Assembly: GCA_035550275.1 (NCBI GenBank)
Contig: DASZPQ010000023.1
Span: 13,603-77,602, forward strand
Reading direction: 5' to 3'
DNA from: Gaiellaceae bacterium
Lineage (GTDB): Bacteria; Actinomycetota; Thermoleophilia; Gaiellales; Gaiellaceae
Length of the DNA: 64,000 bases
In this document: piece after piece, positions 1 through 64,000 of the stretch
How positions within the stretch are numbered: the first letter of the stretch is position 1
How the letters are laid out: the number at the start of each line of letters is the position of its first letter
Position numbers and translations under genes: made by a program
The notes under the pieces: generated by a model
What the model saw: only the letters and a program-made list of their open reading frames with translations
Database searches by the model: none
What the model was told of the DNA's origin: nothing

Positions 1-404
1 AACGCAAGCCAGAGCCCGAGCATGAGCCCTGCGAGGAAGAGCAAGGTGGCGGCTCCGATATGAAGCCAGTCGAAGACGAGATCGAGCCGGTAGGGCGTGA
101 GCGGGATCGGAACCATCAGCGTCAGCACGAGGCCGACGGCGTGCCGGAAGCGTCGAGCGGCAGGATGGCTGGGCCGGATCCGCAGGAGGCCGCGGGCGGT
201 GATCCCGATGCAGAGCACGAAGCCGATCGCATAGGGAGCGCACGTCGTGATGCTGTTTCCGTAGTAGCTGAGCCCGATTCGAACAGCCGTCCACGAGGGC
301 TCGATCGCGCAGCAGGCGAGCATGGTGGCGAAGAAGCACGCACCGCCAACCACCACGTGCACGATCGGGCTCTCGGCGTACGATCCCAAGGCGCTGAACG
401 ACAT
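1..404 (-). CDS. Hypothetical integral membrane protein (5' part; runs off left edge)
   Basis: Minus-strand ATG at 404..402. Translation MSFSALGSYAESPIVHVVVGGACFFATMLACC...LHIGAATLLFLAGLMLGLWLA is hydrophobic with several TM-like segments. It is open to the window edge and not in the ORF track because it is truncated. Confidence 0.45.
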   Translation of the reverse strand, partial: MSFSALGSYAESPIVHVVVGGACFFATMLACCAIEPSWTAVRIGLSYYGNSITTCAPYAIGFVLCIGITARGLLRIRPSHPAARRFRHAVGLVLTLMVPIPLTPYRLDLVFDWLHIGAATLLFLAGLMLGLWLA

Positions 405-458
405 TCCTGATCAGTTCTTGCCGGAAAGACCGGTCCCAAAACGGCAGGGGGAGGAGCC

Positions 459-1019
459 TTGGCCAAGCTGATCTACTCATCGATCGCGTCGCTCGACGGT
501 TATGTCGAGGACCGGACGGGCAGGTTCGACTGGGCCGCGCCCGACGAGGAGCTGCACGCGTTCGTGAACGAGCTCGAGCGTCCGGTCGGGACCTATCTCT
601 ACGGCCGGCGGATGTACGAGACGATGCTCTTCTGGGAGAGCCCACCCGAGCTGGCAGCCCGTTCGCCTGTCGTTCAGGACTTCGCGGAGATCTGGCAGAG
701 GGCCGGCAAGATCGTCTATTCGAAGACGCTTCAGGCCACCTCCAGCGCGCGGACAAGGATCGAGCGCGCGTTCGAGGCGCGGGCAGTCGAGCAGCTGAAG
801 CGAGACGCCGACCACGACCTCACCGTCGGCGGGGCCGAGCTGGCGGCCCAGGCGATCGCCGCCGGACTGGTTGACGAGTACCAGCTCTTCGTCGTGCCGG
901 TGATCGTTGGAGGCGGGAAGCGCTCCCTCCCTGATCTACGCGCTCGGCTGAATCTCGAGCTGCTGGATGAGCGCCGGTTCGGAAACGGCGCTGTGTATCT
1001 CCGCTACGGCAGCCGGTGA
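459..1019 (+). CDS. Dihydrofolate reductase family protein (RibD C-terminal domain-like)
   Basis: 186-aa ORF with TTG start preceded by GGGGGAGGAG. N-terminus KLIYSSIASLDGYVEDRTGRFDW and C-terminus ELLDERRFGNGAVYLRY are typical of the RibD_C/YyaP-like family. Confidence 0.8.
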   Translation: MAKLIYSSIASLDGYVEDRTGRFDWAAPDEELHAFVNELERPVGTYLYGRRMYETMLFWESPPELAARSPVVQDFAEIWQRAGKIVYSKTLQATSSARTRIERAFEARAVEQLKRDADHDLTVGGAELAAQAIAAGLVDEYQLFVVPVIVGGGKRSLPDLRARLNLELLDERRFGNGAVYLRYGSR

Positions 1020-1133
1020 CCCCTCGCGGCCGGCGCATTCGGTGCGACATCTGCTGACGCGCGCTACCGCTCGTCCGTTTTCGGGCCGGCCGCGAGGTTC
1101 TTGAACGCTCTCGGCGGGGAACGTTCTCCGGTG

Positions 1134-2129
1134 ATGAACGGCAACGGGCGCATTCGGTACTTCTACGGTGCGGGACACGAGCAGTTTCCGCCGAGCGTGC
1201 TCCTCAGGCATGCGCAGCTCGCCGAAGAGGCCGGCTTCGACGGCATCGCCTGCAGCGACCACTACCAGCCGTGGTGGGAGCCAGGCGAGTCCGGGCAGGC
1301 ATGGATCTGGCTTGGCGCGGCGGCGCAGGCCACGGCAGCCTGCGCGATCGGGCCCGCGGTCACCCCTGCGCTGAAGCGGTACCACCCTGCGCTCGTCGCT
1401 CAGGCCTTCGCCACCTTCGAGGAGATGTTTCCCGGTCGCACCTTCCTCGCCATGGGCTCCGGGGAGTCCCTGAACGAGTCCCCGCTCGGCTGCGACTGGC
1501 CTGACGGCAAGGGGCAGCTCGCGGCCATGGAAGAGGCGTTGTGGATCATCCGCCGGCTGTGGGACGGCGAGACGCTCACCGAGCAAGGGCGGTTCTTCGA
1601 GACGAAGGCTGCCAAGCTCCACACCCGGCCCGAAAAACCTCCGCCGCTCTATGTCTCTGCCTTTCACCCCGAGGCCGCGCGGCTGGCCGCCCGCTATGGC
1701 GACGGGCTCTGGACGCTCGCGAATCCGGAGGCGCCGAAGCTGATCGAGATCTACCGGGCCCAACGAGACGAGGACGGTCGAGACGCGGGGGAGATCATCC
1801 TCCAGGCGTCGTTCTCCTGGGACGAAGACGAGGCAGCCGCGCTCGAAGGCGCCCGCGTGTGGAAGGGAGCACAGCCGGCGGAGTACTACGTCGAGGACTG
1901 GCACGACCCGAAGGCCATGTATGCGAATGCCGAAGCGACGATCAGCGACGCGGACTACAAGCAGCTCTCGATCATCTCGAGCGACGCCGACGAGCACGTG
2001 CGGCGGCTGCTCGAGATCGAAGCGCTGGGGCCGACAGTGATCTCGGCGATGAACTGCTCAGGCAATGATCCCGAGGGTGCGATCCGCGTCTACCGGGACT
2101 GGGTGCTGCCGGCGCTCCGGCGCGGGTAA
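1134..2129 (+). CDS. LLM-class F420-dependent oxidoreductase (G6PDH-family-like)
   Basis: Motifs AEEAGFDGIACSDHYQPWW, IGPAVTPALKRYHPALVAQAFATFEEMFPGR and GSGESLNE match luciferase-like F420-dependent enzymes. The ORF is open from 1101; ATG 1134 (or GTG 1131) is the more likely start. Confidence 0.8.
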   Translation: MNGNGRIRYFYGAGHEQFPPSVLLRHAQLAEEAGFDGIACSDHYQPWWEPGESGQAWIWLGAAAQATAACAIGPAVTPALKRYHPALVAQAFATFEEMFPGRTFLAMGSGESLNESPLGCDWPDGKGQLAAMEEALWIIRRLWDGETLTEQGRFFETKAAKLHTRPEKPPPLYVSAFHPEAARLAARYGDGLWTLANPEAPKLIEIYRAQRDEDGRDAGEIILQASFSWDEDEAAALEGARVWKGAQPAEYYVEDWHDPKAMYANAEATISDADYKQLSIISSDADEHVRRLLEIEALGPTVISAMNCSGNDPEGAIRVYRDWVLPALRRG

Positions 2130-2174
2130 CGCCGTTTCGTCTCTCCTTCCCCATGCGGCGCCGGCGCCGGCCAG

Positions 2175-3038
2175 GTGAAGACGACGCTCGTGATCGGCCT
2201 TCTCTCGGCGCTCGCGGCCTCTGCGCTCTTCAATCTGGGCGCGGCGCTGCAGGCGCTCGACGCGCGAGCTGCCCCGAAGGCGCTCGGGCTGCGCGTGACG
2301 CTGCTCTGGCGGCTCTTCCATCACCCCCGGTGGATCCTCGGCTTCGCGCTCGGCCTGATCGGGGTCGGGCCTCAGCTGCTGGCCTATGCCGACGCGCCGT
2401 TCGTGATTGCCCAGCCCGCGCTCGCGAGCGGCCTCTTGCTGCTGCTGGTGATCGGCAAGCGGCTGCTCGGCGAGCGGGTCGGCCTGTTTGAGAGCATCGG
2501 CGTGCTCGGGATTATCGGCGGGGTTGCGCTCGTGGCGTGGGGAGCCCCTGGCCACGTCGAAGCCCATCGTGGAGGCATCGTCGTGATCGCAGTCGTCACG
2601 GGGATCTCGATCCTCGGCCTCTACCCGTTCGCGCTCCGCGGGACGCGCTGGGACGGCGCCGTGTCGATGATCGTCGCGTCCGGCTGCGGGTTCGCTGCGA
2701 CGAACATCGCAACCAAGCTCGTCGGCGACGACATCGGCAGCCACTTCTCGAAGGCCGTGATCTGGGCCGCCGTGGGCGTGGCAATGGGTGTCGCCGCCAC
2801 GATCACGGGGATGACGGCGTTCCAGCGCTCGCCCGCCACCACCGTCGTTCCGGTCTCGACCGCTGTCCAGACCTTCCTGCCGATCGTCGTCGAGCCGCTG
2901 TTTCTCCGCGAGCACTGGGGCTCGGCGATCTTCGACGGGGCTCCTCTGATCGCAGGCCTGGTGCTGGCGCTGCTCGGGTGCGTCCTGATCTCGCGGACGC
3001 GGGCAGTCAGCCAGCTGCTGGCTGACGCGAACGGCTAG
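2175..3038 (+). CDS. Polytopic membrane protein (DMT/NIPA-like transporter fold, tentative)
   Basis: 287-aa ORF with about 9 hydrophobic helices (LVIGLLSALAASALFNLGAAL..., GLLLLLVIGKRLLGE...). Family assignment is only by general resemblance. Confidence 0.6.
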   Translation: MKTTLVIGLLSALAASALFNLGAALQALDARAAPKALGLRVTLLWRLFHHPRWILGFALGLIGVGPQLLAYADAPFVIAQPALASGLLLLLVIGKRLLGERVGLFESIGVLGIIGGVALVAWGAPGHVEAHRGGIVVIAVVTGISILGLYPFALRGTRWDGAVSMIVASGCGFAATNIATKLVGDDIGSHFSKAVIWAAVGVAMGVAATITGMTAFQRSPATTVVPVSTAVQTFLPIVVEPLFLREHWGSAIFDGAPLIAGLVLALLGCVLISRTRAVSQLLADANG

Positions 3039-3052
3039 GGGTGCTTCGGCGC

Positions 3053-3688
3053 TCAGCCGTCGTATTCGGACGCGAACAGGTAGCTCACCGCCAGGCTCCG
3101 ATAGGGGCGCCAGCGGTCGGAGATCTCGATCAGCTCCTCTGCAGTCGGGACATGGTCGATGCCGTAGACGCGTCGAATCACGCGCCGCAGCGCGATGTCT
3201 CCGGTGAGATAGACATCTGGCCGGTCGAGGGCGACGAGCAGGAATCCGTGCGCCGACCACGGCCCGATTCCCGGGACCTCGGTCAGTGCGGCCTCGACCT
3301 CCTCGTCGCTCATCTCGGCAAGCGCTGCGTCGCTCAGTCGCCCATCGACGAACCGTTCGGCGAGCTCTCTCAAGGTCGCGCCCTTGCGAGTCGAGAAGCC
3401 TGCCGTTCGAAGCACCTGTGGATCGGCCGCGAGCAGCTCGGCCGGCGATGGCAGGTGTCCGCCGAACTGCGCTTCGAGGCGGGAGACGATCGTCCGAGTT
3501 GCCGCGACGGAGAGTTGCTGCCCGGCAACCTGGAAGATCAACGTTCCAAACGCGTCAAGCGGCGGCAGCTCTTCGAGCCACGCGCGCGGGTGAAAATCGG
3601 GCCGCTCGTCGATCAGCCGTGCGAGCACGGGATCGGCGTTGCGAAGGAACTCGCGTGCTGTCTGATCGGCGGCAGCCGTAGCCGTCAT
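3053..3688 (-). CDS. HhH-GPD DNA glycosylase (AlkA-like 3-methyladenine glycosylase II)
   Basis: Helix-hairpin-helix LTEVPGIGPWSAHGFLLVAL followed by LTGDIALRR (catalytic Asp context). The ATG at 3688 overlaps the stop of the upstream isochorismatase gene (ATGA). The ORF-track N-terminal extension to 3787 is rejected. Confidence 0.8.
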   Translation of the reverse strand: MTATAAADQTAREFLRNADPVLARLIDERPDFHPRAWLEELPPLDAFGTLIFQVAGQQLSVAATRTIVSRLEAQFGGHLPSPAELLAADPQVLRTAGFSTRKGATLRELAERFVDGRLSDAALAEMSDEEVEAALTEVPGIGPWSAHGFLLVALDRPDVYLTGDIALRRVIRRVYGIDHVPTAEELIEISDRWRPYRSLAVSYLFASEYDG

Positions 3689-4299
3689 TCTTTCAGAAGC
3701 CGCTCCGTGAGCACGATCTCGATCACGTCGGCCACGGTCTCCTCCCGGGCCCAGTCGCGCTGAAGCTCGACCGCGAGCGCGACCCATGTGACCGGCTGCG
3801 CTCCCGCCTGGACGACACGTTCGAGGCCGGTGCGATGAGCATCCTCGCTCGTGCCTCCGATCGCGTCGACGACCGGGTAGACCTCATAGCCCTCTCGCAG
3901 GGCGTCGAGAGCCGGAAACGCCATGCAGATCTCCGTCCAGAGGGCACACAGGATCAGCTTGCGCCGTCCGGCAGCACGCACGGCGGCGAGGAAGTCGGCG
4001 TCTTCCCAGGCGTTCGTCGATGTCCGGTCGATCGGCGGATAGTCCTCGAGCAGCTCCGCCAGCTCCGGCACGGTGGGCTGCCCGCGTCCGGTTGCGACGT
4101 TGATCGTCGAATGGATGATCGGCATGTCGAATGCCTTCGCCGTCTTGACGGTCGAGACGATGTTCCTGAGCAGGAGGCCCTGATCCATCGAGTGGACCGC
4201 TCCGAACTGCGACGGCTGGTAGTCGATCACCGCGAGCGCCGAGTTCTGCGGCGTGAGCAGGTGATCGGCGAATGGATCGCGCACCGGGAGGCTGGCCAT
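3685..4299 (-). CDS. Isochorismatase-family hydrolase
   Basis: 204-aa product from MASLPVRDPF. Has ALAVIDYQ (Asp), a conserved Lys region and LILCALWTEICM (Cys nucleophile). The ATG at 4299..4297 overlaps the stop of the MFS gene (ATGA). The remainder of the 522-aa ORF is antisense to the MFS gene. Confidence 0.85.
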   Translation of the reverse strand: MASLPVRDPFADHLLTPQNSALAVIDYQPSQFGAVHSMDQGLLLRNIVSTVKTAKAFDMPIIHSTINVATGRGQPTVPELAELLEDYPPIDRTSTNAWEDADFLAAVRAAGRRKLILCALWTEICMAFPALDALREGYEVYPVVDAIGGTSEDAHRTGLERVVQAGAQPVTWVALAVELQRDWAREETVADVIEIVLTERLLKE

Positions 4300-5753
4300 C
4301 AGGGTTGCACCGGCGATCCGTAGTCGAGATCGACCGCAGCTACAAGCGGCGCCCGGGCCGTCCCGCGAACGAGCGCAAGGCACGCGACGACCGACGCTGC
4401 GCTGATTCCGGCAATCACCCAGAAGCCGAGGGCGAATCCGCTTGTTGCGGCCTGAGCCTGCGAATGTCCCGACGCGAGCAGCGTCTTCTCGTGCGAGAAG
4501 GCGACGGTCGAGGCGATCGCGACGCCGAGCGCGCCGCCGATCTGCTGCGCCGAGTTGATCAGCCCCGAGGCGAGGCCGGCCCGCTGCGGCTCGACGCCCC
4601 CGAGCGCCGCGATCGACATCGGGATGAACGAGAACGCCATGCCGATGCCGACCAGCAGATATCCAGGCAGGAGATGCGTGGCGAACGAGCCATGCACCGG
4701 GATCTGCGTGTACCAGAGCATCCCACCGGTGATCAGCGCGAGGCCGACGGTCATCACCGGCCGCGGGCCGACCTTCGTCACGAGCGCCTGCGAGACGCCT
4801 GCAACGACGACCACGGTTCCGGCTGTTGCGAGGAACGTCAGGCCTGTCTTGAGCGCGGAGTAGCCGAGCACCTGCTGCACGTACAACGTCAGCAGGAAGA
4901 AGTTCGAGAACACGACCGCGCCGAGGAAGAATCCACAGACGTTCGCGCCGGTCACCGTGCGGATGCGGAAGATGTCGAACGAGACCATCGGCGACGGGCT
5001 CCGCGTCTCGATCACGAGGAACGAGGCGAAGAGCACCACGGAGACGATCAGCAGCCCGATCGTGCGCCCGGATCCCCAGCCGACGTCGGGCGCCTTCGAG
5101 ATCGCATAGACGAGCAGCGAGAGACTGGACGTGATCGTGACAGCACCCGCAGCGTCGAAGCCGCGCAGTGCCGGGATCCGGCTCTCGCGGACGATCGGGC
5201 GCGTCAGGGCGAGCACGAGCGCGCCGATCGGGACGTTGACGAAGAAGATCCACTCCCAGCCCGCGTACTTGGTGAGGATGCCGCCGAAGAGCACACCCGC
5301 TGCGGCACCGCTGCCGCCGATGGCTCCCCAGATCCCGAGTGCCTTGTTGCGCTCCGAGCCTTCGTCGAACGTCGTCGTGATGATCGACAGCACCGCGGGC
5401 GAAACGATCGCCGCTCCGGCTCCTTGCACCGCACGGGCGGCGATCAGCACGCCGATCGAGTTCGCAAGCCCGCAGACGAGCGACGCGAGCGAGAAGACCG
5501 CGACGCCGATCATGAACAGCCGCCGCCGGCCGAGCAGGTCCGCTGCGCGGCCTCCGAGCAGCAGGAGGCCGCCGAAGGTGATCGTGTACGCGATCAGCAC
5601 GTACTGCAGCGTGTTGTCAGCAACATGGAGCGAGTTCTTGATCGTCGGCAGCGCGACGGTGACGATCGTGCCGTCGAGGACGGTCATGAAGAACGCCACG
5701 CAGACGAGCGCCAGCGCCTGCCAGCGGCGTGGGTCGGGCGCCGGGCTGTCCAT
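4299..5753 (-). CDS. MFS transporter, DHA2 (EmrB/QacA-like, 14-TM) drug:H+ antiporter family
   Basis: Starts MDSPAPDPRRWQALALVCVAFFMTVLDGTIVTVALPTI. Contains the GRAADLLGRRRLF motif and 484 aa of TM helices. The start overlaps the stop of the MBL gene (ATGA at 5753). Confidence 0.9.
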   Translation of the reverse strand: MDSPAPDPRRWQALALVCVAFFMTVLDGTIVTVALPTIKNSLHVADNTLQYVLIAYTITFGGLLLLGGRAADLLGRRRLFMIGVAVFSLASLVCGLANSIGVLIAARAVQGAGAAIVSPAVLSIITTTFDEGSERNKALGIWGAIGGSGAAAGVLFGGILTKYAGWEWIFFVNVPIGALVLALTRPIVRESRIPALRGFDAAGAVTITSSLSLLVYAISKAPDVGWGSGRTIGLLIVSVVLFASFLVIETRSPSPMVSFDIFRIRTVTGANVCGFFLGAVVFSNFFLLTLYVQQVLGYSALKTGLTFLATAGTVVVVAGVSQALVTKVGPRPVMTVGLALITGGMLWYTQIPVHGSFATHLLPGYLLVGIGMAFSFIPMSIAALGGVEPQRAGLASGLINSAQQIGGALGVAIASTVAFSHEKTLLASGHSQAQAATSGFALGFWVIAGISAASVVACLALVRGTARAPLVAAVDLDYGSPVQP

Positions 5754-6706
5754 CAGGGATGCACCTGTGAGCCGTAGCCGAGGTCGAGCCGGATCGACTC
5801 CATCACCCAGAACGCCGTGTGCTCGGTGAAGACATCGGCGGCGGCGAGCACTCCGGTGTACTTCTCGACTACCGGCTTTGCGGCTGCCGCCGCGGTCGCG
5901 TCGAGATGTGCCTTGACGGCCGCCCAGATGTTCTCGCCGTACTTCACGTAGTACGCCGTCGGATCGAGGGTGTCGATCGCGTGCCTGATGCTGGCGTCGA
6001 GGTCTGCCATGTACTGCTGGTGAAGGGTCACGTCGTCGCGCGTGCCGAGCCGGCCCAGGTGGCCGCCGATGAAGTGCTTCCACGAGTAGGCGAGCGCGTT
6101 GGCCGGTGCCTCCAGGTAGCCGGGGATGTCCTCGGTCAGGTTGGAGTTGTAGACCGGCACCCAGCCGGGATTGACGATGTCGATCAGCATCATCGTATCG
6201 TGGTCGGGCAGATGGATGAGGATGTTGTCGGGCGAGTGGTTCGCGCCGTGCCAGGCCAGGTCGATTCGCTCGCCGCCGATCTCGAGCGTGCGGCGGTCTC
6301 CGAACGTCTCCTCGTTCGGCGGGCGGGCGGGGTCGTCGTCGCGAAGCAGCAGACGGCGAGTCTCCTCGTGGCCGATGCGAGTCACGTTCTTGTCGAACAG
6401 CGACGATGCTCCGGCGTGGTCGGCGTGGTGGTGGGAGTAGATGAGATGGGTCACCTTGTTGCTGACGCCGTTTTCGGCCGCGATCTCGTCGACGGCGCGC
6501 TGGATGTTGTTGCCGATCGTCGGGGGCGCATCGAGCAGGACGACGCCGTCGGATGTAGTCAGGAACGCCGACTGGTAGGTGCCGTCGGTGATCCAGTACA
6601 GGTTCCGTTCGACGCGGCCGACGTAGTAGCCCTGATCGTTCAGCGCGGGGCCGATTGCCGACCGCGGGACTGGTGCGTAATCGGGAAGATTGTCGGTTTC
6701 GCTCAT
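5753..6706 (-). CDS. MBL-fold metallo-hydrolase
   Basis: HLIYSHHHADHAGAS zinc-binding motif with downstream His/Asp ligands. The ORF is open to 6775. ATG 6706 (MSETDNL) is chosen to leave a divergent promoter with the LuxR gene, so the start is uncertain within 6706-6775. Confidence 0.75.
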   Translation of the reverse strand: MSETDNLPDYAPVPRSAIGPALNDQGYYVGRVERNLYWITDGTYQSAFLTTSDGVVLLDAPPTIGNNIQRAVDEIAAENGVSNKVTHLIYSHHHADHAGASSLFDKNVTRIGHEETRRLLLRDDDPARPPNEETFGDRRTLEIGGERIDLAWHGANHSPDNILIHLPDHDTMMLIDIVNPGWVPVYNSNLTEDIPGYLEAPANALAYSWKHFIGGHLGRLGTRDDVTLHQQYMADLDASIRHAIDTLDPTAYYVKYGENIWAAVKAHLDATAAAAAKPVVEKYTGVLAAADVFTEHTAFWVMESIRLDLGYGSQVHP

Positions 6707-6773
6707 TCGGGGATCGTGATCGCCGAAACCGGCCATCGAATCCCGGAAACCCATAGTCCGTGACCGGAGTGGC

Positions 6774-9527
6774 ATGCTCCCCGAGATGGCCGTGAAGGTG
6801 CAGGCAGAGCATTTGGTTGGCAGGCAGCGCGAGCGGGCCGTTCTGGAACGGCTGCTCGAGACGGCGCGTGATGGCCACGGCGCCGTCCTCGTGGTTCACG
6901 GAGAGCCTGGGGTCGGCAAAACCGCTCTCCTCGAGCAGGCGGTCGAGGAAGGCGCGGATTTTCGTCTCGTGCGGGCCGCAGGCGTCGAGGGCGAGATGGA
7001 GCTCGACTATGCGGCGCTCGAACAGCTCTGCTCTCCGCTGCTCGAGCTCGGCGAGCAGCTCCCTGCTCCTCAGCGTGACGCTCTCGGCGTTGCCTTCGGG
7101 CTCAGCGCGGGACTACCGCCGAGCCCATTCCTTGTCGGGCTCGCGGTTCTCGGCCTGCTCTCCGAAGCCGCCGAGCAGCAGCCGGTCCTCTGCCTGGTCG
7201 ATGACGCGCAGTGGCTCGACGGCGCGTCCGCCCGAGCGCTTGCGTTCGTGGCTCGCCGGCTGCTCGCGGATCGAATCGCGTTCGTGTTCGCGGCGCGTGT
7301 GGTGGGCAGTGGCTTGGCCCGCTTCCCCCAGCTTCGGGTCGAGCCGTTGGGCCGCAGAGATGCGCGAACGCTGCTGGACTCTGTTCTCGCCGCGCGTCTC
7401 GACGAGTCCGTGCTCGAGCGGATCATCGCCGAGACCGGCGGGAATCCGCTCGCGCTGATCGAGCTGCCGCGAGGACTGACACCCGCCCAGCTTGCGGGCG
7501 GGTTCGGCCTGCCGCCGGCGCTCCCTCTGTCCACCGGGATCGAGCAGAGCTTCGCGCGACGTCTGGCGCAGCTTCCTCGTGACGCGCGGCGATTGCTGCT
7601 GCTCGCGGCTGCGGAGCCCGTCGGCGATCCTGCGCTGCTCGGGCGCGCGTCGCAGCAGCTGGAGATCCCGGAGACGGCGGCGCTTGCCGTCGAGTCGGAA
7701 GGCTTGCTGAAGCTCGACGGTGTGGTGGTCTTTCGTCATCCGCTCGTTCGGTCGGCGGTGTACGGCGCGGCCGACCCGGCCGAGCGGCGCGAAGCCCACC
7801 GGGCGCTGGCGGACGCCACCGATCCGCAGCTCGACCCCGATCGCCGCGCGTGGCACCGTGCGCAGGCGGCGCCGGCGCCCGACGAGGAGGTGGCAAGCGA
7901 GCTCGAGCGCTCCGCCGTACGAGCCCAGGCGCGAGGCGGCTTCGCAGCTGCGGCCGCGTTTCTCGAACGCGCTGCCGCACTCACCCCCGAGCCCGCACAT
8001 CGCGCGCAGCGCACGCTGATCGCGGCTCAGACGAAATTTCGAGCAGGAGCGCTTGACGACACGATCGCTCTGATCGCCTCGGCGGATGTCGTTACGCTCG
8101 ATGAGGTCGATCGCGCACGCGTCGAGCTGCTGCGGGCCCAGCTCGCATTCGCGTTGACGCATGGCGGCGATGCGCCGAAAATGCTCCTCGAGGCCGCTGG
8201 GCGAATCGCGCCACTGTCGCGATTGCTCGGCTGTGAGACCTATCTCGACGCCATGTCGGCGGCGCTCTTCGCCGGTCGCCTGGCCGCGCCCGGAGCATCC
8301 GCCAGCGACGTGGCTTTCGCCGTGAGGACGAAACGCCCCGCTGAGCTCGATGGGCTCGAGCTGTTCCTCGATGCGATCGCATCGTTCTTCACGGACGGTT
8401 ACGAGGCTGCCCTGCCGCTCTGGCGGCGAGCTCTCAAGTCGTTCGACGCTGGAGTCATGCCCGTGAACGAGCAGTTGCGCTGGAAGTGGGTCGCAACGCT
8501 CGTGTCCGTGCATGTGTGGGACGACGCAGGCTGGCACGCGATCTCCGACGCCCACGTTCGGATCGCGCGCGAAGCGGGCGCGCTGGGCGAGCTTCCGGTC
8601 GCGCTCGGGCAGCGCGCCTACGCGCATCTGTTCGCGGGCGAGCTGACTGCCGCGGCGTCGCTGATCGAGGAGATTCAGACGGCGACGGAAGCGACGGGCA
8701 GCCTCCTCGCCCCGTACGCGCCAGTGGCGCTGGCCGCGTTCCGCGGCCGAGAGCCAGAGGCGGCTTCGCTGATCGACAACAGTCGCACCGATGTGCTGGA
8801 TCGCGGAGAGGGGCTGGGGCTCTCGGTTCTCGACTGGGCCGAAGCAGTGCTCTACAACGGCCTCGGCCGGTACGAAGACGCGCGAGCGGCGGCGCTCCGT
8901 GTTGGTGAGCATCCGAGTGATTTCGGAACGTCGAACTGGGGTGCCGCTGAGCTGATCGAGTCGGCTGTTCGAACCGGGAGACCTGACCTTGCTGCCGCTG
9001 CACGAGCGCTCCTTGACGAGCGGGCAGGCGCGAGCGGAACCGACTGGGCGCTGGGGATCCTTGCCCGTTCGAATGCTCTCCTCGCAGAGGACGAGGTGGC
9101 CGAGGGGCTCTACGTCGAGGCGATCGAGCGGCTCGGTCGCTCTCCGATGGCGGCGGATCTCGCTCGCGCCCACCTCCTCTACGGCGAATGGCTGAGGCGC
9201 CGCCGCCGGCGGCTCGATGCACGCGAGCAGTTGCGCACGGCACACGATCTCTTCTCGGACTTCGGCATGGAGGCGTTCGCCGAGCGTGCACGCGTGGAAT
9301 TGGAGGCGACCGGAGAGCACGCCCGAAAACGCACTGTCGACAACCGTGGTCAACTCACTCCGCAGGAGGCGCAGATCTCGCGGCTCGTCGCACAGGGGAA
9401 CACGAACCGGGAGATCGCTGCTCAGCTGTTCATCAGCCCGAGCACCGTCGAGTATCACCTGCGCAAGGTCTTCCGCAAGCTCGACGTCAAGACGCGGACG
9501 CAGCTCGCGAATCGTTTCCGGGATTAG
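6774..9527 (+). CDS. LAL-type (large ATP-binding) LuxR-family transcriptional regulator
   Basis: N-terminal Walker A GEPGVGKTALLEQA, a long helical/TPR-like middle region, and C-terminal LuxR HTH LTPQEAQISRLVAQGNTNREIAAQLFISPSTVEYHLRKVFRKL. The start may instead be 6786. Confidence 0.9.
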   Translation: MLPEMAVKVQAEHLVGRQRERAVLERLLETARDGHGAVLVVHGEPGVGKTALLEQAVEEGADFRLVRAAGVEGEMELDYAALEQLCSPLLELGEQLPAPQRDALGVAFGLSAGLPPSPFLVGLAVLGLLSEAAEQQPVLCLVDDAQWLDGASARALAFVARRLLADRIAFVFAARVVGSGLARFPQLRVEPLGRRDARTLLDSVLAARLDESVLERIIAETGGNPLALIELPRGLTPAQLAGGFGLPPALPLSTGIEQSFARRLAQLPRDARRLLLLAAAEPVGDPALLGRASQQLEIPETAALAVESEGLLKLDGVVVFRHPLVRSAVYGAADPAERREAHRALADATDPQLDPDRRAWHRAQAAPAPDEEVASELERSAVRAQARGGFAAAAAFLERAAALTPEPAHRAQRTLIAAQTKFRAGALDDTIALIASADVVTLDEVDRARVELLRAQLAFALTHGGDAPKMLLEAAGRIAPLSRLLGCETYLDAMSAALFAGRLAAPGASASDVAFAVRTKRPAELDGLELFLDAIASFFTDGYEAALPLWRRALKSFDAGVMPVNEQLRWKWVATLVSVHVWDDAGWHAISDAHVRIAREAGALGELPVALGQRAYAHLFAGELTAAASLIEEIQTATEATGSLLAPYAPVALAAFRGREPEAASLIDNSRTDVLDRGEGLGLSVLDWAEAVLYNGLGRYEDARAAALRVGEHPSDFGTSNWGAAELIESAVRTGRPDLAAAARALLDERAGASGTDWALGILARSNALLAEDEVAEGLYVEAIERLGRSPMAADLARAHLLYGEWLRRRRRRLDAREQLRTAHDLFSDFGMEAFAERARVELEATGEHARKRTVDNRGQLTPQEAQISRLVAQGNTNREIAAQLFISPSTVEYHLRKVFRKLDVKTRTQLANRFRD

Positions 9528-10978
9528 CGCGGGCGACCGTTCGGCTGGCCCGCCGGGCTCAGCGTCGATCGCTGGAGCACGACCGTGACGACTGCCCCCT
9601 CGGCCGGGCGGCTGTGGATCGAGAGGGTGGCGTGCTGGTGCTCGAGGAGGCGCTTCGCGATCGTGAGGCCGAGCCCGGCGCCGCTGTCGATGCTGCCGGC
9701 TGCCGGGGCTCCCCGGATGCCGGGCTCGAAGATGTGCGGAAGGAGATCAGGGTCGATTCCCGGCCCGCGGTCCTGGACGGTGAGCTGGACCGTCGACCCC
9801 TCGGCGACCCAGCTGAGCTGGACAGGGGCGCCCGTAGGGCTGTAGCGAAGCGCGTTGTCGAGGATGTTGGTGAGCGCGCGCTTGATGCGGTCGCGATCGA
9901 CGACGATTGCGAGCCCCTGATCGCCTTCGAGGTCGAAGGTGTTGGCCCCGACGCGGCTTGTGTGCTCGAGACCGGCTGTGACCTCCCGGAGGAGATCGGC
10001 GACGGCGACGGCTTCGAGCGTGGGCGCGGGCTGTGTGTAGTCGTCCCGGGTGTAGGCGAAGAGGTTGCCGATCAGCCGTTCGAGCGCGTCTGCTCTCGCT
10101 TCGGCCCGCTCGAGATGGACGGCCGGGTCGCCCAGCCCGGCACCGATCGCCTGCAAGTGCCCGCGTAAGGCGAAGAGCGGCGTCCGCAGGTCGTGGGCGA
10201 TGCTCGTGACGAGGAACCGTCTCGCCTCGTCAGCTTCGGCGCGCCGCTGCGCCGTCTCGCCGAGCGCGTCTGTCATGCCCTCGACGGCCTGGGCGATATT
10301 CGCGATCTCGCCGATCCGGCTGCGTGGGACAGTGATCGTCAAGTCGCCGCCGGCGACCTTGTCGACCTGGGCGCTCAGCCTGGCGAGCGGCGCGACCATC
10401 CAGCGTCCGGCGAGCCAGACCGCGACGGCCAAGCCGGCAAGGAGCACAAGCACGCCGGTGACGAGCGCGACGAGCGCTCGGGTCGAGCGTGAGGGCGGCC
10501 GGTAGTAGAGGTCGGTGACGAGCGTGGCCTGCGATTTCGACGTTCCGGCTGCAATCAGCCGTTGGGAATCGCTCCAGGACGCAGTCGTCTCGGCCGGCGC
10601 GTTCGCAGGGGTCGTGTCCGGCTGCGCGGCCTTTGCCTTGCGGGCCTGTTCCTTCTCGAGGGGCTGGCCGACGTTCAGTGCCGGGCTCAGATAGATCTGG
10701 TTCTTCCCGGGCGGCGTGGTCGTGACCAGGACCAGCTGCGCGAGCATGTCGAGCCGGTTGAGCAAGCGTGTGAACCCCTGGGCCGAGGCCGGCTCCTGCA
10801 GGTCGGTGCGATGGGAGGTGACGTAGGCAAGCGCAGTATTCAGCCGGTGCCGGGTACCCGCCTGCTGGTGGTTGCGTTCGATCAGCCAGGCCGCGCCGCC
10901 CGCCAGTGTCGGTAGCACCAGCAAGAGGAGGACGGTGCCGAGGATGAAGGTGCGGATGCGGATCGGCGGCTGTCTCAT
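9524..10978 (-). CDS. Sensor histidine kinase (module A; TM, about 150-aa extracytoplasmic loop, TM, HAMP, HisKA, HATPase)
   Basis: H-box SIAHDLRTPL, N/G boxes (NALRYSP, DRGPGI, GAGLGLTIAK). The start overlaps the RR stop (ATGA). Confidence 0.9.
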   Translation of the reverse strand: MRQPPIRIRTFILGTVLLLLVLPTLAGGAAWLIERNHQQAGTRHRLNTALAYVTSHRTDLQEPASAQGFTRLLNRLDMLAQLVLVTTTPPGKNQIYLSPALNVGQPLEKEQARKAKAAQPDTTPANAPAETTASWSDSQRLIAAGTSKSQATLVTDLYYRPPSRSTRALVALVTGVLVLLAGLAVAVWLAGRWMVAPLARLSAQVDKVAGGDLTITVPRSRIGEIANIAQAVEGMTDALGETAQRRAEADEARRFLVTSIAHDLRTPLFALRGHLQAIGAGLGDPAVHLERAEARADALERLIGNLFAYTRDDYTQPAPTLEAVAVADLLREVTAGLEHTSRVGANTFDLEGDQGLAIVVDRDRIKRALTNILDNALRYSPTGAPVQLSWVAEGSTVQLTVQDRGPGIDPDLLPHIFEPGIRGAPAAGSIDSGAGLGLTIAKRLLEHQHATLSIHSRPAEGAVVTVVLQRSTLSPAGQPNGRPR

Positions 10979-11673
10979 CGGTTGCCCGGATCGAGGCGGT
11001 AGCCGGCGCCCCAGACCGTGATGATGTAGCGCGGCGTCGACGGGTCGGGCTCGATCTTCTGCCGCAGGCGGCCGATGTACACCGCCACCGCACTCCGGTC
11101 GCCGAACGAGCCCCAGACCAGCTCGAATAGCTGGTCGCGGCTGAGCACCTGCCGCGGATGCTCGACCAGCGCGCGCAGCAGCGCGAACTCGCGGGCCGAG
11201 AGGTCAACTTGGCGTCCGTCGCTGCTCACCTCGTGCGCGGCCAGGTCGACCTCGAGCTCCCCGAAGCGAAGCCTCTGGAGCCCGCCGGTCGCGGAGGCGC
11301 GGCGTAGGACCGCCTTGACGCGGGCGACCACCTCTGCCGGGGTCGCCGACTTGACGATGTAGTCGTCGCCGCCGAGCCCGAGCCCGCGGATCTTGTCCGC
11401 GTCGCTGTCGCGGGCGCTCAGGAAGAGCACCGGCACGCTCGAGTCGCGGCGCAGCCGGCGGCAGATCTCGAAGCCCGACTCGTCGGGAAGCATCACGTCC
11501 AGCAGCACGAGATCGGGCCGCGCCCGCTCAAAGTGCTCCGTCGTCGCGCGCCCGGTGGCCGCATGACTCACCCGGTAGCCCTCCGCCTCCAGGAAATCGC
11601 GCATCAGCTCCGCGATCTGCTCGTCGTCCTCGACGACCAGGATCGACGTTCCCGTGCTCTCATCGCCGTTCAC
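10975..11673 (-). CDS. OmpR/PhoB-family response regulator (module A)
   Basis: REC domain ILVVEDD...LVLLDVMLPDESG...KS, plus a winged-helix C-terminus LSAREFALLRALVEHPRQVLSRDQL...TVWGAGYRL. Confidence 0.9.
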   Translation of the reverse strand: MNGDESTGTSILVVEDDEQIAELMRDFLEAEGYRVSHAATGRATTEHFERARPDLVLLDVMLPDESGFEICRRLRRDSSVPVLFLSARDSDADKIRGLGLGGDDYIVKSATPAEVVARVKAVLRRASATGGLQRLRFGELEVDLAAHEVSSDGRQVDLSAREFALLRALVEHPRQVLSRDQLFELVWGSFGDRSAVAVYIGRLRQKIEPDPSTPRYIITVWGAGYRLDPGNR

Positions 11674-11722
11674 ACGAGTCAGTGTCGCCCAATTCGGCCC
11701 GCCCAGGGCCGCCCGAAGCCGC

Positions 11723-11761
11723 TTTCATCGACTTTTCATGGTCGGCTCGCCTGCCTGTTAT
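11723..11761 (+). promoter_or_regulatory. Phased direct repeat TTTCAT-N5-TTTCAT (11-bp spacing) plus -10-like TGTTAT 16 nt downstream; candidate OmpR-type RR site and promoter of lipoprotein gene P1
   Basis: TTTCAT at 11723 and 11734; TGTTAT at 11756. A near-identical block lies upstream of P3 (12928..12966). Located in the divergent region between the RR gene and P1. Confidence 0.4.
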
Positions 11762-11784
11762 CGGGCCGGGCGATCATCGGCGGC

Positions 11785-12357
11785 ATGAGGCCCGTCCTCC
11801 TCGCTTTTGGATCCCCCGCGCTGGCCGGTCTGTCGCTGCTCGTGTCCGCATGCGGCAGCTCATCCGGGGCTTCGGTGGCGCAAGGTAGTTCGACCACGAT
11901 TGCGACGAAGACGAGCGGCACCACCAGCACCGGCGTGACCGGGTCGGCGCAGCAGCAGGCGGTGGCCTCGGCGCTGGCCTATTCGCGCTGCATGCGTTCG
12001 CACGGCGTGCCGGCGTTTCCCGACCCCGACTCGCAGGGGCAGTATCCGCCGTTCCACTCCGATTCTGCTGCGTCCAAGCAGGAGTCGGTGTCGGCTCAGG
12101 AGACCTGCAAGTCCTTGCTCTCGAAGGGCGGGAGCGCAGGGAGGCCGCAGGATCGTCAGCAGAAGCTCGCCTTCGCCTTGCAGGTCGCCGGCTGCCTACG
12201 CGCTCACGGATACCCCACCTTCCCCGACCCGACGGCCTCGAGCGAGGGAACGAGCCAGAATCTCGGCGGCGCCGGCATCGACTCGAGCTCGCCCCAGTTT
12301 CAGGCGGCGGAGCTCGCGTGTGAGAGCCAGGCGCAGAAGACGCTCGGTCTGCGATGA
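11785..12357 (+). CDS. CxR-PDP repeat lipoprotein P1 (uncharacterised family)
   Basis: Signal peptide plus lipobox LLVSAC and an S/T-rich linker. Two half-domains: YSRCMRSHGVPAFPDPD...C and VAGCLRAHGYPTFPDPT...SPQFQAAELAC. The long N-terminal extension of ORF 11533 is rejected. Confidence 0.8.
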   Translation: MRPVLLAFGSPALAGLSLLVSACGSSSGASVAQGSSTTIATKTSGTTSTGVTGSAQQQAVASALAYSRCMRSHGVPAFPDPDSQGQYPPFHSDSAASKQESVSAQETCKSLLSKGGSAGRPQDRQQKLAFALQVAGCLRAHGYPTFPDPTASSEGTSQNLGGAGIDSSSPQFQAAELACESQAQKTLGLR

Positions 12358-12884
12358 GACCGGCGTCCGCCGCCGTGCGCGCCCTCGTCGGCGCCGCCAC
12401 CCTTGTCCTCGCGGCCGCCGCATGCGGCGGCCATCCTTCGGACGGTCACGTGGCGCAGCTCGCCTCGACCACAACGAGCACTTCCACCCGCGCAGGAGCG
12501 CTGCCGGGGGTGGATGGAGCGATCGCCTTCTCCCGCTGTATGCGCTCCCACGGGGTTCCGGCGTATCCCGACCCGGGAAGCGATGGAACCCTTCCCAAGA
12601 AGACCCCGCAGCAACTCGGGGTCGGAAGCTCGGAGTTCCAGCACGCCCAGGGAGCCTGTATCCACCTGGTTCCGAACGGCGGCCGGCCCACGCAGATCCA
12701 GGTGCAGCAGTACCGGAGCACCATGTTGATCTACGCACACTGCATCCGCTCGCACGGAGTCGCGAACTTCCCCGACCCGGACAGCCGGGGGCACCTCGAC
12801 ATCGGGCCGGGTACCGCGGTCGATCTGAACAGCCCTCAGTTCCAAGCGGCATACCAGGCCTGCAAGTCCAGGTTGTCTCCGTGA
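12354..12884 (+). CDS. CxR-PDP repeat lipoprotein P2
   Basis: Lipobox LAAAAC. Motifs FSRCMRSHGVPAYPDPG and YAHCIRSHGVANFPDPD. ATGA overlap with the P1 stop. Confidence 0.8.
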   Translation: MRPASAAVRALVGAATLVLAAAACGGHPSDGHVAQLASTTTSTSTRAGALPGVDGAIAFSRCMRSHGVPAYPDPGSDGTLPKKTPQQLGVGSSEFQHAQGACIHLVPNGGRPTQIQVQQYRSTMLIYAHCIRSHGVANFPDPDSRGHLDIGPGTAVDLNSPQFQAAYQACKSRLSP

Positions 12885-12927
12885 GGGCCGAATCACAGCG
12901 GCAGCCCCCGCCGGCGTGTCCCATGGC

Positions 12928-12966
12928 TTTCATCGACTTTTCATCGCCAGCTCCTGCCGGTGTTAT
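12928..12966 (+). promoter_or_regulatory. Second copy of TTTCAT-N5-TTTCAT plus TGTTAT block, upstream of P3
   Basis: GCTTTCATCGACTTTTCAT is identical over 19 nt to 11721..11739. TGTTAT at 12961 shows the same 16-nt spacing. Confidence 0.4.
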
Positions 12967-12988
12967 CCGATCCGGCGATCATCGAAGC

Positions 12989-13561
12989 GTGAACCTCTTC
13001 CGAGACCACTGGCGTCACGCGCTCCTCGCTTCTGCGCTGGCCGGGCTCGTCGGCCTGTCGCTGCTCGTATCTGGATGCGGCGGTTCGACCGCCGGCGGCG
13101 TGGCGCAACTCGGCTCGGCCACGACCGCGGCAAAGACCAATTCCGCGAACGCACCGACGACGAGCTCGCAGGCGACGAACGTCCAGAAGATGCTCGCGTT
13201 CTCCCGCTGCGTGCGACAGCACGGCGTGCCGAACTTCCCCGATCCGGACAGCCAGGGGCAGCTCCCCGCGCTGACCCAGCAGGATCTCGGGGTGACGAAG
13301 CAGACCTCGCTGGCGGCTCAGCAAGCCTGTGAGAGCACGCTCGCGCGCGGTGGCAGCACAGCGACGCCCCAGCAGCGGCAGGAGAAGCTTGCGTTCGGCT
13401 TGAAGGTCGCTCAGTGCCTGCGCGCGCACGGCTACCCAATGTTCCCCGACCCGACCGGCTCGAGCCAGGCGCTGCCTCCGGGAATCGATCCGAGCTCACC
13501 GCAGTTCGAGGCGGCGCAGACGACCTGCGAGAAGCAAGAGCAGCCGGCCAGCCTTCGATGA
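12989..13561 (+). CDS. CxR-PDP repeat lipoprotein P3
   Basis: GTG start at 12989, in frame within ORF 12320..13561. Lipobox LLVSGC. Motifs FSRCVRQHGVPNFPDPD and VAQCLRAHGYPMFPDPT. Closest paralog of P1. Confidence 0.75.
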   Translation: MNLFRDHWRHALLASALAGLVGLSLLVSGCGGSTAGGVAQLGSATTAAKTNSANAPTTSSQATNVQKMLAFSRCVRQHGVPNFPDPDSQGQLPALTQQDLGVTKQTSLAAQQACESTLARGGSTATPQQRQEKLAFGLKVAQCLRAHGYPMFPDPTGSSQALPPGIDPSSPQFEAAQTTCEKQEQPASLR

Positions 13562-14112
13562 GCGCTCCGACCGTTACCAGAGCCCAGGCCGGGGCCGCGA
13601 GCCTTGCCGCAGCCGGGCTGGTCCTGCTCGTCACCGCGTGCGGCGGCTCCTCCTCGAAGCCCCCGGCAGCGTCGGCGCCACAGAACCCTGCGGTCGCGTT
13701 CGCCACCTGCATGCGCTCCCACGAGGTGCCGAACTGGCCGGATCCGAACAGCAGCGGCGTGTTCGACAAGTCCAAGCTCACGCCCGAGCAATTGGGGGCC
13801 AGCGCCTCACGAGTCCAGGCGGCCCAGGCTGTCTGCCAGCACCTGCTCCCGACTCGCAGCGCGCCGAGCGCCGCCCAGGTGCAACAGGTCAGAGCGCAGG
13901 CGCTGAGCTACTCCCAGTGCGTGCGCAGCCACGGAGTCCCGAACTTCCCCGATCCCGCCAGCGACGGCCGTATTCCCGACCCCGCCAGCGTGGGAATCAA
14001 CCAAGGCTCGCCGAAGTTCGAGGCCGCAAACCAGGCTTGCGGGACCTACCGGCCGCCTTACATGCCCTCGAACGCCGCGTACAACGCGTATGCCAGGGCC
14101 CACGGCGGCTGA
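13558..14112 (+). CDS. CxR-PDP repeat lipoprotein P4
   Basis: Lipobox LLVTAC. Motifs FATCMRSHEVPNWPDPN and YSQCVRSHGVPNFPDPA. ATGA overlap with the P3 stop. Confidence 0.8.
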   Translation: MSAPTVTRAQAGAASLAAAGLVLLVTACGGSSSKPPAASAPQNPAVAFATCMRSHEVPNWPDPNSSGVFDKSKLTPEQLGASASRVQAAQAVCQHLLPTRSAPSAAQVQQVRAQALSYSQCVRSHGVPNFPDPASDGRIPDPASVGINQGSPKFEAANQACGTYRPPYMPSNAAYNAYARAHGG

Positions 14113-14118
14113 TGCAAC

Positions 14119-14134
14119 TTTAGGTTCGTTTCAG
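14119..14134 (+). promoter_or_regulatory. Possible half-site pair TTTAGG-N4-TTTCAG upstream of the module B response regulator (candidate autoregulation site)
   Basis: Related to the TTTAGA/TTTCAT half-sites seen at 16158-16199. A CACAAT -10-like hexamer lies at 14145, just before ATG 14157. The spacing is 10 rather than 11 bp, so support is weak. Confidence 0.25.
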
Positions 14135-14156
14135 AGACGTCGCGCACAATCCTCTG

Positions 14157-14825
14157 ATGGCGATTCTCGTAGTCGATGACGACCGGAGGCTGCGGAACGC
14201 GCTTCGGCGTGTCCTTGTCTCGAACGGGTTCGAGGTCGAGATCGCGGGCGACGGCGACGAAGCTCTCGCGCGCTTGCGCGCAGGAGGATTTGACGCGATG
14301 GTCCTTGACGTGATGATGCCCGGGAGCGACGGAGTCGAGGTCTGCGAGCAGCTGCGCGCGGCGGGGAACCAGCTGCCGGTGCTGATGTTGACCGCGCGCG
14401 ATGCAGTTCGTGACCGGGTCGCGGGTCTCGAGGCCGGCGCCGACGACTACCTCGTGAAGCCCTTTGCGAACGAGGAGCTCGTGGCACGGGTACGCGCGCT
14501 GTTGCGCCGGTCCGGTGGCGGCACCGAGCTGATGGTCTTCGCCGATCTCGAGCTCGACCTCCTGACCCGCGATGCGCGCCGAGGTGAGCGGGAGGTCGAG
14601 CTTTCCCCGATTGAATTCGAGCTGCTCGAGTTCTTCCTGCGCCACCCTCGTCAGGTGCTCTCGCGTGGGCTGATCTACGAGCGGGTGTGGGGTCATGACG
14701 CGTCGCTGTCGTCGAACTCGCTCGACGTGTTTGTCGGCCATCTGCGGCGCAAGCTGGAAGCCGACGGTGAGCGGAGGTTGATCCACACCGTGCGCGGTGT
14801 CGGCTTCACGTTGAGGGAACGATGA
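14157..14825 (+). CDS. OmpR/PhoB-family response regulator (module B)
   Basis: REC domain ILVVDDD...MVLDVMMPGSDG...KP, plus a winged-helix C-terminus SPIEFELLEFFLRHPRQVLSR...TVRGVGFTL. Confidence 0.9.
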   Translation: MAILVVDDDRRLRNALRRVLVSNGFEVEIAGDGDEALARLRAGGFDAMVLDVMMPGSDGVEVCEQLRAAGNQLPVLMLTARDAVRDRVAGLEAGADDYLVKPFANEELVARVRALLRRSGGGTELMVFADLELDLLTRDARRGEREVELSPIEFELLEFFLRHPRQVLSRGLIYERVWGHDASLSSNSLDVFVGHLRRKLEADGERRLIHTVRGVGFTLRER

Positions 14826-16174
14826 GCTTTCGGCTCCGCTTGACGGTGCTCGCCTCGCTGGCGGTCGCAGTCGCGATCGTCGGCGCATCCTTTGCCGTCT
14901 ACTACACAGACCGGCATGAGCTCATCGCGCAGGTCGACAACGACCTCAGCTCGAGCCTCACCTTGCCGCGACTGAACGCGGTCTTCTCCGATCGGATCGG
15001 CGATGTCACGCGCGTGTCCGGTCGCGCGGAATCGGGACAGTCGAACGTGGGCAAGTTGCTGGCCGGGCCTGTGGCCGCGAACGGATTCCGGGTTGTGTTG
15101 CCGCGCTCCTCGACCGCGGTCCAGGTGCAGATCTTCAAGCCCAAGCCCGGTAGCTCGCCGAAGGCGATCTCGCAGTCGACGTTCAGCACCTCAACCATCG
15201 ACGGCGTGCCGACCCGGACGCTCTCGATCAGCTCGAAAGCCCAGGTCGTGACGATCTCGCGCTCGCTCCTCGACGTCGATCACAACCTGTCGCGCTTGAG
15301 ATGGCTGCTTATCTTCATCTCGCTCGGGGGCATCGGCACGGCGGCGATTCTCGGTGCGCTGGTTTCGGGTCGAGCCGTCGCGCCGCTTCGCCGCCTGACC
15401 GAGACGACGGAGCGAATCGTCGAGACAGGCGATCTCAGCCAGCGAACGGGGCGGCGGGGACGCGACGAGATCAGCCGCCTCTCCACCCGGCTCGACGAGC
15501 TGCTTGCCAGCCTCGAGGCGTCGCTGCGGACTCAGCGGCAGCTCGTCGCCGACGCGTCGCATGAGCTGCGCACCCCGATCGCGACGCTTCGGGCGAACAT
15601 CGGGCTGCTGGCTCACCCTGGAACGCTCGGTCAGAGCGAGCGCTCCGAGCTGATCGAGGACGTTCAGGAGGAGCTCGAGTCGATGACCGCGCTGGTCGGG
15701 GAGCTCGTCGAGCTTGCGCGCGGGGAGGAGCCCGACGTCGTGCCGACGGAATTCAGGCTCGACGAGGTCGTCCAAGGAGCGGTCGACCGCGCCGCGAGAC
15801 GCGCGCCCGATCTCTCGTTCCAAACCAGGCTCGAGCCCTCGCTGATCACCGGCGTGCCCGAACGGGTCGAACGGGCCGTCACAAACCTGCTCGACAACGC
15901 GAGGAAATGGAGCCCGCCCAGCGAGACCGTCGATGTGGCCGTCCATGACGGCGTCGTCGAGGTACGCGACCGAGGGCCGGGAATCGCAGCCGAGGACGCG
16001 CCGCTCGTCTTCAACCGCTTCTACCGGGCGAAGGCTGCCCGCGGCATGCCTGGGGCCGGCCTCGGGCTGTCGATCGTGAAGCAGATCGCCGATGCCCACG
16101 GCGGGAGCGTGAGCATCGACCGGGCCGCTGACGGAGGCGCGATCCTGCGACTCCAGCTTTCATCGACTCCTTAG
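14822..16174 (+). CDS. Sensor histidine kinase (module B; about 130-aa extracytoplasmic loop, HAMP, HisKA, HATPase)
   Basis: H-box DASHELRTPIATLRAN, NLLDNARKWSP, DRGPGI, GAGLGLSIVK. ATGA overlap with the RR gene. Confidence 0.9.
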   Translation: MSFRLRLTVLASLAVAVAIVGASFAVYYTDRHELIAQVDNDLSSSLTLPRLNAVFSDRIGDVTRVSGRAESGQSNVGKLLAGPVAANGFRVVLPRSSTAVQVQIFKPKPGSSPKAISQSTFSTSTIDGVPTRTLSISSKAQVVTISRSLLDVDHNLSRLRWLLIFISLGGIGTAAILGALVSGRAVAPLRRLTETTERIVETGDLSQRTGRRGRDEISRLSTRLDELLASLEASLRTQRQLVADASHELRTPIATLRANIGLLAHPGTLGQSERSELIEDVQEELESMTALVGELVELARGEEPDVVPTEFRLDEVVQGAVDRAARRAPDLSFQTRLEPSLITGVPERVERAVTNLLDNARKWSPPSETVDVAVHDGVVEVRDRGPGIAAEDAPLVFNRFYRAKAARGMPGAGLGLSIVKQIADAHGGSVSIDRAADGGAILRLQLSSTP

Positions 16175-16199
16175 AGGCACTTTAGAGCCGTTTTAGAGC
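16158..16199 (+). promoter_or_regulatory. Four 11-bp-phased half-sites (TTTCAT / CTTAGA / TTTAGA / TTTAGA), candidate OmpR-type RR binding array upstream of P5
   Basis: TTAGAG at 16171, 16182 and 16193. TTTAGAGCCGT is perfectly tandem-duplicated. The array begins inside the last codons of the HK gene. A homologous block lies at 20608..20648. Confidence 0.45.
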
Positions 16200-16213
16200 C
16201 GTCGGCTTTCCTG

Positions 16214-16774
16214 TTGAGAGTGGCCCAAACGCTTGTCCTCGCTGTCCTGGTGATCCTGCTCGCTGCTGCCGCTGCAGGCTGCGGCGGCTCGAAGCCGGCC
16301 CCGGTCGCGAGCCTCGGAACGACGGTGACGACCGGCGCGGGCTCCCCGACAGCGCCGGCGGCGAGCAGAGCTGCGCTCGCCGCATGCTTCGGCTCACACG
16401 GATTCCCGGCCTCGGTCGGTTCAGCGAGCACGTCGAGCCAGACCCTCTCCGTGTTTGGAGTCCAGATCAGCGGAAACGTCGATCCGGGCTCGGCGCAGTT
16501 TCAGGCGGCGCTGCAGGCCTGCCGCAAGTTCATACCCGGCGGCGGGCCGCCTGCGCTGACGCCGGCGCAGGAGGCCGAGGCGGCAAAGGCGATGCTGAGC
16601 TTCGCCGCCTGTATGCGCAAAGACGGCGTGCCGACCTTCCCGGACCCGAACGGCCAGGGACGGTTCCCCCTCGGCAGCATCGGCAAGCTCGATCCGAGCG
16701 CGCCGCTCTTCCAGAGCGCCTTCAAGAGCTGCCAGCCGCTCGAGCCGAAGGTCGGGCCGAGGATCGTGTTCTGA
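16214..16774 (+). CDS. CxR-PDP repeat lipoprotein P5 (first half-domain degenerate)
   Basis: Lipobox AAAGC. The first half is degenerate (LAACFGSHGFPASVG) and the second is canonical (FAACMRKDGVPTFPDPN...SAPLFQSAFKSC). Start is TTG 16214 or GTG 16220. Confidence 0.75.
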   Translation: MRVAQTLVLAVLVILLAAAAAGCGGSKPAPVASLGTTVTTGAGSPTAPAASRAALAACFGSHGFPASVGSASTSSQTLSVFGVQISGNVDPGSAQFQAALQACRKFIPGGGPPALTPAQEAEAAKAMLSFAACMRKDGVPTFPDPNGQGRFPLGSIGKLDPSAPLFQSAFKSCQPLEPKVGPRIVF

Positions 16775-17436
16775 TGCGGATGATCGCCTCCCACCACGTG
16801 CGCGGGGCCGCGCTGGCCGCCGGCGTGGCGGCGCTCGGGCTCGCTGCAGCGGGCTGCGGCGGCGGCGCGAAGACGCCCGCGGTCGCGAACCTCGGCACCA
16901 CGTCGACACCAAGCACCACCACCAGCCCGGCGGCGGGCGGCGCCGTCGGGGACACGGGCGCGCAGGCCAGTAGCAGTGGAGGCGGCGGCACGCTGAGGAT
17001 GGTGGGCGGGAGCGTCCAGGAGCTGACGAAGCTCTCCGCCTGCATGCGCAAGAACGGCGTGCCGAACTTCCCGGACCCGAACGCACAGGGCGAGATCTCG
17101 ATCACCGGCATCGACCCGGGATCGGCGAGCTTCCAGCAGGCTCAGCAGGCTTGCCGGAAGCTGCTGCCGAACGGCGGGACGCCAAGTCCGGCGCAGCAGG
17201 CGCAGGCCCGCGCCCAGGCGCTCGCCTTCTCGGCCTGCATGCGCAAGAACGGTGTGCCGAGCTTCCCCGATCCGCAATTCGGGAGCGGAGGCCGCATCTC
17301 GATCAAGATCGGCCGCGGCCAGGGCATCGACCCGAGCTTGCCGCAGTTCCAAGCCGCCCAGAAGGCGTGTCAGAAGGACATCCCAGGCAAGTTCGGTGCC
17401 CCGGTCGGGGGCGCGGCCAAGTCGAGCGACGGGTAG
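16774..17436 (+). CDS. CxR-PDP repeat lipoprotein P6
   Basis: ATG at 16774 overlaps the P5 stop by 1 nt (TGATG). Lipobox LAAAGC. Motifs LSACMRKNGVPNFPDPN and FSACMRKNGVPSFPDPQ. The upstream part of ORF 16384 is rejected. Confidence 0.8.
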   Translation: MRMIASHHVRGAALAAGVAALGLAAAGCGGGAKTPAVANLGTTSTPSTTTSPAAGGAVGDTGAQASSSGGGGTLRMVGGSVQELTKLSACMRKNGVPNFPDPNAQGEISITGIDPGSASFQQAQQACRKLLPNGGTPSPAQQAQARAQALAFSACMRKNGVPSFPDPQFGSGGRISIKIGRGQGIDPSLPQFQAAQKACQKDIPGKFGAPVGGAAKSSDG

Positions 17437-17453
17437 GAGGAGAGCGCCTGGAG

Positions 17454-18113
17454 CTAGGCGCCCGGCACGACGAGCCCGGATTCGTAGGCGACGACCACGG
17501 CTTGCGCGCGGTCGCGAAGGCCGAGCTTGCGCAGAACATGGCTGACGTGCGTCTTCACCGTCTCATTGCTGAGCACCAGGTGCTGCGCGATTTCCTGGTT
17601 CGAGAGCCCACTCGCGATCAGGCCGAGAATCTCGAGCTCGCGCCGGGTGAGCGCGTCGAGCGCTTCGGGGCGGGTGCGCTGCGGCGGGCGGAGGCGGGCG
17701 AACTCCGCGATCAGGCGGCGCGTGATCACCGGCGCCAGGAGCGCGTCTCCGGCGGCGACGACCCGCACCGCTTCGAAGAGCGACTCGGGGGGAGCGTCCT
17801 TGAGCAGAAACCCACTGGCGCCGGCCTGGAGCGCGTCGTAGACGTATTCGTCCAGGTCGAAGGTCGTCAGGACGAGGACCCGCGGCCCGGCCCCGCCTGA
17901 GGCGCAAATCTCACGGGTGGCGGCGATGCCGTCGAGCACCGGCATCCGGATATCCATCAGCACGATGTCGGGCCGGTGCTCCTGGCTTTGCTGCACGGCC
18001 TCTTCGCCGTCCGCTGCGGTTGCGACGACGGTGAAGTCGGCCTGGGTCTCGAGCAGGGCGGCGAAGCCCGCGCGCACGGCCTGCTGGTCGTCGGCGATCA
18101 GGGCGCGGATCAC
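17454..18113 (-). CDS. NarL/FixJ-family response regulator (REC + LuxR HTH)
   Basis: IRALIADDQ...IVLMDIRMPVLDG and LTRRELEILGLIASGLSNQEIAQHLVLSNETVKTHVSHVLRKLGL. Confidence 0.9.
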   Translation of the reverse strand: MIRALIADDQQAVRAGFAALLETQADFTVVATAADGEEAVQQSQEHRPDIVLMDIRMPVLDGIAATREICASGGAGPRVLVLTTFDLDEYVYDALQAGASGFLLKDAPPESLFEAVRVVAAGDALLAPVITRRLIAEFARLRPPQRTRPEALDALTRRELEILGLIASGLSNQEIAQHLVLSNETVKTHVSHVLRKLGLRDRAQAVVVAYESGLVVPGA

Positions 18114-19279
18114 GGCGTGGGCTCGCTGATCGGGAGCGTGATCTCCACCTCGAAGCCGCCCTCTTCGGCGGGCCCCGAGGCGAAGGTGCCGCTCGCGAGC
18201 GCCGCGCGCTCGCGCATTCCCATCAGGCCGTGCCCCTCGACCGGCTCGCCGCCCGGTGCGCCGGGGCCGTAGTCACGCACGCGCAGCTGGAGCATCTCGT
18301 CGCGATAGGAGACCTCGACATCGACGTTTGCGCCCGGAGCGTGGCGTCGTGCGTTCGTCAGCGCCTCCTGGATGATCCGGTAGGCGGCCAGATCGATGCT
18401 CAGAGGCAAGCGCACGACCTTCCCCTGCCGGATCAGGCGGACCGGCGTTCCGGAAGCTTCGGCCTTGGCGATCAAGTCGTCGAGATCGTCGAGCCCGGGC
18501 TGCGGCGCGCGGTCGGCTTCGCCGGCCGTGTCCTCCCGAAGGACTCCCAGTAGGCGGCGCGTCTCGGTGAGCGCCTCGCGAGCGGTCGAGGCGATTGCCT
18601 CGAGGCGGCCGCCGGCTTCCGAGGAGAGCTCCGGCGAGGTGCGCCGCGCGACCTCGCTCTCGATCGCGATCACGGACAGATGATGCGCCACGATGTCGTG
18701 GAGCTCGCGCGCGATGCGGGCTCGCTCTTCCATCACCGTCCGAGCGCGGGTGCTCTCGGCCATCGCCTCCTGGGTCGCGTCAAGCTCTGCGACCGCGAGC
18801 CCGCGTTTGCGGAGCGACTCGCCGACGATCAGGGCGCCGGCCAGGAAGAGCAGGGTCGTGTCGCTCGTGAAGCCGGCATTGGCGCCATCGAACCGCGGCG
18901 TGGCGAGGACCAGGAACGGAATCAGGAGCGGAGCGGCAAAGAGCAGGCCGCGCTGGATCACGAGCCGGACGAACAGGAAGAGCATCACGCAGAACGGCAT
19001 GATGCTGAGCGGTGTGCGGTGTGCCACGAGCACGACGGTGACCACGGTGGCTGCCAGCGCGGCGAGAGTCGGCCAGCGCCGAGCCAGTAGGAGCGCCGCG
19101 ACTGCAAGCACGTTCAAGGCGATCGTGATCTCGAGGACCTTCGCGGACACGTCCTTTGCGAGCAGCGCCTCGAGAACCGTCGCCAGCACGAGCACGCTCG
19201 TCAGGACGACTCGTCCGGGGCGGCCGGAAAGCAGACGCCGCAGCTCGACGAGCAGCGGCTCGATGTCTGACGTGTCCAC
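18110..19279 (-). CDS. Sensor histidine kinase, HisKA_3 (NarL-partner) type, multi-TM N-terminus
   Basis: RIARELHDIVAHHLSVI H-box, EALTNARRHAP, and GHGLMGMRERAA at the C-terminus. The stop overlaps the RR start. Confidence 0.85.
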   Translation of the reverse strand: MDTSDIEPLLVELRRLLSGRPGRVVLTSVLVLATVLEALLAKDVSAKVLEITIALNVLAVAALLLARRWPTLAALAATVVTVVLVAHRTPLSIMPFCVMLFLFVRLVIQRGLLFAAPLLIPFLVLATPRFDGANAGFTSDTTLLFLAGALIVGESLRKRGLAVAELDATQEAMAESTRARTVMEERARIARELHDIVAHHLSVIAIESEVARRTSPELSSEAGGRLEAIASTAREALTETRRLLGVLREDTAGEADRAPQPGLDDLDDLIAKAEASGTPVRLIRQGKVVRLPLSIDLAAYRIIQEALTNARRHAPGANVDVEVSYRDEMLQLRVRDYGPGAPGGEPVEGHGLMGMRERAALASGTFASGPAEEGGFEVEITLPISEPTP

Positions 19280-19445
19280 GGCCCCATTGTCGTCGCTCTC
19301 TCCGTCGCGGCGCGTCGCGCGGGCAAACGATCTTCGCCCTCACTCCACAGGGTGAGAAGCGGCCGAAACTCACCGCCCGGCGGCGGTCGAAAGACGGCGC
19401 TTCCGCGCGACGCGGGCAATCGATCTCGTTTCTACCGTTCTGGCC

Positions 19446-19991
19446 ATGCATCGCCGCCGCTCATTCCTCGTTGCCTCGGCCGTTCCCGCCGCTGTGTTGG
19501 CACTGCTTTCCGCCGGATGTGGTGGCAATTCGCCGGCGGCGGGCGTCAGCACCACGTCGTCGACGTCCTCCACCACGACGAACGGCCCGCTCGCCTTCGC
19601 GCGCTGCATGCGCGCCCACGGGCTGTCGAAATGGCCCGACCCGACGAGTAGCGGGGTCTTCGACAAGGCGACGCTGCGCCAAACCGGGTATAGCGAGTCC
19701 CAGGTCAGGGCGGTCGAGGACGGCGCCTGCGCTCAGCTGCTTGGCGGCGCGTCGCCTCAACGGCCGACGATCACCGCCGCCGACCGGGCCGACTACCTCG
19801 CGGCAGCCGCCTGCATGCGAACGCACGGGTTCGCAGGCTTTCCCGATCCGACGTTCCTGAACGGCGGCGTCCAGACCAACGTCCCGGCGACCATCGACCA
19901 GGACTCCTCCCGGTTCAAAGCTGCGGCGACGACCTGCACGAAGCTGATACCGGCGGGTCTTCCCTACAGCAGACCGAGCGGTTCGGGCTAA
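19446..19991 (+). CDS. CxR-PDP repeat lipoprotein P7
   Basis: Lipobox LLSAGC. Motifs FARCMRAHGLSKWPDPT (shares WPDPxSSGVFDK with P4) and AAACMRTHGFAGFPDPT. Confidence 0.8.
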   Translation: MHRRRSFLVASAVPAAVLALLSAGCGGNSPAAGVSTTSSTSSTTTNGPLAFARCMRAHGLSKWPDPTSSGVFDKATLRQTGYSESQVRAVEDGACAQLLGGASPQRPTITAADRADYLAAAACMRTHGFAGFPDPTFLNGGVQTNVPATIDQDSSRFKAAATTCTKLIPAGLPYSRPSGSG

Positions 19992-20000
19992 TCGCCCGGT

Positions 20001-20588
20001 GTGATGCGAAGCCGCGTACTCATCCTCGGTTCCGTCGTCCCGCTGGCCGTGTTGTCGCTGCTCGCGGCCGGTTGCGGCGGCGGTGGCGGCTCCGCTCCGG
20101 GCATTGCGAGCGTGGCCTCTTCCACCACCGCGACGACCACGCCGGCGCAGAACGGGCTGCTTGCCTTCTCCGCCTGCATGCGCTCCAACGGGATGCCGAA
20201 CTTCCCCGATCCTCAGCACTTCGTCGGAGGAAACGTGAAGCTGACGCTGCACCAGCTCGGGACCGGCAATCCGAAGTTCCAGGCCGCCATCAGCGCCTGC
20301 AATCACCTGCTCCCCTCGAACGGCGGCGGAAGCTCGGACACGGCGCAGGAGCAGCGCACGAAGATCGCGGACGGGCTCTCGTTTGCCAGATGCATGCGCA
20401 GCCATGGCGTTGCCCGTTTCCCCGATCCGAGCGCGCAGGGCGACTTGACGGTCGAGATGGTTCAGGCACAGGGGATCGACGTCCATTCCCCGGCAGTCCT
20501 GCATGCGATCCAGACCTGCCTGCCGGCGTCGCACGGTGCGCTCACGCCGGCGAAGGTCAGAGAGGCGCTCAGCAATGCAGGCGGCTGA
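20001..20588 (+). CDS. CxR-PDP repeat lipoprotein P8
   Basis: Lipobox LLAAGC. Motifs FSACMRSNGMPNFPDPQ and FARCMRSHGVARFPDPS. Lies 9 nt after the P7 stop. Confidence 0.8.
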   Translation: MMRSRVLILGSVVPLAVLSLLAAGCGGGGGSAPGIASVASSTTATTTPAQNGLLAFSACMRSNGMPNFPDPQHFVGGNVKLTLHQLGTGNPKFQAAISACNHLLPSNGGGSSDTAQEQRTKIADGLSFARCMRSHGVARFPDPSAQGDLTVEMVQAQGIDVHSPAVLHAIQTCLPASHGALTPAKVREALSNAGG

Positions 20589-20607
20589 ACCGGCTCCGCG
20601 GCTGCTG

Positions 20608-20648
20608 TTTCATCGACTTGTTAGACGGCCTTTAGAGCTGTTTTAGAA
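20608..20648 (+). promoter_or_regulatory. Second copy of the four-half-site array (TTTCAT / GTTAGA / TTTAGA / TTTAGA), upstream of the adaptor-ABC operon
   Basis: TTAGAC at 20621, TTAGAG at 20632, TTAGAA at 20643, all at 11-bp phasing. About 52 of 66 nt are identical with 16158-16223. Confidence 0.4.
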
Positions 20649-20806
20649 CGAGACGCTTTCCTTCTTGATGGATGATCGAGTCACAGAGAGCCGGACGGGT
20701 CGCCTCAGGTCGATTCAAGGCGAAGGCAGCCGGCCGGTGACCGTGCTCTCGCCGCTGCTCGCGCCTGGTCGAGTGGCGCGGGCTGTCTCTCCGAGCGCAG
20801 GCCTGC

Positions 20807-22366
20807 GTGTCTGAGACCGAGGACACCCTTGTCTCGGCGCCGCAGCGGCTGACGCCGCCGGCTCCGCGCCGCCTGCAGTTGTCGAGGCGGTCGCTGATCG
20901 CGCTCGGCGCGGGCGTCGCCGTGGTCGTGGCGGTCGTGATCGCATTCGCAAGCGGCGCGTTCGGTGGCGGCAGCGCCGCACCGGGGTCGGCAGACAACCC
21001 GTATCCGACGTCGCTCCAGACGGTGACGCGGCAGTCGTTGACCCAGCAGACGCAGGTGAGCGCCACGCTCGGCTACGCAGACCCAGCGACGATCGTCGCG
21101 CCTGCCGGGACGACACCCCAAGATCTCGCGCAGGCGAAGCAGGCTGCGACGACCGCCCAGACCCAGCTCCAGACCGCACAGGCGGCATTGACGGCGGACA
21201 AGGCGACACTGGATCAGGCGAACGCGAGCCTGTCCGCGGACCGGGCGAAGCTGGCCGTCGACTGCGGCGGCGACAACGCCGGCGAAAGCGCTGCGAGCCC
21301 TTCCGCGTCCGGCTCCGGGAACGGCTCCGGCTCCGGTGCGTGCGCGACGGACTCGCAGTCCGTCTCGGCCGACCGCCAGAGCGTCACGCAGGCAGCGGCG
21401 AAAGTCGCGAGCGACCAGCAGGCCACCACGTCGGCGACGACGGCGCTCGCGACCGCCGCAGCGAGCCTCACACAGGCGGAGTCGTCGGGCACGGTCTACG
21501 GGCAGAGCTCGACCTACACCGAGCTCCCGGCGGTCGGCGCGATCGTGAAGCGGGGCCAGACCCTCTACGAGATCAGCGGCGCACCGGTTGTCGTGCTCTA
21601 CGGATCGGTGGCGCCCTGGAGGGCGTTCATGTCCGGCATGTCGCCGGGGCAGGACGTCGCGGAGCTGAACTCGAACTTGCGCGCGCTCGGCTATGGCTCA
21701 GGTCTGAGCGGCGACGCGTTCACCTCTGAGACCGTGTCGGCGATCGACGCCTTCCAGTCCGCACGCGGGCTCAGCCAGACCGGGCAGCTACTGCTTGGCT
21801 CGGTGGTGTTCGAGCCGGGGCCGGTGCGGGTCACCACCGTGACGCCGACGCTCGGGGCGACCGTCCAGGCCGGCCCGGTGCTCGGCATCACCTCGCTCGT
21901 CCGCCAGGTGACGATCGCGCTCGATGCGGCCCAGCAATCCGACCTCAAGGTCGGCGACCCGGTCACGATCACGCTGCCCGACAACAGCACGACGCCGGGG
22001 AAGGTTTCCTACGTCGGCACCGTCGCCACCGTCCCATCGAGCTCCGACCAGGGTGGCGGTGGCTCGAGCTCGCCGACGATCGAGGTCGACGTCACGCCAA
22101 CCGACCCGGCGGCGACCGGCCATCTCGACCAGGCGCCGGTCAACGTCTCGATCACAACCGGCAGCGTCCAGAACGCACTGACCGTGCCGGTCAACGCGCT
22201 GCTTGCGCTCGCCTCCGGCGGCTACGCCGTCGAGGTGGCGGGAGCGGGCGGCGTCCACCACTTGGTCGGGGTCCAGCTCGGCCTCTTCGACGACGCGAAC
22301 GGATTGGTTCAGGTCACCGGCACCAGCCTGACCGTCGGCACGCGCGTGGTGGTGCCGAGCACATGA
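20807..22366 (+). CDS. Periplasmic-adaptor (HlyD/MFP-like) protein with inserted peptidoglycan-binding domain (module B)
   Basis: N-terminal TM segment [20 protein letters not shown]-rich coiled coil. PG_binding_1-like segment [49 protein letters not shown]-terminal beta-barrel segments typical of MFP adaptors. ATGA overlap with the ABC ATPase gene. Confidence 0.85.
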
Positions 22367-23124
22367 CCGCCGTCTCCGCCACCGACTCGACCCTGACCAT
22401 GCCGGCGCCGGCGAGCGATCGCGGCCCGGAGACGGTGCTCGAGCTCGATGACGTGACCAAGCTCTACGGCAGCGAGCCGCCGGTGATCGCGCTCGACGGC
22501 GTCAGCTTCAGCGTCCACCGCGGCGAGCTGCTCGCGATCGTCGGCCCGTCCGGCTCGGGCAAGTCGACGCTCCTGCATCTGATGGGCACGCTCGACCGGC
22601 CAAGCTCCGGAACCGTTCGAATCACCGGCCTCGACGTCGCCGGCCTCACCGACCGGGAGCTGGCCGCGCTGCGTGCGACGCGGATCGGGTTCGTCTTCCA
22701 GCAGTTCTTCCTCGCCGAGCACGCAACGGCATTGGAGAACGTCGCGGACGGGCTGCTCTATACGGGCGTTCCGGTCGCGGAGCGGCGCGAGCAGGCAGCC
22801 GGCGTGCTTGCCTCGGTCGGGCTTGGCGACCGCCTTAAAGCGCGGCCGACCCAGCTCTCCGGCGGCGAGCGGCAGCGGGTTGCGATCGCTCGTGCCCTCG
22901 TCGGGCGGAAGGCGATCGTGCTCGCCGACGAGCCGACAGGAAACCTCGACAGCACCACTGGCGCCGCGATCCTCGCCCTCCTGCACGAGCTGCACGCGGG
23001 CGGCGCGACGATTGTCGTGATCACCCACGATCGCGACCTCGCAGCCGGCCTGCCCCGTCAGGTCGAGATGCTCGACGGACGGATCGTCACCGACACCGCC
23101 AATCAGAAAGGCGGGCTCGGATGA
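22363..23124 (+). CDS. ABC transporter ATP-binding protein, MacB/LolD type (module B)
   Basis: Walker [10 protein letters not shown], signature [15 protein letters not shown], Walker [14 protein letters not shown]-loop ITHD. Confidence 0.95.
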
Positions 23125-24998
23125 GCATTCCGCGGATCCATCACAGCTCGACACGGCGTGTTCTCGCCGCGCTGGCTCTCGTTACCGGGATCGGTGTCAG
23201 CGGCGCGATCATCGGCGGGCCCGCGCCCGCCTCGGCCGACACCTGCCCGGCCTCGAACCCGCCGAACGAATTGCTCCTGAGCAGCGGCTCCCCCCAGACG
23301 GCGAGGCTGCATCAGCCCTTCGGCGAGACCTTGCAGGTGACGCTCGCGAACACGAATGGCTGCTCGGTCACGACGAACCAGACCGGCGTCGCAGTCACCT
23401 TCACGGCACCGTCGAGCGGCGCGACCGGAACCTTCTCGGCGAGCGGCTCCAACTCGGTCACCGTCGGCACGAACTCCTCGGGCCAGGCGAGCGCGGCCGG
23501 CTTCACCGCGAACAGCGTCGCCGGCAGCTACACGGTCAGCGCCAGCTCCAGTTACGGCAGCATCTACTTCTCGCTGGCGAACACCGCGAACGGCGTCGCC
23601 GCGGCGATCACGCCGGGCTCGCCGGCGAGCCCGTAGGCACCGGTCGGGAGTCAGTACCTGCAGCCGTTGCAGGCGACGGTGGTCGATGCCAACGGCAGCC
23701 CGATCGACGGTGCGAGCGTCACGTTCACGCTCGGCGCGAGCGGCGGCGGAGGCGGAGGCGGTGCCGGAGGCTCCGGTGCGAGCACGCCGGCCGCGAGCTT
23801 CGCCGGTGGCGCCAGCCAGGCGACCGAGCTGACGAACGCCGCCGGCACCGCCACCTCGCCGCTGTTCACCGCCAATACGACTGCCGGGATGTTCACCGCA
23901 ACCGCCGCCACGGCCGGTGTCACGGAGCCGGCGAGCTTCGCGCTCGACAACCTGGCCGGGGCTCCGCTCAGGATCGCCGCGCTTGCGCCGGCGAAGCAGT
24001 CCGCAACGACCGGTGCCCGCTACGGCAAGCCGCTGCAGGTGAAGCTGCTCGACGGGAGCGGCAAGCCTGTCCAAGGGGCGACGGTGACCTTCACGCTCGG
24101 CTCCGCCGCGAGCGGCGGTGGCGGCGGCGCGGGTGGGTCTGGATCCGCCACTGCGGGCGCGACCTTCGCCGACGGCTCGAGCCAGGCAACCGCGACGACC
24201 GACGCCTCCGGAGTCGCAACGTCGCCGCGCTTCAGCGCGAACACGACGGCGGGGCCGTTCACCGCGACCGCGACCACGACCGGCACGGACAATGTGGCGA
24301 GCTTCTCGCTCGACAACCTGGCCGGCCACTCGCCGACGATCGCGACCGACGGGAAGTCGAAGCAGTCGGCGACGGTCGGCGCCCGGTACGCCAAGCCGCT
24401 GCAGGTGAAGGTGCGCGACGCACACGGCAAGCCGCTTCAAGGAGCGAGCGTCACGTTCACGCTCGGCGCCGCGGGCAGTGGCGGCGCGGGCGCAGCAAGT
24501 GCGGCCGGTGCGAGCTTCGTCGGCGGCGGCAGCCAGGCAACCGAGGTCACGAACGCAGCCGGAATCGCCAGCTCGCCGCGCTTCGCTGCCAACACGACGG
24601 CAGGAGCCTTCACCGCGACCGCGACCACGGCGGGGACGACCAGGGCAGCAAGCTTCCCGCTTCGCAATCTGCCTGCGCAGCCGGCGACGATCACGGCCGG
24701 AGTGGCGGCGAGCGAGTCGGCCCCTGTCGGAACGCGCTTTCCGGTCCGGCTCGCCGTCACCGTCAGTGACAAGAACGGGAACGCGGTTACGGGTGTCACG
24801 GTGAGCTTCTCCGCGCCCGCCCATGGCGCCAGCGGTCACTTCGGCAAGAAGCGCACCGTGAAAGTGAAGACCGACGCCAAAGGCGTTGCCGTCACCCCGG
24901 TCTTCGTCGCCAACCGGAAGCCGGGCGGATACATCGTGCGGGCGAGAGCCGCCGGCCACTCGGCCGCGTTCGCCCTCGTCAACCAGCCAGCGGCCTAG
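23121..24998 (+). pseudogene. Secreted Ig-like (invasin/Big_1-like) five-repeat surface protein interrupted by one in-frame TAG (23634..23636)
   Basis: ORFs 23121..23636 and 23667..24998 are in the same frame and are separated only by a TAG. The repeat alignment continues straight through the stop (GSPASP*APVGSQY versus GVAASESAPVGTRF). The N-terminus resembles a signal or Tat-like leader (TRRVLAALALV...ASA). The start overlaps the ATPase stop (ATGA), and the stop TAG abuts the permease ATG. Confidence 0.7.
23637..24734 (+). repeat. Three tandem 366-nt (122-aa) coding repeats inside the Ig-like gene, flanked by two more divergent copies
   Basis: The PLQ(A/V)(T/K)V anchor recurs at 23667, 24033 and 24399 (period 366), then at 24744. 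Each unit contains a poly-Gly/Ala/Ser insertion (for example GASGGGGGGGAGGSGAS). Confidence 0.7.
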
Positions 24999-26204
24999 AT
25001 GAGCACGACCGGGTCGCTGACACCCGTGAAGCTGCGGCCGGGCGACCTGGCCCGCATCGCCAGCGTCGGGCTCCGCACGCGCCGCATGCGCGCCGCGCTC
25101 TCGGCACTCGGGATCGCGATCGGCGTCGCCGCGATCGTTGCCGTGCTCGGTCTCTCGGCGTCCTCGCGGTCAGGCTTGCTGGCCGAGATCGACCGGCTGG
25201 GCACGAACCTGCTCACCGTCACCACCGGCCAGACGCTCTTCGGAGCGACGGCCGAGCTGCCGCTTGCCTCGCCAGGGATGATCGCCCGCATCGGGCCGGT
25301 CACACAGGTCGCGGATACCGGCTCGACCAGCGTGAACGTCTACCGCAGCCCGCTGATCCCGTCTGTGAACACGAATGCCCTTCAGGTGCAGGCGGCGACG
25401 CTGAACCTGCTTCCCGCGGTCGGCTCGACCGTCGCCCGGGGCAGCTATCTCAACACTGCCACCGCGACCGAGCCTGTGTGCGTGCTCGGCGCTCAGGCCG
25501 CGCAGCTACTCGGTATCGACCGCGTCTACCCGGGCGAGCGCGTTTGGCTCGGCGGCATGTGGTTCTACGTCACCGGCATCCTCACCTCCGCCACGCTTGC
25601 TCCCGAGATCGACAGCAGCGTGCTCGTCGGCTTCCCCGCCGCCGACAAGTACCTCGGCCTCGACGGTCATCCGACGACGATCTACGTTCGCGCCGTCACC
25701 ACCCAGACCGCCGCGGTGCAGGCCGTCCTCGCTTCGACCGCCAACCCGGAATCTCCGAATGAGGTGAACGTGAGCCAGCCGTCGGCTGCGCTTGTCGCGC
25801 GCGCGGACGCGCAGGGGGCGCTGAACGGCCTCTTCCTGGGGCTCGGCGCCGTCTCGCTGCTCGTCGGCGCGGTCGGCGTTGCCAACATCATGATCATCTC
25901 CGTCCTCGAGCGCCGCAGTGAAATCGGCCTTCGACGGGCGTTGGGCGCGACCAAAGGGAACATCCGCGCCCAGTTCCTGAGCGAGGCGATCCTGCTGGCG
26001 CTGCTCGGCGGCGCGGCCGGCGTCGGCTTCGGAGTCCTCGCAACCGCCGTCTATGCGCACACGAAGCACTGGGCGGTCGTGATCCCGACGCTCGCCTGGG
26101 CGGGCGGCCTCGGCGCCGCCTTCGCAATCGGCGCCGTTGCCGGCCTCCTGCCTGCGATCCGCGCAGCGCGTCTCTCACCGACAGACGCCCTTCGCACGGT
26201 CTGA
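24999..26204 (+). CDS. ABC transporter permease, MacB/FtsX type (module B)
   Basis: N-terminal TM, then a periplasmic MacB_PCD-like domain of about 230 aa, then FtsX helices VGVANIMIISVLERRSEIGLRRALGATKGNIRAQFLSEA. Confidence 0.9.
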   Translation: MSTTGSLTPVKLRPGDLARIASVGLRTRRMRAALSALGIAIGVAAIVAVLGLSASSRSGLLAEIDRLGTNLLTVTTGQTLFGATAELPLASPGMIARIGPVTQVADTGSTSVNVYRSPLIPSVNTNALQVQAATLNLLPAVGSTVARGSYLNTATATEPVCVLGAQAAQLLGIDRVYPGERVWLGGMWFYVTGILTSATLAPEIDSSVLVGFPAADKYLGLDGHPTTIYVRAVTTQTAAVQAVLASTANPESPNEVNVSQPSAALVARADAQGALNGLFLGLGAVSLLVGAVGVANIMIISVLERRSEIGLRRALGATKGNIRAQFLSEAILLALLGGAAGVGFGVLATAVYAHTKHWAVVIPTLAWAGGLGAAFAIGAVAGLLPAIRAARLSPTDALRTV

Positions 26205-26213
26205 CGCCGGCGG

Positions 26214-27017
26214 CTAGTCGACCGCGCGCCGGTAAAAGCCGCGCGTGCCGACCGCGAGGAGGAGAGCCAGCGATCCCGCGAGCACGAGGAGGCAGATCCA
26301 GGGCTCGATGTGCGGGACGGACGGGATCAACGCTCCGCGCAGGCCCTCGCTCACGTAGGTCATCGGGTTGGCGGCGGTCAGGATCTGGAACCAGCGCAGG
26401 CGCGCGAGCGACGGCCATGGGTACTGGCTGCAGCCGGTGAAGAGCAACGGCGTGAAGACGAGCGAGAAGACGATGTTGATCCGGTTCGGCTTCACCAGCG
26501 TTCCGAGCACGAGCCCGAGCGCGGCGCCGAGAAGCGCTCCGAGCACGACGAAGGCCAGGAAGAGCGGAAGCCCGGCCGCGCGCCACGGGATCGAGCCGAG
26601 GACGAGGATCCCGATCGGGATCATCACCGCCGTCGCGATCAACGACCGGATCGCTGCGAACAGCACCTTCTCGGCCGCGACGAGTCCGGTCGACATGGGG
26701 GCGAGGAGCCGGTCCTCGATCTCCTTCGTCCAGCCGAACTCGATCACGAGCGGGAAGGCGAGCGTCTGCATGCTCGTGACCACGGCGGTGAGCGCGAGCA
26801 GGCCGGGGAAGAGCAGGTCGGCGTAGCCGGTCCGGGTGTAGCCCAGGCTGCCGAGCACCTTCCCGAAGATGAAGAGCAGGAAGAACGGCTGCAGGATCAC
26901 CTGGGCGAGGAAGACCGGAAACTCGCCCCACGTGACGTAGATGTCGCGCTGGAGCACGGCGAGAAACACGCGCCGCTGGGTCGGGACCACGTCGAGGCCC
27001 GGCGTCGTCGCGCTCAT
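26214..27017 (-). CDS. ABC-2 type exporter permease (DrrB-like)
   Basis: 267 aa with 6 TM helices. N-terminus FLAVLQRDIYVTWGEFPVFLAQVILQPFFLLFIFG is typical of the ABC-2 family. ATGA-type overlap with the ATPase gene. Confidence 0.85.
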   Translation of the reverse strand: MSATTPGLDVVPTQRRVFLAVLQRDIYVTWGEFPVFLAQVILQPFFLLFIFGKVLGSLGYTRTGYADLLFPGLLALTAVVTSMQTLAFPLVIEFGWTKEIEDRLLAPMSTGLVAAEKVLFAAIRSLIATAVMIPIGILVLGSIPWRAAGLPLFLAFVVLGALLGAALGLVLGTLVKPNRINIVFSLVFTPLLFTGCSQYPWPSLARLRWFQILTAANPMTYVSEGLRGALIPSVPHIEPWICLLVLAGSLALLLAVGTRGFYRRAVD

Positions 27018-28024
27018 CGCAGCGCTCTCCCGGTCAGGCCGATGAAGACGTCCTCGAGCGTGGGGATGCCGAGCTTCACGTCGGAAAGCGCCGCGCCGTG
27101 CGCGGCGAGCACACCCGCCGCCGGAGCGACCAGGAGCGGAGCATCGCCCACGACATAGAGCCGCACCCGCAACTGGCCGCCAGGGCCTTCGGGGGATTCG
27201 AGCCGCTCGACGCGCTCGACCTCGGCGAGCGCTCCCAGCCCGCCGATGATCGCCTCGGCCCGCGCCGGGTCGTCGCTCTGCGTCGTGAGCTCGAGCGTGG
27301 TGCCGCCGGGCACCGAGCGCATCAAGAGCTCTGGCGTGTCGAGCGCCAGCAGCTTCCCGTGATCCATGATCCCCACCCGGTCGGCGAGTGCAGCCGCCTC
27401 GTCCATGTCATGCGTCGTGAGCACCAGCGTGACCCCGGCATGGCGCAGCTCCTGCAGCCGGTCCCAGAGAAAGAGCCGCGCGGCCGGGTCGAGCCCGGTT
27501 GACGGCTCGTCGAGGAACAGCACCTTCGGCGCGTGCATCAGCGCCCGTGCCACCATCACGCGCTGGGCCTGCCCACCCGAGAACATGTCCGGCTTCACGT
27601 TCGCCCGCTCGAGCAGCCCGAACTGCTCGAGCAGCTCGTCGGCGCGCTGCGCCCGCTCGCGCGAGGAGACTCCGTGGTAGGCGGCGTGGAAGATCAGGTT
27701 GTTGCGGATCGAGAGGGCTCGGTCGAGGTTGCTGCGCTGCGGGATCACCGCGAGCGCGCTCCGGGCCCGCACGGGATCTCGAACCACATCGACGCCCGCG
27801 ACCGAGGCGAAGCCGCTCGTCGGCACGACCCGCGTCGTCAGGACGCCGATCGTCGTCGTCTTCCCGGCGCCGTTCGGGCCCAGCAGCCCGAACACCTCGC
27901 CCGGCTGAACGTCGAACGTCACGCCGTCAACGGCGTTGACCGGCGCCTTCGGATACCGCTTGACCAGGTCGCGAACGCTGACGGCGCTCGTCGCCGCCCG
28001 GTCGACCCCGTTTACCTCACCCAT
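27014..28024 (-). CDS. ABC transporter ATP-binding protein (DrrA/daunorubicin-resistance-like)
   Basis: Walker A GPNGAGKTT, signature FSGGQAQRVMVARAL, Walker B LFLDEPSTGLD, plus a C-terminal extension. Confidence 0.9.
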   Translation of the reverse strand: MGEVNGVDRAATSAVSVRDLVKRYPKAPVNAVDGVTFDVQPGEVFGLLGPNGAGKTTTIGVLTTRVVPTSGFASVAGVDVVRDPVRARSALAVIPQRSNLDRALSIRNNLIFHAAYHGVSSRERAQRADELLEQFGLLERANVKPDMFSGGQAQRVMVARALMHAPKVLFLDEPSTGLDPAARLFLWDRLQELRHAGVTLVLTTHDMDEAAALADRVGIMDHGKLLALDTPELLMRSVPGGTTLELTTQSDDPARAEAIIGGLGALAEVERVERLESPEGPGGQLRVRLYVVGDAPLLVAPAAGVLAAHGAALSDVKLGIPTLEDVFIGLTGRALR

Positions 28025-28033
28025 CGGCCGGCG

Positions 28034-29251
28034 TTACCCCGAGTTGCTGAGTGAGGCCAGAGCCGATTGCTCCCTCGGCGGCTTTGCGCCGGGCTGCGGC
28101 GCCGGCCGTCCCAGCAGCCAGCCCTGGCCGAAGCCGACGCCGAGCTTGATCAGCGCACCGAGCTCGGCGTCGCTCTCGATCCCCTCCGCGACGATCGTCG
28201 TGTCGCTCTTCTCGGCGAAGGAGATCAGGCCGGCGGCGAGCGCCTGCTTTGACCGGTCGAGGTCGATGCCATTGATCAGGGTCATATCGAGCTTGATCAG
28301 ATCAGGATCCAGATTCAGAATGTGGCGGAGGCTGGCAAATCCCGAGCCTGCGTCGTCAACCGCGAGCCGGACTCCAAGGCACCGTAGCTTGCTCACCGCG
28401 TCGGCCAGGCGATCGTAGTCGGCGATCCGCGCGTGCTCGGTGATCTCGACGACAAGCTGTCCGCCGTTCACGCGCGAGACGAGGTCGTGGAAGGCGGTCG
28501 CAGCGAGTGTCGTCGGAGAGACGTTGACGGCGAGGTAGACGTCGCTCGGAAGCTGACGCATCGCGGCGGCGGCCTTTTGAACTGCGACAAGCTCGAGATC
28601 GTCGCCAAGGCCGACTTCTGCCGCGTCCGCGAACCAGACGTCAGGTGTCTGCGTCGGCGGCCCCGCAAACCGCGCGAGCGCCTCGACCCCGATCAGCTTC
28701 CGCCCGCGCAGAGCGACGATCGGCTGAAAGACCATCGCGAAAGCCTTCTCGTCCTGGAGCGCGAGCCGGATGCGCTGCTCTTGCAGCGACTGCTTCTTCC
28801 TGGCCTGGGATTGGATCGCGAGCTGCGAGCTGAGCTCATCGATGATGTCGCTCGTCACCTCGGGCGAGAGGCTGCCCTGGCCTTCGGGCGCGCGCTTGAC
28901 CGCCCGGATGATCTCGTCGATCGGGCAGCCCTTGATCAGGTAGCCGACGACCCCGACCTCGAGCATCGCGAGCACCGTCGACCGGTCGCCGTTTCCCGAG
29001 AGCGCGATCATCTTCGAGCCGGGAGAGCACTTCTTGATTCCCTTTGCCGCCTCCAGGCCGCCGCCGGCGGGCATATCCACGTCGAGCAGAACGACATCGG
29101 GCCGCTGTGCGTCGGCGATGGCGATCGCCTCGGTCGCATCCGAGGCTTCCCCGACGAGCTCGAACGCGGGCTCGCTGCGAATCGAGTCCGCGAGCACGTC
29201 CCGGACGATCGGCTCGTCGTCTGCGATCAACACTCGCAATCGCGCCGTCAC
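28034..29251 (-). CDS. Response-regulator receiver + EAL domain protein (putative c-di-GMP phosphodiesterase)
   Basis: REC domain VLIADDEP...VLLDVDMPAGGG. EAL-domain motifs QPIVAL...GVEALAR, EITEHA, LAVDDAGSGF, IKLD, VAEGIE, GQGW. Confidence 0.9.
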   Translation of the reverse strand: MTARLRVLIADDEPIVRDVLADSIRSEPAFELVGEASDATEAIAIADAQRPDVVLLDVDMPAGGGLEAAKGIKKCSPGSKMIALSGNGDRSTVLAMLEVGVVGYLIKGCPIDEIIRAVKRAPEGQGSLSPEVTSDIIDELSSQLAIQSQARKKQSLQEQRIRLALQDEKAFAMVFQPIVALRGRKLIGVEALARFAGPPTQTPDVWFADAAEVGLGDDLELVAVQKAAAAMRQLPSDVYLAVNVSPTTLAATAFHDLVSRVNGGQLVVEITEHARIADYDRLADAVSKLRCLGVRLAVDDAGSGFASLRHILNLDPDLIKLDMTLINGIDLDRSKQALAAGLISFAEKSDTTIVAEGIESDAELGALIKLGVGFGQGWLLGRPAPQPGAKPPREQSALASLSNSG

Positions 29252-29304
29252 CGAACGTCTCCCGCTGGAATCGTCATCTCGAGCAAGGCGTACATCTTTT
29301 GCGC

Positions 29305-29925
29305 TCAGGCGATGAGTTCCTGTCGAAGGGCGGTCGCAACGGCTTGTGTTCGCGTATTCGCATCGAGCTGCCGCATTGCCTTCTGGACGTGAGTCCGGAC
29401 CGTCTCGGTCGCGATGAAGAGCTGGCGGCCGATCTCCTCGTAGGTATTGCCGTTCGCGAGCAGCCTCAGCACATCGCGCTGGCGCTCGGACAGCTCGGTC
29501 AACTTCCCGGTCGCATTGCCGCTGGCGAGCACACCGGCGAGAGCCGGATCGACATACGTGCCGCCGCCTGCCACGATCTCGATCGCCCGAACGAGGTCGG
29601 CGAGCGGCGCCTCCTTGAGCACGACCCCGCGTGCGCCCGCATCGACTGCCTCGACCAGCAATGCCTGCTCGGCAAAGCCCGTGTAGAGGATCACCGCGGT
29701 CGCCGGCGACGAGCGAACCGCGTCGCGAGCGACGTCGATGCCCGAGAGCTGGGGCATCCGCAGGTCGACGATCGCAACGTCGGGATGCATCGACTCGATC
29801 TTCGCGAGCGCGTCTTTCCCGTCGCGGGCGCGGGCGACGATCTCGATTCCCTCCTCGGTCAGGTAATCGCTGACGGCGTTCAAGACCGCGGGATGGTCAT
29901 CAGCTACCAGACACCGGACTTCCAT
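29305..29925 (-). CDS. NarL/FixJ-family response regulator
   Basis: REC domain LVADDHPAV...AIVDLRMPQLSG, plus LuxR HTH LSERQRDVLRLLANGNTYEEIGRQLFIATETVRTHVQKAMRQL. Confidence 0.9.
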   Translation of the reverse strand: MEVRCLVADDHPAVLNAVSDYLTEEGIEIVARARDGKDALAKIESMHPDVAIVDLRMPQLSGIDVARDAVRSSPATAVILYTGFAEQALLVEAVDAGARGVVLKEAPLADLVRAIEIVAGGGTYVDPALAGVLASGNATGKLTELSERQRDVLRLLANGNTYEEIGRQLFIATETVRTHVQKAMRQLDANTRTQAVATALRQELIA

Positions 29926-30011
29926 CAGGCCATCAACTCCTGTGCAGGGGAATTCGCCTTGAAAAGCATACTCGTGTCAACAGGAAATTGGACTTTCGCA
30001 ACGCGGCATCC

Positions 30012-31091
30012 CTAGACGGCCGGCCGCTTCAGCTCGGATGTGCCCGACTGGGCCTCGGCTGCGCTCGGCAGATAGACCTTGAACGTCGTTCCCCGGCCCG
30101 GTTCGCTCTCGACCCAGATGGCGCCGCCGCTTTGGCGCACGATGCCGAAGGACGTCGCGAGGCCGAGCCCGGCGCTGTCGTCGCTCGTCGTGAAGAACGG
30201 ATCGAAGAGCCGTGCGCGCGTTAGGTCGTCCATGCCCTGCCCCGAGTCTGCGACCTCGAGCAGCACGTAGGCGCCGGGGCCGAGGCCGGGATGAGCTCGC
30301 GCAGACAGCTTGTCGAGGGCGACGTTTTCGGTGCGGATCGTGAGTGTCCCCCCGGCCGGCATCGCGCCGCCGGCGCTCAGCGCGAGGTCTGAGATCACCC
30401 GGCTCAGTTGGCCGCGGTCGACGATGATCGGGTCGAGAGCAGGCTCGAGCTCGGATCTGACCTGGATGCCTCCCCCGAGCGAGCTTTCGGAGGCAGCGAG
30501 CGATTCAGCGACCAGCGCGTTCAGATCGGACAGCTCAGGGCGGAGGATCTGCTGGCGGCTGAACGCAAGGAGCTCGTGGGTGAGCTCAGCTGCCTGACCT
30601 GCCGCCTCGTTGATCCTGACGACCCGCTCGCGGAGCTCGTCGTCGTCCATCTTCTTGAGCAGGAGATCGCTGAGCCCCCGAATCACGAGCAGGACGTTGT
30701 TGAAATCGTGCGCGACGCCCGCCGCGAGGCTGCCGACGGCGTCCAGCTCCTGCGTCTCGCGCAGCCGGCTCTCTCGCCCCTGCTCGGAGACGTCGCGGAT
30801 GATCGCGATCTCGGCCTGCTCCGACTCGATCTCGCCGCTGGACAGCGAGAGCTCCACCGGGAAGGAGCTGCCGTCTTTGCGACGTCCAAAAGGGGCGACG
30901 GATGCGACCTGACCACCTGCCCACGGTTGGCCTGGAACGAGCGCGTCCGCCTGGAGGCCCGCAAGCTCGTCGGCCTGGTAGCCGAAGACCCTGTGCGCCT
31001 CGCGATTTGCATGCGCGACCTTGCCGGCCGAGTCGACGACGATCACAGCGTCAGGAGCATGTTCGAAGATCGTGCGGAATACCGAAGTCAT
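30012..31091 (-). CDS. Cytoplasmic PAS-domain sensor histidine kinase
   Basis: PAS domain IFEHAPDAVIVVDSAGKVAHANREAHRVFGY...RRKDGSSFPVE. H-box AAGVAHDFNNVLLVI. HATPase motifs DSGQGMD and GLGLATSFGIV. No TM segment. Confidence 0.9.
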   Translation of the reverse strand: MTSVFRTIFEHAPDAVIVVDSAGKVAHANREAHRVFGYQADELAGLQADALVPGQPWAGGQVASVAPFGRRKDGSSFPVELSLSSGEIESEQAEIAIIRDVSEQGRESRLRETQELDAVGSLAAGVAHDFNNVLLVIRGLSDLLLKKMDDDELRERVVRINEAAGQAAELTHELLAFSRQQILRPELSDLNALVAESLAASESSLGGGIQVRSELEPALDPIIVDRGQLSRVISDLALSAGGAMPAGGTLTIRTENVALDKLSARAHPGLGPGAYVLLEVADSGQGMDDLTRARLFDPFFTTSDDSAGLGLATSFGIVRQSGGAIWVESEPGRGTTFKVYLPSAAEAQSGTSELKRPAV

Positions 31092-31397
31092 CCACGTGCT
31101 CGCTCACGGATTCTTTGCCTGATCACGATCACTGCTTCGAACGAGCATGTTGTCTTAATGAAGACACGGATTGACCTTTCTGTCTCGAGCCTGTCGATCC
31201 CTGCTTCTCTCCAACCCAGCAACGGCGGAGCTCGCCGTAAACGCTACGTCGGCATCGCTCCCCACTTGCTTTAGGGCCTTGCCTCCCGGGTTCGCGTACC
31301 CGGCTCACCTCTTCCGGATGCCAGAGCGCTCGAAAACGGGGATCGCCGTGTCTTTCGGCGCTGCCGATCGATTGGTCAAGCCAACAAGGGGAGGAAC

Positions 31398-31643
31398 ATG
31401 CTGACCACGATCACCACCAAGATTGCTCTCGTCACCGTTTCTGGAGTCTTGTTCGGATACTCGAGTGGCGCGATCGCGATTCCCTCGACGGACGCGGTCG
31501 GCGTGCCGAGTGCAGGGACGTTCGGCGGCCCGGTAGGCCACGCCGGAACGATCCAGCGCGATCTCGAGTCGGCCGGCACGCTTCGCCGCATCCCCTGCGC
31601 AGGCGGAGCGCTGCCCGGCACCACCTGTTACGCGGCCCAGTAG
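31398..31643 (+). CDS. Small secreted protein (81 aa) with C-terminal C-x9-C loop
   Basis: Strong SD AAGGGGAGG 5 nt before the ATG. N-terminal hydrophobic leader MLTTITTKIALVTVSGVLFGYSSGA, a Gly/Ala/Pro-rich body, and the ending RRIPCAGGALPGTTCYAAQ. No recognisable family. Confidence 0.5.
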   Translation: MLTTITTKIALVTVSGVLFGYSSGAIAIPSTDAVGVPSAGTFGGPVGHAGTIQRDLESAGTLRRIPCAGGALPGTTCYAAQ

Positions 31644-31651
31644 ATCACCCG

Positions 31652-31696
31652 CACCTCGCGAGCAGCGTTCCCCCTCCCTGGCGCTGCTCGCAGGTG
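31652..31696 (+). terminator. Strong GC hairpin (10 + 5 bp stem, 14-nt loop) immediately after the small ORF; terminator or attenuator
   Basis: CACCT-c-GCGAGCAGCG ... CGCTGCTCGC-AGGTG. No U-tract follows, which is common in high-GC actinobacteria. Confidence 0.4.
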
Positions 31697-31901
31697 CGAA
31701 CCACAGCACTCTGACCCGCTCTCTCGTGCCGGTTCCGGCGCGAGTTCGCGCTGGTCCGCACCTCGTCGAAAGGGCGTAGCTCCTTCACCGCTTCGGGTGA
31801 GCGGCGTCGGTCGAATACAGGGATCGCACCGGAATCTTCGTGAGCCGAGGAGATGAGAAGCCCGGCTTCTTGGGGCTCGCATCCCAACTCACGGAGATCC
31901 C

Positions 31902-32846
31902 ATGAACGCCCACAGCACTCGAGCACCTCGCAGGATCGCCGTCGCAACACTCGCGGCGGCCTGCATTGCAGCAGCACTGACGACCGCCGCAGAGGCTGCG
32001 GCCAAGCCCGCACCGCTCACGCGGAATGTCGCCGCCCACTCGACCCGCGCCGCGCAGAAGTCCGGCAGCGCGACCGGCGTCGCGATCGCCATCGTCGACA
32101 CCGGCGTCACGGCGATTCCGGAGCTGAGCGGGCGCCTAGTCGCCGGCGTCGATCTGACGAACAACGGCAGCACGAGCGACGGCAACGGCCACGGCACCGC
32201 CATGGCGAGCATCGCCGCCGGCCAGCCGGCTCCTGGCAACAACGCGGGCGGCGTCTGTCAGACCTGCACCATCCTCCCGGTCCGCGCCGTGGGCAGCGCC
32301 GGGCTCGGCACAACGCAACTCGCCGCGGCGGGCGTCACGTGGGCCGCTGCTCACGGCGCGCGCGTGATCAACCTCTCCCTGACCACGTCCGCCGAAGACC
32401 CGGCGCTCACTGCAGCGATCAACAACGCAGTGAACGCCGGCATCGTTGTCGTCGTCGCCGCGGGAAACTCAGGCTCAGGTGACCCGAGCGCGCAGGGCTA
32501 TCCGGGAGCAGGCACGGCCGAAGCGATCACGGTTGCCTCCGCCAACGGGCTCACCAGCCTCTACCCGTGGTCGAACAGCGGCTCCTGGGTCCAGCTCGCC
32601 GCACCGGGATCGCTCACGGCATCGACCACCACCGGCAAGCCCTTCGCCGCCATTGGCACCTCCGGCTCGGCTGCGTATGTCAGCGGCCTGGTCGGCCAGA
32701 TGCTCTCCTGCAATCCGGGCCTGACCCCGGCTCAGGTGCAGTCGATCCTTCTTTCCACGGGCACACCGTTCGCCCCGCTCGGCTCGAACGGACATGTCGT
32801 GAACGTTGCCGCGGCGGCCGCAGCCGCGGCGTGCCCGGCCGCCTAG
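31902..32846 (+). CDS. S8-family (subtilisin-like) serine peptidase, secreted
   Basis: Catalytic triad contexts VAIAIVDTGV (Asp), GNGHGTAMASIAAG (His) and GTSGSAAYVSGLVG (Ser). Leader contains RAPRRIAVATLAAACIAA. No I9 propeptide is apparent. Confidence 0.9.
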   Translation: MNAHSTRAPRRIAVATLAAACIAAALTTAAEAAAKPAPLTRNVAAHSTRAAQKSGSATGVAIAIVDTGVTAIPELSGRLVAGVDLTNNGSTSDGNGHGTAMASIAAGQPAPGNNAGGVCQTCTILPVRAVGSAGLGTTQLAAAGVTWAAAHGARVINLSLTTSAEDPALTAAINNAVNAGIVVVVAAGNSGSGDPSAQGYPGAGTAEAITVASANGLTSLYPWSNSGSWVQLAAPGSLTASTTTGKPFAAIGTSGSAAYVSGLVGQMLSCNPGLTPAQVQSILLSTGTPFAPLGSNGHVVNVAAAAAAAACPAA

Positions 32847-34789
32847 CGTTCCTCGCTCGGCGGCCTCGCGGAAAGCGCGTTCAGCGCTTCCGTGAGCTGG
32901 TCTTCGGAGAACGGCTTCGCGATGAACGCACCAGGGCCGTCGAGCGTCCCATGGCCGGACATGTAGAGGATGCGCGTGGCCGGGTGGAGCTGTGAGAGTA
33001 CCTTGGCCACTTCGACACCGCTCATGTCCGGGAGCTTGAGGTCGGTGAGCAGGATGTCGATCGCCCGATGCTGGCGAGCCGCGGCGAACGCCTCTGCCCC
33101 GGTGCTTGCCTCGACCGTCGTGTAGCCCGCCGACTCGGCAAACAGGCGGACGACCTCGCGCACGAGCTCGTTGTCGTCGACCACGAGGATCGTCCTCGCC
33201 GTCTCGCTCGGCCCGGTCGCAGGTGAGTCGAGCACCTCCCGCACTTTGTGCGCGAGCGAGGTGCGATTCAGCGGCTTGGGGAGGAAGGCAAACCCCGGCT
33301 CGAGAATGCCGTGGTGCACGATTGCGCCGGTGGCATAGCCGGACGTGTAGAGCGTCTTCAGCTCGGGCCGCTTCTCGGCCAGCTGCTCGGAGAGCTCGCG
33401 GCCGCTCAGCTCGGGCATGACGACATCCGTGAGGAGCAGGTGGATGACGCTCGGATGGTCGCGCGCGAGCTCGAGCGCGTGGCGCGGGCTGTCGGCCTCG
33501 AGCACCGTGTAGCCGAGCTCGGTCAGCACCTCGCGCTCGAAGCCGCGCACGAGCCCCTCGTCGTCGGTGAGCAGGATCGTCTCCGAGCCCCGCGGCGACT
33601 CGCGCTGCGGGCCGTGATCTTCGGGCTGGTCGACGAGGGCCTGCACCCGCGGGAGATAGATCTTGAACGTCGTCCCCTGGCCCGGCTCGCTGTAGACGCC
33701 GATATCGCCACCGCTCTGCTTCACGATCCCGAAGACCGTCGAGAGCCCGAGACCGGTGCCCTTGCCGATGTCCTTGGTGGTGAAGAACGGCTCGAAGATC
33801 CGGTGAGCCGTCTCCGTGTCCATGCCGACGCCGCTGTCGGTGACGGCCAGCAACACGTATGGCCCAGGCGCCACGTCGATGTAACGGGACGTGTGGCTCT
33901 CGTCGAGCTCGACGTTCGCCGTCTCGATCATCAGCTTGCCGCCCGAGGGCATCGCGTCGCTGGCGTTGATCGCGAGGTTCATGATCACCAGCTCGATCTG
34001 GCCCGGGTCGGCCTCGACCGGTCCGAGCGTGGGGTCGAGCACGGTGACGAGCGCGACATCGTCGGCGAGCAGCTGCTTCAGCAGCTGCTCGATCTCGCCG
34101 ACGATCCCGTTGATGTTGAGCACCCGCGTTTGCAGCACCTGCTTCCGGCTGAAGGCGAGCAGCTGGTGCGCCGTCGCGGCTGCGCGTTCGCCCGCGCGCT
34201 TGATCTCCTCGAGATAGTGGCGAGGCAGCTCCCGCCCGTCATCGAGGCGCCGCAGGGCGAGCTCGCTGAAGCCGATCACGGCGGTCATGATGTTGTTGAA
34301 ATCGTGCGCGACACCTCCGGCGAGCTGGCCGATCGCCTCCATCCGCTGCGCTTGCCGGAGATCGTCCTCGCTCTCGCGGAGGGCTCGCATGTCGGCATGC
34401 CTGTGAATCGCGTAGCGGATCGTCCGCTCCAGCAGGCCTGGGCTGATCTCGCCCTTGACGAGGTAGTCGGCCGCGCCGGCCTCGGCAGCCTCGACATCGA
34501 CATCGTGATCGCCTTGGCCGGTCAACACGATGATCGGCATGTCGTGGCCGTTCGCGATCAGCTCCCGGACAAGCTCGATTCCATTGTCGGGGCCGAGCCG
34601 GTAGTCGACGAGACAGACGTCGTACCGCCGTTCGCCGGCTGCCTTCAGCGCCTCCTGGTAGTCGCCCGCTCGCTGGCACTCGTAGCGAACGCTGTCGAGG
34701 CGTGAGAGCAGGTCCTTTGTGAGGAGGAAGTCCTCGTCGTCATCGTCTACGAGGAGAACATCGACCTGGTCTTCCGGACGATCACGCAT
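32843..34789 (-). CDS. Hybrid sensor histidine kinase/response regulator (REC-HisKA-HATPase-REC-REC)
   Basis: N-terminal REC VLLVDDDDEDF..., H-box AGGVAHDFNNIMTAVIG, HATPase DSGVGMD and GTGLGLSTVFGIV, then two further REC domains. ATG 34789 (MRDRPEDQ) is preferred over ORF start 34870 and overlaps the upstream RR stop by 8 nt. Confidence 0.9.
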   Translation of the reverse strand: MRDRPEDQVDVLLVDDDDEDFLLTKDLLSRLDSVRYECQRAGDYQEALKAAGERRYDVCLVDYRLGPDNGIELVRELIANGHDMPIIVLTGQGDHDVDVEAAEAGAADYLVKGEISPGLLERTIRYAIHRHADMRALRESEDDLRQAQRMEAIGQLAGGVAHDFNNIMTAVIGFSELALRRLDDGRELPRHYLEEIKRAGERAAATAHQLLAFSRKQVLQTRVLNINGIVGEIEQLLKQLLADDVALVTVLDPTLGPVEADPGQIELVIMNLAINASDAMPSGGKLMIETANVELDESHTSRYIDVAPGPYVLLAVTDSGVGMDTETAHRIFEPFFTTKDIGKGTGLGLSTVFGIVKQSGGDIGVYSEPGQGTTFKIYLPRVQALVDQPEDHGPQRESPRGSETILLTDDEGLVRGFEREVLTELGYTVLEADSPRHALELARDHPSVIHLLLTDVVMPELSGRELSEQLAEKRPELKTLYTSGYATGAIVHHGILEPGFAFLPKPLNRTSLAHKVREVLDSPATGPSETARTILVVDDNELVREVVRLFAESAGYTTVEASTGAEAFAAARQHRAIDILLTDLKLPDMSGVEVAKVLSQLHPATRILYMSGHGTLDGPGAFIAKPFSEDQLTEALNALSARPPSEER

Positions 34790-35246
34790 ACCCCGAAGCC
34801 CTGCTTGGGAGCTCGACGATCTCGAACCAATAGCGAGCCAGGACCTTGATCGCCTCGGCAAGGCCGGCAAACGTGACCGGCTTCGTGATGAACGAGTTGA
34901 CCCCCAGGTCGTAGCTTCGGAAGATGTCCTCCTCTGCTTTGGACGTCGTCAGCACGATCACCGGAATCTTCCGCAGCTCACTGTTCGTCTTGATCTCGGC
35001 GAGGGCTTCGCGACCGTCCTTCTTCGGCATGTTCAAGTCCAGCAGGATGAGGCCTGGCATCGGCGCATCGGTTGGACTCGTGTATTCGCCGCGGCGGAGG
35101 AGGTAGTCCATGAGCTCCTCGCCGTCGCGCGTGACGCGCAGATCGTTGCCGAGACGGTTCTCCCTCAGCGCCTCGATCGTCATCTGCAGGTCTTCTTCGT
35201 CGTCGTCCGCGAGCAGGATCGTGATCGGTGTCTGAGGTTTTCTCAT
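34782..35246 (-). CDS. Single-domain response regulator (Rcp1/phytochrome-associated type)
   Basis: ILLADDDEEDLQMTIEAL...LILLDLNMPKKDGREAL...PVIVLTTS...NSFITKP. ATGA overlap with the upstream HK gene. Confidence 0.9.
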   Translation of the reverse strand: MRKPQTPITILLADDDEEDLQMTIEALRENRLGNDLRVTRDGEELMDYLLRRGEYTSPTDAPMPGLILLDLNMPKKDGREALAEIKTNSELRKIPVIVLTTSKAEEDIFRSYDLGVNSFITKPVTFAGLAEAIKVLARYWFEIVELPSRASGYA

Positions 35247-37069
35247 TGCGCCGCTCCTCCATTTCGACCGTTCGGCTGGGACAAGGGGAGCGTCACGGTG
35301 AACGTCGCCCCGACTCCTGGCACCCCGGCTGCGGTGATGTGGCCGCCGTGGCGCCAGACAATCTTGCGTGCAATCGAGAGCCCGATCCCGGTTCCCTCGT
35401 AGGAAGACCGCGCGTGGAGCCGCTCGAACGCGGTGAACACACGCTCTGCGTGCTTCTCGTCGAAACCGATCCCGTTGTCCTCCACGGTGATGATGCAGCG
35501 CTCGGCCGCGGTCGCTTCGGCCGCGAATCTGGGGGCTTGCTCCGGGAACACGTCGGCGTGAATGCGGACAACCGGCGGCTCGCCTTCGCGGTGGAACTTG
35601 AGCGCATTGCCGACGAGGTTCTGCATCAGCTGCCGCATCTGCGTCTTGTCCGCCTCGATCGTCGGGAGCTCGCCGAGCTCGATCTGCGCGTCCAACTCGA
35701 CGACGCGCGCCTCGAGGTCCGCGACGACGTCTCGGGTGACCTGGCCGAGATCCACCGCCTCGAACTCCTTCCCCCTGTGGGTGACCCGAGAGAAGTCGAG
35801 GAGGTCGCTGATCAGCTGCTGCATCCGCGCCGCGGCGTTGCTCATCCGCTCCAGGTCGGCGGCGGGCTCCTCGGCCAACGAATCGCCCAGCCGGTCGCGC
35901 AGCCGCTCGCCGAACATCCGGATCTTCCGCAGCGGCTCCTGGAGATCGTGTGACGCGACCGACGAGAACTGCTCGAGCTCCTCGTTCGAGCGAGCAAGCT
36001 CCTTCGCACGCTCCTCTGCTGCGGCCGACCGCTCGGCAACGCGCTCCTCGAGGGTCGCATTCACCCGGGTCAGCTCATTGTTCGTCTGCTCGAGCGCTAC
36101 GCCGGTCGCGAGGGCACGGCGGAAGAACCAGACGCTGGTCAGCCCCACCAGGGCGAAGCCGGCCAGCACGAGGTAGAGCAGCCAGCCCCTCGACCCGGCG
36201 AGCGCCGGATAGAGGGTGTTCGTCGGCACGCTGAGCACCACCCGCCAGGTCGTGCCATCGACGGGAGACGACGAGAAGTAGCGTTTCGCGCCGCTATAGC
36301 CGTAGGTGCCGTGCGTCTTCTTCTTCAGTGCCGCGATCAGCGTTGCCGCTTTCGGATACGAGCCGAATTTCAGCCCCGTGACTCCGGCGTCGGCAACGAT
36401 GCGCAAGTTGTTGTCGAGGACGAACGCCGCCCCGTTTCCGGCGGTCTGGGTCTTCGTCAAGTAGCTGCTCAAGAACGCGAAGACCGCGGTTCCATCGCTC
36501 GCCTCGATTGCGACACGCCTGCCGAACGGAGTCGTGAACGGCACCGCGTACTCGAGCAGGCTGGTGGTCTTCGACCCGCCGCTCGTCGCTGCAGCGCTCG
36601 AAAGCCAGGCATGTCCCTCCAAGGCCTCGCGAACGGGAGACGACGGCGAGGTGGTGTCAAAGTGGCTCGGCGCTCCGGGCGAGGCGGCGAGCACCTTCCC
36701 CGTCTGATCGAGGATCACGAGATAGCTGAACTTCGAGGTTGCGGCGGCCTTGGCCAGCGAGCTCGGGTCGATCGTTTGCGCGCCATAGGCCTTCGCAGCT
36801 GCCGCCTCGGAGCCGGCGAGCGAGGTGCTGAAGAGCGTCGAGGTCAGCTGAGCGGAGAGCGACGCCTCCGAGTCGAAGCGGCGTTGAGCCTCTCGCCGCG
36901 ACTCCGACTGCGAGCTCACGACGACATAGGCAAACGCGCCGGCGAGGACCAGCAACAACGCGGTGAAGGCGGCTACAAGCGCAGGCCGAGGGCCCAGCAA
37001 CCGACCTATCGGACGTAACCACGACCTTCCCATCAGCGCCCACTCTCCTTGGCTGCCGCAGAGGGGCAC
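35243..37069 (-). CDS. Sensor histidine kinase with large Cache-like extracytoplasmic domain
   Basis: TM, then an ectodomain of about 270 aa (YLVILDQTGKVLAASPG, AFVLDNNLRIVADAG), TM, a coiled coil, H-box VASHDLQEPLRKI, and HATPase DNGIGFD and GTGIGLSIARKIV. Confidence 0.85.
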   Translation of the reverse strand: MPLCGSQGEWALMGRSWLRPIGRLLGPRPALVAAFTALLLVLAGAFAYVVVSSQSESRREAQRRFDSEASLSAQLTSTLFSTSLAGSEAAAAKAYGAQTIDPSSLAKAAATSKFSYLVILDQTGKVLAASPGAPSHFDTTSPSSPVREALEGHAWLSSAAATSGGSKTTSLLEYAVPFTTPFGRRVAIEASDGTAVFAFLSSYLTKTQTAGNGAAFVLDNNLRIVADAGVTGLKFGSYPKAATLIAALKKKTHGTYGYSGAKRYFSSSPVDGTTWRVVLSVPTNTLYPALAGSRGWLLYLVLAGFALVGLTSVWFFRRALATGVALEQTNNELTRVNATLEERVAERSAAAEERAKELARSNEELEQFSSVASHDLQEPLRKIRMFGERLRDRLGDSLAEEPAADLERMSNAAARMQQLISDLLDFSRVTHRGKEFEAVDLGQVTRDVVADLEARVVELDAQIELGELPTIEADKTQMRQLMQNLVGNALKFHREGEPPVVRIHADVFPEQAPRFAAEATAAERCIITVEDNGIGFDEKHAERVFTAFERLHARSSYEGTGIGLSIARKIVWRHGGHITAAGVPGVGATFTVTLPLSQPNGRNGGAAQ

Positions 37070-37420
37070 CCGCTAGAGGTTTACATATGTACTCACAGTA
37101 TCGGCACGATCAAGCCAGTGTCCAGTTCGGCTCTCCCCATCTATCGGATGGTGTCTGCCTTTGGCAACACCTCATCTGAGTGACCGGATCCGGTCTCGGT
37201 GCGGGCCGCCCGCGGGCAGCCAGACCGGGCCGTCCGGAGCGGGGAGTGGCTCTTCCCTTGAGCCTATTCCGCTCGGGATTTCGATTCGGTGAACGGAATC
37301 GCGCGGTTCGGTGACAGAGGAAATCTGGCCCGAAAGCGTCGCTACGGTCTGCGCATCCTCTCGCGTCCATGCGGCGCCGAGAGCGTCCGGTCCTCTCACT
37401 CCTGCGCAAAGGAACCCTTC

Positions 37421-40400
37421 ATGAAACTCTTCAGCCGCGCTGCCCTGTGTGTCGTCCTGCTCTCGCTGCTCGGCGTCGTCTCCGTGACGGCGGCGAACGC
37501 GGCGGTTCCAGCCGTCGACACCGATATCCACATCAGCGAGGTCTTTGCCGACGGAGGAGCGAGTAGCGGGACGGATGCCGGGTTCCCCCATGACTTCATC
37601 GAGCTGACCAACACCGGCGCGCAGGACGAGACCCTCACGGGCTGGTCGCTCAAAGACGACACGGACTCGCACAACTATCCGATCGACGACGGCACGGTGA
37701 TCCCGGCCGGCGGATACGTCGCGTTCAACGTCGATGACAGCACGCACGCCGGCAGCTTCGGGATCGGCAAAGGCGGCGACGCGGCCCGCGTGTATGACGG
37801 CTCGACGCTCGTCGACCAGTTTTGGTTCACGGCCGCCGCAGGTGACGGCAACGACTTCGACCGCTGCTCGATCGGCGGTAGCGCGTCCGCGGTCGTCGTC
37901 TCGACCGGCATCACGCCCGGCGCGGCGAACGACTGCCCGACGCCGGCGGCCGCGCTCGCCACGGTGAAGGGCCAGCTGAAGGTCAACGAGGTGCTGGCCA
38001 GCGGCACCGGCTCCGGCGCCTCGCAGCAGCTCGATGCGATCGAGCTCTACAACACCGGCACGACCTCGGTGAACCTCGCCGGCTGGTGGCTCAGCGACGA
38101 CAAGGCCACGGACAAGGACGTCCTCCCGGCCGCGGGCAGCGTGATCGCTCCGGCGGCAGCGATCTCGTCGGGCGCGAGCCATCCGACGAACTACCTCACC
38201 TACCGGGTCGGGGCGAGCTCGACCAGCAGCTTCCTCAGCCAGGACATCTTCCTCGACAGCACCGGCGCCAACCTGCCCGGGAACAAGGACTTCGGGATCG
38301 GAGCGGGCGGCGACAACGCGGCCCTCGTCGCTCCTGACGGAACCGACGCCGACCGGCTCAGCTTCGGCAGCGATCCGGGTGCCGTCGTCGCCGCCCCGGC
38401 AAACGCCGGCGACACGATGAGCCGCTGCCCTGACGGCGCCTCGACCTGGGCCGTCGGCAGCGCAACGCTCGGCGCGACGAACGTCTGCGGCCCGGCAGGG
38501 AACCCTGCGGACACGAGCGTCAAGATCAACGAGGTCGATCGCACGAACGGGATCGTCGAGCTGAAGAACACGAGCACGACTGCGTCCGCCGACGTCAACG
38601 GCTTCAAGCTGAGCGACAACGCGGCGCAGGCGCTGACGATCGCTTCGACGAACACCGCAGTCGGCGGCAGCGCCGGCACGGCGATCCCCGCCGGCGGGTA
38701 CGCCGAAGTGTCCCTGGGGACGGCCCTCACCCCGTCGGCTGCGAGTGACACGGTCACCCTGGCCGACGGCACGACCACCGTCGACACGTCCGCCTGGACG
38801 GCGGCCTTCACGCCGTCGTGGGGACGCTGTCCCGACGGCTCGGGGGCCTTCTCGCAGACCGCCGCGATCACCGACGGCGCGGCCGGGACGACCGCCGGCG
38901 CGAACGCCTGCTCGTCGGGATCGACGACCGGCTACAACGCGATCCGCGTCAGCGAGATCGAGACGAACGGAGACCCGCTCGGCGACTGGATCGAGCTGAC
39001 CAACACCGGCAACACCGCCATCAACATCAGCGGCCTCTACCTCGCCGACAACGGCGGCACGCAGGGCGATCCGACGATCTTCCCGACCGACTCTGGCCAC
39101 TTCTGGCAGATCCCGGGCACGAATCAGATCCCGACCGACACGACGACGGCCGGCAACACGGTGCTTCCGGCGCACGGCTACCACGTCTTCTTCGAGAGCA
39201 ACACCTTCCCGTTCGGGCTGGGCAACCCCGACCAGGCGCGGATCTTCTCTCCGACCAAGGCGCTGATCGACGCGACCAGCTGGCCGCTGCACGAGTCGGG
39301 GGCCACCTACGTGCGTTGCCCCGGCGTCACGCAGGGAGTCGACTTCACCGACACCGCCGACAACGCGTCGTTCATCGACTCGTCGATCTCGACTCCGAAC
39401 GCGGCGAACGACTGCACGCCGCCGATCCGCATCAACGAGGTGCAGGCAAGCGATCCATCCGGCGCGCCGGACTGGGTCGAGCTCACGAACGTCGGCAGCC
39501 AGCCCGTGAACCTCAGCGGCTGGGTGATCGCCGACGACAAGGACAGCGACGGTGACGTGATTCCGAACGGGATCACCCTGAACCCCGGCGCGTTCGTCAC
39601 CTTCGAGCCGAACAACGAGAACGGCCAGTTCAGCCTCACCTCTCCGGCCAGCAAGCCGTTCGGCCTCGGCGCGAGCGGCGACGAAGTGCGCGTCTACGAA
39701 GCGGGCGCCTGGAACGGCACCGCCTACGTGGCGGCCGATCTTGTCGACGCCTTCGTCTTCGAGGATGCCTCGACGAAGTCCGGCGGCGCAGTGCTGCCGC
39801 AGACGCTGCTCGCCGACGGTGTCACGAAGGCGGGCGGGCCGTGGCCGGTGAACGTCGCCCAGCCGGCCAGCCCCGAGACCTACGCCCGCTGTGCGGACGG
39901 CATCAGCCAGGTGGTCGCCGACGGCACCGGTGCCTGGTCGGTCACGAGCACTCCGACGGAGGGCGCGACGAACCAGTGCAACGGCCTCTTCACCGCTATC
40001 CCGTGGCCCGACACGCACAACGGCCAGGCCGTGACGACCGCCGACAACGTCGACCTCGGCCAGAACGTCAGCGGCCTCTACTACGTCGGCGGAAACCCGA
40101 CGACGACGGCCGACGACTACATCTGGGCGATCCAGAACGGCAGCTCGGGCCTGGCCGGCGAGAACAGCGGCGATCCCGGCTCGCTCTACAAGCTCGTTCA
40201 GGACTCGAGCGGCAAATGGGGGCCGGCGCCCGGCTGGGAGTTCGGCGTGCCCGTCCGCTACCTGAACGACACGACCGGCGAGCCTGACTCCGAAGGCGTG
40301 ACGGCGGTCAACGGCAAGGTCTACGTCGCGTCCGAGCGCGACAACACGAACGACACCGTCTCGAAGATCTCGGTGCTCGAGGTGAACCCCAACAACATCG

Positions 40401-41785
40401 TCGCCCAGAACGGTGACAAGGACGGCGACCTGAACGCCACCCACGAGTGGGATCTCGGCCCGGATCTCGGGCCCAACCCGGGCACGAACCCCGAGACCGG
40501 CCTCGACCCGAACAACCCCGGTGACGCCAACCTCGGCATCGAGGCCGTGGCGTTCGTCCCGGACTCGTATCTGACGAGCGCCGGGTTCAAGGACGAGCAC
40601 ACGGGCGCGACGTACAACCCGGCGAACTACCCGAGCCACATCGACGGCGGCGTGTTCTTCGTCGGCCTCGAGAAGACCGGGAAGCTCTATGGCTACGTCT
40701 TCAACAGCGACAACACGTTCACCCGCATCGCGACGGTCAGCACCGGGTTCCAGACGATCCAGGATCTGCTCTGGGATCCGTCGCAGGACGTGCTCCGCGC
40801 GACCTGCGACAACGGTTGCCAGGGCCGGAGCTCGATCCTCGCGATCGACACGAACCCCGACGCCCACCAGGGCACGTTCCAGGTCGAGACCGTGTACTCG
40901 CGTCCCACGGGCGCCACGCAGAACCTGAACAACGAGGGCTTCACGCTGGCGCCGATCTCCGAGTGCGTCAACGGCTCCCGGGCGGCCTACTGGTCGGATG
41001 ACAGCGACGACGGCGGTCACTGGCTGCGCACCGCATCCGTCGACTGCACGGCAGACACGACGCCCCCGACGGTCACGGCCTCCGCGGTGCCGGCGGCGAA
41101 CGCAAACGGTTGGAACAACTCGAGCGTCACCGTCTCGTTCAACTGCACCGACGCGGGCTCGGGCGTCGACACGGCCGACAGCACGCTCGCCAGCCAGGTG
41201 CTGACCGCGTCGGGAACTGCCACGGGCACCTGCATCGACAACGCGGGCAACACGGCCTCCGCGAGCTACACGGCGCAGATCGACACCGTGGCTCCGACGG
41301 TCACGCTCGCCGGAAACAAGGGCAGCTACGGGATCCTCGACACGGTCGCGATCAGCTGCACCGCCGCCGACGCCCTCTCCGGCGTCGCTTCTCCCACCTG
41401 CACGGGAGCAAACGGAGCAGCGTGGACATTCGGAGCCGGGGCGCACACGTTGAACGCACAGGCGGCCGACAAGGCCGGCAACATCGGCTCTGCGTCGACG
41501 ACGTTCACGGTGACCGTGAAGCCGACCGATCTGGCGAAGCTGACGACCCAGTTCGTGACCGGCTCGGCGAAGTACGAGTCGGCGAACCCGATCAACAAGA
41601 TCGCGGTCAGTCTCCTGGTCACGATCGGAACGAACGCGGTGCTCGACCTGACGCCGTCCGTCAAGCCGGCGGCAAAAGCGCAACTGCTCGCGCTCTACAA
41701 GACCGAGCTGAACGTGCTGGTCTCCTCCGGCTACCTGACCTCGGCGCAGGAGACGACCCTGCTCGGTCTCTCCGCCGCGCTCTAA
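37421..41785 (+). CDS. Large secreted multidomain protein: signal peptide + 5 lamin-tail domains (LTD) + propeller-like central region + Ig-like domains + helical C-terminus
   Basis: Signal peptide MKLFSRAALCVVLLSLLGVVSVTAANA. Five LTD cores ([IV]xE[VI]...E[LI]xN[TV]G...GWxLxDD), for example LKVNEV...IELYNTGTTSVNLAGWWLSDD and IRINEV...WVELTNVGSQPVNLSGWVIADD. The central region (SGLYYVGG..., DSEGVTAV, IEAVAFVP, NNEGFTLAP) tentatively resembles a phytase-like esterase domain. Ig-like modules are bounded by TTPPTVTA and TVAPTVTL. ATG 37421 is chosen within ORF 37289. Confidence 0.85.
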   Translation: MKLFSRAALCVVLLSLLGVVSVTAANAAVPAVDTDIHISEVFADGGASSGTDAGFPHDFIELTNTGAQDETLTGWSLKDDTDSHNYPIDDGTVIPAGGYVAFNVDDSTHAGSFGIGKGGDAARVYDGSTLVDQFWFTAAAGDGNDFDRCSIGGSASAVVVSTGITPGAANDCPTPAAALATVKGQLKVNEVLASGTGSGASQQLDAIELYNTGTTSVNLAGWWLSDDKATDKDVLPAAGSVIAPAAAISSGASHPTNYLTYRVGASSTSSFLSQDIFLDSTGANLPGNKDFGIGAGGDNAALVAPDGTDADRLSFGSDPGAVVAAPANAGDTMSRCPDGASTWAVGSATLGATNVCGPAGNPADTSVKINEVDRTNGIVELKNTSTTASADVNGFKLSDNAAQALTIASTNTAVGGSAGTAIPAGGYAEVSLGTALTPSAASDTVTLADGTTTVDTSAWTAAFTPSWGRCPDGSGAFSQTAAITDGAAGTTAGANACSSGSTTGYNAIRVSEIETNGDPLGDWIELTNTGNTAINISGLYLADNGGTQGDPTIFPTDSGHFWQIPGTNQIPTDTTTAGNTVLPAHGYHVFFESNTFPFGLGNPDQARIFSPTKALIDATSWPLHESGATYVRCPGVTQGVDFTDTADNASFIDSSISTPNAANDCTPPIRINEVQASDPSGAPDWVELTNVGSQPVNLSGWVIADDKDSDGDVIPNGITLNPGAFVTFEPNNENGQFSLTSPASKPFGLGASGDEVRVYEAGAWNGTAYVAADLVDAFVFEDASTKSGGAVLPQTLLADGVTKAGGPWPVNVAQPASPETYARCADGISQVVADGTGAWSVTSTPTEGATNQCNGLFTAIPWPDTHNGQAVTTADNVDLGQNVSGLYYVGGNPTTTADDYIWAIQNGSSGLAGENSGDPGSLYKLVQDSSGKWGPAPGWEFGVPVRYLNDTTGEPDSEGVTAVNGKVYVASERDNTNDTVSKISVLEVNPNNIVAQNGDKDGDLNATHEWDLGPDLGPNPGTNPETGLDPNNPGDANLGIEAVAFVPDSYLTSAGFKDEHTGATYNPANYPSHIDGGVFFVGLEKTGKLYGYVFNSDNTFTRIATVSTGFQTIQDLLWDPSQDVLRATCDNGCQGRSSILAIDTNPDAHQGTFQVETVYSRPTGATQNLNNEGFTLAPISECVNGSRAAYWSDDSDDGGHWLRTASVDCTADTTPPTVTASAVPAANANGWNNSSVTVSFNCTDAGSGVDTADSTLASQVLTASGTATGTCIDNAGNTASASYTAQIDTVAPTVTLAGNKGSYGILDTVAISCTAADALSGVASPTCTGANGAAWTFGAGAHTLNAQAADKAGNIGSASTTFTVTVKPTDLAKLTTQFVTGSAKYESANPINKIAVSLLVTIGTNAVLDLTPSVKPAAKAQLLALYKTELNVLVSSGYLTSAQETTLLGLSAAL

Positions 41786-41843
41786 CCGAAGCTCGTGTCA
41801 GCGCCGCCTGCCGGTCTCGGTGGGCGGCGCTGTTACCTCCGGT

Positions 41844-43124
41844 CTAGGCGGCGACGGAGCCGACGAGCTGCCGCGACCAGTCGACCGCCTCGACATAGGC
41901 GGTCGTCATGGTGCTCACGTCGAGTGGGTTCGCGGAGGCCGCTGCGAAATCGCCCCGCTCGTGCGCGATCACGCGTCCGAGGAGGTCTCCGAGCGGCCCA
42001 GCGCCTGTGAGCAGCGCGTCGACGATGTCGGGCCCGATCGGGAGCTCCTCGATCACGTCGGCCAGCGGTCGGTCGGCAAGCGCGTCTGCGACCGAGAGCA
42101 GGCCGACGAGGAAAGCTCGTTCGGTGTCCTGGCCGGTCGCCTTCGCGAGGCTGCGGCACATGTGCGCGCGGAGGAGCGCCGTCGAGACGAGATCGGGCCG
42201 TCCGCTGCCTGCGTCGGAGAGAAGCAGCAACGTGACCCAGCTCCGAACCCGTCGCAGCCCGAGCAGGACGAGCGCATCGCGCAACGACACCACCGGCACG
42301 CGCAGGCCGACCGAAGCCGAGTTGATGTAGCGCAGCAGCCGGTAGCTGAGGGTCACGTCGGAGGCGATCAGCTCGCTCAGGTCGCTGAAGCTCGCTTCAG
42401 GGTCGTTCAGCTGCGCGGCGAGCTGCACGCGCATCGCCGCCTCCGTCGCGACGTGGGCGTTCGAGACCGTGCGAGGCGTGGAGAGGAAGTAGCCCTGGAA
42501 GAGGACGAAGCCGAGCGCCCTGCAGCGCTCGAGCATCTCGTAGGTCTCAACCTTCTCGGCGAGCAGCGTCACGTCGAACTGCTTCAACAGACGCACCTGC
42601 TCCTCGAGCTCCACATCGTCGTGCGCGAGGACGTCGACCTTCACGACGTGCGCCAGCTCGACGAGCGGCTCGAGCCCGGCCTCAAAGGAGAAGTCGTCGA
42701 GCGCGATCCGGTAGCCCTCCGACCGCAGCTGCGTGAGCGCCTCGATCACCGGGCGGCGGGCCTTCCCGGTTTCGAGCAGCTCGATCACCGTGCGCTCCGG
42801 AGGCAGGAGCGCCGCCAGGTCGCGGGTCATGAACGACTCGCCGACGTTCACCCAGACCGGCTGATCTCCGACGATCGTCTCGAGCCCGATATCCGTGAAT
42901 GCAAGCGTCAGCGCGTGAGCCGACATCGCCGTGTCGCCGATCAGGTACTTGGCGGAAGGATCGGAGCGGTAGAGCAGCTCATAGCCGCACACCGCGAGCT
43001 CAGCGTCGTAGATCGCCTGCCGGGCGAGGCTGGTGTTCTGAAACTCCGCCACGCGCCGGATAATCGACCTCGGGGTGGGCCGATTCACCTCGAGCTCGTC
43101 GTTCTGCCGGGGAATACACTCCAA
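41844..43124 (-). CDS. EAL + HDOD domain protein
   Basis: ARQAIYD...GYELLYR, ELLE, IALDDF, VKVD, LAEKVET, FQGYF, then an HDOD-like helical C-terminal half. The true start is probably GTG 43052 (VAEFQNTSLARQ), which avoids overlap with the divergent DUF1801 gene. Confidence 0.85.
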   Translation of the reverse strand: MECIPRQNDELEVNRPTPRSIIRRVAEFQNTSLARQAIYDAELAVCGYELLYRSDPSAKYLIGDTAMSAHALTLAFTDIGLETIVGDQPVWVNVGESFMTRDLAALLPPERTVIELLETGKARRPVIEALTQLRSEGYRIALDDFSFEAGLEPLVELAHVVKVDVLAHDDVELEEQVRLLKQFDVTLLAEKVETYEMLERCRALGFVLFQGYFLSTPRTVSNAHVATEAAMRVQLAAQLNDPEASFSDLSELIASDVTLSYRLLRYINSASVGLRVPVVSLRDALVLLGLRRVRSWVTLLLLSDAGSGRPDLVSTALLRAHMCRSLAKATGQDTERAFLVGLLSVADALADRPLADVIEELPIGPDIVDALLTGAGPLGDLLGRVIAHERGDFAAASANPLDVSTMTTAYVEAVDWSRQLVGSVAA

Positions 43125-43128
43125 CGGC

Positions 43129-43488
43129 GTGTCTGCCGGGGAAGTTGACGAGTATCTGCGTCGGCTCGAGGAGCCGAAACGCGGGACGCTTCAGGAGCTG
43201 CGGCGGATCATCCTCGAGATCGTCCCCGACGCAGACGAGGGGATCTCCTACCGGGTCCCAGCATTCCGGATGCGGGGCAAGGTCATCGCAGGCTTCGCGG
43301 CGTTTCAGAACCACCTGAGCTACCTGCCGTTCAGCGGCTCGGTGCTCCCGAGGCTGGCCGACGAGCTCGAGGGCTACACGAGGACGAAGAGCTCCTTGCA
43401 TTTTCCAGTCGATCGTCCGTTGCCGAAGCCGCTCGTCGAGAAGCTGATCGCCACGCGTCTCGCCGAGCTCTCAGCGCGCGGCAGGTAG
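43129..43488 (+). CDS. DUF1801 (YdhG-like) domain protein
   Basis: VDEYLRRLEEPKRGTLQELRRIILEIVPDADEGISYRVPAFRMRGKVIAGFAAFQNHLSYLPFSG matches the DUF1801 pattern. GTG 43129 is chosen within ORF 43075. Confidence 0.7.
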   Translation: MSAGEVDEYLRRLEEPKRGTLQELRRIILEIVPDADEGISYRVPAFRMRGKVIAGFAAFQNHLSYLPFSGSVLPRLADELEGYTRTKSSLHFPVDRPLPKPLVEKLIATRLAELSARGR

Positions 43489-44565
43489 CTGCACCGTGAC
43501 CCGGAGCCCGCCGGCGGCTCGGGGGGCCAGCGTGAGGATCCCGTTGTGCGCCTGGGCGATGCTGTTGACGATCGCCAGGCCGAGGCCGACACCGACGCCT
43601 GCGTGGTCGGTGCGTATGCGCTCGGTGCCGCGGCGAAATGGCTCCGCGAGCGTGGCGACAAGCTGGGGTGTGAGCTGCTCGCCCGTGTTCTCGACGGTGA
43701 GCGTCACGTTCCTGGGCTGAATGCTGGTCGTCACCCACAACGTGCCCTGGTCGGGGAGATTGTGAACGATCGCGTTCTGGACGAGGTTCGTCGTCAACTG
43801 CAGCAGGAGCGCATGTGAGCCGATCGTGGGCGTCAGCTCGCCGGAGGTCTCGATCGTGAGGCCCCGCTGTTCGGCAAGCGGCAGGAGCGTTTCGGTGGCT
43901 TCTTCCGCGATCAGCGACAGGTCGACCTGTTCCGGCGTGAAGGATCGCTGGTCGGCGCGGCTGAGCAGGAGCAATGCCTCGGTGAGATCGATCGCCCGGG
44001 TGTTGACCGTGCGGAGGCGGTCGACGAGCTCGTCCTTGTCGCAGTTCGGATCGTTACGGGCGACGTCGAGCATGGTCTGCGTGATCGCCAGCGGGGTGCG
44101 GAGCTCGTGGGAGGCGTTGGCGGCGAATCTCTGCTGCTCGGCGATGTGCGCTTCGAGCCGCGTGAGCATCGTGTCGAAGGCGTCCGCAAGTTCGCGGAAC
44201 TCATCTGTGCGGCCCTCCAAGCTGATTCGGTGGGAGAGCGACCCGCTCGCCGCGATGCGCGTGGCGTCCGTGATTCGCGTGAGGGGGGCGAGCATCCGGC
44301 CGGCGAGGAGCCATCCTCCCGCGAGACCGACGACCAGGAGGGATGCCAGCACGATCGCCGCGATCGAGCCGAAGCCGTGCAGCGGATCGGACTGGTCGAC
44401 GATGAACGACCACGATGGATGCATGTGGTAGAGCGCGCCATTCGGGATGTAGCGCAGGACGACCAGCCAGACGGCCGCCAGCATCAAGACGCCGGCGAGC
44501 ATGAGGAACCCGGCGTAGCTGAGGGTGAGCTTGAGGCGAGCGCTCATTCCAGGGGCTCTATCCAC
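43471..44565 (-). CDS. Sensor histidine kinase (module C; two TM helices with only about 30-aa external loop, HAMP, HisKA, HATPase)
   Basis: H-box NASHELRTPLAITQTM, NLVQNAIVHN, GVGVGLGLAIV. The short loop RYIPNGALYHMHPSWSFIVDQSDPLHGFG lies between the TM helices. Confidence 0.9.
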   Translation of the reverse strand: MDRAPGMSARLKLTLSYAGFLMLAGVLMLAAVWLVVLRYIPNGALYHMHPSWSFIVDQSDPLHGFGSIAAIVLASLLVVGLAGGWLLAGRMLAPLTRITDATRIAASGSLSHRISLEGRTDEFRELADAFDTMLTRLEAHIAEQQRFAANASHELRTPLAITQTMLDVARNDPNCDKDELVDRLRTVNTRAIDLTEALLLLSRADQRSFTPEQVDLSLIAEEATETLLPLAEQRGLTIETSGELTPTIGSHALLLQLTTNLVQNAIVHNLPDQGTLWVTTSIQPRNVTLTVENTGEQLTPQLVATLAEPFRRGTERIRTDHAGVGVGLGLAIVNSIAQAHNGILTLAPRAAGGLRVTVQLPAAR

Positions 44566-45253
44566 GCTCTTCCCCCTCGGGGCCCGGCTCCGTGTCGATG
44601 CGGTAGCCGACGCCGGCCACGGTGGCGATGATCCAGGGCTCGCCGAGCCGCTTGCGCAGCCCCGAGACCGTGATCCGGGGCGCGTTCGTGAACGGGTCTG
44701 CGTACTCGTCCCACGCCCGTTTCAGGAGCTCCTCGGCGCTGACGACGCCGCCTTCCGCGGCGACGAGGACCTCGAGCACTGCGAACTGCTTGCGCGTCAG
44801 TGCGACGTAGCGGCCGTCGCGGTAGACCTCGCGGCGAAATGGATCGAGCCGCAGGCCTGCGATCTCCCGCACCGGCGGCCTGTTGTGCGCGCGCCTGCGG
44901 TCGAGCGCTCGGAGCCGGAGCACGAGCTCGCGAAGCTCGAACGGCTTCGTGAGGTAGTCGTCGGCGCCGAGCTCGAATCCGGTCGCCTTGTCGTCGAGCC
45001 GGTCGGCCGCGGTGAGCATGAGGATCCCCATCCCGCAGCCGGACGCGACGATGCCTTCGGCGATCTCGTCGCCCGTGGGGCCTGGGATGTCCCGGTCGAG
45101 AACGGCGATGTCGTAGGCGAACTCGTTGATGCGGAGCAGCTTCAAGGCGGTGTCGCCGTCACCGGCGATGTCGGCGGCGATCGCTTCGAGGCGTAGCCCA
45201 GCGCGGATGGCTTCTGCCATGTAGGGCTCGTCCTCCACGATCAACACACGCAT
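44558..45253 (-). CDS. OmpR/PhoB-family response regulator (module C)
   Basis: RVLIVEDEPYMAEAI...AVLDRDIPGPTGDE...TKP, plus winged helix LTRKQFAVLEVLVAAEGGVVSAEEL...TVAGVGYRI. Confidence 0.9.
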   Translation of the reverse strand: MRVLIVEDEPYMAEAIRAGLRLEAIAADIAGDGDTALKLLRINEFAYDIAVLDRDIPGPTGDEIAEGIVASGCGMGILMLTAADRLDDKATGFELGADDYLTKPFELRELVLRLRALDRRRAHNRPPVREIAGLRLDPFRREVYRDGRYVALTRKQFAVLEVLVAAEGGVVSAEELLKRAWDEYADPFTNAPRITVSGLRKRLGEPWIIATVAGVGYRIDTEPGPEGEERG

Positions 45254-45327
45254 GCACTGATGCTACGAGCTGGCGCCTATCGCCGGCATATCGAAATCCG
45301 GATACGTGCTGGCAACAGCGCGCTCGC

Positions 45328-46413
45328 TTGACTGGAGGCGTGACCTACAGCCGAGCCCGAACACCACCCCGCCGGATCCGGATTCGCTGGGCCCGGGTCG
45401 CCGGTCTGTCGGCGGCGATCGCGGCGATCGCCGCAGTCCTCGGCTTCGGGTTGCTCGCGTTGCCGAGCTCGCCGGATCCTGCGCCGATCCGCGTCGTGCG
45501 CAGCGAGCAGCTTGGCAAGGCGGTGCCGAGCACGGTGTGGCCGGCAGACGGCCAGGCGGCGCTCGTCCTGACCGGGCAGTCGAATGTTCAGGCCGGCCCG
45601 AACCAGCATCCGGCTGCGATCGCCAGCCTCGCGAAGGTGATGACAGCCTATCTCGTGCTCTGCGATCACCCGCTCGCGGACGGCCAGGACGGTCCGACGA
45701 TCACGCTCACCGACGACGACGTCGCGGACACCGAGCGCCGCGCCGGACAGGACGAGTCTCTCGTGCCCATCGCGGCCGGAGAGCAGTTGACCGAACGGGA
45801 GGCGCTCGAGGCGCTGCTGCTGCCGTCGGCGAACAACATCGCGGCGGTTCTGGCGCGCTGGGACGCCGGCTCGGCAGCCCGGTTCGTGGCCCGGATGAAT
45901 GCCGCGGCGCGGTCGCTCGGCATGACCCACACCCGGTACACGGACCCGAGCGGGTACGACGACGCAACGGTGTCGACAGCCGCCGATCAGGTGCGCATTG
46001 TCGATCGAGCGATGCGCGTGCCTGCCTTCGCGAGCATCGTCGCCATGCCGACCGCGACGCTGCCGGTCGCCGGCACGGTGCACAACACCGACAGATTGCT
46101 GGGGTACGACGGCTTTGTCGGCGTCAAGACCGGCTCCGATAGCGCCGCCGGAGGCTGTTTCGCCTTCCGGGCGATCCGCTGGATCGACGGCAGGCAGACG
46201 ACGATTACCGGCGTCGTCTTGGGACAGCCCGGCGACGACAGAGTCGAGGCAGGCCTCGTCGCCGCCGACGCCATCGTCAACCGCATCGCCGGCCAGCGGG
46301 TCGCGTCTGATCTTCCGCAACGAGCCCCGGGGAGCGGAAGCCCTCCGTTAAGGCTGCGCGCTCCGCGCGGAGCCGGTGTCAACGCAATCACCACACGCTG
46401 GGAGAAACCATGA
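45328..46413 (+). CDS. D-alanyl-D-alanine carboxypeptidase (peptidase S11, PBP5-like), membrane-anchored
   Basis: SxxK (ASLAKVM), SxN (PSANN) and KTG (VKTGS) motifs in the correct order. N-terminal TM segment. TTG start. The C-terminal tail of about 35 aa is low-complexity. ATGA overlap with P9. Confidence 0.85.
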   Translation: MTGGVTYSRARTPPRRIRIRWARVAGLSAAIAAIAAVLGFGLLALPSSPDPAPIRVVRSEQLGKAVPSTVWPADGQAALVLTGQSNVQAGPNQHPAAIASLAKVMTAYLVLCDHPLADGQDGPTITLTDDDVADTERRAGQDESLVPIAAGEQLTEREALEALLLPSANNIAAVLARWDAGSAARFVARMNAAARSLGMTHTRYTDPSGYDDATVSTAADQVRIVDRAMRVPAFASIVAMPTATLPVAGTVHNTDRLLGYDGFVGVKTGSDSAAGGCFAFRAIRWIDGRQTTITGVVLGQPGDDRVEAGLVAADAIVNRIAGQRVASDLPQRAPGSGSPPLRLRAPRGAGVNAITTRWEKP

Positions 46414-46934
46414 GGAACACGCTCTGGCCGCTGGCCGCCCTTGCCACGCTCGTCCTGATCGCAGCCGGCTGTTCGAACGCACCTGCCGGAAACGGCGGCA
46501 GCACCACCGGCACCACCTCCGTTCATGCGAAGGCGGTGAAGTTCTCCGAGTGCATGCGCGCACACGGGGTGGCCGCGTTTCCGGATCCGGACGCCTCCGG
46601 CCAGTTGACCATCGATGCGGTTGCGAACGGCTCGTCGGTGGACACGAGCTCGCCGGTCTTCGAGCAGGCCCTCAGCGCGTGCAAGCACCTGGAGCCGGCG
46701 GGATTCACCGGTACCAAGGTGACGTCAAAGCAGAGGACGGCGCGCCTTGAGTTTGCCCAGTGCGTCCGTCGTAACGGTGTGCCGGACTTCCCCGACCCAA
46801 CTCCAGATGGGCCCCTGATCGACACGAACCGAATCCCATCCACGTCGACGCCGAATGGGATGAGCGACCTCAACGCCGCGACGCAGAAATGCGGCCAGTA
46901 CGCCTCCGCAGCCGGCGTGACGGGGAACCGGTGA
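46410..46934 (+). CDS. CxR-PDP repeat lipoprotein P9 (module C)
   Basis: Lipobox LIAAGC. Motifs FSECMRAHGVAAFPDPD...SPVFEQALSAC and FAQCVRRNGVPDFPDPT...LNAATQKC. Confidence 0.8.
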   Translation: MRNTLWPLAALATLVLIAAGCSNAPAGNGGSTTGTTSVHAKAVKFSECMRAHGVAAFPDPDASGQLTIDAVANGSSVDTSSPVFEQALSACKHLEPAGFTGTKVTSKQRTARLEFAQCVRRNGVPDFPDPTPDGPLIDTNRIPSTSTPNGMSDLNAATQKCGQYASAAGVTGNR

Positions 46935-48013
46935 TCGGCAAGGCCGCGGCGGTTGTCCTTGCCGCCGCAGCTGCCACCGGCGCCGTGATCCTCGCCTCAG
47001 GCGCCAGGGACGCGGCCCCTGCAACGGAGCAGCCCACATTCAGCACCGCGACGGTCGAACGGGGAGAGCTCTCGGATCGGGTCTCTCAATCCGGGACACT
47101 GACCTACCGGGCGCGCTCGGACGGGTCGCCCTATTCCGTGATCAACCAGGCCCTCGGGATCTACAGCAAGCTGCCGAGCGGCGGCGACCGGATCGACTGC
47201 GGCGAGGTGCTCTACCGGGTGAGCGACAACCCCGTGCTGCTGCTGTGCGGCTCGACGCCCGCGTATCGCTCGCTGGCGAAAGGGGACAGCGGGCCTGATG
47301 TCGCCGAGCTGAACGCGAACCTGGTGCATCTTGGATACGCGACCCGTAGGCAGATCGGGCCGTCCCTTCAGGACTTCGGCTCCGAGACGGAGTCGGCGCT
47401 TGAGAAGCTGCAGGCCAAGCTGGGCGAGGCCCAGACCGGGTTGCTGCCGCTCGGTCGCGCAGTGTTTCTGCCCGAGCCGGTGCGGGTCGCGGAGGTGGCA
47501 GGCCAGCTCGGTGGGTCAGCCCAACCAGGTTCCCAGGTTCTGTCCGCCACATCCGACACGCTCGAGGTGCAGTTGAGCCTCGATCCGTCGCAGCAGGATC
47601 AGGTGAAGGCGGGCGACCGGACGCAGATCACCCTGCCGGGCAACACGGTGGTGGCGGGAAAGGTCGACCGGCTCGGGAGAGTCGCGCAGGCCCCTGCCGG
47701 CCAGAGCTCGAACGCCGGTAGTGCGACCATCACTGCCTCGATCAGCCTCGACCGCCCACAACAGGCGCGTGGGCTCGACCAGGCTCCGGTGCAGGTCGAG
47801 ATCACGACCAGGGCGATCGAGAACGTCCTGAGCGTGCCGGTCACTGCGATCGTCGGGAGCTCCGAAGGTGGCTTCGCCGTCGAGGCCGTGCGGGCCGGCG
47901 GGCGCCGTGACCTCGTATCGGTGAAGCTGGGCCTGACCGACTCCGCCGACGGGCGAGTCCAGGTTGCCGGCGATCTTCGTGCCGGGGATCGAGTCGTCGT
48001 GGGCTCCTCGTGA
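46931..48013 (+). CDS. Periplasmic-adaptor (HlyD/MFP-like) protein with peptidoglycan-binding domain, no long coiled coil (module C)
   Basis: The GTG at 46931 overlaps the P9 stop (GTGA). TM segment AAAVVLAAAAATGAVILA. PG-binding segment GPDVAELNANLVHLGYATRR...FGSETESALEKLQAKLGEAQTGLL. C-terminal beta-barrel segments are homologous to 20807..22366. Confidence 0.85.
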   Translation: MIGKAAAVVLAAAAATGAVILASGARDAAPATEQPTFSTATVERGELSDRVSQSGTLTYRARSDGSPYSVINQALGIYSKLPSGGDRIDCGEVLYRVSDNPVLLLCGSTPAYRSLAKGDSGPDVAELNANLVHLGYATRRQIGPSLQDFGSETESALEKLQAKLGEAQTGLLPLGRAVFLPEPVRVAEVAGQLGGSAQPGSQVLSATSDTLEVQLSLDPSQQDQVKAGDRTQITLPGNTVVAGKVDRLGRVAQAPAGQSSNAGSATITASISLDRPQQARGLDQAPVQVEITTRAIENVLSVPVTAIVGSSEGGFAVEAVRAGGRRDLVSVKLGLTDSADGRVQVAGDLRAGDRVVVGSS

Positions 48014-48708
48014 GCGGTGAGACAGTTCTGGAGCTCGCCGGAGTGACCAAGGTGTACGGCGAGGAGCCGCCGGTGCACGCGCTCCGGGGCGTGTCTCTCT
48101 CCGTCCGGCGGGGCGAGCTGGTGGCGATCGTCGGGCCGTCCGGGTCGGGCAAGTCCACGCTCCTGCACGTGATCGGGACGCTCGAGCAACCGAGCAGCGG
48201 CATCGTCCGGATCGGCGGGGTCGACGCCGCAGGATTGAGCGATCGCGAGCTCTCCCAGCTTCGGGCCCGCGAGATCGGCTTCGTCTTCCAGCAGTTCTTC
48301 CTGGCCGAGCACGCGACGGCGAGAGAGAACGTCGCCGACGGGCTGCTCTACGCCGGCGTCTCCGCCTCGGAGCGGCACCGGCGGGCAGACGAGGCGCTCG
48401 AGCGGGTCGGGCTCGCCGAGCGCGCGAGCTTCAAGCCGAGCAAGCTCTCGGGAGGGGAGCGGCAACGGGTTGCAATTGCGCGCGCGCTCGTCGGGCAGCC
48501 GGCGATCGTGCTCGCCGACGAGCCGACCGGGAATCTCGACAGCGGAAACGGCGCATCGATCGTGGAGCTGATCCGCGAGCTGAACGCGTCAGGCGCCACG
48601 ATCATCGTGATCACCCACGACACGAGCCTCGCCGCTCAGCTGCCTCGCCAGATTCGCGTCCTCGATGGCCAGGTCGTCTCCGATCTGGCGAAGGCAGAAG
48701 GGTCGTGA
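48010..48708 (+). CDS. ABC transporter ATP-binding protein, MacB/LolD type (module C)
   Basis: [36 protein letters not shown]. Close paralog of 22363..23124. Confidence 0.95.
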   Translation: MSGETVLELAGVTKVYGEEPPVHALRGVSLSVRRGELVAIVGPSGSGKSTLLHVIGTLEQPSSGIVRIGGVDAAGLSDRELSQLRAREIGFVFQQFFLAEHATARENVADGLLYAGVSASERHRRADEALERVGLAERASFKPSKLSGGERQRVAIARALVGQPAIVLADEPTGNLDSGNGASIVELIRELNASGATIIVITHDTSLAAQLPRQIRVLDGQVVSDLAKAEGS

Positions 48709-49928
48709 GCGCCGATCGCGGACGCCTGGAGCCGAGTGACTGGCTGCGGGTGGCGAGCGTGGGCCTGCGTGCCCGGCCGCTTCGAGCCGCGCTGTCCGCG
48801 CTCGGAATCGCGATCGGGACGGCGGCGATCGTTGGCGTCCTCGGGTTGTCCTCGTCCTCGCAGGCTGGGCTGATTGCCGAGATCAACAAGCTCGGGACGA
48901 ACCTGCTGACGGTCGAGGCAGGGCAGAAACTGACTGGTGGGCCCGCGCAACTGCCGCGCGAGGCGCCGGCGCGGCTGACGCTGCTGGACGACGTCCACCA
49001 GGTGGCTGACACGGCGCTGATGCAGGAGATGTACGTCTACCGGAGCTCGATCGTCCCGGTCGGCGAGACGGGCGGCATCCAGGTGCGGGCGACGAGCCTC
49101 AACCTGCTCTCGGTGCTCGGAACCGGCATCGCGCGCGGCGAGTGGCTCAACGCGGGCACCGCCCGCGAGCCGGTCGCGGTGCTCGGAGCGCTCGCCGCTC
49201 AACAACTCGGGATCGACCAGATCCAGCCCGGCGAGCAGATCTGGCTGGGCGGCCAATGGTTCAGCCTCGCAGGCATCCTGCAACCATCGCCGCTGACGCC
49301 GGAGATCGATGTCAGCGCCCTGATCGGGTATCCCGCCGCCGAGCGCTACCTCGGCTACGTCAGCATCGTCGACGGCGAGCAAGCAGCGGGCCCGCCGAGC
49401 ACGATCTACATTCGCGCCGCCACGGGTCACGAGGCTGCTGTGCAGTCGCTGCTCGGGCAGACCGCCGACCCGTCCGCACCGTATGAGGTGAACGTGAGCC
49501 AGCCATCCGACGTGCTCACCGCCCGGGCTGCAGCGGCGGGGGCATTCGACAGCCTCTTTCTCGGGCTCGGGGTGGTGGCATTGATCGTGGGTGCCGTCGG
49601 CGTCGCGAACATCATGATCATCTCGGTGCTCGAACGCCGCAGCGAAATTGGCCTTCGTCGAGCGTTGGGGGCGACGAAGGCCCAGATCCGGACGCAGTTC
49701 CTCGCCGAGTCGATCCTGCTCGCCGCGATCGGCGGCGTCGTGGGCGTGCTGGCCGGAGCAGCCGCGACGGCGGTCTACGCGAGCTCGAAGAGCTGGGACG
49801 TCGTGATCCCGTTCGAGGCGTGGTCGGGCGGCATCGTCTCGGCGATCCTGATCGGCGCGCTCGCCGGCCTGATGCCTGCCGTTCGAGCCTCTCGGCTGCC
49901 GCCGACCGTGGCCTTGCGAACGGTCTGA
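48705..49928 (+). CDS. ABC transporter permease, MacB/FtsX type (module C)
   Basis: Same architecture as 24999..26204 and strong similarity to it (VGVANIMIISVLERRSEIGLRRALGATKAQIRTQFLAES). ATGA-type overlap with the ATPase gene. Confidence 0.9.
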   Translation: MSADRGRLEPSDWLRVASVGLRARPLRAALSALGIAIGTAAIVGVLGLSSSSQAGLIAEINKLGTNLLTVEAGQKLTGGPAQLPREAPARLTLLDDVHQVADTALMQEMYVYRSSIVPVGETGGIQVRATSLNLLSVLGTGIARGEWLNAGTAREPVAVLGALAAQQLGIDQIQPGEQIWLGGQWFSLAGILQPSPLTPEIDVSALIGYPAAERYLGYVSIVDGEQAAGPPSTIYIRAATGHEAAVQSLLGQTADPSAPYEVNVSQPSDVLTARAAAAGAFDSLFLGLGVVALIVGAVGVANIMIISVLERRSEIGLRRALGATKAQIRTQFLAESILLAAIGGVVGVLAGAAATAVYASSKSWDVVIPFEAWSGGIVSAILIGALAGLMPAVRASRLPPTVALRTV

Positions 49929-49997
49929 ACCGCGCGTGTTTCGCCGCTTGCGGCGTTCAGGTCGGCATCAGGCGGGCTTCGCTACCGTCGAAATCGC

Positions 49998-50900
49998 ATG
50001 CTCGCTCTCTCTTCTGCGGCTCCGGGCAGGTCGACTGTCCGCCAGATGCTGAACAAGGTGCCGGAGGTGACGCTCTATTTCTGGCTGATCAAGTGCCTCT
50101 GCACGACGATCGGCGAGACCCTCTCGGACAACCTCACCTCGAGCTGGGCGGGCGGCGAGAACGCCGGCGTTCACGCCCTCGACTCGGCGTCCCTGAAGGT
50201 GATGCTGATCACGATCGGGGTGCTTGCGATCCTGCTCGCGATCCAGTTCACCCGCAAGGAGTACGTCGCGACGATCTACTGGGCCAACATCGTCGTGATC
50301 AGCCTGGTCGGAACCCAGATCACCGACCAGTTCGAGGGGAACGGCGACCAGCCCAACAACATGTGGGCGATCACGATCGTCTCGGTCACGCTGCTGGCGC
50401 TGGTCTTCTTCGCCTGGTGGTTCGTCGAGCGGACCCTGTCGATGCACTCGATCCGGACCGTTCGCCGCGAGCTCTTCTACTGGCTGGCGATCCTCGTCAC
50501 GTTCGCCACGGGCACCGCCGTCGGCGACCTGATCGCGGAGAAGTTCAGCCTCGGCTACCTGACGACCCTGCTCCTCTTCGTCGCGGTGATCGCCGTGATC
50601 GCCGCAGCCTGGAAGCTCACCAACATCGATGGCGTCCTGGCGTTCTGGCTCGCGTACATCATGACCCGCCCGCTGGGAGCATCGACCGGTGACTTCCTCT
50701 CCCAGAAGGGGAACCAGGGCCTGAACCTGGGGACGTCCGGCACGAGCTACCTCTTCCTCGCGGTGATCATCTGCCTGGTGGCGTTCCTGCAGGTCAAGAA
50801 GCCCGACATCACCCCGGTCGAGCTCGTGAACGCGGACCCGATCCATCACGTGCACCTCCCTCATCTCCACCCTGAAGGCGAACCGGCGCCTCAGGAATGA
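49998..50900 (+). CDS. DUF347/COG4705-like repeat membrane protein
   Basis: Four internal two-helix repeats, each with an aromatic-W...G...D pattern: LYFWLIKCLCTTIGETLSD, IYWANIVVISLVGTQITD, LFYWLAILVTFATGTAVGD and LAFWLAYIMTRPLGASTGD. Confidence 0.75.
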   Translation: MLALSSAAPGRSTVRQMLNKVPEVTLYFWLIKCLCTTIGETLSDNLTSSWAGGENAGVHALDSASLKVMLITIGVLAILLAIQFTRKEYVATIYWANIVVISLVGTQITDQFEGNGDQPNNMWAITIVSVTLLALVFFAWWFVERTLSMHSIRTVRRELFYWLAILVTFATGTAVGDLIAEKFSLGYLTTLLLFVAVIAVIAAAWKLTNIDGVLAFWLAYIMTRPLGASTGDFLSQKGNQGLNLGTSGTSYLFLAVIICLVAFLQVKKPDITPVELVNADPIHHVHLPHLHPEGEPAPQE

Positions 50901-50954
50901 GCTTCGCCGCGGGGTGCCCCCTCCGTGCCGTTCGACGAAGAGGGGTTTAGGTGA

Positions 50955-51353
50955 GTGGTCCGTCTGGGAAGCCCTCGGTTCAAGATGCGGCCGAAGAGGA
51001 CGTCGATTGGCGCGGCCACCGGTGACGAGTCGGGACTTCCATCGGAAGCCGAGATCATTCGTGAGGCCCCTGCACGTTTCTCGCTGTACTACTTCGCGCA
51101 GGAACGGAGCTTCGTCGGCGGCCTCGGGCTCGGGGACGATTTCGTTGCCGGGTATCTGGATGGCTCAGCGGGAGCTGCGCTCGAGTTGAGCGTTGCGCGC
51201 CGTGAGCTCTGGTCGGGCGGGGAACGGCTCGCCGCATTTGCGTTCGGGTGGTCCTGGGGCCGCGCCGACTTGCTCGGTCACCGGCCCTGCGCTGGTCAGA
51301 TCGAGCGCTGGCTCGCCGGACGCGTGGCCTTTCCGAATCTCGAGCCTCAGTAG
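50955..51353 (+). CDS. Hypothetical protein (weak call)
   Basis: 132-aa ORF in an otherwise unassigned gap, with no recognisable motif. Third-position GC looks lower than in neighbouring genes. Confidence 0.2.
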   Translation: MVRLGSPRFKMRPKRTSIGAATGDESGLPSEAEIIREAPARFSLYYFAQERSFVGGLGLGDDFVAGYLDGSAGAALELSVARRELWSGGERLAAFAFGWSWGRADLLGHRPCAGQIERWLAGRVAFPNLEPQ

Positions 51354-51374
51354 TCGAGGGGCTCCCGGCAGCTC

Positions 51375-53711
51375 GTGCGCTGCCCGTCCCGGAGCCTGAA
51401 TACTCCGCGGGTGCGCACAGCATGGCTCTTCGCCCTGGTGGCTGCTGCTCTCGTCGCGGCGGGGGCAGGGACAGCAGGCTCGCGCTCGCAAGCCGCCGCT
51501 TGCGCTCCCGCGCGGGCGCAGCCCTCCTACACGGCGTCCGTCGCGCGCGCTGTCGCATCGAACCGTGACCTCTGGGGCGAGCAGCTGCTCCGCAGCTCCG
51601 GCGGGCCGACGCTCGCGGCGGCGAGCAGTCACCTCGCGCCGCTCACCCAGGGACTGCAGTGGCAGGGGCAGCCGCTGACGGCGAGTGGCGTCTACTACCT
51701 GCCGTTCTCGTTCCCGTTCACGTCGCATGGCTCAACCGTGTTCGCCCTGCACGCGGCGGACGGCAGCGAGATCCTGACCCGCAGGTTCAATGGGCCGTCG
51801 CTCACGATCGACGTCGGCGACGGCACCGAGCGCTACGGCTCGTGCGAGTCTCGCCTGAGCCCGGCGCGCCTGGCCGACGGATACCTGCCGATCCTCGACA
51901 CGGCCTACGAGGACCTGCACGGCGTCCACTACAGCCAGGAGTCGTTCGTCGGCCGCGTGAACGGCAATGCCGGCACGCGGTCTGTGATCAGCTTCGTGCG
52001 GCTCACCGTCGACGCGCGCCACGCACGCGCCGATGCAACCGTGCGTCTCGTGCCCTCGGAGCACCTGGTGCGCTCCGGGCCGGATCGCCTCTCGCTCGGC
52101 CGCAGCACCAGGCTGATCGTCAGCCGTGGAGCGCAGCTCGCGGGTGGCATCGCCGCCTTCCACATCCCGGCAGGGACACGGACGACGATCTACGCCGAGT
52201 GGCTGCACGCGCCGTCGGTCGCCCCGCACGTCCACGCGAGCGCGGCGGCCTACCGCCGAGCGCGCAAGACGGTGGTCGGCTTCTGGGAGTCGAAGCTGGC
52301 GGCCGGCGCGACGATCGACGTGCCGGAGCCGGCGGTCGAGGACGCGATCGACGGCGTGCTCGCGCAGGTGCTCGCGTACGGCTGGCGCTACAGCATCGGC
52401 AACCCGTACGAGGAGCTGTCGTACGACGAGTCGCTCGACGCGGCCGAGGTCGCCACCGAGCTCGGCTACGCGCCGGTTGCGAAGTCGATCCTCCAGTTCG
52501 CGCTCGAACGGATGCGGCAGCGCCCCTGGCGCTTCACGGCCTTCCGCGGAGCGCACATCCTCTCGACCGCCGCGCTCTATGTCCGGCTCAGCGGCGACCA
52601 CGCGTTTCTGCGCGCCGCGACTCCCGAGCTCGCGCACCTCGTCGATCGCATCGCTGCCCGCCAGGGCAAGGGCGGCAGCCTGCTGCCCGAGCCGCTCTCG
52701 ACCGACCTCGAGGGCCACGACGTCGACAGCGTCTCGGGCCAGATCGAGGCAGTCCAGGGGCTGCTCGCGCTGGCGCGCGTGTGGAGAGCGGCCGGGGACA
52801 CTGCGCACGCGGCGCGGGCGCGGCTGCTCGCGTCGAGCATCGACCGCGCGCTCCGTCCCGCCGTGGCACGCGCCACGGTCCGTCTGGCGGACGGCTCGCT
52901 CTTCGTCCCGGACCAGCTCCCGCAGAAGCCGTTCTCGCGTCTCACCGCGACGAAGGACGGCTCGTACTGGAACCTGATCATGCCGTCCGCGTTCGCGTCG
53001 GGCTGGTTTCCAGCCGGGACGGCGACGACGGAGGGGATCCTGCGCTACCTGCTCGGCCACGGCTCGCGCCTGCTCGGCCTGCCGCGCACCTACGCGCACA
53101 GCGTCTACGGCCAGGAGCCCGGCGCCGGAGTCGCCCCGGTCTACCAGCTCGGCGTGTCGCGCTTCCTGGCCGCAGAGGATAAGCCCGGCCTGCTCGACGT
53201 CAGCCTCTACGGGCTGCTCGCCGCCGGGCTGACACGGGGCACCTACATCTCGGGCGAGGCGGTGTCGCTGCTCCCGGTGAAGGGCGCCTACGACCGCGCG
53301 ATGTTCATGCCGCCGAACACCGGCGCCAACGCGTCCTTCCTCGGCACCGTCCGCGAGCTGCTCGTCCACGAACGCCTCGGCTCTGGCGGGGCGCCCGCGG
53401 GCCTCGAGCTCGCGTTCTCGACGCCGCGCGCCTGGCTCGCGCCGGGAAAGCGGATCGAGGTGAAGGGCATGCCGACGAGCTTCGGAAAGGTGTCGTACTC
53501 GCTCGTGCGGCAGGGCTCGAACATCGACGGCCGGCTCGTGCTGCCGCCCGGGTGCCGCTGCCAGTTGCGGCTGCGCGTTCCCGCCGGCGAGCGGGTCGCC
53601 GCCGCTTCGGTTGGCGGAACCCGTGTTGCCGTCGACCGGTCGGGGACGATCAGTCTCGGCTCCCGCCACGGTGTGCTCGAGCTCCAGGCGACGGTGCAGA
53701 GAGCTCGCTGA
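51375..53711 (+). CDS. Large secreted hypothetical protein (helical, possibly six-hairpin glycosidase-like; function unknown)
   Basis: 778-aa ORF with N-terminal signal-like LFALVAAALVAAGAGTAGS. Coding-like composition throughout. No catalytic motif recognised. The start may be GTG at about 51411. Confidence 0.65.
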   Translation: MRCPSRSLNTPRVRTAWLFALVAAALVAAGAGTAGSRSQAAACAPARAQPSYTASVARAVASNRDLWGEQLLRSSGGPTLAAASSHLAPLTQGLQWQGQPLTASGVYYLPFSFPFTSHGSTVFALHAADGSEILTRRFNGPSLTIDVGDGTERYGSCESRLSPARLADGYLPILDTAYEDLHGVHYSQESFVGRVNGNAGTRSVISFVRLTVDARHARADATVRLVPSEHLVRSGPDRLSLGRSTRLIVSRGAQLAGGIAAFHIPAGTRTTIYAEWLHAPSVAPHVHASAAAYRRARKTVVGFWESKLAAGATIDVPEPAVEDAIDGVLAQVLAYGWRYSIGNPYEELSYDESLDAAEVATELGYAPVAKSILQFALERMRQRPWRFTAFRGAHILSTAALYVRLSGDHAFLRAATPELAHLVDRIAARQGKGGSLLPEPLSTDLEGHDVDSVSGQIEAVQGLLALARVWRAAGDTAHAARARLLASSIDRALRPAVARATVRLADGSLFVPDQLPQKPFSRLTATKDGSYWNLIMPSAFASGWFPAGTATTEGILRYLLGHGSRLLGLPRTYAHSVYGQEPGAGVAPVYQLGVSRFLAAEDKPGLLDVSLYGLLAAGLTRGTYISGEAVSLLPVKGAYDRAMFMPPNTGANASFLGTVRELLVHERLGSGGAPAGLELAFSTPRAWLAPGKRIEVKGMPTSFGKVSYSLVRQGSNIDGRLVLPPGCRCQLRLRVPAGERVAAASVGGTRVAVDRSGTISLGSRHGVLELQATVQRAR

Positions 53712-53756
53712 GCTGAAACACGCATTAACCCGCAGCTTCCTGCTATAACCAGCAGC

Positions 53757-54506
53757 GTGCTGACCGCTGAGCGCAGGCAGGCGATCCTCGCGCGGGTCGA
53801 GCGCGAGGGGAGAGTTGTCGCCTCCGAGCTCGTGACGAGCCTCGGGGTCTCCGAGGACACCGTGCGCCGCGATCTGCGTGAGCTCGCCGAGCAAGGGCTC
53901 GTGCAGCGCGTCCACGGTGGAGCGCTTGCCGCCGCGCCCGCGGCCGGCTCGTTTGCGCAGCGGCTCGAGGTCTCGCACGAGGCGAAGGCCGCGCTCGCTG
54001 AGGCGGCGCTGCCCCTGCTGGCGGGCGCTCGGGTGATCGTTCTCGACGGAGGCACGACCACGCTGGAGCTGGCCCGCCGCCTCCCTCTGCTCTACCACGG
54101 GACCGTCGTCACGAACTCGCCGCCCGTCGCCTCGGCGCTGGCAAACCACCCGAAAGCGGAGGTCGTGCTCGTCGGCGGCCGGCTCTTGAAGGACGCGCAG
54201 GTTGCCGTTGGCGCCGCCGCCGTCGAGGCGTTCCAGACGGTGCGAGCCGACATCTGCGTGCTCGGCATCTGCTCGCTGCATCCCGACGTCGGCGTGACGA
54301 CGTCTGACGACGAGGAGGCGCACGTGAAGCGCGCCATGGTCGCCTCGGCCGGCGAGGTGATCGCTCTTGCGACGGCGGACAAGCTCCGCACCGCGAGCCC
54401 GTGGGTCGTCGCCCAGCTTGCGGAGATCGACCACCTGGTCACCGACGGCGACGGTGAGCTGACACGCCCGTATACGAGCGCGGGCATCGACGTCGTGGCC
54501 GTATGA
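53757..54506 (+). CDS. DeoR/GlpR-family transcriptional regulator
   Basis: N-terminal HTH RRQAILARVEREGRVVASELVTSLGVSEDTVRRDLRELAEQGLVQRVHGGA, plus a DeoR C-terminal sensor domain. Confidence 0.9.
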   Translation: MLTAERRQAILARVEREGRVVASELVTSLGVSEDTVRRDLRELAEQGLVQRVHGGALAAAPAAGSFAQRLEVSHEAKAALAEAALPLLAGARVIVLDGGTTTLELARRLPLLYHGTVVTNSPPVASALANHPKAEVVLVGGRLLKDAQVAVGAAAVEAFQTVRADICVLGICSLHPDVGVTTSDDEEAHVKRAMVASAGEVIALATADKLRTASPWVVAQLAEIDHLVTDGDGELTRPYTSAGIDVVAV

Positions 54507-55666
54507 CGCCGCGCCAGGCGACGTTCACGGTCTTCGCGATCAACGGCGCGATGATGGGAACCTGGGTCGCGCACATCCCATGGCTGCAAGACCACCTGGG
54601 GATCTCGAAGGCGACGCTCGGCTTGTGCCTGCTCTGCATGGCGGCGGGAGCGCTGGTCTCGATGCCGCTCACCGGCCACATCCTCGACGGCCGCCCGAGC
54701 GCCTCGGTGACGCGCGCTGCCACGTTGATCTTCTGCCTGATGCTGCCGCTGCCGCTCCTGGCCACAAGCCCTGTCATGCTCGGGGCGATCCTGTTCGTCT
54801 TCGGAGCGAGCGGTGGCGCCATGGACGTCGCGATGAACGCGCACGGCGTCGCCGTCGAACGCGAGCTGGGTAAGCCGATCATGTCGTCGCTGCACGGTGG
54901 CTGGAGTGTGGGCGGGTTCCTCGCGTCAGGTCTGGTGGCGGTCGCCGCCGCCGCAGGACTCGAGCCGCGGCTGGAGAGCCTGTTCGTCGGGATTGCGCTC
55001 TGGGTGGCCGCGCTCTGGATCACGGGGCAGCTTGGAGCTGCGTCGGCGCACTCCGAGGCAGGGCACGGATTCGCGCTGCCCTCTCGTGCCGTGCTCCTGA
55101 TCGGCGGGCTCTGCTTCCTGGCGATGACGACGGAGGGCGCGATCGGCGACTGGAGCGGGATCTACCTCCGCCACGACGCCGGCGCGAGCGCCGCCGCGGC
55201 GGCAACTGCCTTCACCGGCTTCTCCCTCGGGATGGCCGTCGCGCGACTGGGCGGCGATCTGCTGAATCAGCGCCTCGGCGCCGGGCCGCTGATTCGCGGC
55301 GGCATGGCGCTCGTGGCGGTCGCGCTCGGCGGCGTGCTGCTGATCGGCGAGACGGTGCCTGCCGTGCTCGGGTTCGCGATCTGCGGTCTCGGGATCGCGA
55401 ACGCCGTGCCGCTCCTCTTCAGCGCGGCGGGACGGCTCGATCCGCCGGGTCCATCGCTGGCCGCCACCTTCACGATCGGCTACACGGGCTTCATCGTCGG
55501 CCCGCCGCTGATCGGTCTGCTCGCCGATCAGATCGGGCTCCCGAAGACGCTCGGGCTGCTCGTGATCGCGGCGCTCGCGGTCGCCACGTTGGGCGGGCTC
55601 GCGGCGTCGAAGCCGTCGAGCAGCGCGTCCGAGAACGTCAGGCCCGAACGAGAGGTCGTGGTCTAG
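54503..55666 (+). CDS. MFS transporter
   Basis: 387 aa with 12 predicted TM helices. ATGA overlap with the DeoR gene. Confidence 0.85.
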   Translation: MTPRQATFTVFAINGAMMGTWVAHIPWLQDHLGISKATLGLCLLCMAAGALVSMPLTGHILDGRPSASVTRAATLIFCLMLPLPLLATSPVMLGAILFVFGASGGAMDVAMNAHGVAVERELGKPIMSSLHGGWSVGGFLASGLVAVAAAAGLEPRLESLFVGIALWVAALWITGQLGAASAHSEAGHGFALPSRAVLLIGGLCFLAMTTEGAIGDWSGIYLRHDAGASAAAAATAFTGFSLGMAVARLGGDLLNQRLGAGPLIRGGMALVAVALGGVLLIGETVPAVLGFAICGLGIANAVPLLFSAAGRLDPPGPSLAATFTIGYTGFIVGPPLIGLLADQIGLPKTLGLLVIAALAVATLGGLAASKPSSSASENVRPEREVVV

Positions 55667-55783
55667 GAGGGTCGACAGATCACTCCTTCGGGACGCATCC
55701 TGCTCGCTATGGTTGCGGAGTCAATGAAGCGCTCGATTGGGCGCTGCGTTGTCCGAGTACCTGCGGCTTAAAAGGAGCATCTG

Positions 55784-56569
55784 ATGGCTCGTGTTTTTGT
55801 GACTGGTTCCGCCGACGGGCTGGGCTTGATCGCCGCGCGGCTGCTGGCAGATCAAGGCCACGAAGTGGTGTTGCACGCCCGGAACGAACGTCGTGCCGCC
55901 GACGCGTTCGCCGCGGTTCCCAGGGCATCGGCGGTGGTGATCGGCGACCTGTCGACGATTGCCGAGATGCGCGCGGTCGCGAAGGACGCGAACGCCACCG
56001 GCGCCTTCGACGCCGTGATTCATAACGCCGCGGTCGGCTACCGGGAGCAGCGGCGGCTGATCACCCGGGACGGGCTCTGCCACCTGTTCGCGATCAACGT
56101 GCTCGCGCCGTACCTGCTGACCGTGCTGATCGAGCTGCCGCGGCGGCTCATCTACTTGAGCTCGGGGCTGCACCGCAGCGGCAACCCGAGTCTGGACGAC
56201 CTCCAGTGGGCGCAGCGGCCCTGGCACGCGATGCAGGCGTACTCGGACAGCAAGCTGTTCGACGCCGTGCTGGCCGCGGCCGTCGCGCGCTATCAGCCGG
56301 CGGTGTGTTCGAACGCCGTCGAGCCCGGTTGGGTCGCAACCAAGATGGGCGGCCCGAACGCCCCGGACGACCCGACGCTCGGAGCCACCACCCAGGCCTG
56401 GCTTGCCGTCAGCGATGACCCGGAGGCGCTCGTCTCCGGCGGCTACTTCTTTCACCAGCGCCTGAGGGAGACGAGCCCCGCGGTGCACGATCATCAGCTT
56501 CAGGACGGTTTGCTGGCGTATTGCGCCGCCGCCACGGGTGAAGCGCTCCCGTGGGCTGAGCGCAACTAA
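55784..56569 (+). CDS. SDR-family oxidoreductase
   Basis: N-terminal Rossmann motif VFVTGSADGLGLIAARLL, NAAV, and a Y-x3-K context (AYSDSKLF). Confidence 0.85.
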   Translation: MARVFVTGSADGLGLIAARLLADQGHEVVLHARNERRAADAFAAVPRASAVVIGDLSTIAEMRAVAKDANATGAFDAVIHNAAVGYREQRRLITRDGLCHLFAINVLAPYLLTVLIELPRRLIYLSSGLHRSGNPSLDDLQWAQRPWHAMQAYSDSKLFDAVLAAAVARYQPAVCSNAVEPGWVATKMGGPNAPDDPTLGATTQAWLAVSDDPEALVSGGYFFHQRLRETSPAVHDHQLQDGLLAYCAAATGEALPWAERN

Positions 56570-56714
56570 AATCGGGCCGGTGCTTGGCGCTTGGAGGCGA
56601 GAACGTCGGCCTCCGTGGGCAGATCGTCGAAGGAGACTGGACGTGAGGAACGTAGAGATCCAGAGTGGTCATTCAGCTGGTGGGTGAACGCTCGCGTTAG
56701 CTGAAGTCCCTCGT

Positions 56715-57974
56715 ATGCGACCGAGCTTCCTCATCTCCGCATTCCTTGTCGCCCTGATCCTGGGGAGCTTCGCGTCGGCAACCGGCGCCGCAACGTCACC
56801 GCTTGCGGCGAAGCGTGAACAGGCCAAGCAGGTGATTGCTCAGATCGATGCGATCGACGAGCAGCTGAGCGTGATCACCGAGCGCTACGACTCCGCGAAC
56901 GTCGCGCTCACCACGCTGCGCCACCGGGTGACGGCGGAGCGCCGTTCGCTCGCCGCTGCGCAAACGCAGTATCGACTGGCGCAAAAGCAAGAGGCAAGGC
57001 TCCTGTTCGCGCTCTACACAGACCCCCGGCCGTCGGAGCTCGACGTGATTCTCGGCACGACGCGACTGTCCGACTTGCTGGGTGTCTCGCAGGCAGAGAC
57101 CGCGATCAGCCGCGAAGAGACCCGAATCGCGACGGCGGCGACAGTCGCACGACGCAACGTCCAGATCCGGCTGAAAGCCGTGGAGGCCGATCGTGCCGCC
57201 ACGGCGTCCACCGTGCACGAGCTCGGGCAGGAACGCGCTCAGATCGGGCAGGGGCTCGCCCGCCGTCGCGCCCTGCTCTCATCGGTGCAGAGCCAGATCA
57301 GTCAGATCGAAGCGCGCCAGCGGGCTCGCCAGGAGCGGCTCGCAGCAGAAGCCCGGGCGCGACTCGCCGCCCAGCGCGCGCTGCTCCTCCGGCGCGCAGC
57401 CGAGCAGGAGGCGAAGGCTCGTCGCGCGCAAGCCGAAAAGAAGCAGGAAGAGATCGCGGCCCAGCGAGCTGCTGCCGCGACAACCACGACGACAACCGTC
57501 GCGACCACGACGACGTCATCCGCGCAGACAACGACGACACCGGTCACCTCCGTCGCGGGCACGACAACCGACCCGGCAAACACGACCACGCCGACGACGC
57601 CAACGCCCGAGGTGCTGCCCGGCGGCCATCCAGAGGCGGCGACGATCGGCCTTCAGTACATCGGCGTTCCGTACCTCTGGGGCGGGTCGACTCCGAGCGG
57701 TTTCGACTGCTCCGGCCTGGTCAGCTATGTCTTCGCCCAGCTCGGGATCCAGCTTCCGCACTCTGCCGCCGACCAATACGGATACGGCGTCGACGTGCCG
57801 CGTGCCGATCTCCAGCCCGGCGACCTCGTCTTCTTCGACGACCTGAACCACGTCGGCATCTACATCGGCAACAACGAGATCGTGAACGCGCCGGACACCG
57901 GAAGCTTCGTCCGCATCGACAGCCTCTCCGAGCCCTGGTACGCAACGCGGTATGTCGGCGCGCGTCGCGTCTAG
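56715..57974 (+). CDS. NlpC/P60-family peptidoglycan endopeptidase with N-terminal coiled coil (RipA-like architecture)
   Basis: Signal peptide, a long coiled coil, a Thr/Pro linker, then GFDCSGLVSYVF (catalytic Cys) ...HVGIYIG... (His). Confidence 0.9.
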   Translation: MRPSFLISAFLVALILGSFASATGAATSPLAAKREQAKQVIAQIDAIDEQLSVITERYDSANVALTTLRHRVTAERRSLAAAQTQYRLAQKQEARLLFALYTDPRPSELDVILGTTRLSDLLGVSQAETAISREETRIATAATVARRNVQIRLKAVEADRAATASTVHELGQERAQIGQGLARRRALLSSVQSQISQIEARQRARQERLAAEARARLAAQRALLLRRAAEQEAKARRAQAEKKQEEIAAQRAAAATTTTTTVATTTTSSAQTTTTPVTSVAGTTTDPANTTTPTTPTPEVLPGGHPEAATIGLQYIGVPYLWGGSTPSGFDCSGLVSYVFAQLGIQLPHSAADQYGYGVDVPRADLQPGDLVFFDDLNHVGIYIGNNEIVNAPDTGSFVRIDSLSEPWYATRYVGARRV

Positions 57975-58024
57975 GCCCTGCGTGCTGGCCGATGCTTGAT
58001 GCTTGACATCGTGAGCGGGCTGCG

Positions 58025-58053
58025 ATAGATCTTTTTATCTACATATCTAGATA
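58025..58053 (+). promoter_or_regulatory. AT-rich palindromic island (ATAGATCT / TTATCTA / TATCTAGATA); candidate operator or promoter
   Basis: About 75% AT over some 35 bp in a roughly 70% GC genome. Contains the perfect 10-bp palindrome TATCTAGATA at 58044..58053 and four TAGAT/ATCTA half-sites. Lies directly upstream of the SD AAAGGGAG. Confidence 0.35.
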
Positions 58054-58061
58054 AAGGGAGA

Positions 58062-58145
58062 ATGATCGAGTTGCACTTGAAAGCCCCACTCACGGACAGC
58101 GCCGGCGTTGCGCGGGCTCACGCCGTCACGGTGGTGGCGAAATGA
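58062..58145 (+). CDS. 27-codon upstream ORF (MIELHLKAPLTDSAGVARAHAVTVVAK) translationally coupled to the next gene
   Basis: ATG lies 5 nt after AAAGGGAG. Its TGA overlaps ATG 58142 (ATGA). Too short for the ORF track, and no homology is recognisable. Confidence 0.3.
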   Translation: MIELHLKAPLTDSAGVARAHAVTVVAK

Positions 58146-59113
58146 TCTGGGTCGGCTGGCGCCAGCAGCGGCTCGAGACGCTGGTCGCTGCGGCGATGCT
58201 CGTCCTCCTCGCGGCCGTTGCGATCCCGGTGGGCCTGCACATGGCCTCCGTCTACGCGCACGAAGACCTCGGCGCCTGCGCTGCCAATGTGACGCCCGGC
58301 CCGTGCAACGGCTCGGTCGCCTCATTCCTGGTGCGCTTCAGCTCCGTCAACCTGCTGTTCGTCTGGTCGACGCTCGTGCCGGCGCTGGCGGCGATCCTGC
58401 TCGCGGCGCCCTTCGTGCTCGATCTCGACAACGGGACGTACCGTCTCTCCTGGACGCAGAGCATCACGCGACGCCGCTGGGTCGTCACAAAATTGACGCT
58501 CGGACTGCTCGCAACCGTCGTGGTCGCCGGTTGTCTTGCTGCGCTTGCGATGTGGCTGCGTGCGCCGCTCGACCACCTGAACGGCCGCATGGACGCGAAC
58601 GACTACGACGCCGAGGGGATCGTGCCGATCGCTGACGCACTGTTCGTGTTCGGGGTCGCGGTCGCGCTCGGAGCGTTGTGGCGGCGAGCGGTTCCCGCGT
58701 TGCTCGTCTCGTTTGTGGTCTACGTGATCGGGCGGTCGTTCATGGACAGCTTGTTGCGCCAACGGCTGCTCGCCCCCGTCAAGACCACCTGGCTCGAGCG
58801 GAGCGGGGGCGGCCCGAACCTGAACCAGGCCCTGGTGATCAACCAGTTCATCAGCGACAAGAGCGGCCACCGGATCGCGGCCGCGGTCGGGCCATGCATC
58901 AGCTCGTCGTCGTCCAGCGGGCTCCTCACGCAGACGCAGCACGTGTGCGCCCAGCCTCAGGCGCTCGGCGCGCACGTCTACATGACCGCGATCTACCAGC
59001 CGGCGAGCCGTTTCTGGGAGCTCCAGGGTGTGGAGTCCGGCATCGTCGCCGGCCTCGGCGCTCTGCTTGTGCTGCTTGCAGGGTGGTGGACGCACCAGCG
59101 GGTCGCCCGTTAG
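58142..59113 (+). CDS. Polytopic membrane protein (ABC-2-permease-like)
   Basis: The N-terminus MIWVGWRQQRLETLVAAAMLVLLAA resembles actinobacterial ABC-2-type permease subunits. About 6 TM helices with a Cys-containing external loop. No cognate ATPase gene is adjacent. Confidence 0.65.
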   Translation: MIWVGWRQQRLETLVAAAMLVLLAAVAIPVGLHMASVYAHEDLGACAANVTPGPCNGSVASFLVRFSSVNLLFVWSTLVPALAAILLAAPFVLDLDNGTYRLSWTQSITRRRWVVTKLTLGLLATVVVAGCLAALAMWLRAPLDHLNGRMDANDYDAEGIVPIADALFVFGVAVALGALWRRAVPALLVSFVVYVIGRSFMDSLLRQRLLAPVKTTWLERSGGGPNLNQALVINQFISDKSGHRIAAAVGPCISSSSSSGLLTQTQHVCAQPQALGAHVYMTAIYQPASRFWELQGVESGIVAGLGALLVLLAGWWTHQRVAR

Positions 59114-59160
59114 GCCGGCGTTCTCAGTTAGAGACCCGCCCCTGCGGGAATCCTTAGCGT

Positions 59161-60597
59161 ATGAAGAGCATGCTCGAGCGGGAGCGCAAATTTTCGGTGC
59201 CGGCCGGGTTCGAATTGCCCGAGCTCGGCGAGCGGCTGAGGGAGCACACGCTGCGCTCCACGTACTTCGATACCTCCGACTATCGCCTGCTGGAAGCCGG
59301 GGTGACCCTGCGCCACCGGCTCGTCGACGGTGAGCCCGGTGGAGCGTGGCAGCTGAAGCTGCCGTCACAGGGGTTCCGGTCGGAGATCGAGGCTGAAGGC
59401 GATCGAGCCGCGATTCCGGACGAGCTGCGCGAGCTGATTGCCGTCCTCGTGCGCGATCGCGAGCTTGCTCCGGTCGCGACGCTCGTCACCGAGCGCTCCG
59501 GGCGCCTGGCGAGACGCGGCCGCGTGGTCGTGGCCGAAGTGGTTCAGGATCGCGTCACCGTCACGGCAAGCGACCCCACGAGCGGTCCGTTCACGGAAGT
59601 CGAGATCGAGTTACATGAAGCAGGCACTCCGCATGATCTCATCCGGATCGCGCGGCAGCTCCGCGCCGCGGGCGCAGGCGAGAGCGACGGTCGACCGAAG
59701 CTTGCTCGCGCGCTCCAGCTCGATCCTCGGCACCGGGAAGAGCCGGAGAACAGCGCCGGCACCGCCGGCCCGGTGCAGCTTGCGCTCGGAATGCAGCTGC
59801 AGGAGCTGATCCGGCACGATCCGGGCACGAGGCTTGGGCACGACCCTGACGAGCTTCATGACATGCGCGTCGCGGTGCGCCGCCTCCGCGCGATCCTCCG
59901 TGCCGCTCGCTCGGTCTTTCGCGGCACGTTTGCCGGCGAGACGCGAGCAGCGCTCAAGGAGCTCGGAAGCTCGCTCGGCGCTGTCCGTGACCTCGACGTG
60001 CTGATCGCGTACATACGGGCCGAGACGGCCTCTCTCCCGGCAGGCGAGCGCCCGCTGGTCGAGCCGCTCGTCGCCGTGCTCGAAGAAGAGCGAGCAGAGG
60101 CGCGTGTGGCGTTGCTCTCCGCGCTCCGCGATCCAGGCTATTTCGCCCTGCTCGACCGGCTCCAGCTTGCCGTGGGAGGCCGCGAGCTCAGCGGGAAGTC
60201 AGTCTCGCTCCAGAAGGTCGCCCGACGCGAGCATCGCAAGCTCGTGAAAGCCGTTCGCAGGCTCGACCAGAACCCGGCAGACGCGGAGCTGCACCAGATC
60301 CGGATCAAGGCCAAGCACGCCCGCTACGCCGCCGAGTTGGCCGCGACGAGTCATCCGAAGCATGTGCAGGCGTACATCAAGCGAGCGAAGGAGCTGCAGG
60401 ACGTGCTCGGCACCCACCAGGACGCCGTCGTCGCCGAGCGGCGGATCAGCGACGCCGGACGCAAGGCCAAGAAGACCTCGACGGCGCTGGTCGCCGGGCG
60501 GCTCGCACAGCTCCAGGTCGAGCGGCGCAAGCAGGCACGGAAGTCCTTTCCGGACACGTGGCGCGCGCTCGCCGAGCAAGGGGACAAGACGTGGTGA
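59161..60597 (+). CDS. CYTH + CHAD domain protein
   Basis: N-terminal ERERKF (ExExK CYTH signature). C-terminal CHAD helices with HDMRVAVRRLRAILR and HQIRIKAKHARYAAE. Confidence 0.85.
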   Translation: MKSMLERERKFSVPAGFELPELGERLREHTLRSTYFDTSDYRLLEAGVTLRHRLVDGEPGGAWQLKLPSQGFRSEIEAEGDRAAIPDELRELIAVLVRDRELAPVATLVTERSGRLARRGRVVVAEVVQDRVTVTASDPTSGPFTEVEIELHEAGTPHDLIRIARQLRAAGAGESDGRPKLARALQLDPRHREEPENSAGTAGPVQLALGMQLQELIRHDPGTRLGHDPDELHDMRVAVRRLRAILRAARSVFRGTFAGETRAALKELGSSLGAVRDLDVLIAYIRAETASLPAGERPLVEPLVAVLEEERAEARVALLSALRDPGYFALLDRLQLAVGGRELSGKSVSLQKVARREHRKLVKAVRRLDQNPADAELHQIRIKAKHARYAAELAATSHPKHVQAYIKRAKELQDVLGTHQDAVVAERRISDAGRKAKKTSTALVAGRLAQLQVERRKQARKSFPDTWRALAEQGDKTW

Positions 60598-60605
60598 TCG
60601 TCTAG

Positions 60606-62123
60606 ATGGCGCGCAGTCTCGGCACCCCCGTCGATATCGACAGCGCTGGAGAGGGCAGTAACCCAAAGAGACCGCTGGCACTCGGGGAGACACTCGCCGA
60701 TCGCTACGAGCTCAGGGACGCAGCGGCCACCGGTGGGATGTCGAGCGTCTACAAGGCGTACGACCTCTTGCTCGAGCGCTGGGTAGCGCTGAAGGTGCTT
60801 CATCCCCATCTCGCAGAGGACAGCGAGTACGTCACCCGTTTCCGTCGCGAAGCGAGGGCGGTCGCCCAGCTCTCGCACCCGAATATCGTCAACGTGATCG
60901 ACCGCGGCGAAGCGGACGGACGGCACTACATCGTCTACGAGCTCGTCGACGGCGAAGACCTGAGGCACCTGCTCGACCGCGAGGGCCCACTGCCGGCGTC
61001 ACGCGCAATCGAGCTGGCGACGGGAATCGCTGCCGGCCTCGCCTTCGCGCACGAGCACGGGTTCGTGCATCGCGACGTGAAGCCGCAGAACATTCTCATC
61101 ACCTCGACGGGAGAGGTAAAGGTGACCGACTTCGGGATCGCACGCTCACTCGATCCCGAGTCGGGCCTGACCGAGACCGGCACCGTCATCGGCACCGGCG
61201 AGTACCTCTCGCCGGAACAGGCGCAAGGCCTCCCGGTCACGCCCACGGCCGACATCTATGCGCTCGGAGTGGTGGTGTTCGAGCTCCTGGCCGGCGAGGT
61301 GCCGTTCAGGGGCGAGAGCATCGTCACCGTCGCAGCTCGGCACGCGAACGAGCCACCGCCACACCTGCTCGACCGCCGGCCTGACCTGCCGCCACGCCTC
61401 GCCGCTGCCGTCGACCGCGCGCTTGCAAAGAGCCCGGAAGACCGTTTCCCCACGATGGGCGCCTTTGCAGCGGAGCTGCGCCACTCCCTCGACGAACCGC
61501 AGGTCCGCGACGGAGAGCAAACGCTTGTCACTCCGGCGGCGCCAGTCGCATCGAGACCGCGCCGGCATTCTCACGGCCGGCGCATCCCCGCGCTCCTCGT
61601 CGTGCTCGGCTCGGTCGCCGCAGCCGTCGTGATCGCGGTGGCCCTGCTGACGACGGGCGGCCACCCGATCCGGCAACTACGAGGTGGCGCCGCCGCTGCC
61701 ACCGGCTCGGCCGTCACGCTGCAGGGAATCGGAAACGACGATCCGAGCGGGCCGCCCGACACCCATGCCGATACCGCAGGCGCGGCGACCGATGGCAACC
61801 CAAAGACGTTCTGGTACACGCAGATCTACGCGAGCCCGCAGTTCGGCGGCCTGAAGCACGGCCTTGGGCTGAAGCTCGATGCGGGCCGGCAACGCGGGCT
61901 CAAACAGCTGACCGTGACCACGGACACGCCGGGATTCAAAGCGACTGTCCTGGCCGGAAACTCGGCGACCGGCAGCTTCGCCGCCGACTCGGCTAGCCGC
62001 ACCGTCGCAGGTTCGACCACGTTCGCCCTCCGTGGAACGAAGGCCCGCTACTACGTGCTCTGGATCACCAGCCTTCCGCCGGGCGACAAGGCCGACGTCA
62101 ACGAGGTCACGGCACGCGTCTAG
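60606..62123 (+). CDS. Ser/Thr protein kinase with TM segment and extracellular discoidin/galactose-binding-like domain
   Basis: Hanks motifs VALKVL, HRDVKPQNILI, DFGIA and GTGEYLSPEQ. TM segment LLVVLGSVAAAVVIAVALL. The C-terminus NPKTFWYTQIY...YYVLWITSL is typical of F5/8-type-C-like sensor domains. Confidence 0.9.
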   Translation: MARSLGTPVDIDSAGEGSNPKRPLALGETLADRYELRDAAATGGMSSVYKAYDLLLERWVALKVLHPHLAEDSEYVTRFRREARAVAQLSHPNIVNVIDRGEADGRHYIVYELVDGEDLRHLLDREGPLPASRAIELATGIAAGLAFAHEHGFVHRDVKPQNILITSTGEVKVTDFGIARSLDPESGLTETGTVIGTGEYLSPEQAQGLPVTPTADIYALGVVVFELLAGEVPFRGESIVTVAARHANEPPPHLLDRRPDLPPRLAAAVDRALAKSPEDRFPTMGAFAAELRHSLDEPQVRDGEQTLVTPAAPVASRPRRHSHGRRIPALLVVLGSVAAAVVIAVALLTTGGHPIRQLRGGAAAATGSAVTLQGIGNDDPSGPPDTHADTAGAATDGNPKTFWYTQIYASPQFGGLKHGLGLKLDAGRQRGLKQLTVTTDTPGFKATVLAGNSATGSFAADSASRTVAGSTTFALRGTKARYYVLWITSLPPGDKADVNEVTARV

Positions 62124-62138
62124 CTCCGTGGTGGGGAG

Positions 62139-62402
62139 CTACCCGCCGCTGATCGCCGCGACGACGTCGAGGCGGGAACCGTCGCCGACGACGCTTTCGA
62201 GCGCTGCGCGCTCCCCGTCGATATAGACGTGGATGTGGGGCCTCAATTGCGGCCCCGGCTCGAGGAGACGGTCGCCGAGCCCGGGCCAGCGATCGTCCAG
62301 CTCCGCGATCGCGCCCACGACCGTCGATGCGTCGACCTCGACGCGTCGTGGCAGGTCCGGGAAGAGCGAGGTCAGCGTGGGCGGGAGGCGGAGGCTCGCC
62401 AT
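62139..62402 (-). CDS. MoaD/ThiS-family ubiquitin-like small protein (C-terminal GG)
   Basis: 87 aa ending ...VVAAISGG directly before the stop. Beta-grasp-like pattern HVYIDGE. Lies 3 nt downstream of the beta-propeller gene. Confidence 0.75.
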   Translation of the reverse strand: MASLRLPPTLTSLFPDLPRRVEVDASTVVGAIAELDDRWPGLGDRLLEPGPQLRPHIHVYIDGERAALESVVGDGSRLDVVAAISGG

Positions 62403-62405
62403 CCG

Positions 62406-63488
62406 CTACGCCACGTCGGCAACGGCGACCGACCAGATGGGAGGCAGGTGACCGGCCAGCTCGGTCCAGGTGTCTCCCTCGTCGATGCTCGCGTACAGCT
62501 GTCCCGTGCTCGTCCCGAAGTACAGACCCGGCACGTCGTCATCGTCGATTGCCATCGCCGCTCGCAGGACACCCAGGTGCGCGTGCTGCGTCGGCAGGCC
62601 ACGGTCGAGCTGCTGCCAGCTCCCGCCGGCGTCCCGGGTGCGCCAGACAGCTGCGTGACCTTCCGGCATGCAGCGGCCGTGGCCCGGATCGAGCGGGATC
62701 ACGTAGAAGGTGTCGCGATCGTGCGGGTGCACCGCGGCAGCGAAGCCGAACTCGCTCGGCAGCCCCTCGGTGATCTCGGTCCAGGAATGGCCGGCGTCGT
62801 CGCTCCTGTGCACACCGACGTGGTTTTGCTGGTAGAGGCGGTTCCGGTCGGTCGGCGCGCGGACAAGCCGGTGCACGCAGAACCCGACCTCCTCGTGAGG
62901 CCGCGGCCAGTCGGCGCGTAGGCCGCGATTGCGCGGCGTCCAGCTCTCGCCGGCATCGGCTGTCTCGAAGGCGCCTACGCCCTGGACGATCGCGAAGAAG
63001 CTTGCATCCTCGTCGGGGTCAGGCATGAGCGCCGAGATGCCGAGATGCCCGGGCGGCTGATTGGCCGGATCGTTCCACTCCTCGCTGCCGGGCTGTCCGG
63101 CGAGGGTGCTCAAGAGCGACCAGCTCTCGCCTCCGTCGCGGCTCTCGAAGATCCCCGGCGCTTCGACGCCGGCGAGCACCCGGTCGCCCTGAACCGCGAG
63201 ACTCGAGATCTTGGAGACCTTGCGCGGATCGTCGTCGCCGTAGCCGAGTCCCTCGCTCGAGAAGGCCCAGGACTCGCCGAGGTCGCTGCTGCGCCAGACG
63301 GCTGCGCCGTGCCACTCGCTCGCGCAGGCAGCGAAGATCGTCCCGGAGGCCTGGTCGTGGATCGCGTGGTAGACCGGCCAGCTCTCGCAGAACGGCCCGC
63401 GGATCTCCCAGTCCGTCCGTCCAGGATCGCTCTCGACGACAAAGAGCCCCTTCCGGGTTCCGATCAGGAGCACTGTCCGAGCCATCAC
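62406..63488 (-). CDS. BNR/sialidase-like (Ycf48-like) beta-propeller repeat protein
   Basis: Repeated S/D-x-D-x-G-x-[ST]-W motifs (SSDLGESW, SRDGGESW, TADAGESW, SDDAGHSW, TRDAGGSW, SIDEGDTW). Confidence 0.8.
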   Translation of the reverse strand: MMARTVLLIGTRKGLFVVESDPGRTDWEIRGPFCESWPVYHAIHDQASGTIFAACASEWHGAAVWRSSDLGESWAFSSEGLGYGDDDPRKVSKISSLAVQGDRVLAGVEAPGIFESRDGGESWSLLSTLAGQPGSEEWNDPANQPPGHLGISALMPDPDEDASFFAIVQGVGAFETADAGESWTPRNRGLRADWPRPHEEVGFCVHRLVRAPTDRNRLYQQNHVGVHRSDDAGHSWTEITEGLPSEFGFAAAVHPHDRDTFYVIPLDPGHGRCMPEGHAAVWRTRDAGGSWQQLDRGLPTQHAHLGVLRAAMAIDDDDVPGLYFGTSTGQLYASIDEGDTWTELAGHLPPIWSVAVADVA

Positions 63489-63703
63489 ACCACCTTCGAT
63501 CGTTGCCTCGGCGTATTCAAACGAACGACGCGCCCTGGGTCAAAAAACTGCCTTCGGCGCTGCTGTGCGCGATTGCACAAAACCGGTGTTCCTCGATGAT
63601 CTCGACGGACGCCTCGAAGAACTCGAAGAGAAGGGCGTCCGAGTTCTGCGCGAGCCGGAGCTGACGGGAAAGCGAACGGCTTGCTGCATCTCGCGACGAA
63701 CAG

Positions 63704-63726
63704 AAAGCCCCGCTACGCGAGGCTTT
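63704..63726 (-). terminator. Possible terminator hairpin downstream of tRNA-Thr
   Basis: AAAGCC...GGCTTT arms with a partly paired interior, 6 nt after the tRNA 3' end. No clear U-tract. Confidence 0.3.
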
Positions 63727-63731
63727 GAGAG

Positions 63732-63804
63732 AGCCCTCTAACAGACTCGAACTGTTGACCCCCTCCTTACCATGGAGGTGCTCTACCAACTGAGCTAAGA
63801 GGGC
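63732..63804 (-). tRNA. tRNA-Thr (anticodon GGT)
   Basis: The reverse complement reads GCCCTCT-TA-GCTC-AGTTGGTA-GAGC-A-CCTCC-ATGGTAA-GGAGG-GGGTC-AACAG-TTCGAGT-CTGTT-AGAGGGC-T. This is a full cloverleaf of 73 nt. CCA is not encoded. Confidence 0.9.
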
Positions 63805-63896
63805 TTGCCGGTACGGATTGTAGAGCCAGTTCGGCCTGGACGGTGCGCGACTCTCGACGCCGGCGCGATTTCGTCGATCTTGGTCGAACGCTCCCC

Positions 63897-64000
63897 CTAG
63901 ACGTCTACCTGCGTCCCCATCAGCACGGTGCGGTCGTCCGGGAGCCCGAAGTACTCGGTTGGGCTTGCAGCGTTGCGCGCCAGCGCCAGGAACAGCCGCT
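63897..64000 (-). CDS. kup: KUP-family potassium uptake protein, C-terminal end (gene continues beyond window)
   Basis: Minus-strand translation ...RLFLALARNAASPTEYFGLPDDRTVLMGTQVDV* matches the conserved Kup C-terminus (E. coli Kup ends ...PPNRVIELGTQVEI). Confidence 0.75.
   Translation of the reverse strand, partial: RLFLALARNAASPTEYFGLPDDRTVLMGTQVDV

Follow-up and report, generated by a model that had tools for sequence, protein, structure and literature searches.

Duplicated-domain lipoproteins of Actinomycetota encoded beside two-component systems and MacB-type pumps

MacB-family machines act on substrates outside the cytoplasm, and an extra subunit is possible in Gram-positive MacAB homologues, such as the YknW of YknWXYZ (PMC5985334). 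The YknWXYZ pump of Bacillus and Spr0693-0695 of S. pneumoniae, like the modules described here, combine a MacB-type ATPase and permease with a membrane-fusion adaptor in a bacterium that has no classical outer membrane. YknWXYZ and other Gram-positive MacAB-like pumps also resemble these modules in that a non-canonical, membrane-associated extra subunit is encoded in the same operon, and the supposed task of both is to remove toxins or peptides that act on the envelope (PMC5985334). The extra subunit of YknWXYZ, YknW, is a polytopic membrane protein of unrelated sequence, whereas the candidate extra subunit here is a lipoprotein with a duplicated, Cys-containing helical domain without known relatives. 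The adaptors here also carry PG_binding_1, unlike those of YknWXYZ-type pumps. In BceRS-BceAB of the Firmicutes a two-component system is likewise genetically paired with an ABC transporter of the FtsX/MacB family. Kinases with short extracytoplasmic loops often depend on accessory proteins, and such a need for sensing by small-loop kinases would be common to BceRS-BceAB and the systems here. Bce modules have neither an adaptor nor a lipoprotein component, and their permease BceB, with 10 TM helices and a large extracellular domain, contrasts with the 4-TM MacB layout with MacB_PCD seen here.

LanI/LanFEG/LanRK unite in one locus a two-component system, an ABC transporter and a small lipoprotein, which is tethered at the external side of the membrane, as is predicted here. 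LanI has no likeness to the present family in sequence or predicted fold (Pfam, PDB and Foldseek negative), and LanFEG are ABC-2 type transporters, whereas the pumps here are of the MacB type. CseA-CseBC, LpqB-MtrAB and HbpS-SenSR similarly place an extracytoplasmic lipoprotein or secreted protein beside a two-component system, often divergently, and all of these, like the present family, are presumably under two-component system control. CseA, LpqB and HbpS are single-copy partners of unrelated sequence, whereas genes of the present family occur in tandem arrays and are usually the first of a pump operon.

The family described here is very large, is named by no searched database, and may well be an unrecognised fourth part of MacB-type envelope pumps. 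Its gene context is a new result. Nine members are encoded in the window, that is, the whole 64,000-nucleotide stretch of a Gaiellaceae MAG, from a soil actinobacterium, that was analysed (Table 1). All lie on the plus strand where the preliminary description had placed them, P1-P8 at 11785-20588 and P9 at 46410-46934, and its account of their build was borne out. A lipobox fitting a PROSITE-type rule is present in 9 of 9, with its Cys at residues 21-30; all nine have a Ser/Thr/Gly-rich linker of 16-54 residues and exactly four Cys besides that of the lipobox; and a search of the window with the half-domain HMM gives exactly 18 domains, all of them in these ORFs at two apiece. The gene products are therefore predicted to be membrane-anchored extracytoplasmic lipoproteins. 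P1 and P2 overlap by 4 nt, and P9 has an ATGA overlap with the carboxypeptidase gene upstream and a GTGA overlap with the adaptor gene downstream. Since at least five (P1, P2, P3, P7 and P8; VG652_02105, 02110, 02115, 02155 and 02160) are annotated by NCBI as hypothetical proteins, full-length homologues number in the thousands, and dN/dS of the window genes against orthologues is 0.13-0.68, the nine ORFs are considered real genes. Core identity among the paralogues is 28-60%, and that of P4 to P2 indicates that P3-P4 arose by duplication of the P1-P2 pair. Orthologues of P8 are common in soil metagenomes (66-84% identity). Between the conserved motifs the loops differ in length and sequence; together with the paralogue divergence and the dN/dS values, this would fit a binding module with diverging specificity.

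Table 1. Family genes, neighbouring systems and repeats in the window.
Feature	Position	Strand	Description
TCS1	9524..11673	-	OmpR-type response regulator 10975-11673 and HAMP/HisKA histidine kinase 9524-10978; divergent from P1-P4
Direct repeat CTTTCATCGA/CTTTTCAT	11722..11739	+	upstream of P1; putative response-regulator operator
P1	11785..12357	+	190 aa; lipobox Cys23; two half-domains
P2	12354..12884	+	176 aa; AlphaFold2-modelled member
P3	12989..13561	+	190 aa; core identity to P1 60%
P4	13558..14112	+	184 aa; core identity to P2 50%
TCS2	14157..16174	+	OmpR-type response regulator 14157-14825 and histidine kinase 14822-16174; between P4 and P5, same strand
11-bp-period direct repeat CTTTAGAGCCG/TTTTAGAGC	16180..16199	+	upstream of P5; putative operator
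P5	16214..16774	+	186 aa; R..G...FPDP motif gone from first half-domain
P6	16774..17436	+	220 aa; long Gly/Ser/Thr linker
TCS3	17454..19279	-	HisKA_3 multi-TM kinase 18110-19279 and NarL/LuxR-type regulator 17454-18113; divergent from P7-P8
P7	19446..19991	+	181 aa; family member
P8	20001..20588	+	195 aa; family member
Adaptor A	20807..22366	+	N-terminal TM helix, coiled-coil-like (QTQLQ...) segment, PG_binding_1
Module A ATPase	22363..23124	+	MacB/LolD-type ABC ATPase
Module A permease	24999..26204	+	MacB-type; MacB_PCD and FtsX
TCS4	43471..45253	-	OmpR-type regulator 44558-45253 and kinase 43471-44565; divergent from module B operon
TATCG-N6-TATCG direct repeat	~45275..45296 (approximate)	+	promoter region between TCS4 regulator and module B operon
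Carboxypeptidase	45328..46413	+	S11 D-Ala-D-Ala carboxypeptidase; opens module B operon
P9	46410..46934	+	174 aa; between carboxypeptidase and adaptor genes
Adaptor B	46931..48013	+	TM helix, PG_binding_1
Module B ATPase and permease	48010..49928	+	MacB-type ABC ATPase 48010-48708; MacB_PCD/FtsX permease 48705-49928

The half-domain is about 55 aa long with two invariant Cys, and alignment of the N-half and C-half profiles (hhalign probability 99.7%, E=4e-26, 54 columns) demonstrates the internal duplication. Its motif had been described as kept in 17 of 18 halves, which holds only for the looser form C-x-R-x-x-[GE]-x3-[FWY]-P-D-P. The full pattern, [FY]-[AS]-x-C-[MVLI]-R-x-[HND]-G-x3-[FWY]-P-D-P, matches 12 of the 18 and its core, C-[MVLI]-R-x-[HND]-G-x3-[FWY]-P-D-P, matches 16; the first half of P5 is degenerate (CFGSHGFPASVGS) and in that of P4 Glu replaces the motif Gly. 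Similarly, the context given for the second Cys, P-x-F-x-x-A-x3-C, is complete in 8 of the 18 halves, while its A-x3-C part is general, with Ala in 93% and Cys in 99% of 566 domains. The motif is not a product of composition: all 17 loose motifs in the window are within the nine ORFs, and each of 50 dinucleotide-preserving shuffles of the window contained 0.

Searches of Pfam and NCBIfam with a threshold as loose as E<=1 gave no model for the domain, in agreement with the earlier impression of an unnamed family. PDB sequence searches gave no significant match, Foldseek found no similar solved or viral fold in the PDB and BFVD, and homologues are labelled hypothetical in every source. The family comprises 9,468 clusters at 50% identity and is found across the Actinomycetota, including cultured Streptomyces, Micromonospora, Actinoplanes and Frankia. 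A lipobox is present in 207 of 223 homologues and in 120 of 150 cluster representatives, with an N-terminal TM anchor substituting in some of the others. The core of the AlphaFold2 model of P2 is confident (pLDDT 86-98 over residues 51-176) and has four helices (52-65, 92-105, 114-133 and 161-173). The modelled mature part is thus all-helical and about 120 aa long, its two homologous halves each consisting of a helix, a long ordered loop and a second helix. Because the model places each of the four invariant Cys 3-4 residues away from the C-terminal end of a helix, two disulfides per protein, one per half-domain, are plausible.

The motif had also been read as a possible soft-metal (Cu) ligand set, C-M-R-x-H. 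This is not supported by the 566 domains, where Met is present in 78% and His in 83%. L, V or I takes the Met position in about 20% of domains; Asn replaces His in 13%, and cultured actinomycete members, with CMRENG or CMRDNG, have no His there. The window protein cores contain only 1-4 Met and 0-6 His, and Cys residues outside the cell are probably oxidised. Binding of Ca2+ or lanthanides would instead involve the D-P-x-x-x-G loop, given its likeness to DxDxDG and EF-hand loops. The only PDB matches of the half-domain profile are lanmodulin and an EF-hand protein (E=0.29-0.41), aligned at this loop and the next helix. As in these proteins a helix precedes the loop, of the form D-P-x-x-x-G-x-hydrophobic; lanmodulin shares the Pro at loop position 2, and a relaxed D-x-[DNSTEQ]-x-[DNSTEQ]-G-x-hydrophobic pattern occurs in 43% of 545 loops. 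These matches are not significant, however, with per-domain E-values of 75-88, and even at E<=1 Pfam gives no EF-hand hit. Strict DxDxDG is found in <1% of the loops and an acidic position 12 in 3%; the family loop is about 26 residues rather than 12, lacks the position-12 Glu and has T, S or Q at most ligand positions. A metal-binding function of either kind is therefore scarcely probable. The invariant residues (C, R, G, F-P-D-P, A and C) look structural and point to no binding site.

Both pump modules in the window have an ATPase with best matches to MacB/LolD models and a MacB-type permease. The adaptors may have a membrane-fusion fold, on the basis of below-cut-off HMM matches: the C-terminus of adaptor A weakly matches CzcB-type periplasmic adaptors, and that of adaptor B matches RND_mfp, CzcB and MacA adaptor models below cut-off. 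Some sources call adaptor orthologues AcrA, HlyD or RND adaptor; the AlphaFold2 model of the adaptor is poor (pLDDT 51). Module B has 4-nt overlaps at the carboxypeptidase/P9, P9/adaptor, adaptor/ATPase and ATPase/permease junctions. P8 is separated from adaptor A by 218 bp, so translational coupling is not universal.

Gene context was surveyed in 120 loci chosen by the family motif pattern, of which 119 contained true family members; these species-representative loci form the synteny set. The recurrent gene order is HK< RR< FAM> (FAM>) adaptor> MacB-type ATPase> MacB-type permease>, and both window modules match it. The family gene is usually first in a MacB-type pump operon with a neighbouring two-component sensor. 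Of 84 evaluable arrays, 44 are followed directly by a same-strand adaptor gene, and 59 of 100 evaluable arrays have a two-component system directly upstream, divergent in 53. Independent gene calls with Pfam labels give the same order at L122, with a P8 orthologue, and at L123, with an adaptor B orthologue and overlapping junctions throughout the operon. The proximity to signalling and export genes noted in the preliminary description is thus conserved over 119 loci of different species, and an unnamed family with such synteny supports its suggestion of a dedicated extracytoplasmic role. Among the 54 arrays evaluable on both sides, 31 adjoin a two-component system and 25 an adaptor; 18 adjoin neither and 11 a two-component system only. 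The pump is therefore not obligatory for family genes.

That the two-component link is at least as frequent as the adaptor link, with 11 arrays having it alone, would also be expected if the lipoprotein were a co-sensor of the histidine kinase, binding a stimulus or the small kinase loop and modulating signalling, with the pump as another output of the regulon. CseA with CseC, LpqB with MtrB and the secreted HbpS with SenS are precedents. P1-P6 flank TCS1 and TCS2 with no pump between, and short loops are frequent in kinases adjoining family genes: the median extracytoplasmic loop of adaptor-linked kinases is about 44 aa, by a crude hydropathy method, and that of the TCS4 kinase only about 30 aa. 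The kinases of TCS1 and TCS2, in contrast, each have an extracytoplasmic domain of their own, about 135-140 aa long. In loci with an adaptor, the family gene belongs to the pump operon and not the kinase operon, often translationally coupled to the adaptor, and the 2-4 divergent tandem copies per kinase are unusual for a dedicated co-sensor. This role is considered unlikely, though it deserves real weight.

The reading tentatively preferred, on the basis of gene neighbourhood and at somewhat less than even probability, is that family members, anchored to the membrane outside the cytoplasm, are accessory subunits of MacB-type envelope-defence pumps under sensor control. A two-component system would control an operon headed by one or more family genes, followed by genes for a membrane-fusion-type adaptor with a peptidoglycan-binding domain and for the ATPase and permease of a MacB-type ABC transporter (type VII, mechanotransmission). 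At the external side of the membrane the lipoprotein would be a ligand-binding or hand-over subunit, capturing a noxious or envelope-derived molecule and passing it on to the MacB permease, at its periplasmic domain, and to the adaptor, and possibly also to short-loop kinases. P1-P6, the copies without a pump of their own, may be further specificity variants in the same regulon. The conserved operons suggest a physical association with the pump, and a ligand-binding role would be consistent with the variable loops.

Alternatively, the MacB-type machine could act on the lipoprotein as its cargo, using mechanotransmission to pull it out of the membrane or release it to the cell surface. LolCDE extracts lipoproteins in Gram-negative bacteria. 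It is a member of the MacB family (PMC5985334), the window ATPases score nearly equally on LolD and MacB (2.1e-65 vs 2.1e-66), and the candidate cargo is a lipoprotein encoded first in the operon. The permeases, however, are far closer to MacB than to LolC/E (1.9e-29 vs 1.9e-07), and most carriers are monoderm actinobacteria, without an outer membrane as a lipoprotein destination. Many copies have no pump nearby, and in some homologues the lipobox is replaced by a TM anchor or plain signal peptide, making such a cargo very unlikely.

Pump-less copies, paralogue expansion and fast divergence might also be expected of stand-alone sequestering or immunity lipoproteins similar to LanI, which would bind an antimicrobial at the membrane surface while the ABC system provided a parallel, independent defence. 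The combination of lipoprotein, ABC transporter and two-component system parallels LanI/LanFEG/LanRK. Lantibiotic resistance is treated in the MacB review (PMC5985334), and the DD-carboxypeptidase in the module B operon and an HtrA-like protease in the same operon as the family gene at L122 suggest cell-wall stress. Against this, there is no likeness to any immunity protein in sequence or fold (Pfam, NCBIfam, PDB and Foldseek), and the annotated window genes include no lantibiotic biosynthesis genes or other biosynthetic gene cluster. The first-in-operon position and the 4-nt overlaps suggest joint assembly with the pump, and this alternative is judged improbable.

Control of the family and pump operons by the two-component systems, part of the preferred accessory-subunit reading, is suggested by putative operator repeats with a 10-11 bp period before P1, P3, P5, adaptor A, the TCS2 regulator and the module B operon. 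The repeat upstream of P1 has an identical copy upstream of P3 (12927-12944), making 2 exact copies where 0.02 are expected. That upstream of P5 recurs with 2 mismatches upstream of adaptor A (20630-20649) and in degenerate form upstream of the TCS2 regulator, within 14113-14156. The TATCG-N6-TATCG repeat is also present in the orthologous locus L123.

The nine family genes P1–P9 encode small proteins of a single plan, and ORF, HMM and hhalign analyses confirmed the architecture proposed for them in the preliminary description: a signal peptide with a lipobox, a Ser/Thr/Gly-rich linker (16–54 residues), and a core of about 120 residues made of two half-domains, with exactly four Cys in each. 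In the public annotation P1, P2, P3, P7 and P8 are the hypothetical proteins VG652_02105, VG652_02110, VG652_02115, VG652_02155 and VG652_02160. All nine satisfy the PROSITE-type lipobox rule, with the lipobox Cys at residue 21–30, and a lipobox was found in 207 of 223 homologues. By signal peptide and lipobox, P1–P9 are predicted lipoprotein substrates of Lgt and Lsp. The profiles of the N-terminal and C-terminal halves match one another (hhalign probability 99.7%, E=4e-26), therefore the internal duplication is real. A profile of the 18 half-domains gave 18 matches in the six-frame translation of the window, all of them halves of P1–P9, with none elsewhere. The statement that 17 of the 18 halves keep the motif holds for a loosened motif only; the literal pattern matches 12 of the 18 and its core 16. 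The motif is degenerate in the first half-domain of P5, and in that of P4 Glu replaces Gly. A compositional origin of the motif, raised at the outset as a way in which the observation could fail, is not borne out: there are 17 occurrences in the window, all within P1–P9, and none in each of 50 dinucleotide-preserving shuffles of the window.

The positions that hardly vary among 566 instances of the domain are Cys (98%), Arg (99%), Gly (98%), Phe (90%), Pro (99%), Asp (97%), Pro (98%), Ala (93%) and Cys (99%). These residues look structural, with Cys pairs, a probable Arg–Asp contact, and an aromatic-Pro-Asp-Pro turn. The loops separating them vary in length and sequence, which fits diverging specificity, and the alignment of the nine paralogues has no conserved stretch of 7–10 columns. 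Comparison of the family genes with the best orthologous loci gave dN/dS of 0.13–0.68, values that are rough because synonymous rates are hard to estimate at the window G+C of 68%. The family genes are under purifying selection, yet evolve fairly fast.

The suggestion that C-M-R-x-H could be a soft-metal (Cu) site fails because Met and His vary, Met being present in 78% of the 566 domains (otherwise Leu, Val or Ile) and His in 83% (otherwise Asn in 13%). Members from cultured actinomycetes read CMRENG or CMRDNG, with E-N or D-N in these positions. The cores of the family are poor in Met and His. The D-P-x-x-x-G loop weakly resembles lanmodulin and EF-hand loops (E=0.3–0.4), however conserved ligand sets are found neither for Cu nor for an EF-hand, and a metal-binding family is highly doubtful. 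Of the loops, 5% contain the pattern D-x-[DN]-x-[DN]-G, under 1% the strict DxDxDG, and 3% have Glu or Asp at position 12; the EF-hand models of Pfam give no match and the lanmodulin match has E=0.41. Redox CxxC and haem CxxCH roles were rejected because both motifs are absent. With regard to a Dsb or thioredoxin-like oxidoreductase, the Cys pairs are also 37–45 residues apart, the structural model is all-helical, and there is no Pfam match.

Even at E≤1 the half-domains have no match to any family HMM of Pfam-A 2025 and NCBIfam 20.0, in keeping with an unnamed family, as had been thought from the sequence; the sole matches there were weak and fell on the signal peptide and linker regions. Searches of all PDB sequences with phmmer and with the half-domain profile returned nothing significant, and a search of a full-text literature library found nothing on the domain. 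The family is nevertheless large. In a collection of 5.8 billion proteins, P8 has 3,534 matches and the paralogue profile 4,852 (E≤0.001), and the matches listed are all hypothetical or unnamed and without a Pfam domain. When 1.84 billion cluster representatives (clusters at 50% identity) were searched exhaustively by HMMER, the half-domain profile matched at least 9,468 clusters with E≤0.001 and 5,168 with E≤1e-10. In nearly all of the best 150 clusters the profile matches twice and the length is about 190 residues. A small number of members carry four half-domains or, instead of the lipobox, a transmembrane anchor, and no fusion of the family domain to another domain was seen among the top matches. 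The metagenomic homologues P0123–P0128 have four half-domains, equivalent to two full units fused, behind a plain signal peptide without a lipobox. Four actinomycete replicons were found by tblastn of plasmids, with the family region unannotated or labelled hypothetical.

An AlphaFold2 model of P2, built on an alignment of 125 sequences, has a disordered N-terminal 50 residues, corresponding to the signal peptide and linker, and a confident region at residues 51–176 (block means 86–98, core pLDDT above 90). Helices are predicted at 52–65, 92–105, 114–133 and 161–173, joined by loops that are long but confidently placed. Each invariant Cys is modelled 3–4 residues ahead of the C-terminal end of a helix, a placement that fits one disulfide per half. 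A Foldseek search with this model (match threshold E≤0.001) gave no match, the best results being E=1.2 among the solved folds of PDB and E=1.6 among the predicted viral folds of BFVD, with TM-scores of 0.24 or below. The predicted fold is probably new, without a solved counterpart in PDB. This is a protein family for which no curated model, solved structure or paper describing the domain was found.

A scan of one genome per GTDB species, using a degenerate DNA pattern for C-x-R-x-x-G-x-P-x-F-P-D-P, identified at least 120 loci, with true family members by HMM in 119 of 120. Those listed are from Thermoleophilia (Solirubrobacterales, Gaiellales and Conexibacteraceae), Acidimicrobiia and many Actinomycetes, including cultured strains of Streptomyces, Micromonospora, Actinoplanes, Dactylosporangium, Spirillospora, Catellatospora, Rugosimonospora, Actinomadura, Actinotalea and Frankia. 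Outliers beyond Actinomycetota are MAGs of Chloroflexi (locus L096), Dormiibacterota (L049) and Devosia (L004), and Mesorhizobium loti strain LU (L118); such sporadic members could reflect horizontal transfer or mis-binning. All four have the same two-component and/or pump context as the actinobacterial members, and in the Devosia copy the signal peptide is not of the lipoprotein type.

When the ORFs of these loci were typed with the window's own neighbouring proteins, a recurrent gene string was found, in which a histidine kinase and a response regulator gene lie divergent from one or two family genes that are followed by genes for an adaptor, an ABC ATPase, and an FtsX-type permease. The adaptor is directly downstream on the same strand in 44 of 84 evaluable arrays, and a two-component system is immediately upstream in 59 of 100, divergent in 53 of these. 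Among the 54 arrays evaluable on both sides, 20 have both neighbours, 11 the two-component system only, 5 the adaptor only, and 18 neither. Independent gene calls with Pfam labels gave the same order. At L122, which holds a P8 orthologue, response regulator, kinase and family genes are followed by genes for a PG_binding_1 protein, ABC_tran, a protein of unknown type, a MacB_PCD permease and an HtrA-like protease. At L123, which holds an adaptor B orthologue, the order is identical to that of module B, with the kinase and regulator divergent from Peptidase_S11, a 171 aa family protein without Pfam match, adaptor, ABC_tran and MacB_PCD/FtsX. The association with envelope-signalling and export genes noticed in the window is recurrent. 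Clustering of the untyped neighbouring ORFs across loci revealed no further conserved partner; the ORFs that did cluster are antisense shadows of typed genes, an artefact of high G+C. The protease at L122 (Trypsin_2 and PDZ, 14644–15849) lies directly after the P8-type pump operon, and an HMA-domain protein and a sigma/anti-sigma pair are encoded near it.

Family genes and the signalling and pump genes of modules A and B, with positions within the window
Feature	Position	Strand	Remark
P1	11785–12357	+	ORF with the shared plan
P2	12354–12884	+	ORF with the shared plan
P3	12989–13561	+	ORF with the shared plan
P4	13558–14112	+	ORF with the shared plan
P5	16214–16774	+	ORF with the shared plan
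P6	16774–17436	+	ORF with the shared plan
TCS3 NarL-type kinase and regulator	17454–19279	-	module A
P7	19446–19991	+	ORF with the shared plan
P8	20001–20588	+	ORF with the shared plan
Adaptor A	20807–22366	+	after P7, P8 and a 218-bp gap
Module A ATPase	22363–23124	+	ABC
Module A permease	24999–26204	+	preceded by Big_1 repeat protein
TCS4 kinase and regulator	43471–45253	-	divergent from module B operon
S11 DD-carboxypeptidase	45328–46413	+	module B, first gene, then P9
P9	46410–46934	+	ORF with the shared plan
Adaptor B	46931–48013	+	module B
Module B ATPase	48010–48708	+	ABC
Module B permease	48705–49928	+	MacB_PCD and FtsX

The module B operon has a 4-nt overlap at each gene junction. Both window permeases have MacB_PCD and FtsX above the Pfam cut-offs. 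Both ATPases have ABC_tran, and in NCBIfam they align best with the MacB and LolD models, over partial length and at scores that fall short of the equivalog cut-offs. In the adaptors an N-terminal transmembrane helix and PG_binding_1 are present, with weak C-terminal matches, all below cut-off, to CzcB, RND_mfp and MacA adaptor models (TIGR00999 at 2e-07, TIGR01730 at 6e-06, MacA at 6e-03); their orthologues are called AcrA, HlyD or RND adaptor in some sources. In PDB the adaptor had non-significant matches only, whether searched by sequence or by profile, the best (E=0.26) to peptidoglycan-binding domains, and the AlphaFold2 model of adaptor B (pLDDT 51, from 35 sequences, mostly 72% identical) was too poor for a fold search. 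In module A an extra coding sequence (23121–24998) separates the ATPase and permease genes and includes a gene for a 443-aa protein, rich in Gly, Ala and Thr, that has Ig-like repeats, Big_1 among them; in the same position L122 has a gene for 327 aa with no Pfam match.

The system type surrounding the family, in which a two-component system goes with a MacB-type (type VII ABC) pump and with an accessory protein of the envelope, is familiar; the protein family is new. Its function is inferred from this context. The reading favoured here, tentatively, is that the family serves envelope-defence pumps under sensor control as an accessory subunit for binding or hand-over. The protein is predicted to be lipid-anchored and outside the cytoplasm, and its gene usually comes first in the pump operon, often translationally coupled and often in several divergent copies. 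Genetic linkage and the 4-nt gene overlaps suggest that the lipoprotein may be part of the pump complex. Tolerance of envelope-acting antibiotics in soil Gram-positive bacteria depends in large part on sensor-controlled ABC modules. The family is encoded at the head of such operons, and it occurs in antibiotic-producing genera such as Streptomyces, Micromonospora and Actinoplanes. MacB-family transporters do not carry substrate across the membrane but use ATP hydrolysis to power mechanical work outside the cytoplasm, in which they are unusual, and the mechanism of substrate recognition by MacB-type machines is still unclear (PMC5985334). The adaptors of the MacAB-like pumps in Gram-positive bacteria are believed to rid the gap between membrane and wall of compounds, and there are precedents for an extra subunit in YknW and for a sensory complex in BceAB-BceS (PMC5985334). 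The family is a candidate, amenable to genetics, for the recognition or accessory subunit missing from MacB-type machines, and this lead makes substrate recognition by the Gram-positive machines testable in cultured actinomycetes. A curated domain family is deserved and would re-annotate thousands of hypothetical proteins.

A more far-reaching proposal is that these loci of Actinomycetota encode a class of MacB-type envelope machine that has four components and was unrecognised until now. The lipoprotein would be a diversifying, disulfide-stabilised specificity receptor of new fold, with ligand capture on the surface of the membrane coupled to expulsion, driven by mechanotransmission, by way of an adaptor anchored to peptidoglycan, and also to the signalling of a kinase without a sensor domain. 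This is speculative and, taken as a whole, unlikely. A more radical version would have the lipoprotein itself moved by the machine, as Lol-like lipoprotein handling in monoderm bacteria. LolCDE is indeed a member of the MacB family, but most carriers of the family genes are monoderm, and the protein being cargo of the machine is very improbable.

That the family protein is instead a co-sensor of the kinase gains from the two-component link being slightly commoner than the adaptor link, however the family gene is located in the pump operon, and this role is judged rather unlikely. The kinases adjacent to family genes have mostly short extracytoplasmic loops (median about 44 aa where the adaptor is present, by a crude hydropathy estimate), that of the TCS4 kinase being about 30 aa. 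The family could alternatively consist of stand-alone sequestering lipoproteins, similar to LanI, in favour of which are the many copies without a pump; the family has no similarity to immunity proteins, and this role is improbable. In the window, P1–P4, the TCS2 regulator and kinase (14157–16174), and P5–P6 form one + strand cluster with short gaps, divergent from TCS1 (9524–11673). Core identity is 60% between P1 and P3 and 50% between P2 and P4, therefore the P1–P2 pair has been duplicated, with its upstream region included.

Direct repeats with a period of 10–11 bp are present in the intergenic regions ahead of family genes and look like putative OmpR-type regulator operators. The sequence CTTTCATCGACTTTTCAT (direct repeat CTTTCATCGA/CTTTTCAT) is identical upstream of P1 (11722–11739) and P3 (12927–12944), with 2 copies found against 0.02 expected. 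Upstream of P5 is CTTTAGAGCCGTTTTAGAGC (16180–16199; direct repeat CTTTAGAGCCG/TTTTAGAGC), which has a copy with 2 mismatches ahead of adaptor A (20630–20649) and a degenerate copy ahead of the TCS2 regulator (about 14118–14139). This suggests that pump A and the pump-less P1–P6 share a regulon. If the operator reading is right, pump A would be in the TCS2 regulon, which would explain P1–P6 having no pump of their own. The promoter region from which the TCS4 regulator and the DD-carboxypeptidase-P9-pump operon diverge has a TATCG-N6-TATCG direct repeat (about 45275–45296), present also in the orthologous metagenomic L123 (about 5340–5365), and at L122 the kinase and the family gene have an analogous repeat, AAGCTCTCAGC/AACCTCTCAGC, between them. 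A scan of 11400–21000 for consensus promoters and terminators performed no better than on shuffles. Between P7 and the gene of the NarL-type kinase, the intergenic DNA contains a 23-nt direct repeat, CGCG.CG.CGCGGGCAA[A/T]CGATCT, at 19311–19333 and 19404–19426 (83% identity, 93 bp apart), with 12-nt perfect inverted repeat flanks, which may be a candidate regulator binding site.

The region 9524–45253 is unusually dense in signalling genes, with at least 7 histidine kinases. It includes a hybrid kinase with three receiver domains (32843–34870) and two EAL proteins, one with a receiver domain (28034–29251) and one with HDOD (41844–43124); a 917-aa AAA/LuxR regulator is encoded at 6774–9527. Two ORFs are well supported by codon statistics, one of 778 aa (51375–53711) with no Pfam or NCBIfam match and one of 287 aa (2175–3038) with no family match in Pfam. 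A 1,498-aa protein (37289–41785) has five Lamin Tail Domain repeats (PF00932, E=1e-60).

Follow-up and report, generated by a model that had tools for sequence, protein, structure and literature searches.

A conserved actinobacterial gene cassette of two-component systems, small lipoproteins and a predicted MacAB-like ABC pump, in an expanded form in Gaiellales

The MacAB-like ABC pumps of cells without an outer membrane, YknWXYZ of B. subtilis, Spr0693-0694-0695 of S. pneumoniae and AS-48EFGH of E. faecalis, are the closest known kind to the locus described here. They share with it an adaptor, a separate ATPase and a MacB_PCD/FtsX permease with four transmembrane (TM) helices; the adaptor is anchored by a TM segment and extends to the wall as an alpha-hairpin tube. 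Purified YknX binds peptidoglycan, and the known role of the monoderm pumps is protection against membrane- or wall-acting peptides (PMC5985334, PMC5768738). With YbjP (PDB 9qgy), newly described as a lipoprotein partner of E. coli MacAB-TolC, there is already one tripartite pump that has an accessory lipoprotein (PMC13082787). Other MacB-family machines, LolCDE and Aat/Cex (AatPABCD with dispersin or CexE), move small lipidated proteins, and the Aat cargo gene is adjacent to its system (PMC7943197).

The window analysed here is a stretch of 64,000 nt from a soil actinobacterium, Gaiellaceae bacterium (GCA_035550275.1, contig DASZPQ010000023.1, positions 13,603-77,602, forward strand) in which signalling genes are unusually abundant. 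Its region 14157-26204 had been flagged in an earlier note as a candidate new envelope system, and the gene order, domain types and coordinates of the named genes were all borne out in the sequence. The region begins on the forward strand with an OmpR-family response regulator (RR-B, 14157-14825; Pfam Response_reg and Trans_reg_C) and a sensor kinase (HK-B, 14822-16174; HAMP, HisKA and HATPase_c) whose genes overlap as ATGA. Lipoproteins P5 (16214-16774, lipobox AAAAGC) and P6 (16774-17436), overlapping as TGATG, complete a separate sensor-lipoprotein unit upstream of the pump operon. A NarL/GerE-type response regulator (17454-18113; Response_reg and GerE) and a HisKA_3 histidine kinase (18110-19279; Pfam, hydropathy) lie on the reverse strand. 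Across a divergent intergenic region (19280-19445), this intramembrane-sensing system faces the pump operon, which is headed by lipoproteins P7 (19446-19991) and P8 (20004-20588); P5, P6 and P7 were identified by lipobox and family alignment. The forward strand continues with a 519-aa MFP adaptor containing PG_binding_1 (20807-22366; Pfam), an ABC ATPase of the MacB/LolD/FtsE group (22363-23124; ABC_tran, NCBIfam), an Ig-repeat (Big_1) reading frame with a predicted secreted or anchored product (23121-24998) and a MacB-type permease (24999-26204; MacB_PCD at 33-243, FtsX at 282-394). Start/stop coupling of these last four genes, as the note had proposed, is seen at each junction: adaptor/ATPase and ATPase/Ig-repeat overlap as ATGA, and the permease ATG directly follows the TAG stop of the Ig-repeat gene.

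The boundary of the flagged module is arbitrary, because further units of the same kind abut it or lie nearby. A third OmpR-type system, TCS-A (9524-11673, reverse strand; kinase 9524-10978, regulator 10975-11673), is outside the flagged coordinates and inside the same supercluster. It is divergent from four forward-strand lipoprotein genes (11785-14112), P1 (11785-12357), P2 (12354-12884), P3 (12989-13561) and P4 (13558-14112), and its orthologs hold the equivalent position in relatives L004 and L005. A ninth paralog has its own complete pump at 43471-49928, where the window holds one example of the widespread cassette described below (43.5-49.9 kb). There, a kinase and regulator resembling VanS-O and VanR-O (TCS-C, 43471-45253, reverse strand; NCBIfam) are followed on the forward strand by a Peptidase_S11 D-Ala-D-Ala carboxypeptidase as first gene (45328-46413), lipoprotein P9 (46410-46934), a short PG_binding adaptor (46889-48013), an ATPase (48010-48708) and a MacB_PCD/FtsX permease (48705-49928). 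The DD-carboxypeptidase is similarly placed in the cassettes of L010 and L057.

Conservation of gene linkage was assessed in a motif-anchored genome sample of 120 loci, 111 with true members of the lipoprotein family and nine with chance hits. An OmpR-type regulator adjoins the lipoprotein in 62 of the 111 loci and a PG-binding adaptor in 51 (both in 38, regulator only in 24, adaptor only in 13, neither in 36, of which 24 are truncated at the end of a chunk). In the 52 loci without such truncation, the regulator is present in 39 and the adaptor in 28 (both 27, regulator only 12, adaptor only one, neither 12). Eight of the nine chance-hit loci have neither; the ninth (L088) carries a TCS-adaptor-ATPase-FtsX cassette in which no lipoprotein ORF was detectable. 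In adaptor-anchored metagenome loci the lipoprotein gene is directly upstream in 50/51, and an OmpR-type system is upstream in 21/24. The widespread order is a divergent VanRS-O-like system, then lipoprotein, adaptor, ATPase and FtsX permease. Among cultured genera this cassette is carried by Streptomyces, Micromonospora, Dactylosporangium, Actinomadura, Spirillospora, Microbacterium and Microlunatus, and MAGs of Acidimicrobiia and Thermoleophilia carry it too. The conserved synteny on which the earlier note had staked its proposal was clearly found: lipoprotein, PG-binding adaptor, MacB-type ABC and two-component system co-occur across Actinomycetota.

These genome comparisons show the core unit to be a two-component system adjoining at least one small lipoprotein gene, mostly followed by a MacAB-like ABC pump. 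In the divergent target position the lipoprotein gene usually comes first, and in some loci it is the sole gene there. About 30% of uncut sensor-linked loci (12/39) have lipoprotein and sensor with no pump nearby; such loci fit an independent effector, a sensor accessory or a pump partner equally well. In the flagged region this conserved actinobacterial cassette takes an expanded Gaiellales form, with extra sensors, 6-8 old lipoprotein paralogs and an Ig-repeat gene.

Members of the lipoprotein family have a lipobox, two CxR...FPDP repeats and four invariant Cys; the R, G and FPDP positions are also invariant. The proteins have a flexible tether (Ser/Thr/Ala/Gly), and their two repeats are helical hairpins that both carry a CxR..G...FPDP loop and a conserved pair of Cys; the spacing of the four Cys as two intra-repeat pairs fits disulfides. 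At the DNA level the motif occurs 14 times in the window (0 expected from shuffles), and all lipoproteins of the window have the lipobox [LA][AVS][AG]C. The first repeat of P5 is degenerate, and the N-terminus of P7 (RRRSFL) is Tat-like. The family has about 10,838 cluster representatives at E<=1e-3, yet no Pfam or NCBIfam model matches it and NCBI labels its members ‘hypothetical protein’. P8, for example, is 100% identical to ‘hypothetical protein, Gaiellaceae bacterium’, and the best 120 of its 3,534 matches are orthologs, all at 66-84% identity. The AF2 model of P8 is all-helical and had no fold match in the PDB. As no sequence or fold relative with a known function was detected for the family, we can only infer a role in substrate capture; the lipoprotein core has no charge bias of the kind that suggests cationic-peptide binding. 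Our literature search found no publication on either the cassette or its lipoproteins. Both the lipoprotein partner and the cassette, taken as a unit, appear to be uncharacterised, while the kinds of component are already known; the candidate system of the note is not a new kind of machine, its pump being a monoderm tripartite one of the YknXYZ and Spr0693-0695 kind.

The paralogs of the window are probably old. Most have clear positional counterparts at 53-75% identity in the relatives L003-L005; P3 and P9 reach only ∼37-47%. The P5 ortholog (L005_6409, 65%) is also positioned after HK-B, and that of P6 (L005_9087, 63%) lies directly upstream of the adaptor. P7 has orthologs at 53% (L004_8770) and 65% (L003_8464), and the best positional matches of P1, P2 and P4 in L004/L005 have 55-68% identity, with only ∼45-47% for P3. 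The order and number of sensors and lipoproteins differ between relatives, and the lipoprotein pairs emphasized earlier (P5-P6, P7-P8), real in this region, are not conserved: the copy number in relatives ranges from one to several.

By profiles and predicted structure the pump is MacAB-like: the modelled adaptor resembles MacA, and the permease comes nearest to MacB. It is neither Bce-like nor Lol-like. The adaptor comprises a TM anchor (28-48), an alpha-hairpin of 2 x ∼50 residues, and lipoyl, beta-barrel and membrane-proximal domains; the PG_binding_1 match (35 bits, cut-off 23) is an insert at 282-319. In a Foldseek search its AF2 model (pLDDT 79.6) best matched MacA (9qgy_G, 5nik_D, 4dk0), then AcrA, MexA and Spr0693, all with probability 1.00, at a sequence identity to solved adaptors of only about 12-15%. 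The ATPase scored 224 bits with the MacB, 220 with the LolD and 204 with the FtsE model of NCBIfam, all below equivalog cut-offs. The permease has four TM helices and a periplasmic core domain, and its closest PDB sequences are MacB (5gko, 5lil, 5nik) and Spr0695 (5xu1). Of the two models offered in the note, the Bce-like one fails on architecture, given four TM helices instead of 10 and the presence of an adaptor; the Lol-like one gained no positive support, as the permease scored 102 bits with MacB and 30 with LolC/E (lolCE cut-off 362) and an adaptor is present. An in-frame TAG (23634-23636, codon 172 of 626) interrupts the Ig-repeat frame, which may impair this copy of the pump operon; in L004 and L005 the orthologous frames run without interruption (392 and 730 aa). 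An Ig-repeat ORF was present in 30/30 adaptor-anchored relatives with sufficient downstream DNA, and none was seen in cassettes of other orders.

The lipoprotein family pairs with at least three types of kinase. HK-B has a predicted extracytoplasmic domain of ∼135 aa between TM 8-26 and TM 163-181 (hydropathy), and in many metagenome loci its orthologs precede genes for the lipoprotein and the adaptor. The HisKA_3 kinase lacks an extracytoplasmic domain and has 5-6 TM helices at the N-terminus (hydropathy), with MadS/LiaS-type NCBIfam matches below cut-off; for its regulator the best NCBIfam models are NarL, MctR and MadR. The TCS-C kinase has an external loop of only ∼30 aa (hydropathy) and scored 484.6 bits with VanS-O (cut-off 720), while its regulator scored 436.5 bits with VanR-O (cut-off 505). 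VanR-O was the top NCBIfam model for all nine cassette regulators tested (scores of 214-436, below the cut-off), as was VanS-O for the TCS-C kinase, the sole kinase tested. VanRS-O itself is assigned its regulatory role by gene position. Beside a lipoprotein gene, with or without a pump, the regulator was VanR-O-like (similar to that of TCS-C) in 54 of 61 cases; the OmpR system seen earlier as the head of the module is instead a lineage-specific addition. The NarL-type system, treated in the note as an inverted insertion, holds the promoter-proximal divergent position by the pump operon in this window, and other loci also have systems of this type next to these lipoproteins (L048, L053, L054, L061, L067, L072, L118 and L134). 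Between it and P7, a 23-nt direct repeat (19311-19333 and 19404-19426), whose 15-nt core has two exact copies found only in 19280-19445, is a candidate operator.

We give about an even chance to the reading that the cassette serves in envelope stress or detoxification under the control of its sensors, the lipoprotein being an induced effector on the outer face. The kinases would respond to a compound or to damage where membrane and wall meet; the VanS-O-like character of the widespread partner and the DD-carboxypeptidase in some cassettes point to cell-wall-active agents. The regulators would then turn on the neighbouring lipoprotein genes and the pump operon. By ATP-driven mechanotransmission at the outer face of the membrane, the pump would take its substrate at the membrane surface or in the inner-wall zone and push it through the tube of the adaptor, which the PG-binding domain would fix in the wall. 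The tethered lipoproteins may confer specificity, capturing the compound and passing it to the periplasmic domain of the permease, and many old conserved paralogs, each with its own sensor, could present a panel of specificities for one pump.

An unlikely account, to which we still give appreciable weight, makes the lipoproteins co-sensors or feedback modulators of the adjacent kinases and the pump merely one member of the regulon. Small helical extracytoplasmic proteins are encoded divergently from, or just after, envelope-stress systems in CpxP-CpxRA, CseA-CseBC, LpqB-MtrAB and HbpS-SenSR, and the analogues would be CpxP for CpxA, CseA for CseC, LpqB for MtrB and HbpS for SenS. The linkage to two-component systems is tighter than that to the pump (12 regulator-only versus one adaptor-only uncut loci), every sensor of the supercluster has its own conserved paralog(s), the gene lies divergent from an OmpR-type system as cpxP does from cpxRA, and a loop as short as that of the VanS-O-like kinase is typical of partner-reliant kinases. 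However, at least three unrelated sensor architectures for one family are hard to square with specific contact to a sensor domain; as many as four paralogs in tandem accompany one kinase (P1-P4), and the near-obligate position directly before the adaptor would be left unexplained. In favour of the lipoprotein as an output, not a co-sensor, the same family stands beside three kinase architectures and is usually the first divergent gene.

Slightly less likely again is an updated form of the first model of the note, in which the lipoproteins are themselves substrates of the pump. It would extract them from the membrane and carry them along the wall-anchored tube of the adaptor to reach the wall or cell surface, as a monoderm counterpart of LolCDE or, closer, of Aat/Cex. 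Such trafficking of a small acylated protein encoded adjacently has a precedent in the MacB-type tripartite Aat/CexE system (PMC7943197), and the location directly upstream of the adaptor, the several paralogs for each pump and the small, compact, disulfide-stapled, long-tethered proteins would all suit it. Against this, pumpless units of lipoprotein and sensor are common, the permease scores favour MacB over LolC/E, and no acyltransferase or LolA-like acceptor was identified in the subset of window ORFs screened; in addition, a two-domain protein of 13-15 kDa is large for the Spr0693 adaptor channel, with its gating ring of about 10 angstroms (PMC5768738).

A role in copper or heavy-metal homeostasis, with CusF/CopC-like chaperones, a CusB-like adaptor and CusRS/CopRS-like sensors, is very unlikely. 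HK-B aligned end to end with a heavy-metal sensor kinase subfamily model (159 bits), the regulators scored 150-205 bits with the cztR/silR/copR model, and CusB and ZneB are among the fold matches of the adaptor; yet these profile scores are all below cut-off and generic for OmpR-family systems. The Cys, Met and His of the motif CMRSHG are suggestive, but Met and His are not conserved (CMRKNG, CMRKDG, CLREHG, CMRDNG) and the invariant Cys fit disulfides. Moreover, the pump is of ABC/MacB type, neither RND nor P-type, and the DD-carboxypeptidase and PG-binding domain indicate the wall. That the lipoproteins are unrelated neighbours in a gene-dense regulatory island is hardly credible: the abundance of signalling genes and the variable order and number of sensors and lipoproteins would allow it, but the synteny statistics weigh heavily against it, with co-occurrence repeated in conserved order and orientation across Actinomycetota classes and missing from eight of nine chance-hit control loci.

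Known systems resemble the cassette in part. The CpxP group has a similar gene placement, with no sequence or fold similarity detected; the cassette proteins are lipid-anchored and predicted to be disulfide-stapled. Aat and Lol share a MacB-family machine; Aat requires a TolC-like duct and the acyltransferase AatD, and Lol has no adaptor and requires LolA/LolB, none of which was identified among the window ORFs screened. Resemblance to VanR-O/VanS-O of the Rhodococcus equi vanO cluster lies in the top NCBIfam models and the short-loop kinase topology, whereas all cassette scores are below the curated cut-offs, the flagged region uses other sensor types and no vanHAX genes were seen beside the VanRS-O-like systems. 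BceRS-BceAB likewise couples an FtsX-family ABC genetically to a two-component system, a likely resistance-plus-signalling unit against wall-active compounds; BceB, however, has 10 TM helices with an extracellular domain between TM7 and TM8 and works without adaptor or lipoprotein, while the cassette has a four-TM permease with an adaptor and kinases not of BceS type. LanI-LanFEG-LanRK sets (e.g. NisI-NisFEG-NisRK) combine an OmpR-type system, a compound-binding lipoprotein and an ABC exporter. This three-part logic is common to both, although LanFEG is of ABC-2 type without an adaptor and LanI shares neither sequence nor fold class with the cassette lipoprotein. E. coli MacAB-TolC is structurally the best match for the adaptor model and, by sequence, for the permease; the cassette differs in having no outer membrane or TolC and a separate ATPase polypeptide, and YbjP, which binds TolC, is unrelated to the lipoprotein family. 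From the monoderm MacAB-like pumps the cassette, which has no YknW-like gene, is set apart by the dedicated PG_binding_1 domain inserted in its adaptor, by the conserved lipoprotein gene before the adaptor and the adjacent two-component system and, in Gaiellales, by the Ig-repeat gene inserted between ATPase and permease.

The genes at 14157-26204 are part of a conserved unit combining envelope sensors, lipoproteins of a single family and a pump operon. The DNA, with GC content of ~68%, comes from a metagenome-assembled genome (MAG) of a member of the Gaiellaceae (Thermoleophilia); P8 and the adaptor (see below) match NCBI proteins of a Gaiellaceae MAG with 100% identity. ORF listing, translation and Pfam/NCBIfam scans located every gene named in the earlier note: an OmpR-type response regulator, RR-B (14157-14825), a HAMP/HisKA kinase, HK-B (14822-16174), lipoprotein genes P5 and P6 (16214-17436), a NarL/GerE regulator (17454-18113, minus strand) and its HisKA_3 kinase (18110-19279, minus), lipoprotein genes P7 and P8 (19446-20588), a 519-aa adaptor with a PG_binding_1 domain (20807-22366), a MacB/LolD-group ATPase (22363-23124), a Big_1 Ig-repeat frame (23121-24998) and a MacB_PCD/FtsX permease (24999-26204). 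The start/stop coupling of the last four genes was confirmed as two ATGA overlaps followed by a TAG with an ATG immediately after it.

The earlier note did not mention an in-frame TAG at 23634-23636, which is codon 172 of 626 in the Ig-repeat frame. The site is occupied by an ordinary residue in uninterrupted orthologs from two relatives (392 aa in L004 and 730 aa in L005), and the part of the frame 3′ of the TAG has no signal peptide; the interrupted gene is thus a pseudogene, or else the MAG consensus contains an error at this site. If real, the TAG would be polar on the abutting permease gene. The Ig-repeat gene itself is conserved in this clade, since its ORF was present in 30 of 30 loci of a soil-metagenome sample anchored on the adaptor; cassettes of other orders lack it.

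The module extends upstream of the region delimited in the earlier note, with another OmpR-type two-component system, TCS-A (9524-11673, minus), facing lipoprotein genes P1-P4 (11785-14112). A second complete cassette was found at 43471-49928, with a VanS-O-like kinase and a VanR-O-like regulator (together TCS-C, 43471-45253), a Peptidase_S11 DD-carboxypeptidase, the ninth lipoprotein P9, a short PG_binding adaptor lacking the long hairpin, an ATPase and an FtsX permease; this cassette resembles the widespread form. A large LuxR-type regulator (AAA_16 and GerE domains, ~915 aa) borders the supercluster both in the window (6774-9527) and in the 5.1-Mb relative L004 (14475-17222), and may be an additional conserved regulator of the island. 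Directly 3′ of the permease, on the minus strand, 26214-29251 encodes an ABC-2 type permease, its cognate ATPase and a response regulator-EAL protein (c-di-GMP phosphodiesterase); these genes were not kept beside the cassette in the relatives examined. Farther on lies a signalling-dense island (30012-43124) that encodes three kinases (one with PAS, one a hybrid with three receiver domains, and one more) and an EAL-HDOD protein, as well as, at 37262-41785, a protein of 1,507 aa that has five lamin-tail domains. An NlpC/P60 wall hydrolase is encoded at 56715-57974. The only Rfam match in the window was a tRNA at 63.7 kb. A scan for promoter and terminator consensus sequences performed no better than on shuffles.

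Two independent samples of loci show the linkage that makes the gene set a conserved unit. The first was collected by a degenerate DNA motif scan over one genome per species, which gave at least 120 chunks of 8 kb, annotated by local HMM and phmmer searches with the proteins of the window; an OmpR-type regulator was counted up to 2.5 kb away and a PG-binding adaptor up to 1.5 kb away. True family members were present in 111 of the 120 chunks listed. Both regulator and adaptor accompanied the lipoprotein in 38 of these 111 listed loci, a regulator only in 24, an adaptor only in 13 and neither in 36, 24 of the last group being cut by the chunk end. Among the 52 uncut listed loci the corresponding numbers were 27, 12, 1 and 12. 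Eight of nine chance-hit chunks among the matches listed had neither a response regulator nor an adaptor; the ninth (L088) carries a TCS-adaptor-ATPase-FtsX cassette with no detectable lipoprotein ORF. In the usual arrangement kinase and regulator diverge from a gene row that runs lipoprotein, adaptor, ATPase, FtsX permease. Carriers include Streptomyces, Micromonospora, Dactylosporangium, Actinomadura, Spirillospora, Microbacterium and Microlunatus, along with Acidimicrobiia, Solirubrobacterales and a few MAGs of other phyla. Cultured examples are Streptomyces sp. 184 (CP123230, 3.640-3.648 Mb), a Dactylosporangium (CP192015, 10.072-10.080 Mb) and Spirillospora NBC_00431 (CP107927).

The second, adaptor-anchored sample comprised 80 soil-metagenome loci, with counts made on those having enough flanking DNA. 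In 50 of the 51 loci that could be scored, the adaptor gene is immediately preceded by a lipoprotein gene; 21 of 24 have an OmpR-type system upstream. Co-occurrence of lipoprotein, PG-binding adaptor, MacB-type ABC transporter and OmpR-type TCS, the check proposed in the earlier note, was thus borne out by conserved synteny in both samples. The gap between lipoprotein and adaptor genes is only about 25 nt in many relatives. In the window, the P8-adaptor spacer (20589-20806) is 219 nt long and visibly less GC-rich than its flanks (TTAGACGGCCTTTAGAGCTGTTTTAGAACGAG...); a separate promoter for the adaptor operon may lie there.

Which sensor belongs to the cassette can be read from the regulators adjacent to lipoprotein genes. 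Among 61 listed cases the regulator was most similar to RR-C (44558-45253), the regulator of TCS-C, in 54 (35 with a pump and 19 without), to RR-B in seven and to RR-A in none. RR-C scored 436.5 bits with the NCBIfam VanR-O model (cut-off 505) and its kinase HK-C 484.6 bits with VanS-O (cut-off 720), in each case the top match by far, though below the cut-off; HK-C orthologs are labelled ‘VanS’ by JGI. VanR-O was also the top NCBIfam model for all eight cassette regulators tested (from Streptomyces, Dactylosporangium, Microlunatus, Actinomadura, Acidimicrobiales and the relative L005), at 214-407 bits against the cut-off of 505, the next model scoring about 160-175. For RR-A/HK-A and RR-B/HK-B the top model was not VanR-O/VanS-O. 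The widespread cassette thus relies on a VanRS-O-like pair, and types A and B are additions made in Gaiellales. The likeness stops short of identity with VanRS, as neither TCS-C nor the cassette regulators elsewhere reach the curated scores. Moreover, no vanH-ligase-vanX genes occur among the annotated ORFs beside TCS-C or around the flagged region, and no vanHAX genes were seen near the VanR-O-like cassette regulators tested. In soil surveys vanRO and vanSO are the most frequent ‘resistance genes’ reported (PMC9952835). The cassette regulators are the sort of sequence that resistome pipelines would label vanRO/vanSO; many such calls may be cassette regulators rather than parts of vancomycin-resistance operons.

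The sensors differ in architecture. The external region of HK-C is a loop of ~30 aa, those of HK-A and HK-B are domains of about 135 aa, and the NarL-type kinase has 5-6 TM helices without an external domain. Beside the P7-P8-pump operon it is this NarL-type pair that occupies the divergent position next to the promoter. The earlier note lists it as an inverted NarL-type TCS; NarL-type pairs adjoin lipoproteins of this family at eight other loci as well, which makes the pair a genuine alternative partner rather than an inverted insertion. The 166 nt that separate P7 from the divergent NarL-type system contain a 23-nt direct repeat (19311-19333 and 19404-19426, 93 nt apart) with the sequence CGCG..CGCGGGCAA[A/T]CGATCT, whose 15-nt core has no further exact copy in the window. 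The repeat is a possible operator pair.

All nine lipoproteins have a signal peptide ending in a lipobox (e.g. LLAAGC, LLSAGC, LAAAGC or AAAAGC) that fits the pattern [LVI][ASTVI][GAS]C of Lgt/Lsp substrates, and are thus predicted to be bacterial lipoproteins. The N-terminus of P7 (19446-19475) starts with MHRRRSFLV and is twin-arginine (Tat)-like, while the other paralogs look Sec-type. In each paralog the lipobox is followed by a low-complexity tether of roughly 10-50 residues and a two-repeat core, each repeat made of a helix, a C-x-R-x-x-G-x-x-x-[FWY]-P-D-P loop and a second helix with a Cys. The four Cys are invariant, as are R, G and FPDP in the second repeat. At the DNA level the motif was counted 14 times in the window and 0 times in shuffles. 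The core has no charge bias (pI about 6.7-9.6 for the window paralogs, with a sample median of about 7).

Neither Pfam nor NCBIfam has a model for the family, and its NCBI members are named ‘hypothetical protein’. Nevertheless, the family is large: at E<=1e-3 the profile of the nine paralogs matched 10,838 cluster representatives, and the stricter limit of E<=1e-10 left 6,457, a size of about 10^4 clusters at 50% identity. The AF2 model of P8 is all-helical, of moderate confidence (pLDDT 71.8), and a fold search with it against PDB returned no match (best E 3.4); the family profile matched only signal peptides of other lipoproteins among PDB sequences. The label ‘Phospholipase A2’ of one UniRef member was rejected, as hhalign against the S. 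violaceoruber PLA2 (1FAZ) gave a probability of 0.15%, no PLA2 Pfam model matched the family even at E<=10, and the His of the catalytic CxRHD motif of group XIV PLA2 is not conserved. A search for domain fusions among longer members found tandem duplications and a single weak fusion, P0295 (538 aa), with the lipoprotein domain C-terminal (355-528) and an ABC2_membrane_2 match (27.7 bits) N-terminal. At best this hints at a tie to ABC exporters by domain fusion; it may also stem from an error in gene calling. For most paralogs a clear counterpart occupies the corresponding position in related genomes, with identity of 67.5% for P2, 65% for P5, 63% for P6, 75% for P8 and 62% for P4, while P3 and P9 match relatives at only ~37-47%. 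It follows that the paralogs are old and have each been maintained separately.

From the components, their linkage and the class of the pump (a monoderm MacAB-like one, see below) we infer the following course of events. A wall or membrane insult would activate the sensors, which would induce the adjacent lipoproteins and the pump, and the pump would then clear the compound from the membrane surface via the wall-anchored adaptor. Wall-active agents are indicated by the VanS-like kinship and by the DD-carboxypeptidase found in the second cassette and at two loci elsewhere (L010 and L057). As for the lipoprotein, we favour the role of an induced effector at the outer face over that of a co-sensor: one family pairs with three unrelated sensor architectures, sits in the position of a target gene and nearly always directly precedes the adaptor gene. 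The frequent sensor-lipoprotein units without a pump keep alive a second reading, in which the lipoprotein is a CpxP-like accessory of the sensor. A third, that lipoproteins are the cargo moved by the pump, has a precedent in Aat/CexE (PMC7943197). Its boldest version, a new class in which disulfide-stapled, stress-induced lipoproteins are pulled from the cytoplasmic membrane by a MacAB-like pump and delivered into or through peptidoglycan via the wall-anchored adaptor tube, we regard as improbable; if true, extraction by the pump would be a dedicated trafficking route for lipoproteins in monoderm Actinomycetota under VanRS-like sensors. A role in metal homeostasis is a weak candidate, given that Met and His are not conserved in the motif and all heavy-metal model scores were generic and below cut-off. 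With these findings a large nameless family gains a context, its tight tie to envelope sensors.

The pump was assigned by the features of MacAB-like (type VII ABC) systems: a 4-TM permease with a periplasmic core between TM1 and TM2, an ATPase of the MacB/LolD/FtsE group and an adaptor from the same operon. The permease (401 aa) has four TM segments (at 32-50 and 285-389), MacB_PCD at 33-243 and FtsX at 282-394; an exact-protein look-up found no match, and its nearest PDB matches are MacB (5gko, 5lil, 5nik) and S. pneumoniae Spr0695 (5xu1). The top NCBIfam models for the ATPase are MacB (224.5 bits), LolD (220.3) and FtsE (204.5), all below equivalog cut-offs, which places it in this group at family level only. 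The adaptor gene overlaps the ATPase gene. By sequence the adaptor matched PG-binding domains alone in PDB, so structure prediction was required for its fold. The AF2 model (pLDDT 79.6) has a TM anchor, a hairpin of two ~50-residue helices, and lipoyl, beta-barrel and membrane-proximal domains, with PG_binding_1 inserted at 282-319; Foldseek matched it to MacA (9qgy_G, 5nik_D, 4dk0), AcrA, MexA, CusB, EmrA and Spr0693 with probability 1.00 and E down to 6e-14. The modelled fold is of the membrane fusion/adaptor type. A TolC-family exit duct, required in the Gram-negative form only, was not found among the annotated ORFs of the window, and the host, a Thermoleophilia actinobacterium, assigns the system to the monoderm subtype. 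Thus the pump is a monoderm MacAB-like one.

By its architecture the pump is neither of the Bce-like nor of the Lol-like kind named in the earlier note. A Bce-like detoxification module is defined by a 10-TM permease with an extracellular domain of ~200 aa between TM7 and TM8 and no adaptor (PMC5985334, PMC9020739), whereas here the permease has four TM segments with the PCD after TM1, and an adaptor is present. BceS-type kinases have two TM segments, a minimal loop and an OmpR-type regulator; HK-B has its ~135-aa external domain, and the kinase lacking such a domain is of the HisKA_3/NarL type with 5-6 TM helices. A Lol-like extraction machine fails as well: LolCDE has no adaptor, and scores were 30.4 bits for the lolCE model (cut-off 362) and 220 for LolD (cut-off 308). 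Among the ORFs scanned, no acceptor protein of the LolA/LolB type was recognised.

Literature searches for the cassette, its Streptomyces counterpart or the lipoprotein family found no specific description. The FtsX-family ABC systems of S. coelicolor that respond to wall antibiotics (PMC3123327) are two-gene systems, different from the cassette. The cassette, which unites a MacAB-like pump whose adaptor is anchored to PG, its own uncharacterised family of lipoproteins and control of the VanRS-O-like type, is widespread in soil Actinomycetota. What the adaptor does for MacB-type pumps in bacteria without an outer membrane is an open question (PMC5985334); a hard-wired PG-binding domain and an almost obligate lipoprotein partner make it testable, and experiments are feasible as the cassette occurs in genetically tractable Streptomyces, Micromonospora and Microbacterium. 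Known monoderm MacAB-like pumps (YknXYZ, Spr0693-0695 and AS-48EFGH) protect against peptides and have adaptors that form tubes across the inner-wall zone; binding of peptidoglycan in vitro is known for YknX (PMC5985334, PMC5768738). In the cassette, unlike in these systems, contact with the wall is built into the adaptor as a domain of its own, PG_binding_1.

Follow-up and report, generated by a model that had tools for sequence, protein, structure and literature searches.

The window analysed here, a stretch of 64,000 nucleotides, contains a four-gene transporter cassette, in which a putative adaptor, an ATPase, a secreted protein with Ig-like repeats and a MacB-type permease follow one another on the plus strand. 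Its genes and features, together with those upstream, are the following:

17454-18113, minus strand: LuxR-type response regulator, oriented divergently to the cassette; it shares 92% identity over 219 aa with a gene of the related locus L001 that has Response_reg and GerE Pfam matches
18110-19279, minus strand: HisKA_3 histidine kinase, the partner of the regulator; 80% identical to an L001 gene with HisKA_3 and HATPase_c
19446-19991, plus strand: small secreted Cys-containing protein 1, with lipobox-like LLSAGC; an ORF with no Pfam family and a paralogue of 20001-20588
20001-20588, plus strand: small secreted Cys-containing protein 2, with LLAAGC; a paralogue of 19446-19991
20807-22366, plus strand: adaptor-like protein of 519 aa with a PG_binding_1 domain (PF01471, E=1.7e-8)
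22363-23124, plus strand: ABC ATPase of the MacB/LolD/FtsE type, 253 aa, GenBank HWB21675.1 (PF00005, E=1.4e-33); its stop overlaps the start of the Ig gene (ATGA)
23121-23237, plus strand: signal peptide of the Ig protein, residues 1-39, read from the translation, with an RR n-region, a hydrophobic core and a putative ASA|D cleavage site; its position is conserved in the alignment
23238-23633, plus strand: Ig-like repeat R1, with the invariant Cys42 and Cys81; together with the signal peptide, it makes up the entire truncated ORF (VG652_02175, 171 aa)
23634-23636, plus strand: in-frame TAG in the R1/R2 linker, replacing a conserved Ser codon TCG (C-to-A at 23635)
23637-24002, plus strand: Ig-like repeat R2, with a Gly-rich loop (repeat alignment, Pfam)
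24003-24368, plus strand: Ig-like repeat R3 (repeat alignment)
24369-24719, plus strand: Ig-like repeat R4 (repeat alignment)
24720-24998, plus strand: Ig-like repeat R5, a Big_1 stretch that ends in the conserved AAFALVNQP, followed by the true stop TAG at 24996-24998; in the alignment, the homologues end at the same point
24999-26204, plus strand: MacB-type permease of 401 aa with MacB_PCD and FtsX domains (PF12704, E=1.4e-17; PF02687, E=1.8e-20), 94% identical to its L001 orthologue

The best NCBIfam matches of the ATPase are MacB (2.1e-66), LolD and FtsE, all of them below the equivalog cut-offs, and the adaptor-like protein has, beyond its PG_binding_1 domain, just a weak match to CzcB-type adaptors (E=0.005). 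The two-component pair also adjoins the cassette in L001, L002, L010, L011 and L013, and one to three copies of the small secreted Cys-containing proteins are found upstream of the adaptor in related loci. A further module in the window, module C (46889-49928), consists of an adaptor, an ATPase and a permease, without an Ig gene; its ATPase and permease genes overlap directly, as the sequence-only reading of this DNA had noted.

The translation of 23121-24998 comprises 626 codons and has a single internal stop, the TAG at codon 172. The frame thus appears as two ORFs, one running from the start to this TAG (23121-23636, plus strand, 171 aa) and one in the same frame with a TTG start (23667-24998, plus strand), and GenBank, where the contig carries HWB21675.1-HWB21678.1, annotates it as two separate hypothetical proteins, VG652_02175 with 171 aa and VG652_02180 with 439 aa. 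Its coding character is far beyond chance, and about 850 homologues were retrieved at E<=1e-5. An antisense ORF of 618 aa (23103-24959) was dismissed as the usual high-GC mirror of the coding frame; a GC3 scan for other interrupted genes, intended as a control of assembly quality, gave flags dominated by antisense high-GC3 frames. The Ig gene is tightly joined to both neighbors: its ATG at 23121 overlaps the TGA of the ATPase gene (23122-23124), and the ATG of the permease gene at 24999 lies right behind its terminal TAG. The sequence-only reading had described a single gene for a secreted protein of five Ig-like repeats, start-coupled to the ATPase, abutting the permease and open except for one TAG, and all of this agrees with the translation and with our coordinates. 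We also considered a fusion of the Ig protein to the permease by read-through of the terminal TAG, which would be in frame in the window, but rejected it because this frame relation is not conserved across loci.

On the protein level, the part behind the internal TAG matches the Big_1 family (PF02369) with E=1.7e-18 and 66.9 bits, at a gathering cut-off of 34.9, in three stretches, the best of which covers residues 371-442 of this C-terminal part. R1 alone has no Pfam match, yet it can be aligned with the rest. Among R2-R4, identity is 58-62% in amino acids and 68-73% in nucleotides, while R1 and R5 are 34-39% identical to the other repeats; in a DNA comparison, the repeat units were only 71-74% identical, so a misassembly by repeat collapse is unlikely. 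An AlphaFold2 model of the intact orthologue P0009 from L001 shows five all-beta domains (mean pLDDT 82), for which Foldseek returned only generic tandem Ig or MG (macroglobulin) arrays from the PDB, such as complement C3/C5 and titin, at E values around 1e-15; a sequence search of the PDB with the family profile gave no matches. The earlier description of the protein as invasin-like holds at the level of the Big_1 domain only. As in invasin and intimin, the Big_1 profile is matched above its gathering score, and the model of the orthologue consists of tandem beta-sandwich domains. By contrast, a Pfam search of the protein detected neither an outer-membrane beta-barrel anchor nor a C-terminal lectin-like domain for receptor binding and adhesion, nor was any other part of invasin or intimin detected; the protein also belongs to an actinomycetotal lineage, and its middle repeats carry disordered Gly-rich loops.

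To place the gene in its family context, we compared 95 related loci from soil Actinomycetota. The order adaptor, ATPase, Ig protein, MacB permease is kept across these loci: the ATPase is adjacent upstream of the Ig gene in 85 of 87 loci, the permease adjacent downstream in 66 of 68, and the adaptor lies upstream in all 43 loci with enough sequence. The junctions are similarly tight, with an overlap of -4 nt between ATPase and Ig gene in 46 of 61 loci and between Ig gene and permease in 37 of 61. Wherever both flanks are present, the Ig gene is almost always a single open frame (66 of 69 loci), the three exceptions being frameshifted MAG contigs. Since the order ATPase, Ig, permease holds across related loci, the Ig gene is not a local insertion. 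It was initially seen as wedged into the module as a peculiarity of this genome, and a look at related genomes was suggested; there, it occupies the same position between ATPase and permease in about 90 loci, which makes this the architecture of the family. The Ig gene belongs, as a conserved member, to a MacB-type ABC transporter operon that occurs in soil Actinomycetota of the Gaiellaceae/Thermoleophilia kind. Across the family, the end domains of the Ig protein are constant, with the conserved Cys pair of R1 and the AAFALVNQP tail of R5, whereas the stalk between them ranges from 2 to 6 Ig repeats. A co-variation of Ig length with adaptor length, examined as a sign of physical partnership, found no support (Spearman rho 0.21, p=0.21, n=38, with noisy start calls).

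The homologues also reveal what the internal TAG has replaced. Each of the 14 close homologues of full length (612-623 aa, with 66-80% identity) has Ser at the corresponding position, and among 43 full-length homologues, the column holds 37 Ser, 3 Thr, 2 Lys, 1 Ala and no stop. The orthologous codon is TCG in L001, L002, L003, L008, L013, L094 and L095 and TCC in L004, and within the protein itself, Ser is aligned with the TAG in R2-R4 (codons TCC, TCG and TCG). Because the orthologous codon is TCG, the TAG is one C-to-A change away, and the substitution of a Ser codon by a single nucleotide, originally proposed from the last repeat, is borne out by the orthologues. The immediate surroundings differ as well: the site reads AGC CCG TAG GCA CCG here, but AGC CAG TCG GCG ACC in the three closest relatives. 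The possibility that two separate genes represent the ancestral state, which had been raised beforehand, is contradicted by the orthologous loci, which show one intact gene. We conclude that a single ancestral gene has been broken by a point lesion, which is either a mutation of the strain, as we favor, or an error of the consensus; the sequence-only reading had listed both among its options, and both stay in play.

Specifically, we lean towards a real and recent C-to-A nonsense mutation at 23635, borne by the population that was assembled, in an ancestral five-Ig-domain gene of the four-gene cassette. Identity to the L001 orthologue is 76% before and 77% after the TAG, and none of the flanking genes is shortened in comparison with L001, so that there is no further decay and the lesion would be recent. 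The alternative, in which the A arose during assembly or base calling and the organism has TCG and an intact gene for 625 aa, is less likely but a real possibility. The source is a third-party-assembled Gaiellaceae MAG, and the lesion is unique against 66 intact loci and 43 full-length proteins; moreover, a lone single-base change, in a frame that is perfectly conserved apart from it and has no further defect, is also what an artefact would look like. The TAG further lies in a stretch of 11 nt that differs at 5 positions from the closest relatives, but such clustering is not unusual in the R1/R2 linker, the most variable part of the protein, and it would fit a local assembly problem and normal divergence equally well. 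What argues for a clean assembly is that the genes in the 9 kb aligned with L001 match their orthologues end to end and that exact DNA repeats in the Ig gene do not exceed a few tens of nucleotides, so that none is long enough to mislead an assembler. In general, substitution errors in a short-read consensus are rarer than real nonsense polymorphisms, which would speak against an artefact if this MAG was built from short reads. A search for a second allele from a near-identical strain returned nothing: an exact-pattern scan of metagenome contigs yielded 0 matches, and both annotated fragments are singletons in the 90% clusters of a collection of 15 billion proteins.

Two further explanations take the base at face value and assign a function to the interruption. 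If the TAG were translated, whether through programmed read-through, with a suppressor tRNA or by recoding of the pyrrolysine type, the cell would make two products, of 17 and 60 kDa, in a regulated mixture. The sole support for this is the frame that stays open and conserved past the TAG, and we regard it as improbable in the extreme: no stop is found at this column in any of the 43 full-length homologues, and 66 of 69 loci are uninterrupted. TAG ends 19 of the 44 high-GC3 open frames in the window, and it also ends the Ig gene itself, at the point where all homologues end. Folding of the 100-nt stretch that surrounds and follows the internal TAG is no stronger than that of shuffled sequences (z=-1.0), and no suppressor tRNA was found in the window. 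A G directly after the TAG, as present here, is not known to be a leaky context in bacteria. TAG is an ordinary stop in the window, and the lesion is very probably not a case of recoding, contrary to one of the options first considered. The related idea of an on/off state of the protein finds no basis either, at least as phase variation, since no simple-sequence repeat or invertible element lies at AGC CCG TAG GCA; a scan for tandem repeats gave only runs of the GGC type, at 23740-23771 in the Gly loops, and short runs of ACCGCG. Lastly, the gene could have been split functionally, into a secreted single-domain R1 protein and a separately initiated protein of four domains. GenBank does list two hypothetical proteins, VG652_02175 and VG652_02180, and start-like codons (TTG 23667 and GTG 23679) occur 31 and 43 nt past the TAG. 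Yet the downstream product would begin with MQATVVDANG and have no signal peptide, although all homologues export these domains as part of one chain; the GGGAG motif 16 nt before the TTG is poorly spaced, the GTG simply encodes a conserved Val in the orthologues, and the split form occurs in no related locus. We therefore consider a functional split very unlikely.

With a real nonsense mutation, the C-to-A change at 23635 would have turned the conserved Ser codon of the linker into an ordinary stop. Translation would end after 171 codons, and the mature fragment, with about 132 residues, would contain domain 1 only, leaving domains 2-5 without a signal for export; re-initiation at TTG 23667 or GTG 23679 would yield a product that remains cytoplasmic and useless. 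The premature stop would probably also lower the output of the permease, because no Shine-Dalgarno-like sequence is visible before its ATG at 24999, which appears to rely on coupling to the stop of the Ig gene. The locus resembles ordinary nonsense pseudogenes, and nothing sets it apart from them: one nucleotide separates its stop from the sense codon of the orthologues, these orthologues are intact and full length, and no signal compensates for the stop.

Gram-positive MacAB-like (type VII ABC) pumps with an adaptor include YknWXYZ of Bacillus subtilis and Spr0693-0695 of Streptococcus pneumoniae (PMC5985334). Like these, the cassette encodes its MacB/LolD-type ATPase separately, next to a 4-TM permease that has MacB_PCD and FtsX domains, and it has a putative adaptor gene upstream, with no outer-membrane duct expected; YknW even provides a precedent for an extra accessory protein. 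Unlike in these systems, the extra component is a secreted multi-Ig protein encoded between ATPase and permease, rather than a membrane protein, and the adaptor carries a PG_binding_1 domain. A literature search found no paper describing this cassette architecture. Another comparison is offered by FtsEX, whose partners in mechanotransmission are PcsB, RipC, EnvC and CwlO. By analogy, the cassette would likewise pair an ABC module of the MacB superfamily with a secreted extracytoplasmic protein as a possible mechanical target. It differs in that the Ig protein contains neither a hydrolase nor a coiled-coil domain and in that the permease matches MacB far better than FtsX.

The Ig protein may be an extracytoplasmic partner of the pump. 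We tentatively propose that it could be a hitherto unrecognized fourth component of a MacAB-like machine in Gram-positive bacteria, made by translation coupled to that of the ATPase and the permease, and that it would dock to the complex and reach through the cell wall; alternatively, it could be a dedicated cargo. If the fourth-component reading is true, the broken copy described here would be a natural knock-out. The TAG itself carries little weight, being a routine lesion of a pseudogene or of the consensus; it shows that the entries VG652_02175 and VG652_02180 belong together as one disrupted gene. The main interest of the locus lies in an uncharacterized conserved Ig component, tightly coupled to a MacB-type transporter in about 90 loci of uncultured soil Actinomycetota. 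MacB-type systems perform mechanical work outside the membrane, and how their adaptors function in bacteria that lack an outer membrane is an open question (PMC5985334). In this context, a conserved extracytoplasmic Ig partner whose length varies is a concrete candidate, open to testing, for the way in which these pumps reach through the thick wall, or for what they export.

The Ig-like frame at 23121–24998 (+) translates into 626 codons, of which only one, the TAG at codon 172 (23634–23636), is an internal stop; the terminal stop is also TAG (24996–24998). The sequence-only reading had described the internal stop as the only break in a 1.9-kb frame that is start-coupled to the ATPase gene and abuts the permease ATG, which we confirm: ATPase stop and Ig start overlap in ATGA (23121–23124), and the gap between the Ig stop and the permease ATG is zero. 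The genes and reading frames of this cassette (module B) are the following, with domains assigned by Pfam:

20807–22366, +, PG_binding_1 protein (adaptor), 519 aa
22363–23124, +, ABC_tran protein (ATPase), 253 aa
23121–23636, +, Ig frame before the TAG, 171 aa, ATG start
23667–24998, +, Ig frame after the TAG, in the frame of 23121–23636, 443 aa, TTG start
24999–26204, +, MacB_PCD and FtsX permease, 401 aa

In GenBank, the halves 23121–23636 (VG652_02175) and 23679–24998 (VG652_02180) are annotated as separate hypothetical proteins rather than a single disrupted gene. HWB21676.1 corresponds to the 171-aa part, and the part after the TAG exactly matches (100% identity) HWB21677.1, 'hypothetical protein VG652_02180 [Gaiellaceae bacterium]' (MAG TPA), flanked by the records of the ATPase (HWB21675.1) and the permease (HWB21678.1). 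Among ~15 billion proteins, each Ig fragment is alone in its own 90% cluster.

The joined sequence has ~850 homologues at E<=1e-5, many of them 612–623 aa long with 100% query coverage and 66–80% identity. The TAG column holds Ser in 14/14 aligned full-length relatives; among 43 full-length homologues, it is Ser in 37, Thr in three, Lys in two, Ala in one and a stop in none. The original alignment of the TAG with a Ser at the last repeat boundary of the five-repeat protein (R1–R5) agrees with this, and R2, R3 and R4 likewise have Ser opposite the TAG (codons TCC, TCG and TCG). The orthologous codon is TCG in the related loci L001, L002, L003, L008, L013, L094 and L095 and TCC in L004; a single C-to-A transversion at 23635 therefore separates the TAG from the ancestral state. 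Of 69 loci with both flanks present, 66 carry the Ig gene as one uninterrupted frame, and a nonsense interruption like that of the window occurs in no other locus. These homologues and loci show one ancestral gene with Ser at this site, not two. In the three exceptions, L007–L009, the frame shifts part-way, so these are indel-type lesions in MAG contigs, probably sequencing errors in GC-rich repetitive sequence rather than pseudogenes. All three are uncultured Actinomycetes/Actinomycetota/Thermoleophilia MAGs (isolates MFD05513, MFD04463 and MFD05502), and in L007 the permease also changes frame.

The Ig gene as assembled is disrupted, and we lean towards a real, recent nonsense mutation. Over 9 kb aligned to L001, the closest orthologous contig, the neighbouring genes run end-to-end with their orthologues, there is no long exact repeat that could confuse an assembler, and identity to the orthologue is similar before (76%) and after (77%) the TAG. 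An assembly or consensus artefact, against which the intact 9 kb and the lack of such a repeat also speak, is a tangible if lesser prospect: the lesion is single and unique, the source is a third-party MAG, and the TAG lies inside a small patch of differences. The site reads AGC CCG TAG GCA CCG GTC in the window and AGC CAG TCG GCG ACC GTC in the three closest relatives; thus, the TAG sits among several differences, in a linker less conserved than any other stretch of the protein. A functional split into two genes is very improbable. The downstream ORF would start MQATVVDANG and has no signal peptide, ribosome-binding context is poor at the candidate downstream starts (GGGAG lies 16 nt ahead of the TTG), and the GTG that GenBank takes as the start is, in orthologues, a conserved Val codon; the reinitiation at TTG 23667 once considered thus finds little favour.

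Recoding of the TAG is more improbable still. TAG is an ordinary terminator here: the 44 high-GC3 open frames of the window end in TAG (19), TGA (20) or TAA (5), and the terminal TAG of the Ig gene falls exactly where all homologues end. Folding of the 100-nt stretch around and beyond the internal TAG does not stand out from that of shuffled sequences (z=-1.0), and the window encodes no suppressor tRNA, its only tRNA being tRNA-Thr. The site has neither a simple-sequence nor an inverted repeat, and the Ig and permease frames bear no constant relation across loci. Because these checks were negative, recoding or read-through, phase variation and an Ig-permease fusion are not supported. Of the sequence-only interpretation, nonsense mutation or error survives, while insertion, read-through and an on/off switch of a surface protein do not.

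The disrupted gene would yield only the signal peptide and domain 1. The premature TAG would probably also reduce coupled translation of the permease; no Shine-Dalgarno sequence is visible ahead of the permease ATG.

Rather than being wedged in locally, the Ig gene is, by gene order, part of a conserved cassette. In a synteny survey of 93 loci (80 metagenomic), the ATPase lies directly upstream in 85 of the 87 loci with room, the permease directly downstream in 66/68, and an adaptor homologue upstream in 43/43. Overlaps of -4 nt join the ATPase stop to the Ig start in 46/61 loci and the Ig stop to the permease start in 37/61; the remaining junctions are mostly -1 to +6 nt. L001, whose Ig protein is 77% identical to that of the window, encodes a PG_binding_1 protein (520 aa), ATPase (253 aa), intact Ig protein (621 aa) and MacB permease (401 aa), with a response regulator, a histidine kinase and a small protein ahead of the PG_binding_1 gene. 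This order recurs in eight GTDB MAGs (Actinomycetota, Thermoleophilia, Gaiellaceae) and is kept in the closest JGI contigs and for distant Ig homologues of 487–870 aa. Module C (46889–49928), a paralogous MacB-type module (ATPase 70%, permease 61% identical to those of module B), lacks an Ig gene and has adaptor, ATPase and permease only, as first read; its PG_binding_1 adaptor (374 aa) is shorter than that of module B, missing about 145–235 N-terminal residues.

The part after the TAG matches Big_1 above the gathering score (Pfam, E=1.7e-18). The initial label 'invasin/Big_1-like' holds in its second half: this is a Big_1-domain protein, not an invasin or intimin, because the beta-barrel anchor and lectin-like tip that those carry are both absent (Pfam). 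All five repeats are alignable; R2–R4 share 58–62% protein and 68–73% DNA identity, and R1 and R5 are more divergent (34–39%). When 120 homologues are profiled for domains, their architecture is R1-(2 to 6 middle repeats)-R5, with constant end domains and an expanding middle, R3-type repeat. A Cys pair in R1 (C42, C81) is invariant, and AAFALVNQP is conserved at the R5 end. The N-terminus reads as a signal peptide (RR-containing n-region, 20-residue hydrophobic core, ASA|D), and no C-terminal anchor or sorting motif is visible in the sequence. The AlphaFold2 model of P0009, the intact L001 protein (43-sequence alignment, mean pLDDT 82), comprises five all-beta domains, with disordered signal peptide and Gly-rich loops. 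Its fold matches (Foldseek against PDB) are generic tandem Ig or macroglobulin-domain arrays, e.g. complement C3/C5 and titin; a profile search of PDB sequences with the family gave zero matches. Many members are named 'protocatechuate 3,4-dioxygenase beta subunit' by JGI, a label apparently carried over in error from a weak beta-sandwich match (Dioxygenase_C, E=0.021 in the window).

Other features of the window include:

6774–9527, AAA/LuxR regulator, 917 aa
11974–14067, small secreted Cys-containing proteins, four copies
12320–13561, +, high-GC3 ORF, 413 aa, no Pfam match, overlapping this small-protein paralogue cluster
16277–17400, small secreted Cys-containing protein, two copies in a 350-aa ORF (16384–17436)
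19446–20588, small secreted Cys-containing proteins, two genes
28034–29251, EAL-domain response regulator
32843–34870, hybrid kinase with three receiver stretches
37289–41785, +, 1,498-aa protein with five Lamin Tail Domain repeats (PF00932, E=1e-60)
46407–46844, small secreted Cys-containing protein
51375–53711, +, high-GC3 ORF, 778 aa, no Pfam match

Members of the expanded small Cys-protein family, which has no Pfam or NCBIfam match, carry lipobox-like signal peptides (LLSAGCGG, for example) and a motif, duplicated internally, that resembles CMRxHG..FPDP. Copies of the family adjoin two-component systems and precede both MacB-type modules, and related loci likewise keep 1–3 copies ahead of the adaptor. 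Signalling genes, namely three histidine kinase/response regulator pairs and the AAA/LuxR, EAL-domain and hybrid-kinase genes listed above, are unusually dense around the transporters (9524–19279 and 28034–34870). A 1,503-aa antisense ORF (37172–41683) mirroring the Lamin Tail Domain gene is a typical high-GC artefact.

By analogy, the cassette would work like Gram-positive MacAB-type systems such as YknXYZ with its accessory YknW and Spr0693-0695, type VII ABC transporters that, with their adaptor, do extramembrane work by mechanotransmission (PMC5985334). It differs from both in its PG-binding adaptor and in the secreted multi-Ig gene between ATPase and permease, an arrangement of which we found no description in the literature. 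No co-variation of Ig length with adaptor length was detected (rho 0.21, p=0.21), and the Ig protein may be a subunit of the pump, its cargo or a co-regulated bystander. As a lesion, the TAG is ordinary; the worth of the locus rests not on the stop codon, but on a conserved, uncharacterised Ig component.
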